Assembly (NCBI RefSeq): GCF_003704095.1
Contig: NW_020844818.1
Span: 1-64,000 of the forward strand
DNA: 64,000 bases
Origin: Pocillopora damicornis
Taxonomy: Eukaryota
Direction: 5' to 3'
The position numbers were made by a program, and so were the translations under genes. Positions within the stretch are counted from its first letter, which is position 1, and each line of letters opens with the position of its first letter. The notes beneath the pieces are model-generated. The model searched no databases, had not been told where the DNA came from, and saw only the letters and a program-made list of their open reading frames with translations. Shown one piece after another: positions 1 to 64,000 of the stretch.

Positions 1-3000
1 CCATTATATTAGGTGGTAACCCTGGGGGTGGACCAGGAGGGACCATGCCAGGCATCCCTGGAGGAGGGCCTGGGGGTCTGCCAGGCGGTGGGCCAGGAGG
101 AAACATTCTTGGGGGTGGGGCTCTGATCTGAAAGTTTGGCTGAATGGGTAGACTTCCAGGCTGCTGACTTCCAGGTAGGGGAAGCTGTCCAGGAGGTGGG
201 CCAGGTGGTGGCCCTGGAGGTTGGGGTTGACCTGTCTGTGTCATAGTTTTTCTGGATTGATCTCCTTCATTGCCTGCTTCCTGCTGTGTAAGGGCATAAA
301 ATTAAGTCAGAAGTTTGTGTCTCTTCAAGGTGCAAGATCACAGATAGTTCAACAGGAAACCTCTCACTACAGTGATCCTTGAAGACAGAAAATTCCCTTA
401 ATTCCCTTTTAGCTGCACAGTTTTTGCCTTTTTGTGTTTGTGTTTAACATGATGGTTCCCAAACAAGAACCAACAGTTGCAATGCTAAAAAGTATAAATC
501 AAATCAAGAATGGAAACAACACATGGGAGACAAAATGATCTGAAAAAGATGAAAGCCTACAAGCAGTCAGAAACAGAACATTTCATAAGGAGTGTTCCTG
601 GTAATGGCAGAGTACTTAAATTAAAACTACTTACTGGTTTATCAGGGAGGGGTTGGCCTGCCATTTTAAGAAGAAAGTCTTGTATTGAAGTGGTACCAGC
701 ACTTTTTGAGGACTGGCTCTCACCCCCACTATTTTCAACTTCATCTGCAAACCTCACAGTTCTTTGGCGCTCTCCCATTTCTGCAAACAGCAAAACCATA
801 AAACTCCACTTTTGCTTAAAATATATTTAACGATTTTTAGCAGAGCCACTGTAGAACTTATAACTCCAACAAAATATGGTGAACCTAGCGGGCTGCGAAA
901 AAAAACATTTTCAAAGGAAAACCTTGCATGATGGCTGCACCTGTGCATATTTAAATCTTTCCAAACATTTTATGGTCTCTTTTTTCAAACTGTTAATTTT
1001 GATTAAACGAAAACCAGTAAAAATCAATTGCAGTAGTTGGAGCTCTGAGTTTAGCCTTTACTTAATCAAAATATTGTTTAAAACCTTTATCTCCTTCACT
1101 GTCATCCATGCCATCATCTCTGCTGTCTCCAAGTGGTTGGCCATCTCCAGCATCTCCCTCCAATCTTCCAAGTGGAACTGCAGGATCATACTCCTCTTCC
1201 TCACCTCCTGATTCACTGGTGCTCCCTTCACTGTCATCATCATCATCATACTGACCACTTTCCATGTCCTCAGGTGCTATTCCAGGGGGGAGGGGTGGGG
1301 GAGCACTCATTGGTGGTATACCTGGTGGGGGTCCTGGTGGGGGACCAGGTGGGATCATTCCTGAGGGGCGTTTTGGTGGAGGCCCAGGAGGAGGACCTGG
1401 GGGGATCAAACCTGGAGGAAGGGGCCTAAAGTATGTAAGAGAACAAGGATGTTTTATTGGCAGAGAATCTAAAAAACTCACAAAAATCTTTTAGCATGTG
1501 ATTCACAGCTGCAAAGATTTGTTTGCCAGTAATTTTACTGCGGGTACTGGGTAATTGTAACTTCTGGAGAGTTAGCAAAGGATTAGCTTACACTTGTTAT
1601 GAGTATTAAATAGAGTTTGCAAAGATCTCTTTCTCTGAGTTTTAGTTATAAAACCCTGTTTGACCTCTGTACATTACTAGTATCTGAAAAGTATGATAAC
1701 TACTACAAGAAAACTTCTTCTTGACAGATCATTTATTCAATTTTCAATAGATACATGTACACCACATAAAATTCCACAATGGTCAGCTACTCACAGTTGT
1801 CCAGGTAATGGTCCAGGAAGAGGGATATCACTTGGCATTAACATTCCTAACAGTTTTGAAAAAGTTGAGTTATTAGTGCTACAGAGATGACTTAGAAAAT
1901 AAATCAGTGTGCCCCTACAAATATATTGCACGGTATCATTAATCAGATGAACAGTACCTCTCCCACCTATCAAGGAACAATAAAGACAGAGTAATATGGA
2001 TACACACTACACAAGCATGGAAATAACAGGAGTGACAAAAAAATTTATCTTTTATTTTAACCACAAACACATTTCAAAAACTCAGAACCCTCCTTTACAG
2101 AGAGTATAATGAGGGCTAAAAAGAGAAGATTTTTGTGCCATACCTGCATGGGGAAGAGGGATGTTTGGTGGCAGAGGGATGTCAGGAGGCATTCTTGCTT
2201 CCTGGAAGATAACAGAGTACATGTGCATGTGTCACATCAAGGGAAATGTGAAGAAAAATCTTGGAGCTTTTCAATACACTTTTGTCTCAAGTACACGAAC
2301 CTGAGTTTAAGACATGCCATGCAATTATGGTGTCTTTCTCTACATGTTTGTTCTACAAAAAATCCTCTGTGGTTTTTACCTCAAATTTATATCCTTCTTC
2401 ATCCTTTACCCTAATTTTTGTTATCACCCTCCTCTAGTGTTTTTGTCATGGGTGAATTCAGAAAATTAAGGAAGACCTGATGAAAATGTAGTCTTCTCCC
2501 AACCACAGGACAAAAATACACACTTGAGAGAAAGTTGGTTGACAAGCACTCTTCCAAGTTGGGGTTTAACTGACCTCCTTTTGTTCCTCTTAAATCTGCC
2601 AATTTTCTTTCAGTTTAAATTCTCTATTTAATTGTACATTGTACCCACACCTACCTCTGCTAGAGCTTTTTGTCGTATTTCTGAAAAAGATAATAAATTA
2701 TGTTTTTTTCTGGCAAACACATGTATGTGATGTTCTTAATAAAGATCTTAAGGCAGAGATAAACCATCACAGGGAATCAGTTAGGAGCCATTTTGCTAAA
2801 ATGATGGATATGTTTGCAGTTCAAGTGTTGTGTCTATCTTAAAATTACCACTGGTTTTCTTTAAACGTGCTTAAGCATTTCAAGATTTGTTTTCTTACTT
2901 TCTTGTGGGAAATGCTGAATTGAGGTCTGAAGCAAGATCACAGGTGAGATTTGTGTTTGGTAGGAAGATGAAAATTGTAAAGTTTGTCAAACAAGGGGGC

Positions 3001-6000
3001 TGAATCAGTATGTGCAAAAATAGCAGTTTGCTGTTTGTCAAAAAGATTAGGAGCATGGGGACTGTGATACAAAATAGGCAGCACAATGTCATACTTCCAA
3101 ACTGAAAATTTGAGCCACAAGCATTCAGAATAGCTGGCACATTTATCAGTCAGAGTAGATGGTGAAGTGCCCCCAGTTGCCAGCTCATTATGAAAATCCT
3201 GCATTTGTGCTTATTTTATTTTTTTTCTCTGAAAAAGAATTTTAAAAACCAAAGGCTATCACAGAGATACTGATAAGCCTGTTTGCAGCTAAAACAAGAT
3301 CAAGAAACTTGACAGCCTGAACTAACATACAAGTATTGGTATAAACATGTCAAGGTAGCAGCAAAAATTGATAAAATGTGACCTACTCTGGCAGACAAAG
3401 AAGCCCTCTTAAAGTTTCCTGGTATCAAGTATAAATTACAGTCTATAAATCAGGATGAAAAAGTTATCCACATTACCATGAGCAGACATTTGAGCCTGTA
3501 AACGTTTTCTCTCACTATCAGCAATCAATCTGCAAGGCAAGTTTGAGTTTCATAAATTCCACAAGATCTTAGATGCAGTTTCATGAGATTTTCTTTCCCA
3601 CATCATAGAGGGCAGCATATAATTGGAAAAAATCTCAGGACATCTTAAAGAGTCATTAGAGGTGGCTGAACAACTTCTGATGCATTAAGTGGCCTAACCT
3701 GGCCTAAATGACCTGACCTGAGTAACACTAACATTTTTGCTTCCCTAGTTGACTGGTGGGAACGTTCAATGATTGTATCACTGAATCACTGAATTGAAGC
3801 AAAAGTGGCCCACTCTCATTAAAGAAAGTGAGTTCAAGTTGTCTGTCAACTGCCTGGTGCACATTTTTCATCATTCATCCCTTACAGTAATATTATAACT
3901 GAAGAGACTTAGGGCAACAAGGAACCTCTTCTTTTCCCACAGATAAAACAACAATTGCCAAAGTCACAGATTGACTGACCATTTTTTGTTTGTTTTTACT
4001 TACTGCCTCATTTGTCCAGAGTGAGATGGATCATCTTTCTCCTACAAAAAGTTTCATCAATAACAAATAAGATGTTTCAGGAAACAGATACAATAACATC
4101 ATAAGAATGTAAAAAATTATGGTCAACAACAATCAGAGAAACAAATTTCAGAGAGACTCACATATAGTTTCAACATTCTGTCGAGTGTTTCCTTCAGCTT
4201 TCTTTTCTTCTCTTTAAGTGCCTTGTCATTGGGAAGTGGGACTGGCCCAGCATCAATTTCTAATGATATAGAAAATGCTAAAAATTAATACTGACTTTCT
4301 ATGTGAAGAAAGAAAGATAAAGATGAAGATGAGCAAATGAACTGAAACACAAATACTGACGTCTAATTTCACAGTGACTATATACATTTTATTTAGGTCA
4401 TAAAAATAATTTAAAGAAATTATTATACAAAAACTGTTAAAAAAGAAGAATGCTCACAAGGTTTTTTGTACTGGTGTATAGGTATTGTGTTAGTTTTAAT
4501 GAAAACAAAAAGGTTTCATGTCCAAGAATCAGGACACCAAATATAAGGAAGCTAAAATTTTCAACAACCTTCACATCCCTATTCAAGTACCACAAACCCT
4601 AGAAAACAATGTGGTTTTTAACTTGATCAAAAACAAAACCCTCTCTGGTCCAAGAGCTGTTTTAGAATTGAAATGTGTGGTCCTGACCATGTGAACTCTT
4701 TCAGGGGCTTTTTGAAAACATTTTCACCGATTGGTAATTACCTGTCTAATAAAGTATTAGACACTGGAACTATTGACATACAGTGTACACTTTTAACCCT
4801 TTAATCCCCAAAAAAGATTACCATGTAACTTCTCCCTAAAATATCTGTACACTATTCAGCAAACAGGTGATGAGAATACTCAAACCTATCAGACAGAAGT
4901 TGTTACATTGATGTAACACCAAATTCTCATAACATATTTACAAGGAAATGTGTAGCAACTAGAGTGGAGAATTAACAATTAGATCTTGGGAGTTAAAGGG
5001 TTAAAAGTGATGTTTGATAATTTGTAAACTCATAGGGCTTTTCAAGACCATTATCTCTTGATGTGCGCTGTAAAATTCTATCAATTTATTACTTTAAATT
5101 AGTTCTGCAAAGAACCAGGTGCAAAAGTATTACATTACCCATGGTTTCAATTTTCTCAATTTCCTCTAATATCCTTTGAGGATCCTTGGATTTTAACACA
5201 GCTTCCCGTACCATCTTCCTCTGCTTCTTATTCTAGTGTATGAAAATAAACAAATACATGAATTACTTCCTGTTTTAAGTTTTAGAATTTGGAGGCTTAG
5301 TATCCAGTGTTTAATGGCTGCTATAGTACTAAAAGAAATTTAAAATCTATTTGAACTTCAGGGTGCTGCAGAGAGGACATAAAAACATAAGTACCAAGCT
5401 TGAACAAAGCAAAAGTACTTAAGCATGGATTTTCAAAATTTTGTTGAGAACATTTAAAACACTTAGCATATCTGGTAAAATTTCCGCACAGCCCTATACT
5501 AGTGTAATTCAAATCTGTTTTCCCAATGGAAATGTGTTGTTTTTGGCATTGTTTTCTCTAGTCAAGAACTGAATGCATAATGAAGTATGGGGCTGTGCAG
5601 AAATTTTATTGCATATCTTTGGCATAGAAGTGAAACATGCACCTGTGTATATGCTGCATAGGTCTTTAACAATCCACACATGTGTATTGTTAATTTATGA
5701 AATACAGGTAGAAGCATACATGTAGATCAGCTTACAAAAAGTATTAATTTTTTTATCCATCTATATTGAAATAATTATGGAAACAAAAGTCAAACAATCA
5801 AGATTTTCTAAGAAGAAAATGGTTATTCGAAAAAAGAAAAAAAACAGCTCATTTTTCACATTTGTTCAAACACCTACAACTGTTTTGAGAGGAAGATACA
5901 ACAAACTCAGGTAAGTTTAATCCTTATGGAATTTAATGACTTGAAAATGAGTAGTCTAATTCGTAACTTTCATAGCTGCAGCAGGCTAAACCTCTCGAAA

Positions 6001-6265
6001 TCTGTCATCTAATAAATATTCAAATATTCTCAATCACAAGCATCACAGGCTATGATATCCATCACGCATACCTTCTTCAACTCTCTTTTTCTTGCTTCTT
6101 TCCCTTTAAAAAATAACAAAATCCATTAGTACAGTGAAAGCTGGAAAACTCAAGGTGACAGAAACTGAGTGGAGATGGAAGAATATTTTCAGCCATCTTA
6201 CTTGCTTGATCAGTGGGGTTCATAAACTTCCCACTCTTTGTCGTTGAAATAGACCGCCTCCCCAT
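1..6265 (-). CDS. WBP11: WW domain-binding protein 11 (splicing factor SIPP1/Npw38BP), multi-exon; 3' end runs off the window start
   Basis: Spliced N-terminus [50 protein letters not shown] is the WBP11 signature. GT-AG exons at 6265-6202, 6103-6072, 5232-5139, ~4259-4162, ~4051-4004, ~3529-3477, ~2680-2655, ~2201-2144, ~1846-1795, ~1425-1062, ~780-632, ~284-1. PPGPPPG-rich and acidic tracts follow. Confidence 0.95.
4793..5004. mobile_element. TTAA-flanked (piggyBac-like) MITE
   Basis: TTAACCCTTTAATCCC ... GGGAGTTAAAGGGTTAA terminal inverted repeats, ~210 bp. Related termini recur at ~11881, ~16737, 22687, 26057 and 41488. Confidence 0.8.
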
Positions 6266-6965
6266 CTTGCACTAGTGAAAATACAACAAGTAATGTGTTA
6301 AATGAAAGGATAGTCAAGTGCTGTTAGTGCAGTCAAATAACATGGCGTCCCCTTAAGCTTTGCGACCGCGTCTGAGTGAAAGAGCAGCCATGGCCTTCAT
6401 GATTATTTACTTTTTAAGTAGGGTAGGGTAGGAGGTAGTTTCCGAAAAAATAGTTTTGGAGTTTAGAAAATTTTGCCCTTTCTTGTGGGTTTTTTGCATT
6501 ATAGAAGTTAAAGGATGAGAAAAAATTCAATTTAATCCAAACTTTGAATTAAAATACCCAGGATTCACGATCTACTCAATTCTAATACCTTGACGTTACC
6601 CTACCCTGGTAGGAAAATGCTATGTCGCTTCTTATTGTCTGGGTATTTGCGTGCTTTTGTGTAGTGTCTTTGACTTTTAATTCTTCCAATTTCCTTAGGG
6701 ACTTATCAAGTGTCTCTCTAATTGATCCTTCCTGTTTATAAATGATTTAAGCTTAGTCAGACACTTGTCTTTTTGGCGGGCAAAACGACGAAGCTGCTCA
6801 CTTGTCATAGGTCTGCAAAGTTTAAATAACAATCTGGCCGACATGAAAGCAATGGAAAGCTTTCAAAACGCCTTTGGGAAAATTTAGGCTCCAATAGTAA
6901 CTTTTATTGTCTGTGGAGAAGATTGAACGATGTCGTACAATGCGATGTAATCTCGAGCCTGCACA

Positions 6966-9900
6966 ATGAATTATTTAGAGGGAAGAGTCACAAGGAGCTT
7001 GGAGCGGCAGAGAAGCAGAACTACGTTCTCCCAAGAATCAACTGCAGTTGTGAAGAGTGGATATTTGTGGAAGATTTCTCATCACCCAGGGAGAACTTCA
7101 TCTCGAAGCAGATACTTTGTCCTAACCAAGAGCTCCCTGGATCATTTCAGAAACCATAACAGGGTAAAAGAACAACACATGATATAATGTATTCTATAAG
7201 CTAAACTTCACAAATGTTCACGTGCATTTTCATGGAATTTTCGGAAAGATTTACGCATAAAGCCATTCTGTTCAAGAACAAAGTTTTAGTCGCAAAAACA
7301 TTCTGCTTTTTTTTTCATTCTTGTTTTCTTTTATTAAGAAATTGTATGAGTAATGATGTATGCCGCTCTATGGAAATCTTGCAAAATTTCCACTTGCGTT
7401 GCACAATAACTTGAGTAAAACGCAAACAACACGAAGCTCCCCAGATATAATCAACTCAAATAAGTGCTTGATCTTGTTCGGAAATGATCTTGATAAAGAT
7501 CAGATCATTTTATAGTTAAAAACAATAATTATAATAGGGAGAAAACGAAATTCAGGGAGTTGGGAGAGATAGATTAAAGCCAATTCTGCAAAATTATAAT
7601 AACTTTGGAAGAGGGTGAATTTGACATACTAACATAAGTATGCATATTCTCCATACTGTTCTTAATACATTTCCCAAGTTGCTGAAAAAGATAATTTGTG
7701 TGACAATCAAGAACTTGTCTTGGTGATCATTTCCTTTATCCTTGTGACGGTAAAGTGTGATTTTTGGTTGATCTTGTAGGGAGAAATTAGATGCTAATCA
7801 CTCTTAGGGGACAATGCTCTAAACAACTCCTGAATATTGATAATCAAATGATGATCCTTTCTTATTAGGAAAAACTCAAGGGAAGTCTTCCATTGGCTGC
7901 CATAGATGCTGTGGAGAAGCTGCGAGAAATTAACAACTCCTTAAAGATCACTGGCCCCTTTAAACATCCACTGATTTTACAAGCGTCTGGAATAAAAGAA
8001 TGTCAAGAATGGATAGAGGCCATTGAGAATGGTAAAACAACACTTAAAAATAAAGCAGATTTCATTTGGCCTTGCTAGTGAAATGTTGCATTTCCCATCA
8101 TGTAACCCACCCAGTTTTTTGGAAGAAAAAATGTCAGGTTCTATTTTGTTGATCAACATTTTGATTTTGACGATAATTTGCATCCTAGATTTTAGGGGAA
8201 AAAAATGAAATCAAGACTTGATGTTGTATGGATATTGTTTATATCTGATTTTCTAGTTTGCTTATTATATTGGACAAGTCTGAGTTGGAAAGACAGTAGT
8301 CCATTTTACAGTTGCGTTCTTGGTTGCCAAGCCTTTGAATGGGAGTGAGGCTAGAGTTAACCTTATTATGATACAAATGTTGCTGCTTTTCTAATGTAAT
8401 CCACTTTGTTATCATGCCAACTACATACTGGTCTCTATCACAACAAGGTCACCTTCAGCCTTACTCCAAATCAAAGGCTTGGCAACTAAGTACACAACTG
8501 TGAAGTGGCCTATCAGGGAGTTGAGATGTATTTGTAACCAAGCCATCTTACCTTTTACTAACCCAGGCTTCCTTTGTCAATTTTGTCATTTTCCCTTTTG
8601 TTCATTTCTTTCCCTGATGAACCAAAGGAGCTAGAAGGCAATCATGTCATCGTAAAAATGTTATGTATTAGATTACGAATCATAGAGTTATACTTATGAA
8701 AATGACACATAACTTTTCATTTTAATATTATGGCAATTTGATATTATTTGTATTTAGGAATTCAGCAGTGGTGTTTAGATTCTGATGCAAACTCATCTTT
8801 GCATAAGGAAGATGAAATAGATAGCTTACAATGTTCTTTGAATGCTGCACCAAAGATGAAGGTACCTGGATGTCTGTCTGTACTGATTAGTGCTGAAGTG
8901 AAGTTTATTAAAGTACATTCCATATAAAAACCATTATTTCTGATAGTTGTATTGCAACCTAAATACATTGTCATCTGAATAACTGTAAAAATATGTGAAT
9001 GAGTGGTTTGTCTGCAATGTTTCATAAGCCAGGAAGCCAATCGCATTAAATGAATTTATATTTCCATACCAAGTGAAGCACCTTTGACTTAGGGCTAAAC
9101 AGCAATGTGTAATTCTCAGGAAAACTATATTACTTCATGCCCAGGGTCCAGTTGTTCCAAGGGCAGATAGCACATAAATCACTGTCCAGTGGATAAGTGT
9201 TCATGAAAGGTATTGCATTATCCATGGGATGGAGGTTTATCCAGTTGATAGTGTTATCCACCCTTTGAACTACTGGGCACAGGATGCTTTGTATCCAATA
9301 TAAGAAACATTAACTGATAAGAAACCTTAACTGATCACACAATCCAACTCTATTTTAGCTCAAAAATGTACCTTTGGTTACCAGTTACTCCATCTGCATG
9401 CTACATTCTAGGGTTAATATCAAGCAGCTAAAAATCTGCATGCTTTTACATTCTATAAGGAGATCATATAATCTTCAAAATTTTTGTGGTGATACTGATA
9501 GAAAGTCATCAAAAAGTCATTTGAATCAATATTTATAATTGCTGATACATATTTCTTGATTTTGTTTTTGTAGATGCTCTATCCTTCTTTGTTTTGCCCT
9601 GTTGGTGATGGAGTTTTGATTTCAGGTGAATAATTTTGTTTTGTGTTTGCTGATGATAACATAGACCAGCATATAGTGACTTATATCGTTAGACCTCGTA
9701 ATATCATAATGTGATTCGTTTTTAATTGTTTAGGTTATTTTTTATCTTAGAATCAGTGCTTCATATCTCAATTTAGGACATACCACACAGGTGACTAGAA
9801 CTCTTTGCATGTACTGATTGCCTAGTTTGGAAGTGATTATCAGCTGAATAGACAAAGAGACAAAACCATGCATCAAGAGTTTAATTTCTGACCATTTTTG

Positions 9901-12900
9901 ATATATCATCAGAGTAAACTCCTTGTTTGTTTATTTGTTTGTTTTTGCAGTACGTACTAACACAAGTATTCACCTCAATGTTGGTGAAAGTTGTGGATAT
10001 TTATTAAACCGTGAAACATCAGTGAAAGTAAATATCCACCATTCTTCACCTCCTTTGGTGATTAATTGATAAATACTGTACATTATAAGTAAATTTATCA
10101 TAAAGACAAGATATCATGTTTATTGACTTTATAGATCCATCCATTGACATCATATATGGTTACTCAACTAACATGCATTTTTTAAATTATTGTCCAGCCG
10201 CCAGTGAGCTTCATCAGGAGTTTCCAATGATAAAGTATGCACGTATTGGGAGGTCAATTCCACATGAAAGAGTATTTAAGCTTGACAAAGACAACTTGGT
10301 AAGAGAGAAGATATTTTGAGCTTAGGAGATAAAATTATATTTATTAACTGAGTATATGAGCAAAAATTGTTTTACTTGTAGGTCGTAGAATTATTTTTAT
10401 CTGTCATATTCTATTTTACAGCATATCATGTGGAAGAAAAGGGGAAAAGGTCATAGCTTTTCTTTTACCAACACTTGTGAGTTTGCATCTGAATTGTATT
10501 TCTATGTATTTTCCTGTTTGATTGAGGTTAATCAACCCTCTCATACCCCTTCATTAGTATTCACATTCTCCTTACTGATCTTTCTATATTTCATATAGTA
10601 CTGACAAGGAGAATTTGTTTGACCATCAGAGCTGTTTTAATTGGTGATAATTTCTGTTATTCTTATACAGGGCGTGAAATTGCGCCTAATACAGGCGCCA
10701 ATGCGACTAAATTTTTCACTTTGGCGACCAAATCCTGAAAGTTAGTCACCAAATTGGCAACTAGAACGTTTCATCATAACCTTACCAAGAGATATAGTGA
10801 ATTAAAAAGATTTGCAAAGATAAATCCGCAGCAAACTTCCTTGTTAAGTTTGTTTCCAAAACGTAGCACATGCATCTCGATTGATAACTAGATGCCATCT
10901 TGGATTTAGATGAGCCTGAAAGTTGTATATCATCCATCCTAGTGTCCACTTTGTAGCACGTTAAGGATCTTTTCCCTAACTTAATTTTGGAGGGTCTCTC
11001 TAGAACGCTGACAGCGTAAAGAAAGATTTTGTTTGTCTTTGAAAATGGCGACCAACTTTTTTTGAATTGGCTACCACTTTGAAGAATTTAGGAGCCAAGT
11101 GGCTATCAGAAAAAATAATTAATTTCACGCCCTGTTATAACCTTTACATTTGATTCAAGGGTGATAGTGTGAGGAGAAATTAGAAGTCAGTCACTTATAG
11201 GGTTTAAGGGATCAACAAAACTTTTTCTGTGCTTAATGCTTTATGTGGATGATGTATTTTGTTTTGTTTCATCAGTGTGTTTAGACAGGGTTATTGAGGT
11301 ACGCTGTGGTCAACAAACCAAAAACTTTGTCAAGTTTCCTTACAATGAAGTTGAGGAGCAGTCTTTCTCACTCATGTTTGAGAAACAACAAGGTATTAAT
11401 TTTTTTATCTGTAGAGAATATTGCAGATGAAAAAAACTCATTTTAAAAATGGGGATGAACTTAGATTAGGAGAGAACTTCAAAGTACATACTAGACCTTG
11501 ATTCAGCCATATAACGTGACTTAACATTGATACAAAGACTCCTTGACGCTGTTTAGATCAGAAGTATACTCTGAAGGTCACACTTGATTAAAATGAAAAT
11601 TAAGGTACACAACAGAAAACCACAGCTATTAATGGACACTGGTGCTGTGGTGGAAGATAATTGTGGGCTAAGATAATCAGTAACTATATATACATGATTT
11701 TGCCCTACAGTTGTTTGTATTGGCATTTTCACAAATTTATTCTTCGTCAGTTCAGAAGCATGTTTTCTTTTTATAGGGGAATGGAGTCAGTTATGTTCCT
11801 TGGATCTTATTTGTGACTCAGAAAAAGCTTATGAGAAGTGGACAAGTGCAGTGAGTACTTTATTATTAAATGTGTGATCCTTAACCCTCTCACTACCAGG
11901 AGTGACCAAGAAACAATTTCACCCTTCAACATCAATACACTATTGAGCAGACAGGTAGTGAGAAAAAGGAAATGTATCACCTACTGTACAGTGGGGAATC
12001 GTATTTGAATCAATGCCTAGTTCTCAGAACTAACATTATATGAAATGTATAACAAACAGATGGGAGAATTTGTCAAAGGAGCTTAGTTGGGTTGCTGTCA
12101 GCACATCCACTTTGTGATCTTGTAGTTTTTGCTTTCAAATTGTTGCAGATTTTGATTGCTGTTTGTTGTTTTTGAAAAAATTATCTGGTTACCCTCAACC
12201 TCCTATAAGAAACTACCTTTCTCTTATAAAACTTGCAGCTTCTTGTGAGAGTTTCTACTGTAGCTATGACATGTTATCTGTATTGTTATCTTTTTTCGAT
12301 AGTTCAAACAATTTTTTATTCAGAGAGGGAGAATGTTCCTGATAATAATTTGTGCTATTCTCTTTCTACCATTTAATATTTCTTTTTAAATACCTCAAGT
12401 TTAGCTTTGATGCAGAGTTGTGGCCTTTTATAATGCTGAATTTAAACTTCTTTCAGATGAGAGAGGTTATTTACAGCAGAGATCAAAGAGTAAACAGGCA
12501 CAAATTTGATGGTGTAGATCCAATTGTCCTGTATCCTTTTATAATAGGCTCCGACCTATCTTTTAGGCTCAATTCTTGGCAGTTTGTTTAGTTTCCAGTG
12601 TAATACTCTGTACCTACATTTGTATTGAGTTGGAAGGAAGAAGCAAAAATTTTTGGCTTGAGGTCGTATGTCATGATTGAAAGCCAAATATTTTTTGGTC
12701 TATCTACCCCACCCTAACTTAGGTAATAAGCATTTTATTATATTATTGCTGCTTTTTCCCTTTCCTTTTTTTGGTTTTTTTCTTTTTTCTTATAGGTCAG
12801 TTCATTGGGCTTTGTGGTCCTCATTTTGAGATATTTTATTTTATTGTTTTTCATTTAAAGTGATTATATAAAAGACGCTGTGAAATTAGTGAATTTTGTT

Positions 12901-15900
12901 TTCCTTCCATGTCTTGAAATGATTCTCCAAAAATATCAACTTCTTATTTTTAGCAATGAATTTTAAAAATACTTGCACACAAATTTTACATAGGATAGCT
13001 ATGTCTTAGGCCCTTTCCATTTTTTGGTTAGCTGGTATTTGTCTTTCTATTGTAAGTTTTTTCTTTGATTCAATATACAAAGCTGGTTAAAAAGGCACTG
13101 GTCAGTAATGTCATCACGACACAGCAAGGGAATTTCCGTGGACCAAGCTTTGTCTTTTGCTCAACAATGCAGTGGAGCTAAACGGAAACTGATGAGAAAT
13201 TACGTTAAGGTAGGAAAACAAGTTCTGCAAGACTCCAGTTTCTGAAACATCTGGATATCCTTTGATTTTTTGTTTTTGTCTTGTTGGGTTTTTAGGATGT
13301 ACTTGAGGCTCAGTGTGGAATGGCTCAGCATAATGAGAATCTGCTGTGGAACTCCTTTGTAATGCTGTTCAACTCTCTAAATAAACAACCAAAGGTTAGT
13401 ATTGTTACAAGGCTAGTTACTATATGTTCAGAGGTGTTTCTTTAAAGTTTATGTATTCATTGCTAAAACATTATGAGAGCAGTCATTACTATTATTCAAG
13501 GCCAAGGAGTGATGATTAAGCTCATCTTAAAGGTTTTTGCCAGATGATTTCATTTTTTTTTTTTGTATGCTCTCTCTCTCAAAACTCATCTACAGTTTTA
13601 TAACACTGACTGTTAAATAGAACAGTCCAAGACTTACTGTGGTCTTAAGATCCTTGTTTGATTACTTATAGGCTCTCATGACCACTCTTGGTGAAAAATT
13701 ATACATCTTCAATATTATCTATCTCTAGGGTAGAAATAGTACAAATTGCTTTAATTCACTACATTTTGGAAAATCATAACATGTGCATTATGGAAGAGAT
13801 ATTGATTGCAATTAAAGTTATGGACAATTTAATATCATTATGTCAATGTCAATCTGTAATAACTTTTTTAACCTTTTTTTTTTACCAGTTGTACGAGATG
13901 TTTTGTAAGTATGCAAAGGAATACCCTGACCTTGGTATGACACCAGCTGAGTTTGCAGAATTTCTTAACAGAGAGCAAGAGGTAAGTAATGGAGAATTAT
14001 TACACTTGACATCTGTGTTGACACTTGTGTTAAGTTTTTGGTAAATACACAAATTATACGTTATCAAGAATGTTGATAATATTATTTGATATTTTATACA
14101 TGTTGTTGATGGTGAAGTTGTTAGTAACAGTGACAGTCGTGATGTAGGAGATCCATTAAATATGATTTTTTTTTATAAACAGGAAACACTCAGTCTAGCT
14201 GCTTGTGCGAGGCTGATGTCAGCTCATGACAAATTTCACATGATATTCAAGCAGAGATGTGCAGGAGACAATCCAGATTTCTTCAGATTGAGTAAATCTC
14301 TTCTGTCATATCATGGATTTTTAAGGTAAATAAAGTTCTATCAAGAAATCACTGTTCAGGTACTTGTACAAACTATTATTTAACTATTATTGGAGGACAG
14401 TATAATCATTAAGATCTATAACCTTCTACTTAAAAAAAAAGTATCTGTGAACTTGGCCATACTAGTACACTTTTTGCTGAATATGTTTATTGTAATGGGA
14501 TACTTCTCTGTGCTTAAATAAACTTGGATGATAGTTTTAATTTCCCAAGGGTTTAACCACTTTTTAAAGTTATGCAAAATGTAAACTGTCACTAATGACA
14601 CAAATTGACAAACGACTGAGGAGGCAAGATTAGGTTTCAATTTTGTCTGCGTAATTTGAGCTAAATCTTTGAGCTAAGGGTGATATATCTTTGAGGCTCA
14701 CATTTATAGATAAAATTAAATGGGCTTTACAACTCTGGAAAGAAGAGAATTTTAAATATAACTGCAGCCTTATCATGTGTTAACAAAATTAAACTAGTAG
14801 CAACTATTAAGAGAGTTGTGTTATTTTATTTCAGTTATCTCAGAAGTGAAGACAACTCTGCTGTCAATCCAGAAGAGAAAACTGTCCACCAAGTGAGGGG
14901 TGATTTGATTTATTCAATAGGAATTGAATCAGGCAGAATTGTCAGAATACATTTTGACATGAATGTGTGTTTGAATTTCAGTTGTGCGTGAATCACCCTC
15001 GAAAATGTTGTTTGGTTAAACTTAAGCATGGGGCCCCCTCTGTGCTAAGAATTATGTTCTTGTCTGTGGGGGAGATTTAAATATATATGTAAAGTTAGCT
15101 ATTTATTGACCTTCCTCTCTTTTCAATATTGCTGAGGAAGGTTCGCACAAAGAAAAACAATGTAGCATCAAAAATTAAGTAGAAGGGGCCTCGCAAAATT
15201 CAAACTTAAAGTTAATATTTGAACTTGAACTGTTGTTTTGTGATGAATAGAATGATCTTGGTTGTTACACAGTCATCGGGATTTGTTTCCCTTTTTTTCT
15301 TTCTTTCTTTTTTTTAATACAGGACATGGATCAGCCTCTGTCTGATTATTTTATCAACTCATCTCACAACACCTATCTCACTGGACGACAACTGAAAGGC
15401 AAATCCAGTCTTGAGGCTTATGTAAGAGCTCTATTACAGGGCTGTCGCTGTCTTGAACTTGACTGTTGGGATGGCCCAGGTAGGTGAAATGTAATTTACT
15501 TGTTGATGTCATGTGAGGGCTAAATAAAAAATATCTGAAGGCAACAGTATATATTTGTATAGATGCTAAACGCAACAAGACAATCATGTGATATCTATTT
15601 CAATATGCAGATAGGTATTTCCTATCTGATTTCTGTGAGATGTTAGTCATCCCAATTCAAATCAAATTTCAAACTCAGCAATGAGATAATTAATATTTAA
15701 ACTGTCAGCGGTTGCAACTTGTGGTTTCAAATACTCAATGTTCCACAATTTAGCTGCACCATAACCTATTAGCAGTACTTGTGAATGGGCAAGGAATGAT
15801 GATTTGCTTGTATGCCCCTACATCATACAAGGTTACAAGACAGTATTATTTTGGAATAAAAATTCAAAATTGAGGATTATACAATATTATGAAATGGACA

Positions 15901-18900
15901 TGTTTTTAGCCTAAGGTTACATGTCACTGTTTTCTTCACTATCTAATACATACTTAATTTTTTAAAATCAATATTACTCTGCTGTAAAATGAGAAAAGAA
16001 ACTGTCTTTGGATTTCAGACGAGCCTGTGATAACACATGGACTTACACTCACATCTAAAGTCAGGTTCAGAGATGTGGTGCAAGTTATTAAGGTAGGAAT
16101 GATGCCTTGTTTTTTATTTCAGTAGAGGGATTTGATAAATGCATGATATAACTTAACCACTTAATTCTAATACACACTGGTTACTGTTGGAGAAATAAGT
16201 TTAGGATCCTTTGCTGAGGAAGGGACAAAGATTGCACTGAAGAGAGTGTGGTTTAAAGAAAAATTTAACTATGTTTTGAAAGTCTGTTGTCAGAAAAAGG
16301 CCTGATAAAGCTTTGCCTCATTCTGGTTTGAAGATATCTTGCTTCTGTTCGATGCATTGATGGAATACTGTTAGTGGGTGAACTAGATCAACTTGCACTG
16401 TGTTTTCCACAGGGCATATATTTAAAATTGTGCAATTCTTGTTGAGAATATGTTCATTGAATATTTGTGTCATATACTTGGTGTGTAATTATAATGCTGT
16501 AAAGTGATTGTGTTTGAAAATCATACTTTTTGAAACTTTACTAAAAACATACAACACAAAACAAACCATTTTTAATGTTTAACTGAGCTTGTTTTATAAT
16601 AGTGGTGTAAAATGCGTCTTTGCACAATGCCAGCAGAGTAAGCAACAAGAAGTACATGCTCTGATTATCAGCAAAATGGAACTAATGCATATTATTTTAT
16701 AAATGTTAGGGAAAACATGCATACTGCAAACCTTACTTTAACTCTTAAACCCGTAAGAGTGACTAGCAACTAATTTCACCTTACAATATCATCCCTGAAT
16801 TTAACATCCAGGTCATGAGAGGAAAAGAAATGATCTTCAACATAACAAATTCTTGCTTGAAAAATGAACTCTCCCTAAAAGTAACTGTTACATTGAAAAT
16901 GTTTTAAGGACAATACAGAGAATATGCATTATTATGTTATGGTGTGAACTTTAACTTCATTGTATTGTGTCTTTTTACAGGAGTATGCCTTTGAGACAAC
17001 AGATTTTCCTTTGATTTTGTCCCTAGAGAATCACTGCTGTGAGCAACAACAAGTAGGTTCAAGGAATGATATTTCAATGCTATGATCAATGCTCCTCTAG
17101 AATTTAAAAAATACATTTGGTCTCATTTTTTTTATCAATCTGTAGGCGATCATGGCTGACATTTTTGTCTCTGAGCTTGGTGATATGCTGGCAACAAATA
17201 ACCTCTGTGATGAGATGAGTATCAATACTCTTCCTTCACCAAATCAGCTCAAGAGAAAAATTCTGTTGAAAGGCAAGATTAAAGTCAAGAAAAAGGTGAA
17301 ATCATGATTCAAACAAGCACTTTATTTGATGTAGTCAAGGTGTTCTTTGTTCCTGTGTGAGTTATGAATGGGCTATGATATTAAATATTCCTTTCATTTT
17401 TGTTTTTCATCCTTCAGCACAAGATATCAACTGCCATTACTCCTATAATCTCGGTAAGTATTTGGACTCCAAGGTTATGTAAAGGTAGTGTAGTTACAGG
17501 TAGTGCGAAAAGGTGTTAACTGTAGTCTTCACACCACATGTTTAATACTGGCTGAATGTCAAATTCTCTGAGATGGCACTGGAATGACTGCAGTGGGTTT
17601 GACTTACTTTATGCAAGTAAGACCTTCATAAGATTCCTGATACTGATTTACATAGTACTACGTAGTATTACTTAGTCATGGCTACTTGGTGACTACAGCA
17701 TTACGTTCCACACAGACTCTCCTATGTTCAGGATTGACTGTATATATTGTTTAGTGTGCACTTCATATAAATTCAAATAGGACTAGGTTTACACTTTATT
17801 CATATATATTTTGTTGAGATTTTATTGATAAGGACACTTTTTTATGTCAGTTGCACAGAAAGTGAATATCTCTAGTAATCAATCATGGCCATTTCTCTGG
17901 AGAAAGTACTATTTGTATTCTGTTCTTTGAGTTAGATGTTAATGGTTGACTTTATCTCAAATAGGGTCTTACTCCAAGGGTAAAGAAGACCAGCAGAGTG
18001 CTAGTTTCAAGTCAGGTACCAAACATCACTAGTTTTATTTTTATTTGATAATTACAGTGTATCTGTATAATAGATTGCCCCTGGCAAACCCTGTAACCTC
18101 TTTATTTACTCAGAATAGGGTTTTGTTATGCTGGCTTGTCAGGTCTTTCATGCACTAACTAGAGTTATGATAAAATGCAAATTTATTTTTTTCAAGAAAA
18201 GTTAACTTTTTATTTTAATAACCCTTATAGTACAGGACACTTTTGAACCTAGGCCAATATTTCACTGCTAAAGAATGTTTTCAGTTCATTGCTCTGAATT
18301 CTGTCAACAGTCTGAAGCAATGTTGGCAAGAACACCTTCATCACAGTCACTCGGTACTAGATTGAGATCTTCAACAACAACCACATTGACAGATGACAAG
18401 GTAATGGGGTATACTGATTTTTGGTTTCAGAATGAACATAGCATGGGACAAATTCAATCACAGTCAGGAGCGGAACCAATTAAGTTTAAAAATCATCTCG
18501 ATTTAGATATTCTTGGCAATACATAGCTGGCTTGATAGCTCAGCTGGATGGCAATTAGTTTAAATCCCATAAAAGCCTGACAAATTTTTAACTGGCTTTC
18601 CTTTCACAACTATTTGCATTCTGCATACAACATGTCCACTGGGTTGACTTGTCAACTTTCCAGCTGAGGATGTACTGTGGTCTTATTTTAAGAAAAGCTT
18701 TCTTCTCCCAGCTTTGAGTAAATAGGACCACCAGTTGGTCAAGTGGAATTACAACAGAATCTGGCACCGAAACATGACATAATTGAGCCAGAGGGCATCT
18801 GATGGCATGTAAAAGAATTAAAGAACTTATGTTAAATCAAAGTTAAATTGGTTCCATGACCAGCATTTTACATTTACCATGTTCCATATTTCATTTCAGA

Positions 18901-21900
18901 GCTCAACAAGTGAAGAGCAGTATCACATAGTAAGTCCTCTAAAAATTCATATTCCATTATGATAACTCGGGACAGGAACACACAGAGATCATCATGATAT
19001 CTCAGTGTATTGCAAGCAAACTTGACAGTTTCCAGAAAAAATGTTGTGCTCTATGTTGCTGTGGGACAAGGGGGGGCATTCAATTTACTTGTGTTTGTGA
19101 GACCATACTGATCTCTTATTTCACCATCACTATGGTTTTCTAGGTCCCATTAGAAGATGCCATGGGAAAACTGATTGTGTATATGCGTGCAGTTCCTTAC
19201 AAGAGGAGTGAAGTCTCTGGTGACTGCTGTGAGATGTACTCATTTAATGATGGAGCAGCACAAGATGCCATTACAGGGCATCCAAGAGGTGTGATCTGAA
19301 TTTTAATTCTCCCATCTTATTGTCATACATCTCCTTGTAAATTAGTCAAGAGAATTTGGTGTTACACCAGGAAAACATCACCCAGCTGATATCTTAAAGT
19401 TTGTTTTCTTTCTTGTTGTTAGTTTGTTACTGGTAATTAATGGGTCAATGTGGTCATGAGAAGTTATATGTTGATCCTTTTTGGAATTTTTTCGTATTCT
19501 TTAAAATACATAAGATATGTCTCTTCTGTAACTTTTCCTGTCTTACTTAGCCCTCTAACTAGTCTCAAAATTAACAGGGGACATAGCTTTTTTTCCTAGA
19601 AATTCTGAATGGAGAAATTGGATTTTTTATGATGATGGTGGTTTTGAAAGCTGAAATTCTTTGAGGAAAGATGGAGGGTCACATAAAAAAATAGAGACTG
19701 AAATAAATTCTGAGTGCTTTTCATAGAAGTGGAACCTTAGAACTTATTGCATCCCATAAATTCAAGATCTCTTATAAAATAATATGACATATATATATAT
19801 TGCATACACATTTTGTATACGCATTTGCACACTCTCACATGACTTTTCCATGTAATTTCAGACAGATGCTGAGTACTGCAATGTGTAGTTTCATGAAGAT
19901 CTAATGCTTATTTTGTGTTCTTTAGATATTTTGTATTTGGCTAACAAGCACATTGTCAGGACATATCCCAAAGGTTCAAGAGTGGACTCATCAAACTATA
20001 ATCCCCAGACCATGTGGAATGCTGGTATTCAAATGGTGGCAATTAATTTTCAAAAACCAGGTGTGTTATAAAGAACAAATTGCGAAAGAAACTCTACAGT
20101 CTTATTATATTTAACCACAAATATCTCAAAATTAAAATTAGCATAACCTCAACTCACATATCTCTACTAGCCTTATACCTTTTTCTGTCTCTCAGAAGCC
20201 CTGATCAGTTTTTGATCATTTTAATTGTTGTCATAAAGTTTGAGATACTATACAAGATCATTTAGTAAATATGCTGTAAAAGATCTTTTCATTTTCAAGA
20301 ACACCTCTTATGAAATAGTTATTCTGATCATTATCCTATAATCTATCTCAGCCAGTAAATTTTCATTGACAGTTAATTCACAAAAGACAAAAAAGAAGGA
20401 GTTTTTAAAGGGATTTAATTTGGTTTCCATCTTTGATCTGATGATCTTCATTCTTTGTCTTGATTATTTCATGTTCCTTCAGGTGTCAGAGAGGAAATTA
20501 GTTTTTTTTTTTAAAGTATTGATTCCTATTGATCATTGGTGTTATTTTGCAGATTTTAGCATGCACCTAAACCAAGGAAAGTTCAGGAAGAATGGAGGAT
20601 GTGGTTATATTTTAAAACCTGATTCTTTGAGAAACAGAGGTAAGGAATTTGTACTGGTGAACACTGTTGTCTTTATTATCTCATGGTGGCAACAATAACT
20701 GTGGAACACTTGTTCCTGTTTTATCTAGAATTAACCTTTAACACCCACATGCCCCTGCCCTTGTGAAACTGATTTCAATTGACTGTTAATTTTTTGCAGA
20801 GAAGTCAAATTATCACCCAATGATTAAGGAAAGTCCCAAGAATGGAAAATCATGTTACTTCACCATTGAGGTTTGCCATTCTGTTGATTGAATTAATTTA
20901 AAGGGAAGGGGAATAAAATTCTTCAAAAAAGTTTGCAGGCCATGGGGCCATCCCTTGCTGTGTTGGTTTGTCTTATTCTCCCTCTCACTTTCCAGCCTTT
21001 CTGGGTTTTTCTCCCCTTAAATTTCTGTGTTGGGTGCCTGGTCCTATTCCATGGAACCTCTTGGTTATAGGATTTGCCTGCCATGGGTGTGGCACCCAGT
21101 TAAGGTGCTGATTGGACTTACACAGTGGTCAAATGTCTGCACATGTGGAAACGTTGTGTTGGCCAAGGGTCTTGCTCTCAGCTTGGCAGAATCAAGTTCT
21201 CTCACAGGAGTTACAAAGAAAAAACCTTAGGGTCTACATGATGGTGTTTTAAAAGCATAAAACATTTTTGATAACAATCAAACCAAAATGGAAAATCAAT
21301 TGGATACCCGTACTTAAATAAGCTTTACTTTATATTCACTTTTGTTGGTTAGGCATTTGATATTGTGCTTTCCTTAACTGTAAACATTATATCAATAAGA
21401 AATTTTGAAATTAAACTGCTTTTTTTTTAGGTGTTATCAGGGCAATATTTGCACTTGGATCAGGACTCTTATCTTCCAATTCGTGTTGATATTGAGATAG
21501 TTGGTGTCCCACAGGATTGTGCATCGCTTAGCACAGAGGTTAGCTTTGAAATTTACCTCACAAAAAATTATAAAAGAAGTGATTAGCTGATTGCATGTCA
21601 ACAGTCCAAATAGTGACACTATAAGGCCAATATGATGTAGTTTTTGGTTGTCCATATATAGTGGTGGCACTGTTCTCAGGTGTTGTGCAATGTTTGGTGT
21701 TCCTGCTGTCATCAATGGGCGTAGTCCTCTTTTCTTAACTGGTGACGACGCTTTTCTTTATTTCTTCATTAGCCAACTATGGACAAGCTGAATCCCCAGT
21801 TTGAAAATGCCAAGCGTCTCTTTAAAATAATCATGCCGGAATTGGTAAGTGTTGAGAAATGAATTGATCATTGATACCAACTAAAACTGTGAAAAAAATC

Positions 21901-22670
21901 ACTGCTGTGTCTTTAACAAACTTAAATTTTGTCTGTGCCTTTCAGTGTCTGGTTTACTTCAAAGTCCATCTGCTGAACAGAAACAAAAGCAGAATTATTT
22001 TTCAAAATGTACTTTCTTTGGACAGTCTTAGACCAGGCAAGTTGAAGTTCTGAGGGAATGATCACAATGAGGTTTCATTCCAACCATTACTGTATCACTT
22101 TTAAGGACAAGTCAAACTAATTTACCATCTTGTGCAGTTTATAGAGTTCTTTCACTCAATCTTGAACTCCATGCTATGGCGTTCGATAGGCTATCTGAAA
22201 ATCTCCTGAACCAAATTACCAATTCCAACTAGTCTTGTACTTGTAATCGTCACAAACTATTCAAAGGGTCATGAAGTTCTGATCCTACAACTGACCTGTA
22301 GAGAGACGTCTTTTAACTTGCATCAAATGTCCTTTTAAGGAAGAAGACGCTTTGTGTGCTGGCTATATAGTACAGTTGTAGGTAGCTCAAAGGTCTAGTT
22401 CGTTAAAACTTCTCTCCATTTTTGTAGAAAAACTGCCGCATCCTACTCACCTCCCCCAAAAATCGTAGCAATTTTCGGACAAACCAAATAGCTTGTGATT
22501 AATTTATTTGCTACATATTTTTTTTAGGACTTCACTACATCCGACTGCGAAGTCCAACAGGTGTTGAGATTCCCCACAGTGGTCTGTTTGTCCGTATAAA
22601 GCTTCAAGAATTTGAGCCATCCTCTTGTATTGTAAAGGGAACCTCACGAGAGAGACTCCTTACATTTTAG
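6966..22670 (+). CDS. Phosphoinositide-specific phospholipase C (PH-PH-EF-X-Y-C2, delta-like core), ~30 exons
   Basis: X box [52 protein letters not shown] (15322-15479), EPVITHG (16019+), [11 protein letters not shown] (16981+), [17 protein letters not shown] box [32 protein letters not shown] (19926-20060), [11 protein letters not shown]2 VLSGQYL...SLRPGLHYIRL. Stop TAG 22668-22670. First exon 6966-7162 has PH motif [14 protein letters not shown]. Confidence 0.93.
8299..8510. mobile_element. TA-flanked MITE with ~40-bp TIRs
   Basis: TA|GTCCATTTTACAGTTGCGTTCTTGGTTGCCAAGCCTTTGA ... TCAAAGGCTTGGCAACTAAGTACACAACTGTGAAGTGGCC|TA. Confidence 0.8.
9142..9282. mobile_element. Palindromic MITE (CCAGTTGTTC...GAACTACTGG, internal GGATA/TATCC motifs)
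   Basis: Imperfect inverted termini; a related copy lies at ~46833-46980. Confidence 0.65.
10668..11134. mobile_element. 467-bp non-autonomous hAT-like element with 5-bp TSD, nested in an older TTAA MITE (~10528-11215)
   Basis: TTATA|CAGGGCGTGAAATT ... AATTTCACGCCCTG|TTATA, a perfect 14-bp TIR. The flanks rejoin into the MITE family seen intact at 26057-26267. Confidence 0.88.
12531..13082 (+). other. U12-type (minor spliceosome) GT-AG intron in PLC gene
   Basis: Donor GTATCCTTTT matches the U12 consensus. Branch-like TTCTTTGAT lies ~13 nt before the AG and there is no polypyrimidine tract. Joined frame reads PIVL-WLKRHW. Confidence 0.88.
18523..18620 (+). mobile_element. Degenerate tRNA-derived SINE
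   Basis: A-box-like TAGCTCAGCTGG, decayed B box GTTTAAATCCC, then AAGCCTGA..ATTTTT. An opposite-orientation relative lies at ~62150-62260 (CCTGAAACAATTCAGGCTTTGAAGGGATTCAAATCC). Confidence 0.55.
22037..22527 (+). other. GC-AG intron in PLC gene
   Basis: CCAG|GCAAGT donor and TTTTAG acceptor. Splicing restores SLRP-GLHYIRL, matching the PLC C2 'lrpGyrhv.L' motif; the unspliced frame stops at 22053. Confidence 0.85.
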
Positions 22671-22686
22671 ATTTACCTCAAATCTG

Positions 22687-22898
22687 TTAATTCTTTCACT
22701 CCCCAGATCTCTTGGATAATTCTCCTTACTGTCTGCCAAACAATTCTTATGATCTTAGTTCGGAGAATTTGGTATTGTATCAATTATTGATCTCCTTATT
22801 GATGTTATTCTCTATTCTCGTTATTTGTTTGCTTGACATTGTATTGATATTGTAAGGAGAAATTCTATCTTGGTCACTGATGGGAGTTAAGGGATTAA
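22687..22898. mobile_element. TTAA-flanked MITE at start of PLC 3'UTR
   Basis: TTAATTCTTTCACTCCC ... GGGAGTTAAGGGATTAA, 16 nt after the stop codon. Confidence 0.75.
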
Positions 22899-24374
22899 CG
22901 TATACTGCTATGTCAAATTTTGCTATTTAGTTTCGTTTTTATTGTAATCTATATTAGATACCGTTCTGATCTGGACTGATAATTCTAGAAGAAAGATATT
23001 TATTTATTTTTAATTTTTCAATTTCTCATGGGGAATCGTTTGGAAAATGAACTAAATGAAAGGATAATGTCAGATCAAACTTAGGTTCTTTTTTTGAGTT
23101 TGTGCGTCGGAGGAAGTTTTGTTTTTGCTTGTTTCTTTTATTATGTTGTGTTTCTTGGCATGTTTGTTTTGCTAGAGTTTTTTTACTCTGTAAAGCGCCC
23201 GACCACTCTGTATTCCTTATTCATGCCACTTGACAGTTCTTATCGTAGAGCGCGCGATGTTCTCAAAAGATTGACCTCGTTTATTATCGAAAGTTAAGAT
23301 TAAATGTTCAACTAAACGAGATTTCTTTGCTAAATAGAATTTTTCCCTAGGTACTCGTCAGCCGAAAGTGAGCAATGTGACAACCACACGAGTAAGGTCT
23401 TTTGTGACTGTAAAATCCTTGAACATAGTGATTTTAAAGTGAGTGTCGTAAACCACTACCAAAGTTATCACAACAACCAATCAGAACAAAGAAATAAGCA
23501 AAAGGAGTCAATCAAATTTCAAAGTTTAACTAGCAAACTGCCAGAAGCGCGGGAAAACGCGGGTAACCAAAACCTGGGCAATCAAAGATGCGAATCTCAG
23601 GTTCGCCGTTTAATTGAAAATTACTTTTAATTACTTTTAGTCAAGAAACAGCAAAAATTTAGATTTAGCCTAATTCTAGCCAGTTCACAAAATGGGATAA
23701 ACCATCCTCAATGTACTGAAATTAAAATTGGAGCTGTATCATGGTAGAGAAATAGTATGAACACTATTGATGATTGTTGAACATGACACAATAGCTAGAT
23801 CATGCTTTTACAGGGAGGGAAATAAGATATTTAATTGTCTAAATTAACTTGATCGAGAACACAGTAATTACTTGTACATATTATTTTATTTAGTTTTCAC
23901 GTATTTATTGGCGTTTTCATTCATCTACGATTTTAATGTACTATTGAATCATACTTCTCAAAGTCTTGAGAAAATAATATTTTGGAACGCGAATCTTATT
24001 TTTTATGATAGGATGTGAAGATTGTACAAATGACTCTGTTTTAAACAATCAGAATTACACTTATATTTTGTAATATATTATGTTGTAGAAATAAAACGTC
24101 TTTCACCTTTGATTATTCGGTTCGTGAAGCTGTCAGAATGAAGCTTAGTCTCGATACGGACAGAACACAGCACATTAAAAACAGAAGTCATATTTCAATA
24201 TTTCCTGCCCCTTAAACGTCTTCTTTCTCTCCTGATGTGTATTTTTAGACTGCTAATGATGAAGTTTATATCTTTTATTTGAAGTTTTATCAACTTGGGT
24301 CCTACCGTGTATATGTGACAACCGCTTGGCCTTGAAAGGTCTGGGTACGAGACTAATTGTAATTCATCAGAAGG

Positions 24375-24473
24375 TAGCCTGTTCCAGGTGTCCAGTTAGT
24401 AAAATACAGCGAAATAGTTAACGGCGTGATAACTCGCGCTTCGTTTTATTACCTGCACGTGTGGAACAGGCTA
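24375..24473. mobile_element. ~100-bp MITE
   Basis: TAGCCTGTTCCA ... TGGAACAGGCTA perfect 12-bp inverted termini. Confidence 0.7.
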
Positions 24474-26056
24474 CTGTAGGTTTGTCGCCGATTGACCCTC
24501 GAGGCCAAGTTATACAACCGGCGAATGACGGTATCCTGCGGCTAGGTAACAAGTCGTTCTGCGCTATCCTCTGGAAGGGGACTTTTTTAGCGGATGCTGC
24601 AATCCATTCTTGGGACCAGCAAAGCCTGGTCCTTAAGTGAGGCGAGATGAACCCTAGCGAAAGTCGCAAGTGGTTCAGACCATCACACAGGGAACAATAA
24701 CGCGAAGATTCGATATTCTATTGGATAGGACTTGATGAAAGTCTAGGTGGCAAAGTTAAATGAAATGACACTACTTTTAACGGTTACGGACACCGTTAAG
24801 GCATTGTGCTAAAAAACAAAATAGTAGAAAAGGGCGAACTTGAAACAGCTGAGGACAATTGTCTCGAATTTGTGCCCTGTTCGTTCTCCTCACTGCTGGA
24901 GAAAACAAAGGGGGCTACTTTATAATAGGTAAAATAATTTTGCAAAACGTTTGACCGTTTTTGAAACACAAGTAATAGAAAGAGAGACCTTCAATTATGC
25001 GAGGGACATATGGTAGGTAGTTGATTGAGCAAAATTCGCAAAGTTTGGTCGTTTCGTCTCACTATTTTTTGCACTCGTTCAAACATACCATCATGTACTT
25101 GCCGGACAAAACGCACGACATTTTTTCTTTTGGTGCTTCTTAAACTGAACGTTAAGGAGCGAGAGAGACCTTTTAATGTTTGCGATGTATACCACGAATC
25201 TACAGCCGTGGATGTCCCGCATAAAGCACAGCAAACATGCATAAATACGTTTATCCTAATACGATCCTTTAAACACGCGGGCTTCCACCAGAATACACCG
25301 CAGAGCTGAAAAGAGCTAAAACTTCTTTAACAATTGGTAAAAAACTTTTCTTGTAGGCAAATAGGATGTGAACACCAGCGAATAAATATAGCGAAATGCA
25401 TTGCATCAACTCAAGTTATCTTGTGTTCCATTACACCCCCTTCCAACAGCTAGCTGACTTGTTCACGCGTTTTGAAAAAAAAGATTTATATTCCTTTTAT
25501 ACAAGGACAACGTTACTGATCGAATATCGACTTAACTGAGTCAAACAGCTGCACAAAGCGAAAGCATTTGATGTTTTTAAAACACAGCTATTATGCCCCG
25601 TCAATTTTATTCCAATCAAAGCTGTGGTAAGATTAGAGTGGAGCTGAGGCATTGCATTAGATGGGATTTAACGATTTCTTGGAGAAAATTGGAACTACTG
25701 AAATTTTAATCTTTCACTAAAGGAACCATTCCAAACAAACAAACTTTCCGGAGCACAAAAAAAAAAAAAACGGAAAAAACATAGTCGATCATGTTCATAC
25801 TTCTCCAAAATACTGACCACCTGTCCTAATACTTCAAGGCTTTAAAAAGACACCAAAACCTGGGTAACAATTTGACGTGTATGTTGTGGCTTGAAATGAA
25901 ACTTGCAAATATTTTTAACCAGTTTAATATGTATTCACCTTTGTTCCAGAAGAATTTCCATCATTATTAAACGAAGAAAGATAAACATCAACCTTGTTTA
26001 GAATAACTTCAACTTGAGGTTCTTTTCAACTGCCACAAGTACAAGATCTATTCCTT

Positions 26057-26268
26057 TTAACCCTTTACTCCCTAACATCAGTATACATATTCTCCATAGT
26101 GTTCTCTGAACATTTCCTAAGGTGCTGACAAGGAGAATTTGTCTAACAATCAAGAGCTTCTTTAGTTGGTGATCATTTCCTTTATTCTTGTGACCTTCAT
26201 GTTTGAATCAAGGGTGATATGGTAAGGAGAAATTAGATGCCAGTCACTCTTAGGGGTTAAAGGGTTAA
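26057..26268. mobile_element. TTAA-flanked MITE abutting ECSIT stop codon
   Basis: TTAACCCTTTA ... TAAAGGGTTAA; internal sequence shared with ~7625-7810 and ~10528-11215. Confidence 0.85.
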
Positions 26269-26271
26269 TTG

Positions 26272-28786
26272 TTATCTTGGTGTTTGGTTAAGGTTAAAGA
26301 TGACACTGATGTTTGCTAACTGAGGATTTTCACTTTGAAGGTTAGTTATCCATGATCTCAGCAGATCTTCACTGGCATTAGCATGACTCATGCAGACTGC
26401 AACAATTTGACCTAAAAGAAAAAAAACAATACAGTCAACCCATTTCATTACTATGACAAAATCCATACATTACTCAACAAACAGGTAAGGGTAATACTCA
26501 AACATATCAGATTAAAGTTGTTATCTTGATTTAACACCAAATTTTCCTAAATAATTTACAAGGAAATGTTGAACAACTGGAGAGAAGAATTTTAAAACAA
26601 TAGGATCTTGGGGGTCAGAGGATCAAGTATAACAAGTAGATTAGTAAGAAATTCCCAAGCTATGATTATTTTAGTCTATTACTCATCAGAGTATAAAGTC
26701 CCAATTTTGGTGACAACCTCTTCCAAGCAGGAAAGCAAACAATTCCCCAAAATACCAAATTTTGCTTCAAATCCAGCAGCAATCTTTTGTCGCATTCTTT
26801 TTTAAAACTTGTTTCCTCCAGTGAGTGACAAACCAACACTATCCTTCAATTGAAGCTGAGCTCTACAAGGAAAATACATATTGACAAAAAGAAAACAAAT
26901 TGCTGATTCATTACTCCTGACCCACCTTCCCCATTCTCCTCATCAAACTCAGCATCAGTTCTCAGTGTGAAGAAGTATCTTTGAAGGCGACGAACCCAAA
27001 TGAAGAAAGGTCCTTCTACATACATTGGTTTGTGTGAGTTGTAACCTTCTAAAATGTTCTTCTGCTGCTCAGTCTGAGCACCAACCAAGAACTCTTGGCC
27101 TTCACCATCAGCATTATCCTGGAAATAATCAGGGACAGTAACTAACACACAAATAATATTTTTGCTTGCTAATGCATAACTTCTCTTGGTTCTCATTGTC
27201 TATTGTTTTTCTCCTATATGTACAATAAAAGCACCATCCCAATAGAAATATAAGCTTATCTTTCTTTACATGCCTGTTTTTCCCCTGTCTCTTATAAATG
27301 GGGCAATGTGAGATAATTTATGGATTTTAGTCTGACTGTATGAAACAAAAGATTATGGTTATTTTGAAGAAGAGCTCCAAGAGAAACCTTGTTGGCTGAC
27401 TGTTGGTTGACAGATAACCAACAAGTCATAGTTTATTGTGGATTCTTGTGTGCTGAGGTTGCATCATCTATTGAAACAACAAATTGCTGATCCTGTGTCA
27501 GACCCTACTGCCACGATTTTATTATTTTATGACCTCAATTAATTTGAGGCAAGAACACTTTGAAGATAACATTGCTATCCATGAGAGGGATGATGACAGC
27601 AAAGTCTAAAGGAATTGAGGCAAGCTAGGTTATAAGTTACAATTCATGCCTGTGTCATCAATAGGAATATTTTGCCAGTTGGACACCTAGCACTCTCATA
27701 GAGGATACCATTAAATTCATTCCTATATGTTGCCTTTGACCAATCCTATAAGGAAACTGAACAATATTTTCCTGATGTTTTCTGCAGGAATTGTATATCA
27801 AATGAATTAATTAATGGTGGGGGTGGAGGAAAACAGGGCACTGTCTTGGAGTCAGGGGAATTTTTTCAAAGTTACTATGCAAATACCATATATTGACTGA
27901 TTTTGCCAAATGCTGTGGGTTTATATTGAATCTTAATTTTAAAACCTCTTGATGTGGTTACCTTGTAGATGGTGATAATCTGCTCATCTTTAGTCATTCT
28001 GACCAGAGCAAGCTTGCTCAACTCTGCATCACTTTCAGGTAGAGCTTTTGGGTAAGGATTAGGAAACATTTCCTCCATTTTACGATACCAATACACCAGC
28101 CGCTTACACTTTTGCAAAGGTTGACTTGCATGGCCAAAAATTTCATGTACAATATCGTAAGTGGTTTCATCAGGTGAGATCCAGTTGTCTTCCATAAGCG
28201 TCAAGATGTCTAATGCCAGCTCAGCTTGAGGATGCTTCTTTGCCCAGATAGCATCAAATAGAGTTCTGTTGTCAAATCTACCCCTGGGAAACACGTCTAG
28301 CATTCTGTTGTATACTTCAACGTCCTTCCCTAGATCAAATTCCTCCACGTAATTCATAGCTGTCTTGAGAAATTCCATATGCCCCCTCCTGGTCCGGTTT
28401 CTGGCGAGAAAATTATCGATCACTCCCACAAAGTTCTCTTTAGTTTTCCCTAAGGAGGCCGCTTTCTCAAATGAAACGACGTGTTTAGACATAGATAATG
28501 GAGAAACTTTGACCTTGCTAGGTGTTAAATTCACATGTACAAGTTTACTGCTCTCTGCATCTTCTGCTCTAATTTTGGCCAGCCTCTCATCGTAATCCTT
28601 TTCCTCATATAGCTCCTTGTCTGAATTGCTGCTTAAAACTCTAGAGCAGCTAATTTGTCTTCTTGGCAAGCACTTCATAGACTGCGGCGTTGATAGCTTG
28701 CGCATGGAATTCGAAGCAACGAAAACGTATTCTGGATGGTTGCTTAGTCTCCTCGCGATCGTTGCCAACATACAAAAGCGGTGCAT
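26272..28786 (-). CDS. ECSIT: ECSIT (evolutionarily conserved signalling intermediate in Toll pathway; complex I assembly factor), 3 exons, ~385 aa
   Basis: Exons 28786-27962, 27118-26926 and 26411-26272 total 1158 nt, in frame. Motifs RRGHMEFLKTAMNYVEEF, YNRMLDVFPRG, HPQAELALDILTLMEDN, NPYP, MYVEGPFFIWVR, LRSWITNLQSENPQL. Arg/Ser-rich mitochondrial-type leader. Confidence 0.93.
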
Positions 28787-29066
28787 CTTTCTTGGAAGGT
28801 GAATCTCTCTGTGGCAGTGATTATGCTATGACTTTAGGAAAATCAGACAGAACTATACCAAAAAGGCTTAAGTTCAACGAAGCCTTCCCTCGTCCGCCAT
28901 ATTGAATCTTTGTGATAAAAATATTTTGTCAGGGAGAGGGTAGGTAAAATGAATAGATGAGCTTAACCATCTAGCTATCCCTCCCTAAATTTTCTACAGG
29001 CCCTTCTCCGGTGCACAGTCCACCCCGAACATTGCTCTACTAGTACCACGTGGTTTCCCACCATCG

Positions 29067-29103
29067 CTCTCTTTTCTTCCTGCCCTCGTTGGCTTTTGCA
29101 AGA
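29067..29103 (+). promoter_or_regulatory. Probable non-coding first exon of RPSA with TCT initiator / 5'TOP tract
   Basis: CTCTCTTTTCTTCC pyrimidine run followed by donor AGA|GTAAGC at 29104; acceptor CACAG at 30067 lies 9 nt before the RPSA ATG. Typical ribosomal-protein gene layout. Confidence 0.7.
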
Positions 29104-29455
29104 GTAAGCAATGTTCCTTCGTTTTCTCCCCATATTTCTGTATACTAGAGCCCTCTTGTACTGTTATTTTCACATAGTCATATTCTAACGAGTTATGTCC
29201 TTGTTCATTTTAATATCATTTGCATGAAAGCTGTAAGGTGTGAAAGAAATGTCCTATCAAAATTCTTATTTGGAGACAAAGTATTACTGCTATGATCAAT
29301 CTTTTGCTTTCAAAGACTTCGTACTCACTTTATGGCATTTAAATAAATAGACAAGGTATCATCACACATACACAGTGGTTATGATTTAGATCGGGGGGTG
29401 ACTAGATAGAGCCGCAAGAATATTGTGTTGGAAAAATAAAACACTTTCCATTCGT

Positions 29456-29545
29456 TAGAACTAAATAGTAGTACGGTAAAAAGTTTGAGTGTGGTTTTTC
29501 TAGAACTAAATAGTAGTACGGTAAAAAGTTTGAGTGTGGTTTCTC
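29456..29545. repeat. 45-bp tandem duplication in RPSA intron 1
   Basis: TAGAACTAAATAGTAGTACGGTAAAAAGTTTGAGTGTGGTTT(T/C)TC occurs twice back to back. Confidence 0.95.
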
Positions 29546-30076
29546 TAAATTAAACCACTCAACCGTTAGTGATCTTGCTCTGTAAAGTTGAAAAAGCCAT
29601 CTTACAATTGTAACTTTGGCTTCAAGCCAGCAAGACAGTTGGCCTTGAGGAACAGTAGTGGTCTCTGTTCAAATGATTATAGGAGAGTGGTATTGATAAT
29701 AGTATGTGTACTAAACAATGCTATGGCAGGGAAATTAGGAGAGGATGAGAGATAATAGACTGACAGAAGCAAATAAAGCTGTTCTGACCCCTTATCTTTA
29801 TCTGACCATGACAAATGAGTTAACTTAGAAGTTACAACTTCATGCAATCTTAGCCTGCATATAGTATAATACTATGATTTTGGCCAATACTTTATCAAAA
29901 ACAGTGCACCTCTCAATTGAATTTGGATGTTGGTGAGAATTAAACATGATGGGCAGTTGACAAGTGGTAGCTATTTACAATTGGTGAAGTTTGTTGGTGA
30001 GTTTTTAAGACCAACAATTTTCCTTGTAGTCAATAGGTTGTTCCGTCGTCACTTTTTTTTGGCACAGCAAAGCATA

Positions 30077-33000
30077 ATGTCTGGGGGCATTGAAGCTCTA
30101 CAATTAAAGGAAGAAGATGTTGTGAAGTTACTTGCTGCTGGTGTTCATCTTGGTGCCAGCAATGTAGACTTTCAAATGGAAAGTTATGTTTACAAACGAA
30201 AACCTGATGGTAATTTGCAGGGAAGGTTTAAACTTTCCTATGGTTGTTGTCCTTCTCTACTTTTATGTTGAAGTGAAAAATGGTTTAGGAATAGCACAGT
30301 CAGGAGAGTATCAGCAATTCAAGCCAAGATGAAATAAATTTTTGGGGAAGCTTCCTTTACCTCTACCCACGTGGGTTGTTTTTCCTGTGTTCAATTTGGT
30401 TAAAAGCTTTTGTCAGAAAAATAAGTTTAGTTTAAGAAAGTGTTTTCATTATGTTATTCATTATTAAGTACTGGGTTACTGATTACACAGAGACATAATT
30501 GCAAGCAGCACTCAGTATTATAAACTGCAAGTATATTTTAAGCCACATTAAAGTTGCTCCATCTTTTCAAAATAATTATTTTCTCTATTTGTCTTTTCAC
30601 CAGGTGTTCACATCATCAACATTAAAAAGACATGGGAGAAGCTGCTTCTTGCTGCCCGTATCATTGTTGGCATTGAACATCCTTCTGATGTCTGTGTGAT
30701 CTCAGCCAGACCTTATGGACAGGTAGGTGTAATTACCAGTTATCACTGGGAATGTCCAACTCACTCCAATTGACCAGTGTTTAATACAAAGGGGTCTCTG
30801 GCATAAAGACTGACATGTTGAGCTGCCTAATATCAGATGACTTACTTGTAACCTTGCTCAATTTGAGTTTTCATTTCCCATGATATGTTTGGAAGGTTTA
30901 AAGAGCTCACAATAGGAGTGGATTAGCTGACAATGTTCAGTTGACTACTTGTAAAGAAGAATTCGATTCTGATCAAAGTTTAGGTTTTAAATATGGCTGT
31001 TTCACTTTTCCTGCATTGAACTTAAGCCCGGCAAGTGTACTTGTTTATTTGTGCAGCTGAAAATGGGTTGTGTCCAAGCAAAAATGGGTTTGATGAGTCA
31101 ATTTGACAGGCACCAGCTGGGAAATTTTTTTAAGCCTTGGGCTTAATGTAGTTGTGGTGAAGTGAACCTTAAGACCACAATCTGAGACCCACTTCTGATG
31201 AGACGTTGCAGTATTATGATTGCTACATAAAGCTGTGAAAACTTAACGAGTGATGTTATCTTATAGCGTGCCATCCTGAAGTTTGCCAATCACACTGGGG
31301 CCACAGCTATCGCTGGCCGCTTCACTCCTGGTACATTCACCAATCAAATTCAAGCAGCCTTCAGAGAACCACGTTTGCTTGTTGTATGTGATCCACGCAC
31401 TGATAGCCAGGTAATGTTTTGACTATATCTGAAAAATCTCCAAGGAATTACTTTGCTTTTCCTTCTCAACCACATATAAACTTTATTTTCGTGCCAACTC
31501 TGGCTGTAATCCTCACATTGCAGAATACTGTTTTTTCCTCAGGGAATGGTAACTATTTAATTGGATGAACTATTCAAAACTATAAAAGTTGGGGAAAACA
31601 TTTATTGTCCTGTAAAGCTTCATTTCAACTGTTTGAAGTGGAACTTAAAACCATAAAGACTACTCCTCAAACTGAACATGAACTTCTTTCATAGCCCGTG
31701 ACAGAGTCATCCTACGTAAACATTCCTGTTATTGCATTCTGCAACACTGACTCTCCATTGCACCATGTGGATGTGGCAATCCCTTGCAACAACAAAGGTG
31801 CGCATGCTGTGGGTCTTATGTGGTGGTTGTTGGCAAGGGAAGTGCTCCGTATGCGTGGTAGCATCAGCAGGCAAATCAATTGGGAAATCATGCCTGATCT
31901 TTACTTTTATAGGGATCCAGAAGAGGTAAAACATTTTTTTTCCATTAAGAGTGAAAATTAACCCCTAAACTCAAAAAATCTGATCACATTACCTCATAAA
32001 TTAGTTACAAGAATTTGGTGGTAGAGCAAGATAGCAACTTCTGCCTGATAAGTTTGAGTATTTTAGGAAGAAGTTATATGTTTATCACTTCTGGGAGTTG
32101 ACTGTTTTCTCTTATATTTCTTAAATTTTAATTATCAATTTTAATGATGGTATCTATTTGCCTTACCTAACAGAATACTTTTAATTTTTGTATTATTTTG
32201 AAATTAAAGTGGTTGTCTCAAAAATCTCACTGGGATTAGCAGATTAAATCTGATAGGAAACACTAAGTTAATTCTGGTAGTTGTGGTCAATTTATGTCAT
32301 GAGGCAAATGTCCCATTGAGGTCTCAAATCTGATCCTGAACTTGTGAAATTCTTTCCAAATTATGGTCTGTATATAGGGAATAATGATGATTATTAGGCC
32401 TTCTTGCTATTGTTGTGATACCTTAATACTGGGTGTACAAGTGAAGATACTGCTCAATGAAGACCAAAATGTAGCCCCTTGCTTTGAGGGGTTAGAGGAT
32501 CAAGGTTTGTTTTGCGAAATAACACATCTGGAGTACCACATAGACTTGTGAAATAATTTGTTTGTATTTATTCTAGGCTGAAAAGGAAGAACAAGCTGCC
32601 ATGCAACATGCAGAAGAGCAGCCTGCTGCTGCTCCTCAGTTTCCAAGTGAATGGGGTGGAACTGCTGATCAGCAAACTGGAGAGGTGAGTGCTTCCACTG
32701 TCCCCAACCAGAGAGGCCATTGTAATATGTAGGAAAGTTTACTTTAGACTTGATATTCTATATCATTCCTTATCATGGCAGTTATTGTGCAGAGGTTTTG
32801 TATCCTTCCAAATTTCTATTTGTCAGTGTAAAGTTTTTTGTGGAGATAAAGAAGGTTTGAATGCTTCTTTGTTTTGCTTCTTTCAAGATTTCTCTCTTTT
32901 TGGGAATATTGCCAGAACCTGGTATTTGGCTAGCTTAAAAGGGAATAGAAACTCTTCCTGATTCCCTTTTCTTGCCATTTTGGCCCTTTCTTGAGGGTGA

Positions 33001-33309
33001 AAATAAATGTAATTGCGAGAAATCTTAACTAAAAAAAAAATTTATTGATTTTTGTTTTTCCAGTGGGGAGCTGAACAAATGGGCACTTCTGCTTTACCTG
33101 CCTCCATTGGAGCTACTGAGGAATGGGGTACCAGCCGTGAATGGACTGACACTACCCCTGCTCCATCCAAGGACTGGGCCGAAGCCAAAGATTGGTCGGC
33201 TGAACCAGCACCAAAAGAATGGGGAGCAGATGATCTGCAGCCAAGCAGTGATTGGGGTACCTCTGTCACCATGCAGGATGCAAAGAGTGGTGGAGCAGAG
33301 TGGGCTTAA
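30077..33309 (+). CDS. RPSA: 40S ribosomal protein SA (uS2 / laminin receptor), 6 coding exons, ~326 aa
   Basis: Exons 30077-30209, 30604-30722, 31267-31410, 31695-31925, 32577-32684 and 33064-33309 total 981 nt. [70 protein letters not shown] at 33366. Confidence 0.98.
31085..31191 (+). ncRNA. Candidate intronic box C/D snoRNA in RPSA intron
   Basis: TGATGA (31091) ... CTGA (31182) flanked by TGGGTT/GACCCA complementary arms, ~80 nt upstream of the 3' splice site. Stem register is not perfectly canonical and no rRNA target was recognised. Confidence 0.35.
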
Positions 33310-33645
33310 ACTGAAGCTGGATGAACACCCACTTACTTATTGGAAACTCTGTCTGAAAGAAACTTAATAAAATCTCCTGAAATGTCCTAATTGCCTTCTA
33401 TTGATTTTAATCATATTTGATTAACTTTTATTTTACTGTTTGAAAAAAAATGCTGATCAAAACACAAGGGACAAGATAAAGTTTTTTCAAATATGTCCAT
33501 CAATCCTGGTTTGAAAGGCTGTTGATTTCATGAACACAAAGTGCACATTTTTATTCTAATAACTTAATGGAAAGTTTTGGTGACTACATTTCAAATTTCA
33601 GATATTATTTTTTAGTTTTTGTGCACAGAAAGAAAAAACTCTAGG

Positions 33646-34206
33646 CTTTGAAATCAACCATATATTTACATATATGTAACAGAGCTACCCTACAGAGACT
33701 GAGGCCAAGGAGAGTCCTTAATGCAACACAGTGGAGCAAGCTGTACCCTACCTTAGCCACATTAGTGTCATTAGCCAACTTTGATATCACCCTAATGTTT
33801 GTTCTTATTTGTGGTTTGAATCCTCCTGCAACCACAGGATCTTAGGACACACCTCCTCCAACAACAGATCTGATTAGCAAGGCAGACATGGTCCACCTGG
33901 AATGTATCAGAAATTATATTTATGCTCGTGCAGAGAGGGATTCTTTGTCTTTTTCAGTTTTCCTCTCACTGGCATGCAACACTCACTCTGGTAAGATCAG
34001 GAGGAAAGAGTTATGAAGTTGCAATCAATAACCTTGAAACTGAGTCTATAGATCCTGAGTTGGAGGCACATTACGAAAAGATTCTTGAAGAATGGAAGAA
34101 AGATGAAGACTACAGAAAAGGCATGCTGGATAAAATTATAAGGGAAGAAGGAAATGTTGGCAAGAAAGTTGATGACTTAGCAGCTGTCCCAAACAAGGGT
34201 TGGTGA
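33646..34206 (+). pseudogene. Degraded DZIP3/hRUL138-like HEPN domain exon (NLR/E3-type immune effector fragment)
   Basis: [67 protein letters not shown], then a frameshift into HWHATLTLVRSGGKSYEVAINNLETESIDPELEAHYEKILEEWKKDED. Matches the HEPN_DZIP3 pattern (QWxxLYP, FDITL, GWDxxP, RNxxxGH) with TAG at the W position and H>R. Confidence 0.8.
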
Positions 34207-35079
34207 TTTCTTGTTTGATCAAGGATTATTAAAATACAAACCTTTTTANNNNNNNNNNNNNNNNNNNNNNNNNNNNNNNNNNNNNNNNNNNNNNNNNNNN
34301 NNNNNNNNNNNNNNNNNNNNNNNNNNNNNNNNNNNNNNNNNNNNNNNNTTTGGACCAGAAATAGCATTCAAAACCATCCTCCAACGATCACTTCAACACC
34401 GATCTCTTCACCACGCTATTACGGAGAACTCGCAAGGCAAATGGCCAACCGTTTTGTTGCCTCTCATTATTTGTTCGGCGTGTTTGTCCATGTGGTTGTA
34501 AAATCTCGCTTAGCAAAAGGGTTTTTCTCCAATCGATGGCTTCCATACGGCTCAAGGTCTTGTTACATACTGGGATGTCCAACACAATCGTAACGCGGCT
34601 TTTCTTTTTTAGTTAAGTGCTCGGCCCAGACTTCACTCTGTAAACGAGAGAGGTTACCTTAGCAGATGATTTTAGACCTGCGTGATAGTTCCTGTTGGAG
34701 TTCATCGATCTAGTTTCGTTTGATGTGGTGGACTAAAATAATGAAAACAACCGTTGTTAGTCTCAAGTATTAGGGAAATCGACTGAAGATCAACATTTAA
34801 AAGGTATTGTTAGAGTCGATGAACTTATTAAAGTTCCTGCTAATACACAGCATTAGATTCGGCAAGTTTATGACGAATGACTGCGAACAAATAAACAACT
34901 TTTCGCTAGAGGTCCTTTTTTAATTTTTTTCTTTTTTCCTTAAAATGGTGCTTGAGTTTTAGGCGTGCGGCCTATCACGAGTGCGTCTTAAACACGAGCT
35001 TTTATGGTTGTTGGGGTCAAAGGTATGTGGTATTCTTTGTGCTGAAACATCCTTTTGCGTGTATTTTTTAGAGGAGGAA

Positions 35080-36442
35080 ATGGCGTCACTCGAAGAAGAT
35101 ATGGTTCTGGACGGAGAGGAAAATGTGGGTTCTGAAGAGTTATTGGATAAAGAGATAGCAGATGTTTCTGTTGAGGGACAATCATCAAGTGGTGAAGGAG
35201 CGCAGAGTGGGAGGAGTTTGAATATCACAGTGAAGTGCCAAACCTTGGAAGGTCTCGAAAAACTTTGGCAAGACTATAGTTCAGGTCATCTCAATAGTGT
35301 AGCGGAGGAACTTCTTGTGACAGATGATATCAAGAAAAAACTAGGTGTGGAATCTATAAAGTTGAAAACAGTGATTACAGAGGAGTCTTACCTGGCATGC
35401 AAACGGTACCTCTTAAACAAGTTAGGTGAGTTCTTAGAAAAACTCTTTGCATCATAATGAAACTCAGGGCTGGGTTGTTCAAAACTAAGTTAAGATAACC
35501 TGGGGTTAGTGTGAAATCTGACCTCAGGTATGAAAGCTTTAAAAGAATATTCAGTATAATTCTTTTTGTCTACATTGTGATGCTTGGATGCTCCAAAAAG
35601 AATAGAGATACTTATCTGATAAAAGGCTTTTGAAGAAAGAAATAAAGAAACCCAGGTTAAATCTTAATCCTGGGTTATCACTAATAGGCCTTCAAACAAC
35701 TGGGCCCAGGAGTTTACCAGCTTATTTTGCCTTATTATGAATTCTCTTTCTTAATGGTCAGCATGATTTTTATTCTTTAATCCCCACGTATATTACCCTT
35801 CTTGGCCTCACTTTGGATTGAGAATTCTATTGGTTTTAAACTTGTTGTCAAGACCAGAAGGCTAATTTACAAATAGTTAAAAGCATAGCAAATAAGCCCT
35901 TTATTAAAGGGGTATATAATGCGTTCAATGTGACTAGTGTGTGACATGTATGGGGATAATATTGGCAGCATAGCTACAAATTGAGTTGCACTGGAAATTT
36001 GTTTTTGGTTATGGGTAGGTGTAGTTAAGGAAGTAAAGGCATATAAAATATAAGTAAATGTGTCGTAGTTCATCAAGTTCAAAATTCTACTGCCTTCAAT
36101 TTGATGATCCGTGTTAAGAATGAATGTATGTCTCCTGAGTGCACTGAACATCTTGCTATTGGCATGTATTGTCAATTCTCCTTAAATTTAAACTTGAAGT
36201 TGATGAACAAAGATTAGTTGGTTATTACTCAAAACAATGTGTAAGCACCCTTCTAACTGATACACTGGCATTAATATTTTATAGATGCCAGCTCTGATCA
36301 GTCCTCATCATCCACACAAAGCTTAGAAAACATGCAAGAAGCCAGTTCAGGTCAGCAGCTGATGCAGTTGTTGGGAGAGCCCAGTCCACGAAGTTTGCCC
36401 AGCCAGGGCAGTGTAAATCAAGATGAAGAAAAAATGAACTAA
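35080..36442 (+). CDS. Small (~167 aa) two-exon protein with TRADD-N-like domain
   Basis: Exon 35080-35425 (SLNITVKCQTLEGLEKLWQDYSSGHLNSVAEELLVT...LKTVITEESYLACK), donor G|GTGAG, acceptor TATAG|36285, frame open to TAA 36440-36442. Probable 5'UTR exon ~34963-35022. Confidence 0.7.
35465..35709. mobile_element. ~245-bp MITE, second copy at ~60924-61170
   Basis: GGGCTGGGTTGTTCAAA ... TTCAAACAACTGGGCCC termini; internal GGGTTAGTGTGAAAT and AAAAGGCTTTTGAAGAAAGAAATA are shared by both copies. Confidence 0.8.
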
Positions 36443-37833
36443 GAAAAAATCTGGAATGGTCAAAGTGACTGTTACTTGCCAGCAAATGGAAAGGAACTTG
36501 TTGCACACTTCAACCAAGATGTGTAAAGTCACATCTTTTGTTTGTTCTTAATTTACTCTTGTTGTGTATAAATAACTATGTGGAAAAAATTGTGAATCTA
36601 AATTCAAGGCTACTTTAATAAATATAGGCATGGGTAGCATGCAAGAGTCATTGGTTTGGCTAGACAGGTTATGATTGGATACTTTATGTACCAAATGTTT
36701 TTGTAACAGAAAAAGAGCATAACTTTAAAACAGACGAAAATATTGCATTACTTCACCTTGAGAATAACAAAAAAGCTTATTCAACTGAACTCACACAGGT
36801 ATTTTGTGGTCTGTTGTATCTTTTGGCTAAATACTTAGCAAAATAAAATGCATGGGTGCCACGTTTACTGTTGTTCCTCTCGCAGCCATTGTTTGGTCTT
36901 ATCACACACCACTATATATTCCCTGTTGGAGAGAGAATGCATTGTGTGACGAGACTAAATAATGGTTGTGAAAGAGACTATGCCTGCTGTTGTTCCTCTA
37001 ACACAGAGAAAATAAAAATTATTCGTCTACAGTTGGTTGCCTTAAAAATATAATTCCACCTCATTTTACTATGAAAAGCAAACTGAAACCCTGTTGTCTC
37101 CAATAGACCCTAGCCAAAGATATACTGTCATCTCAAATAAGTGAAGATACATTGAAGAAGAGAAAAGAATAATGTTTCAAAGGGGGCTCCTTGGTTGGTT
37201 GTTGACTATCTGGACTTTGCCCTCTGTGTGTGAAACATGTGATAAAATACAGGTTGGTTACAAGGAAGCAACGTGATTGGATTGAGTTCAAGGAAGCTAA
37301 AAGCCAATTTTCATCATAGAAAAATTCAAAACACAGGAGAATAAATTATTGTGTGGAAAATTTACTATCAGCAGCATTTAGTGAATATTTTTCAGTGGGG
37401 TTGGACAAAGTGGTTAGAAAATGTGATTAAATGTTGGTTGTTTACAAGGAAATCACACATAATGGAGCAAAGTCTAATTAGGGTAACTGGAATTTGATTG
37501 GTGGAATACAATTCAAGCATGTGAAAATTGCCTAACATGCATGTGGTACAATGATTAGGTATGTTCTAATTGGACTTTGGACATTGTTTTCATGGTGCAT
37601 GATGGAATGCAAGTCATTTGGCACACAAGTTGTCAGTAAAGGAGTGGAAAAACATGTGTTAACTTAAAAATGATGTGAACCTTTCACATCCTGATCAATC
37701 TCGACCTTGATTGATGAGGCTCTTGCAAAGGCCACAAAACATTACACATCAAATGAGCCCAAAATTCATGATTTATGTCATTCTTTGTGCACAGCCCCCT
37801 GATTCCATGACATCATTTGCAAGAAAGCTGTGA

Positions 37834-38082
37834 TGATTGGTGCAAGATACAAACCCTAAACATTCTGATTAGTGCTAGATATCCAAATGCTGTGATATGA
37901 TTGGTGCAAGACATTCTCTAATGCCACAGTCTGACTGGTGCAAGATGCATACTCTAAATGCTGTGATTGGAGTAAGATATCCAAATGCTGCAATGATTGG
38001 TGCTTGATGCAAACCATTATGCAACAATCTGATTGGTGCAAGATACATACCCAAATGCCGTGATCTGATTGGTATGAGATAC
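37834..38082. repeat. Degenerate minisatellite, 8 units of core TGATTGGTGCAAGATA, 30-36 bp period
   Basis: Cores start at 37834, 37866, 37898, 37932, 37964, 37994, 38030 and 38066. Confidence 0.9.
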
Positions 38083-38839
38083 ATACCACTCTACATGCAA
38101 ACATAGTTGTTTTTTTCATTAAAAAAATAACTCAAAAATTTATCAAAGGAACTAGTATGATACTATAACATTGAAGAACAGAATGAGTATGAAGTGATTT
38201 TAATTCTCTACCTTTCCTATGGGAACTTAGCAACATTTGTCCATTGAAAAATAAAAAGTGAGTTGTTAACTCAGAATCCCATTTTTAAAAAATTTTTAAC
38301 ACCTGTCATTAGAATTGACTTAAAAATTCTCATTGATTAACATTTTGATTGTTGCTTGCAGTTGGCCAATGGGATTTGCTATTTGCTTGTTCTTTCCTGA
38401 TAACTTTTTCATAGGATGGCATTGAGAATGCTCCTTAGATATTGCACTATATCACTGACCTCCTTTGCAGCTGTCAGTGTCTTTTTAAAACATACTTCCT
38501 TGAAAGAAAAGTGTCTCTGAGAGGAGATGGCAGATAAGTGTCTCTGGCAACTGGAAAGTGTGAGACTGATTGAACAGGAAGGAACACAAAATACTAAATT
38601 GGCCGGTTACAAAAAAATATATATATATGAAGCTATAAAACTTATAATTTAAAAATGGTAGACCCTCATTGTACTAATCATTTATAATGTTTATGTACTA
38701 TATCTAGATAACCATAACTTTTAAAAACCCAACAATTCAATAATACGACACAATGCTGGTACAAGGTCTTAAATGTCCTCAAATTATAAATTACCCTAAA
38801 AACACAATAACATGTATCAGGATTCTGTCAAAAAGGAAC

Positions 38840-41800
38840 TTATTTTCCTCGGATCCATGCTTCTTTGAGGACAGCAGCACTCTTTGGTGCTTTATACCTT
38901 CGCTGATAAGATGGTTTGGTTGCTGCAGGCAATGCTGGAAAATCTCTTTCAGATATACCACCCCTGTTTGTCTCCACATTCCAAGCAGTGGCACCAGTTT
39001 GCCAAACCCCAGGCAAGGGTGGCTTTTTGTTGACCTTCCCATTCTTATTTTTTTCATCTTGATGCTTTGCTATAACTTTAGCATCTTGATGGATAGCTAA
39101 CAGTTCTTTTCGTTTATCAGGATCAGGCAATAAATCTACCAGTTCTGCAAAAACTTGAGAAAAGTTAGACTCGAATAATTCATAACACTGAGCATAGTAT
39201 TCTTCAGCAGAACAAATGCTCTTGCGAAACTTTCCAGATAATTCCTTGAACTCTTCAAATTTGGACTTATCATATCCTAATAAGACTCTTATTTTTTCAA
39301 CTAAAGCTTGATTTCTCTCTTGAACACTACTGTTTGTCTTAACCTCTGTTTTAGTAACAGGTGCTTCTTGTAATGGTGCCACATTTTCTTTAATCTTCTC
39401 CTTAGAAGTTGCCTCAAAGGGTGTCTGAAAACCAGGAGGGGGCTTAGCGCGAGAAGTCTGCTGTGTTATAGCTAAAGGTGGAGGCTGACGAGCTGCTGAA
39501 GCAAATCCTGGAGGTACAGGTGGTGATTGTTCAGATCTTTGACCAGAAGCAGATAGAGAGGGAAAGTCATTGACTGAGTATGGCGGATGAGAAACAGATG
39601 CATACAAAGGAGGTTTCGTGGGTTTATTACTCTTCTTAGACTCTTTATCTGCACTTGTAACCTCTAAAGAATTTAGCAAAACTGGGAACTGAGCTAATTC
39701 CTCTGTTTCTTTAGCAGGTTGCCCCCCAACTGCTCCATCTTCTTCTGGCTTGTGCTTCTTAGGTTCTTGTGGCTTAGATGAAGGTGAGGGAAGCTGTGAA
39801 GGGTCCCCTGAGGATTCACTCAAAGAAAGAGCCATGGCAGTCTGTAGCTCTAAGGCCTCTTTCCTAAAATAAGGAGACAGAGGTGAAAAATTCACAAAAA
39901 TATAGCAAAACTCCCTCAAAGAAATAACAGGTGGAATATTATTTTTATTTACATCAAAACAAAAGAATTATAACACATATAATTATGACCCTTGAAATTC
40001 TACCTAAATAACAGGTAAGAGCCAGGGAACCAGCAAATGTTGTTACAACACTCTTCTTGTTTCTCAAGAAAGGCTTCTTTCCCCAAATTTTGGTATTGCC
40101 ACACACTAACAGTCCACATATGAAATTGACTGGCATAACTGCTGTAAATTATTCAGGTTCATACAGAATGAAGCTGAGTGTTGCTACTGCTCCTAGATGA
40201 GATGTCAATATGTTGACAGTTATGCCCCCACATTTTGCCAAGTTCACTTAACAATCTGCTGGTAGCAATTTGTAGCCCTGATAGGTAAGTACACTGGCTG
40301 TAAAGTACCTTGCTAACAACATAATGCAATAAACCTTGCCCACATTTTTACCACAAATTTTTGAAGCAGAGTTCATGGCATTTACTGTAAGGGCCTTGTG
40401 GAACAAAGGTTGAAACTCTGTTTAAGGTACCGGTTTATGAAAGTAATCAAGTACAGTATGTCCCTTGCAGTTGCAGCTAATGAACACCTTTATAAAGTAA
40501 TTGTAATAAGGCAGTTACCTGATAAGGCTATCAGAATGTGATCATTTACAATTGTGTATACAAGAATGAAAAAGGAAATAAACAAGGCAAAAGAAATAAC
40601 CCTCCATAGAGTTTTATTCCTGACTCTTCTGCTGCTAGAAGATTTACTGGTACATCTCTGCCACTACAAACCTGTTTGGCCCTGAAAAGTCTCCTCTTCT
40701 TCCTACTTTTTCTCTTTTTCCCTTTCTTTGTTCTGAAGTTCTCACTTCCACAAAATCTCCAGCAGTAACTGAACCATGATTTGTCTGAGGCCTTGGCCGT
40801 GGAGCAAAGGTTATATCAACATCTAACTGACGAGCCTGACGAGCCTGTGCTTTACTCAACTTTCCAGAGTGCTTTGCTGCCCGATGTGCTTGAAAATCAA
40901 CCTTTGTTCGAAAGACAGAAGTAAACTGTTCATGAATACAATCGTCTTCTTCACAAAGAAAGTGAAAATCACGAAAGTGCTCTCGTAGATGTTTATAATC
41001 AGGATAGTAGTCCTGACTTCCATCCCGTTCACAGAAGTGACACCAAAAATGATCCTTACGCAGGTGCTTGTGAAGCTCGTCATTGTCAAGATAACGCTGA
41101 TCACAAAATTCACAACGAGGGTGTCCCTTGTGGGATTTGTCATCAGAGTCACCAACTCTGCGGTGTCGTGCCAGGTCAGAACGAGAGTAGGCTTTCAGTT
41201 CAAAGCTGAACTTTTGCAAATTTTCCACACAAAGATCACAATAGAACATTTCGTGTTCCCGCTTCATGTGATCACGGAGACGGCCAAATGATCTCTCTGG
41301 CTGGCGGCTTGGGCAGAACTGACAGCGATGTTCCAAGAGTTCCTTAACTTTGTCTTGGATGCCTTTATGTTGGTAATGAATGTTGTGTCGTTTATCATTC
41401 ACAAAGGAACCTCCTCTACCAGCCAGTTTTGCATAACTGGTCATGTGTTTAGTTATGAATACCTGAAGGAAAATGGCATACAAAAGATTAACCCTTTAAT
41501 TCCTAGAAGTGATTTACGTGTAACAGCCAGATGGGAGAATTAACAGTCAGATCTTGGGAGTTCAAAGCTTAAATATCTCCAACATAATAATTGACTACTT
41601 AAAATTTAATTGCCAAAGGCACAGTAATAATATGTATTGTTGATTTTTTCTCAAGATAAAGATGAGGAAATAAATTGTCAATTTACCCTAGTGGCAAGGC
41701 CAATGAATTTTTCATAGTATAGTTTCACGGGTGATTAGCAGAGCGACTGGATTCTACTTTGCACAAAATTTAGCATGTTCAGCCATTTTCAAAACAGTGG

Positions 41801-42509
41801 TTGACTATTATCACCGCCTACGCATAGTGATCATAAAAAGAAATGAATCATTCCTCAATCAATCCGGGATCACCCGAGAAGCATTCATTATCAAATATTT
41901 ATATCAAATATATGGACTACATAAGCTCTCTTGTTTTACTCACGACTTATCAATCTTACAAGACCTCTCTGTGTGATTATTAAACGAAAGTGATTTTGTT
42001 TCACTATCACCTCAGATTTTTAGCAGACTCGTGAGCTTGTAATCATAAATGAACTAGTATATTTAGACATAGTTTAGCTAGAAGGGCTCTCTGCTATAAA
42101 GAAGTTGCAATGCGATAGGAAAGCAACCTGGAGTTGTGGAATGCTCGAAGAGTAATAATTTTTGCACAAGGCTATGAAAAATGCTTCTACAAGCACTTTC
42201 ATTCAAAGTTCGATCGTCTTACTAGTGAGCCGGTGTTACTTTTAACTCATCTAATTTAAAGATTCAATTTCCCTGTTTACACAACATTATATTGTAAACA
42301 TCACAGGTTACTTCCATTTCAATGATACTAACCTGCTTCAGTTCTGTTCGGCACACTGGGCAGTAAATTTCCTTCCCGAGTACACGCATTCGAACACAAC
42401 ACTTGTAGCAAACACAATGGTCACACACTCCAATGGCGAAAAACTCAATATCCTCGCAACAAACAACACAAACATTTAAGGAATCTCTTCGAACGACTTT
42501 AGAACTCAT
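38840..42509 (-). CDS. ZNF598: E3 ubiquitin ligase ZNF598 (Hel2), ribosome quality control; 3 exons, ~663 aa
   Basis: Exons 42509-42333, 41462-40672 and 39863-38840 total 1992 nt, in frame. RING CVVCC..CDHCVCYKCCVRMRVL..CPVCR; C2H2 array with GDSDDKSHKGHPRCEFC and HFLCEE; DFPSL/DFPAL and PPGF motifs; C-terminal helical domain LVDLLPDPDKRKELL. Confidence 0.95.
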
Positions 42510-42782
42510 CTTCCGTTCGTTTTCAGCCGAGACACAAAGATAAAAGTTACAGAATTCAAGCTCTTTTGATGACGGTCCAAACGTGGTAAAAATGGCCGCT
42601 TGATCAAAGTGCATAATGTCCAAATATAGAATAACTCTTTATGTACACCAGTAAACCGGAAATGCGTCATTGTGCTGAAAAAGCGATTTTTGATAACCAG
42701 CGGATCACCACTGAAACTATTATGGTCTATCCCTTACCCGGTCTCTGCTAAGGTTGCAGTTTTACAAGTAATAGGGACGAAA
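42510..42782. promoter_or_regulatory. Compact bidirectional promoter ZNF598/UQCRC2
   Basis: 273 bp between divergent ATGs, CpG-enriched, ETS-like ACCGGAAAT (42655) and YY1-like AAAATGGCCGC (42588). Confidence 0.7.
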
Positions 42783-45700
42783 ATGTTGCCGTTATCGCGG
42801 AGGTTGCCATCAATTTCGAAAGGAATAAGTTGTGCAACTTCTTCTGTGAGTAACTGCCGTCTTTTTATGTAATTTTGTCGCGTATTGAAAGAGAAAACGA
42901 GTATGAGATGTGGCGACATGTTCTGGCGTGATATTAAGTTGGTTTACCTTAGTTGACGTGTGTATTCGCCTAACAATGTGAAATTTATGTTTTATAGAAA
43001 AGATTGTACGCCTATGCAGCTTCTCCGCTTAATGAACCGTTGGCAGATACACAGACAGGAGCTGGAGAGGGTGTTGATCTCACTCCCCAGAGTGTGCAGG
43101 TTTGTAATAATAAAACAGGATACTTACGTTATTCAAGTGAGAGGAAGTACTGAACGCAGGGTCACCAAGGTTCAGTTAAAGGGTCTGTTTGGTAAAACAT
43201 TGAACATTGACATGAAAATTGCCGTGAAAATTGCCGTCGTGACTCAGTTAGAAATATACAAAGAAGTGAATCTGTCTTCCATACCTTCAAAGTTCTACAT
43301 CCAACATAGTTTGGTGCTCCTGCTATGTGGAGCAATATATAACCACAAAAGACAAACCTGCTGGTTGTAATAGCAGAAAGAACTTGTTGTCACTTTTACC
43401 TACAAATATACTGTACCAAACGAAGGAGGTGTTTTCTTTTTGTGCTTAACATGCTTTCAAATCAACATCAATTGTATATTTCAAATGCAATTTAATATTT
43501 ATTTGTTAACCACTCTTGAACTTTATAAAGAAATGGGCCTAGTTTAGGCAAATAAGCATCATGCTATATATTGCATTGCAAGTAAACTCAATGACATGTA
43601 TTCCATGTTTTAAACTCAAAGTATCATAGAAGGTGTTTGTGAAGAAGGGTAATAGCTGGTGAATTGTGTAACTTTAGTGATAAAACAATAGAGTTTCTGT
43701 GCAGTAACTGGAGAATTCTCCATCTCCATTGCCTAGTTCCCCAACTTCAAGATTGCAAGCCACATTTTTTATTAGTAGTTCATGTTGACACTTGGAAATA
43801 AGTTAACTGTTGCCAGGACTCATCATAGGAAAAGTTCATTTTAAGTGGTGGATTATTTAATAGTAGATGACTATTTGAGCCTGGGAACTTAAGCTGTATC
43901 TGCATGGGAGCTCATTGGTCTTGTATTGTGAATTTAACACTACTCACCTTTGCAGGTTACTACTTTGGAAAATGGCCTGAGAGTTGCTTCTCTGGAGACA
44001 CATTCTCCTAAGAGTCGCATAGGGTTATTTATTAATGCTGCCAGTCGTCATGAAACACCAAGCACACTAGGTATTACCCATGCTCTGCGTAGTGCTGCAT
44101 TTTTGGTAAGTATTGGGTGTAGTTGAGAAATCCAACTTTTAGTTCTTTTGAGAAAAATTTTATTTAATCTCTGTCAGCAGTAACATTTATTCATAGTTCA
44201 CTTATGTTGTTTCCAGGGTAATGTGGACTATTCAGGATTCAGAATTACTAGAGAGCTAGAACATTATGGAGCAACTCTAGAGTATGTTATCATTTTCTCA
44301 CAATTCATTTAAGTATGTTGTGTCTGCTTGTTTTCTATTTTCACCTGTTGCATGTAGATTTCATCTGATTTACACTTTTCATTTTTGACCTTAGAAGATT
44401 CTTCTGCCCTGCATTCTATGAATATGTTTGTAAATTGTGTAGCTATCTATATTTTCCACTATATCGCCAGAGTCTTTGACAACTGTGATATTATTTCAGG
44501 GCTACTTGTAACAGGGAGAACCTCGTTTACTCAGCAGACTGCCTTCGGAGCAATATGTAAGTGCTGATTTGCAAATATAAAATGTGTTTGTAGATAAGAC
44601 AATATGGCCATTACTTATTTTTAAAGTAGTGATTAAATTCGTAGAACGGAATGGAATTAGTGTTTATATGGCTACTTGTAAAGGGTAAAAATGCTCAAGA
44701 ATGTTCTTCATTTGTGTGTGAAAATCACAATATAAAGAACGATGTTCTTCCTTTTTTATTTGTCTCCTTCAGTTTGTTTGTCTTTTGTTTTCAAACTGAG
44801 GTTGTGTGAAAAATGAAGAATGACATCAGCCTAGCTGATACTTTTGACAGTTTTACTGCCTTTATATTACGAACTTTTTCCCATTTTTAAACTAATGCTC
44901 ATTAATTTTGCTAATAATTTACAGTGGTTTGGTAGTTGACAACCTCGCCAACATTGTGAAGAAGCCAACCTTCTATGGCTGGGAGGTGTGTGTTTTGCAA
45001 TGAACTTTCTTATACACTAGATTTACATGAAGGTTTTCATGATTATACATGCGAAAATGCAAGTGCCTTTTGGTGGACAGATGCATGTATTCTTTTGATT
45101 CCAGAACTTTTGTCTTTTTTAGGCTGCAAAGTATAGAAGAAGATACAGCGTTGATTTGCCTTTCTCTCAGTGTTGCTATATTTGCATGTATCATATCTTC
45201 TTTTAGTTTGGAAATTGTTTCAATGTTTTAATTACTTCTTGTTGCAGGTTGACCAGGTGACAGATCGTTTAAAATTAGATCTTGCAATAAAAGATGCTCA
45301 GCCACCAATAAGTATGTTCAACATCAATACACTCTTCTGAGTTTTAAGCTATAAAAAAATTAAGATACACTTTCTCTAAAAGCAGTCTGATGCATTTTGG
45401 TTCAAAAAAATCAATTTTTATTTTGTGAAAAGGCAAGCTTGGCAACTTGAGCCAATTTTTGAATATCAATGCTTTGAAAAATTGGCCTTTAAGCAAATTT
45501 TGCTCAGCAAAATTCATCTTGCAATTTTCGGAAGAACTGAGGGTATTTCAGACAGATTCCTGAGCAAAGTTTGAAAGAGATCAATTATTTGAGCCAAAAT
45601 GCTCAGGACAGCCTTTGGAGAGACTGTCTTAATTCAATTAAGTTTTCTTTTATTTTGATAAATTTACTTGTATCTTTGAGGCTATTGCCTCCTATAGGTG

Positions 45701-48700
45701 GCAAAGTCATTATGTTGTTGAGATGAGTGTGTGAGTGATTAAGTGTGACAATAGAATTGTATTGTCCTTACCAGTTGGTGTGAATTTAAACTGAAAGTTT
45801 ATCTTCTTCATTCATGTACATGTCTTTTACTTCTGTAACATGATCAAGTAATATGTTTAAAAGTCTGGTTTTCATTGTGTGTTTAGATGTTGTGGAAGAG
45901 CTTCACAGAGTTGCATTCAGGTGTGTTCTGTCATTCTTATGCATAGTAACTATGATAATTTGAGTTAGTGTCAAGGGTTTTTATTTTGTAACAAGTGATT
46001 AGTGTCATGTACAAATGTAATTGAGGAATTTTCTCCACATCTTAATATAAATTAGCTCAGGTCTCTGAAATTTAGGCAGAGAATCTTGGATAGCAGCTGG
46101 AGAATTCTCTGAACTGCAAAAGTAGAAGAAAATTAAGAAATTATAGGAGAATTCCTCAAAGTTCACATAAACTTTCAAGAAAATTCCAACTGTGGAATTG
46201 AATCATTCATGTACATCTAGTGCTGTTACTGGTAAATTATATAATCAACTCCAGTCAAAACTGGGGAATGGCTGCAGAATAAATTTCATCAGCACTTGTG
46301 ATAAAATGGGGTGAAAGAAGTGAAATGAAGATGGCAGACTAGCCAGTGGTTTTGACCAGTTACTGGCTTTTATTGACTGTTTTGCTTAATAGATTCATAA
46401 TGTGCACAGTATGCTAAGCTAAGGGTGGACAGAGTTTGAATTTTTTATTTTTTCAATTTTTCACTTCAGGAAAACATTGGGAAATTCACTGTACTGCTTG
46501 CCACACAGAACTGGAAAATTTTCATCTGAATTGGTGAGAAGATTTTAAAGTATTTATAAATTGCATGAATTACTTTCCTGTGATTTATTAATATAATAAA
46601 TAGAGACCAGTGTTAAATGTACAACTTGTTCAACTCAGTGTTCATAACTTGCTCTACATAACACTTCACAAGTGATATAGTGATTTACACATAAATTGGT
46701 GATAATAATACTAAGGTGCCAATTTTCAATATGGCTACCATATGCTTTTTCACTGTATGACGTTTTCAATATTTCTGAAGAAGAAAATTATGAAAATTGC
46801 AGTTGCTGTGGTATATTCATTAGGGACCCATTTTGGGGTTGTTTGAAGGGCAGGTAAAGTCATCCAATGGATTAATTTGAATCAAGTTGATAAGTGTTGA
46901 AAAAATGTTCTGTACTATCCACCTGATAAGAGATTTATCCAATGGACAGCAATTTCTATCCTTTGAACATCTGGGGCCAGATTAAATTGTGCTGAGAGAA
47001 TAACTCTCAGCAGAGGCAAGCACTACTATGAAGTAATCTGGACAATTTTTACCATGCCTATGGTGAATGACTCTGAAATACATTTACTATTTTGGTTGAG
47101 GGGGGAGGGGAGAGGAAGAGTTTGGTTGAATTTTTATAATCTCAAGGTCTTATTAGAAACTTTAATTTATTATCACTCAGCTAAAAGAGTATACTCAGGA
47201 GTGTTATGTGGGGCAGCGCATGACTCTTGTTGGAGTAGGTAAGTTTGAATTAGAGATTGCTAGCTATGATCAAACACTTTATGGAGCACAGTCAGCTTAA
47301 CATGAACATGTGTAAAAAGAAAAGCTCAACAAGGTACTGTCCATCAGGATGTTGTCTTCTTGTAACTCTGAAATGTCATAAGGTAGCCTTTTGTATTGAG
47401 GTGTGGTTAGAGCTATTTGGAAATTTGAATTGTAAGTTGTACTTTAAGAAGGAAAACTATTGAAAATATGACTCAAGTTTCCTCTTAAACATTCTCCTGA
47501 TGTGACATCCCCATAAAAATTATTTTCTGAAATGTGTGGAAAGTGTTTCTTGACATTTTATAATTTAAACCTCCAAGTGTTTCAAACAATCCTCCAATCA
47601 AACATAATCAGAGAGTAAATATCATAAAGTTCATTGAAAAGGTTAATTTGGATGAAATTGTTCACAAGTGACTAATGATGCTTTAGGGTTAATGTAGTTG
47701 TATGATGCAGAATAGTTGAACTATTCTCTAATGCTTTCTATTCTCTAGTGCTTTCACCCCTAGTAGACACTAGGCTCTGATTTTTTTTTCCACAATGACA
47801 CAGAATGATTCATTTCATTCCACAGGGGTTGATCACAGTCAATTGGTAGACTGGGCCAAGTCGACTCTCTCCTTCCTACCCAAAGGTGAACCAGCCACCA
47901 AAGAAGCTGCAAAGTATCATGGAGGTAAGTTAGGGATATGTTTTAAAGGATACAAGATGAACCAATTAATGTAATGGTATGCAGTGGTATTCAAACTTTG
48001 AATTGTCACCTTGTTGGGAAGTGTGACAATCTTCACAAACTCAATTACCATTGGCTGGCTCTGTGAACAGTGTGGGAAGCTGTTACTGCCAAGCCTTTGC
48101 TTGGCTATTATCATTTGCCAACCCCTTTTGTGTTCCTGATGAGAGCTTGTTGTGTCTAAAATGATTGTCATCCACTGTAAATGATGTTGTGTACATGTGG
48201 TGATTTGGTTTTAAGTGTTGTACAGTGCTGCCAACTCTAACTTGAAACATGTATGCCTTCCCCTTACATCACCCAGCAAAGAGGTGATCAGGATAGACAA
48301 ACATATTAACTGAGGGGTTGTTTTCTTGACTTAATAATTATTCAGGCTAATTTACACAGGAATGTATTTCAACTGTAAGGGGGAGTTGCTAATTAGATCC
48401 TGGGTGTTAAAGTACCATAGTCAGTGAAGTTTCCCAAGAGAGGGTTTCATTAAAGGTGCTATTTAGTAGTATATTTAGAAATGGCAACAGCAGTATATTG
48501 AACAATGATGTACCACTGTTTGATGAATTATACTACATGTGCATGTAAAACAGGTAGATTGCTTGTTCATTCAATACCACTCTGATTGACTCTCTTATCT
48601 TTTTAAACAGGAGAAGTTGTTCACTTTAGTTCTGGACAACTTGTCCATGCTGTGCTAGCAACAGAAGGAGCTAGGTTAGTGCATATTCACTCACAATTCA

Positions 48701-51700
48701 CATATTTAAACAGGTTTTATTTAACTTTTTTATGGTTTTGACCCTCTCCACCAGGTTACCTCTACATAGACAGTTTTGTTACATTTTTCACCATACTTTA
48801 TCCTCTTTGTGGAACTCATTCCTTATCTGTAACTTTACTGAATTTTTCAGCTTAGGAAGCAAGGATCTTCTTACATTATCAGTGTATCAGGTGAGGACTG
48901 ACTCATCTTTAAATTTTTTACTTGTAAATTTACTTTTGATCCCACTGTTGTATTAGATTACCGCTAGTCTTTTCCAGTCATAGCTGTCTGGGTGGCTGGC
49001 AAAAGGGCTGTAATTTGGCAATGGGTTTTTTTGAAATATAGACAAGCTTTTTATTGAGTAGCTGTTATGTCATGTTTGTTATGTTTACAGAAAATCCTTG
49101 GGGCAACACCTTACATTAAGTGGGGAAGCAACTCAATATCAAACAGGTATGGCATCTCTCAATCCATACTTAGTAATGTGTATTTTTTGTCATTTAACCC
49201 TAGAAACTGCAGAAGGCAAGAAGATCATAAATCATGCAATTATTGTAGTATTAAACAAATTGTGAGATTTCAGAGGAACTAGTGTTCTTCCTAGTCAGCT
49301 CTTTATTGAATTTCATGATTTTTGGGAAAAATAATTTGAAATTGTATGGACTGGTTGTGATGCTCATGAGAGAGGCATGAAAAATGAAAACCAGAAGTTT
49401 GTTTAATCATAACAACAATCTAGTCATCCTACTTGTTCTATTACAAAGTTTGGTAAATCTTCATGGTTTGTATTGTTAATGAAAGCTATGTAACCTAGCC
49501 TTAAGTACTTGATATGGTCACCTTCACTTGGTAACAGAAATGGACATTGTTCTCTTCCAGGCTTCTAATGACTGCAACTGAATCCACAAGTGGAGCAGTA
49601 GCTGTAAGTTCACATTTCACATTTTAGTTTCTTTTCCCATGCAACAAACGATTCTCATTTGTAAAAATTGGAGGTCATATCTGTTTGGCAGGAGCCTTGC
49701 CTTTGATCTTCTTTCTCTTGTGGGCAGAGTGGAGATCATTTCCCTAATATTGACCGGTAATTGAGCCTGCATTGAGACTTTTTCACACAGAATGCAATTT
49801 TTAATGGAGTATGTGGTTGTTGTGTCTTTGGGAGATCATTTCTGTAATATTGACTGAACATGAATCTCAGGAAAGGTTTACCAAAAATAGTAGACTCCTT
49901 TGGCATGGTCTACCTGTAAGCTTCAAATACAGTGCTACAAAAAAGGTTTCAAAATGGTTAGTAACTCAATGTTTTCATTTCAATTAGGCATCAGCTTTCA
50001 ATGCCAGCTACTCTGACAGTGGACTTTTTGGATTTTATGTGGTTGCAGAGCCTTCAGATGTATCCAAGGTACAAATTACTTTTTTCTCTTGGTTAATTTA
50101 AAAAGGATTATATTGTTTGTTTGTTTGTTTGTTTTTTTGGTTTTTTTTTTCAACTAAATAACTTTGAGTTGATTTTAATTTTTTCTAACCTTGCAGGTTA
50201 TGAAATCAGTGATTGGCCAGTTTTCCAAAGCCTCTAAAGGAGATATCTCTGATCAGGAGGTTACCAGAGCAAAGTGAGTCATGTTAAAAACAACAGTGGT
50301 ACAACTTACTTGACCTATTCTCTCCCCCCCTAGTGGAGCATTGCTCCAAGGAAAACTGGCTTCCATCTTTCTCTGTGCTGGGCTGTCTTCTCAGTTAGAT
50401 GTGCCCCTAGGGGTAGCCTGCCCTGTCCATCTTGTCGTCCCTAGTTTTTCCACAGCTGTTCCTGGAATGACCTTGATTCTTGTGGGTTCCATCCTCCTGT
50501 AGGTGCCACCCCAGTGCATGCTTGTAGACACTACAATTTGGTTTTCTGAGGGTGTGCCCAATTTAACTCCAATTTTGCCTTCTGATCTAGATGTTGATTA
50601 TTTTCTGTTCAGCTTTTGCCATACATTTCTTCAATCCTTTTGACCTGTTTATGGGGTAAACTGTGTAGAGAGGATTTTCCTCAAGGTGACATGTCTACTC
50701 TTTCTTGACTAAGAGGGTGGTCATAGCCTTCCTCCCCGGGACCTACCTGTGACTTCTCCTTTCCAGGTCCATTAATAAGTTTTATAAGTTTTATAGTCTG
50801 ACTTGCTGGTATGAAATTGGTGGGACTTGTTTTATGTAAATGACAAGTCTCTTCACAATCTTTATGTTCATGTTGATATTGCCGCAGGAACCAGATGAAA
50901 GCACATATTTTAATGAATGGTGAAAGTCAGGAGACGCTGTTTGAAGATATCGGCTCACAGGTAAGTTTTATGTAACAGAAATGGTCATTTATGCCATGTG
51001 TAGGGAAATAGCATTTTGCTGGACTCAGATGGGTCCTAGTTGTACTCTTAAGACCTTAAAGGAATGTTGTCTTCATCAGTTGTTGGGTGGGACTCGAGAT
51101 CGTATAGGCGATGCCTGTTTCAACCCAGTTACCTGAGGTGTACTAGTTTATTTCTCGAGGCATTTAATTTTACAGTCCTGGGGGTGAAAAAATCTAGCAC
51201 CACACCTATGTGGAGAAGAAATGGACCAGAGTACGTCGCTTCAAATTCTCGAACCATTGGAATTTTATAGAAGAGTAACGCGCAACGAGATTGTTGTGCT
51301 CATTTAATCCACTGTACACAATTCCACCTACATCCAAGCTTTTTTATTCTGTGTAATTCTGGTTAATCTCTTAGGCTCTCACATTTTGATTCTCACTGGA
51401 TACTTCTTCTTCAACTGCGGAATTCTGACTGTAATCTAGTGCACACTGTCTACATTATTTTAGTCTTCTCTCTTTTCTCCCTTTTCCCCTCTCTTCTAAG
51501 CAAACTCTAAAGAACTTGCTTATATATTCACTATTGACAGATACGGGTGGGCATGCCAACTGGCGGACCTTGAGAGATCAAACATTTGTTGTTAGAACGC
51601 TTAACCAAACAATTTTACTAGACTTTCGATCTGAACAACAAAGTACTTTATCATAATAGTTTTGATCAACTGAGTCAACTTCTTCGAAACAAGAACTTTC

Positions 51701-64000: not shown

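What the first reader, a model, noticed from the sequence alone, without database searches (positions are those of the whole stretch)
6966..11850. Phospholipase C with two tandem N-terminal PH domains
Seen: exons 1-2 encode a complete PH domain ([47 protein letters not shown]). After a linker come exons for a second, PLC-type PH domain ([41 protein letters not shown]). Known: PLC delta/beta/eta have a single N-terminal PH and PLC gamma's extra PH is split within the X-Y linker. Inference: a lineage-specific PLC subclass with dual lipid or GTPase sensing.
Basis: partly seen in the sequence, partly recalled or inferred. Interest (0 to 1): 0.7.

Follow-up and report, generated by a model that had tools for sequence, protein, structure and literature searches.

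The report
Ancient double-PH phospholipase C subfamily
This coral gene makes a spliced signalling enzyme (phospholipase C) with an extra PH domain, a likely membrane-lipid sensor, at its front; the same design occurs in corals, sea anemones, jellyfish and sponges, which points to a likely undescribed branch of the enzyme family from early animals.

Summary
A 30-exon gene (6966-22670, + strand) encodes a 989-aa PI-PLC ordered PH1-PH2-EF-X-Y-C2. RNA contigs splice exons 1-2 to the core, and one 3,339-nt contig spans first to last exon. The protein equals a Pocillopora RefSeq model labelled 'PLC zeta-1-like'; that label fails, because zeta has no PH domain and a zeta clade is rejected (AU p=0.012). 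The design is not coral-specific: anemones, a scyphozoan, hydrozoans, demosponges and a calcareous sponge share it. On X-Y-C2 alone they form one clade (96/94) apart from beta, gamma, delta/zeta, epsilon, eta and PLC-L; a sister position to delta/zeta is not rejected (p=0.071). An ichthyosporean protein with the same PH2 but no PH1 is a possible sister. No bilaterian member was found, but search recall was incomplete. PH1 is not a copy of PH2: it folds like TAPP1/ARAP3/DAPP1 PH domains and keeps the basic lipid pocket. The catalytic residues are intact. All 19 complete cnidarian tails end in an Akt/14-3-3-like motif. Likely mechanism: a second lipid anchor, probably for PI3K products; untested. 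No description was found in the searchable literature.

The parts
6673..6965 (+). 5' UTR part of exon 1, with an in-frame stop just upstream of the ATG at 6966
   Evidence: X7 contig covers 6673-7162; in-frame stop shown
6966..22670 (+). Whole coding region: 30 exons, 989 aa, PH1-PH2-EF-X-Y-C2; 28 GT-AG introns and one GC-AG intron
   Evidence: identical to stored protein P0026 = XP_027041071.1
6966..7163 (+). Exon 1: disordered N-terminus and PH1 strands 1-3 with K36, R47, R49
7869..8031 (+). Exon 2: PH1 strands 4-7 and most of its C-terminal helix
8758..9625 (+). Exons 3 (8758-8861) and 4 (9574-9625): end of the PH1 helix and the partly helical PH1-PH2 linker
   Evidence: joints; model
10198..12530 (+). 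Exons 5-9 (10198-10298, 10422-10476, 11276-11392, 11777-11850, 12457-12530): PLC-type PH2 with K185, R188, R197, W210
13083..14892 (+). Exons 10-14: EF-hand-like region with a family-specific insert; first loop lacks acidic residues
15323..17295 (+). Exons 15-18: catalytic X domain (H501, N502, E531, D533, H545, E579, K629, K631)
17418..18929 (+). Exons 19-22: disordered X-Y linker, net basic and Ser/Thr-rich
19144..20639 (+). Exons 23-25: catalytic Y domain (S739, R766, Y768)
20800..22670 (+). Exons 26-30: divergent C2 domain lacking the delta-type aspartates, and a short tail
22647..22667 (+). C-terminal [RK]xRxx[ST]x-COOH motif (RERLLTF)
   Evidence: 19 of 19 complete cnidarian tails against 5 of 248 other PLCs

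Best explanation
This is a spliced phosphoinositide phospholipase C of an old sponge-plus-cnidarian subfamily, predicted to be active, whose extra N-terminal PH domain likely acts as a second membrane anchor that reads phosphoinositides, probably the 3-phosphorylated lipids made by PI3K. SHOWN: one transcript; two PH folds; intact catalytic residues; one clade on the catalytic core; PH1 is not a duplicate of PH2. INFERRED: (1) PH1, a signalling-type PH, was fused in front of an existing PH-EF-X-Y-C2 enzyme before sponges and cnidarians split. (2) PH2 sits in the usual PLC core and binds PI(4,5)P2 weakly or acts as scaffold, while PH1 adds a signal-dependent anchor, so the enzyme makes IP3 and DAG where both lipids coincide. 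(3) The EF1 loop and C2 loops lack the acidic ligands, so Ca2+ acts mainly at the active site. (4) In cnidarians only, the basic Ser/Thr-rich X-Y linker and the RxRxxT-x tail would allow kinase feedback, with Akt-type phosphorylation creating a mode III 14-3-3 site. Step 4 is the most speculative.
For: Transcript. Architecture in anthozoans, Rhopilema, Clytia and sponges (Sycon, Dysidea, Halichondria, Ephydatia). HMMs built from cnidarians only score sponge PH2 at 95-135 bits and EF at 103-144 bits, against at most 39 and 31 for the delta/zeta/beta/gamma/PLC-L proteins then held. IQ-TREE on X-Y-C2 (62 rows, 389 columns): cnidarian+sponge clade 96/94, outside the six reference groups. The genome has three other PLC X-domain loci resembling delta/PLC-L, beta and gamma. 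All 11 checked catalytic positions match PLC-delta orthologues (rat numbering recalled). PH1 against PH2: hhalign probability 1.75%, cross scores under 8 bits. The best PH rows for model residues 26-126 are TAPP1 (Z 16.6, rmsd 1.7, 98 aligned), ARAP3-IP4 (Z 16.3) and DAPP1-IP4 (Z 15.7). The beta1 K/R is kept in 15 of 16 family rows, position 49 K/R in 14 of 16, position 47 K/R in 9 of 16. Tail motif; definition of mode III sites from passages of PMC2860806.
Against: No binding or activity data. The fold hits are nearly tied with SKAP55, PLEKHA7 and Slm1 PH domains (Z 15.0-15.2), and a shared fold shows no ligand. The two hydrozoan PH1 domains lack the beta2 basic residues. Some members lack all or part of PH1: Nematostella isoform X2 P0017, P0022, Ephydatia P0092/P0095/P0347; truncated models and true short isoforms cannot be told apart here. 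A clade with delta/zeta is not rejected (AU p=0.071). The sponge X-Y linkers are neutral to acidic and the sponge tails lack the motif. The motif was noticed after looking, and related sequences are not independent counts. K631 varies outside anthozoans.
Confidence: 0.55

Rival explanations
1. PH1 mainly binds a protein (small GTPase, G-beta-gamma or cytoskeleton) or packs on the core as a lid, and does not sense lipid.
For: The best sequence match for PH1 is the KIAA0640 PH domain (SWAP-70, name recalled). Hydrozoan PH1 lacks the beta2 basic residues yet the domain is kept. A pTM of 0.86 with about 100 disordered residues suggests, by my inference, that the model docks PH1 on the core. PLC PH domains often serve structural or protein-binding roles (PMC12195575, section 2 and passages).
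Against: The basic pocket residues are kept in sponges and most cnidarians. PH1 has net charge +6. The closest folds are inositol-phosphate-binding PH domains.
Confidence: 0.3
2. The family is a fast-evolving offshoot of the delta/zeta lineage that gained one extra PH domain, not a separate class.
For: AU p=0.071 for family plus delta/zeta. The best sequence hits in the PDB are zeta and delta1. It has no beta, gamma or epsilon regulatory domains.
Against: The best tree places it away from delta/zeta/PLC-L/eta, though the deep branches are weak (81/75, 89/76). A separate delta/PLC-L-like gene exists in this genome. PH2, EF and C2 are strongly family-specific. A possible ichthyosporean sister (85/96, long branch) would make it older than animals.
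Confidence: 0.2
3. Exons 1-2 are a separate gene or an annotation fusion.
For: A few short ORFs read from exon 1 into intron 1 (P0004, P0005, P0007, P0009).
Against: Spliced contigs in four studies, one spanning the whole gene. The same fusion is in sponges and medusozoans. Exon 2 has a single match in this genome.
Confidence: 0.01

Closest known systems
PLC-zeta (PLCZ1), the automatic database label
   Same: EF-X-Y-C2 core; top PDB sequence hit (9bcz, E 1e-93); the linker carries a basic cluster.
   Different: Zeta has no PH domain (PMC12195575); this protein has two. Family plus zeta is rejected (AU p=0.0115).
PLC-delta (PLCD1/3/4)
   Same: PH-EF-X-Y-C2 with no long tail; same catalytic residues; PH2 keeps basic residues aligned with the delta1 PH; core Z 43.0, rmsd 2.5, 495 aligned to 1qat.
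   Different: Extra signalling-type PH1; EF1 and C2 acidic residues missing; basic, not acidic, linker in cnidarians; family-specific EF insert; separate clade in the best tree.
PLC-gamma
   Same: Two PH domains per chain; regulated by PIP3 according to PMC12195575.
   Different: Gamma's second PH is split around SH2-SH2-SH3 inside the X-Y linker. Here the linker is about 78 aa without SH2/SH3 and the extra PH is whole and N-terminal.
TAPP1 / DAPP1 / ARAP3 / PLEKHA-type PH domains
   Same: Fold of PH1 (Z 15-16.6, rmsd 1.7-2.1) and the basic beta1/beta2 residues.
   Different: Only 18-24% identity; ligand specificity is untested; the donor gene cannot be named.
Choanoflagellate multi-PH PLC (P0216 Microstomoeca roanoka; P0228 unnamed)
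   Same: Tandem PH domains N-terminal to EF-X-Y-C2.
   Different: Its PH domains are repeats of the PLC-type PH (PF16457) with no PH1-type hit. It branches near eta (90/88), so the origin is independent.

Membership tests
Eukaryotic PI-PLC (EC 3.1.4.11) | X and Y domains forming a TIM barrel, with EF and C2 domains | tested here: met
   PF00388 E 2.5e-62 and PF00387 E 2.2e-35; model residues 169-974 align to whole PLC beta/gamma/epsilon cores
Eukaryotic PI-PLC (EC 3.1.4.11) | Catalytic His pair and Ca2+/inositol ligands | tested here: met
   11 of 11 positions as in delta orthologues
Eukaryotic PI-PLC (EC 3.1.4.11) | Hydrolysis of PI(4,5)P2 | not testable with these tools
   needs an enzyme assay
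PLC-zeta | No PH domain | tested here: not met
   two PH domains
PLC-zeta | Groups with zeta | tested here: not met
   AU p=0.0115
PLC-delta | Single N-terminal PH | tested here: not met
PLC-delta | Groups with delta/zeta | tested here: inconclusive
   not in the best tree; AU p=0.071
PLC-delta | Acidic C2 loop residues and acidic X-Y linker | tested here: not met
   Asp positions are Pro/Leu/Asn; linker net charge +5 against -2 to -11 in the delta rows
PLC-gamma | SH2-SH2-SH3 and split PH in the X-Y linker | tested here: not met
   78-aa linker, no SH2/SH3 hit
PLC-beta | Long C-terminal domain after C2; beta clade | tested here: not met
   17-aa tail; beta clade 100/100 excludes it
PLC-epsilon | CDC25 and RA domains | tested here: not met
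   no such hit; epsilon clade 100/100 excludes it
PLC-eta / PLC-L | Canonical EF1 loop and long tail; clade membership | tested here: not met
   the eta reference rows were labelled from architecture and tree position, not from source names
3-phosphoinositide-binding PH domains | Beta1 Lys plus beta2 (K/R)xR (motif recalled; pocket positions in passages of PMC4287437) | tested here: met
   K36, R47, R49 in the window protein; 15, 9 and 14 of 16 family rows
3-phosphoinositide-binding PH domains | Measured selective binding | not testable with these tools
   needs a lipid-binding assay
Mode III 14-3-3 ligand | Phosphorylated penultimate Ser/Thr | tested here: inconclusive
   the sequence pattern is present in 19 of 19 tails; phosphorylation and binding were not tested

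The most novel reading that the evidence does not exclude
A seventh animal PLC class. Its core arose in unicellular holozoans (Ichthyophonus-type PH2), gained a PI3K-lipid-sensing PH domain in the animal stem, was kept by sponges and cnidarians and lost by bilaterians. It would link PI3K directly to IP3/Ca2+ without SH2 domains, and in cnidarians be tuned by Akt and 14-3-3 through its last residues.
Probability: 0.3. Interest if true: 0.8.

Novelty: new variant of a known kind. Interest (0 to 1): 0.62.

Why it matters
The six-class scheme for animal PLCs rests on mammals. A further subfamily shared by sponges and cnidarians means the common ancestor of sponges and cnidarians had a larger PLC set and that bilaterians probably lost a member. 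The gene is hidden under 'zeta-like', 'delta-like', 'eta-like' or 'beta-4' labels in databases, which can mislead work on coral and cnidarian Ca2+ signalling and on the origin of the sperm factor PLC-zeta. Nematostella and Clytia carry it, so knockout and lipid-binding tests are feasible.

Tried and rejected
AlphaFold on a 7-sequence alignment failed (pLDDT 29.7); the 97-sequence alignment worked. The first read-laying over 18.8 kb was swamped by intronic repeats, so the junction table comes from a narrower stretch. Pfam does not call the C2 domain; it is shown by alignment and fold. PH1 as a tandem duplicate of PH2 was rejected. Absence from bilaterians, placozoans, ctenophores and choanoflagellates is not established. 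None was recognised among the 120 listed rows (of 6,761 passing, 7,979 scored) or the best 150, and 0 of 249 non-family PLCs held here had a separate PH1-type domain. However, one search did not list the Sycon and Dysidea members, which score 756-801 bits and are only 34-42% identical to a listed representative, so its recall is incomplete; most of its rows are also unnamed. P0187 and P0188 ranked high only because they are doubled PLCs. The ESM Atlas search with the Stylophora homologue returned generic PLC clusters. Earlier findings of this scan: none. Literature searches for such a PLC found no description; I saw listings only, and searches returned no paper. bioRxiv 2025.02.09.637293 mentions only PLC-beta in its main text; PMC7003098 has no PLC mention; passages of PMC3527912 were not useful; one search returned no paper. 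No complex prediction was run, because the 14-3-3 idea depends on phosphorylation.
Full report
Verdict. Its regulation by a second lipid anchor is inferred, not shown.

Gene model. The window holds a 30-exon open reading frame from 6966 to the stop at 22668-22670: 989 residues, 28 GT-AG introns and one GC-AG intron. An in-frame stop lies just upstream of the ATG. The product differs at 3 residues from P0001, a protein from a 3,376-nt Logan contig. It is identical to P0026, RefSeq XP_027041071.1 from Pocillopora, labelled 'zeta-1-like'.

Transcript evidence. Of 22 listed runs I laid five. On 7815-10575, contigs show GT-AG joints 8031>8758 (4 of 4 runs), 8861>9574 (4 of 4), 9625>10198 (3 of 4) and 10298>10422 (4 of 4). 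The loose end before exon 2 is exon 1 sequence in three runs. One 3,339-nt contig of an oligo-dT run starts in exon 1 and ends in the last exon, and its internal length equals the 2,629 nt of exons 2-29. These are short-read contigs from related samples, but they remove the 'separate transcript' objection.

Domains. Pfam gives PH 28-122, a weak second PH, EF-like, X 488-631 and Y 714-823. PDB sequence searches match PH2 to the PLC-delta1 PH domain, PH1 to non-PLC PH domains (KIAA0640, PLEKHA6, centaurin-delta1), and the C-terminal part to the delta1 C2. The AlphaFold model from 97 sequences (pLDDT 86.5, pTM 0.86) has two complete PH folds. Residues 169-974 superpose on whole PLC cores (Z 37-43), and residues 26-126 on TAPP1, ARAP3 and DAPP1 PH domains (Z 15.7-16.6, rmsd 1.7-2.1), with other PH domains close behind. 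PH1 is not a duplicate of PH2.

Distribution. Orthologues with both PH domains occur in corals (Stylophora, Oculina, Desmophyllum, Porites, Acropora, Montipora), anemones (Actinia, Nematostella isoform X1), Rhopilema and Clytia. Ranked by X-Y similarity, the next full-length relatives after cnidarians are sponge proteins from Sycon, Dysidea, Halichondria and Ephydatia; an insect gamma row and a fish row interleave but lack the family's PH1/PH2/EF scores. Eight sponge or sponge-clade proteins carry a separate N-terminal PF00169 domain ahead of the PLC-type PH. Cnidarian-only HMMs score their PH2 and EF regions far above other PLCs. An Ichthyophonus protein has the best PH2 score outside the family (71 bits against 39 for the next) but no PH1. 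Some members lack all or part of PH1 (P0017, P0022, P0092, P0095, P0347). No bilaterian member was recognised, but the representative search missed known sponge members, so loss in bilaterians is likely, not proven.

Phylogeny. A FastTree of 174 X-Y-C2 sequences and an IQ-TREE of 62 rows that I chose from it (LG+C20+F+G4, 389 columns) recover cnidarians 100/99 and cnidarians plus sponges 96/94. Ichthyophonus is sister at 85/96 on a long branch. Delta/zeta (99/97), beta, gamma, epsilon, eta and PLC-L are separate clades, and the deep branching is weak. Grouping with zeta is rejected (p=0.0115); grouping with delta plus zeta is not (p=0.071). Both tests were run after I had seen the tree; the zeta hypothesis came from the database label. 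The genome has three other X-domain loci, resembling delta/PLC-L, beta and gamma (lower bound), so this gene is additional to the usual set.

Mechanism. Shown: all 11 checked catalytic positions are intact, with K631 variable outside anthozoans. PH1 keeps K36/R47/R49 (15, 9 and 14 of 16 rows basic). PH2 keeps K185 in 27 of 27 rows and a basic residue at 197 in 26 of 27. The EF1 loop and C2 loops lack the acidic residues seen in delta rows. The window's X-Y linker is net +5 with 26 Ser/Thr in 78 residues, while sponge linkers are neutral to acidic. All 19 complete cnidarian tails end in [RK]xRxx[ST]x, against 5 of 248 other PLCs, all five of them cartilaginous-fish delta3-like proteins; truncated or alternative-tail models were left out of the 19. 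Inferred: two-point membrane anchoring, with PH1 the signal-dependent anchor, most likely for PI3K products; Ca2+ acting mainly at the active site; and, in cnidarians, kinase feedback through the linker and a mode III 14-3-3 site. The definition of such sites is from passages of PMC2860806; RxRxxS/T as the Akt consensus is recalled. Against: no assay exists, hydrozoan PH1 has lost the beta2 basic residues, and PH1 may instead bind a protein or pack on the core.

Comparison with known classes. Section 2 and passages of a review of mammalian PLCs (PMC12195575) list the deviations from PH-EF-X-Y-C2 as zeta (no PH), gamma (split PH with SH2/SH3), epsilon (CDC25, RA) and C-terminal PDZ features of beta and eta. 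None has two whole N-terminal PH domains. Seven searches (listings only) found no description of such a PLC. The library lacks most subscription journals and I examined no supplements, so a prior mention in a phylogeny figure cannot be excluded; I put the chance that it is undescribed at about 0.75. A choanoflagellate PLC clade has repeated PLC-type PH domains, so tandem PH domains arose at least twice, by different routes.

Score. It is a new variant of a known enzyme kind, real, ancient and testable in Nematostella or Clytia. Interest 0.62.

Noticed in passing
P0216 (Microstomoeca roanoka), P0228: PLCs with repeated PLC-type PH domains at the N-terminus (two Pfam stretches each; a third is apparent by eye in P0216), branching near eta.
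   Followed up: partly
P0190, P0204, P0225, P0310, P0201, P0257, P0187, P0188: Other unusual PLC architectures: N-terminal C2 before PH; CH-SH2-C1 (Capsaspora); LIM-SH2; PDZ-PH (Salpingoeca); PLAT repeats; doubled catalytic units (Rigifila, a chytrid).
   Followed up: no
P0192 (Ichthyophonus hoferi): Has the family's PH2 signature but no PH1; either the pre-fusion state or an incomplete gene model.
   Followed up: partly
window 22037-22527: GC-AG intron before the last exon; consistent with the contig length and with P0001.
   Followed up: yes
P0014 and P0054-P0064 (cluster with Montipora): Many transcript-derived ORFs of 928 aa start at a Met at the exon 1/2 boundary and so lack the first half of PH1, while the RefSeq models are full length; alternative 5' end or ORF-calling effect.
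   Followed up: no
window 7629-7800, 8336-8500, 10588-11160, 22718-22900, about 4936-5006: High-copy repeats in introns and flanks that attract many contigs.
   Followed up: no
window 1065-1490 (-), 27878-28825 (-), 29921-30268 (+), 40647-42638 (-): Neighbouring open frames that look like WBP11, ECSIT, ribosomal protein SA and ZNF598; names recalled from the translations, not tested.
   Followed up: no
P0085 (Sanderia malayensis), P0006 (Orbicella): Database models of family members look mis-joined: a reverse-transcriptase-like piece replaces the PH region in P0085, and exons are skipped in P0006.
   Followed up: partly
Dysidea and Ephydatia proteins P0089/P0090/P0096, P0092/P0093/P0347: Demosponges appear to carry several paralogues of the family.
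   Followed up: no
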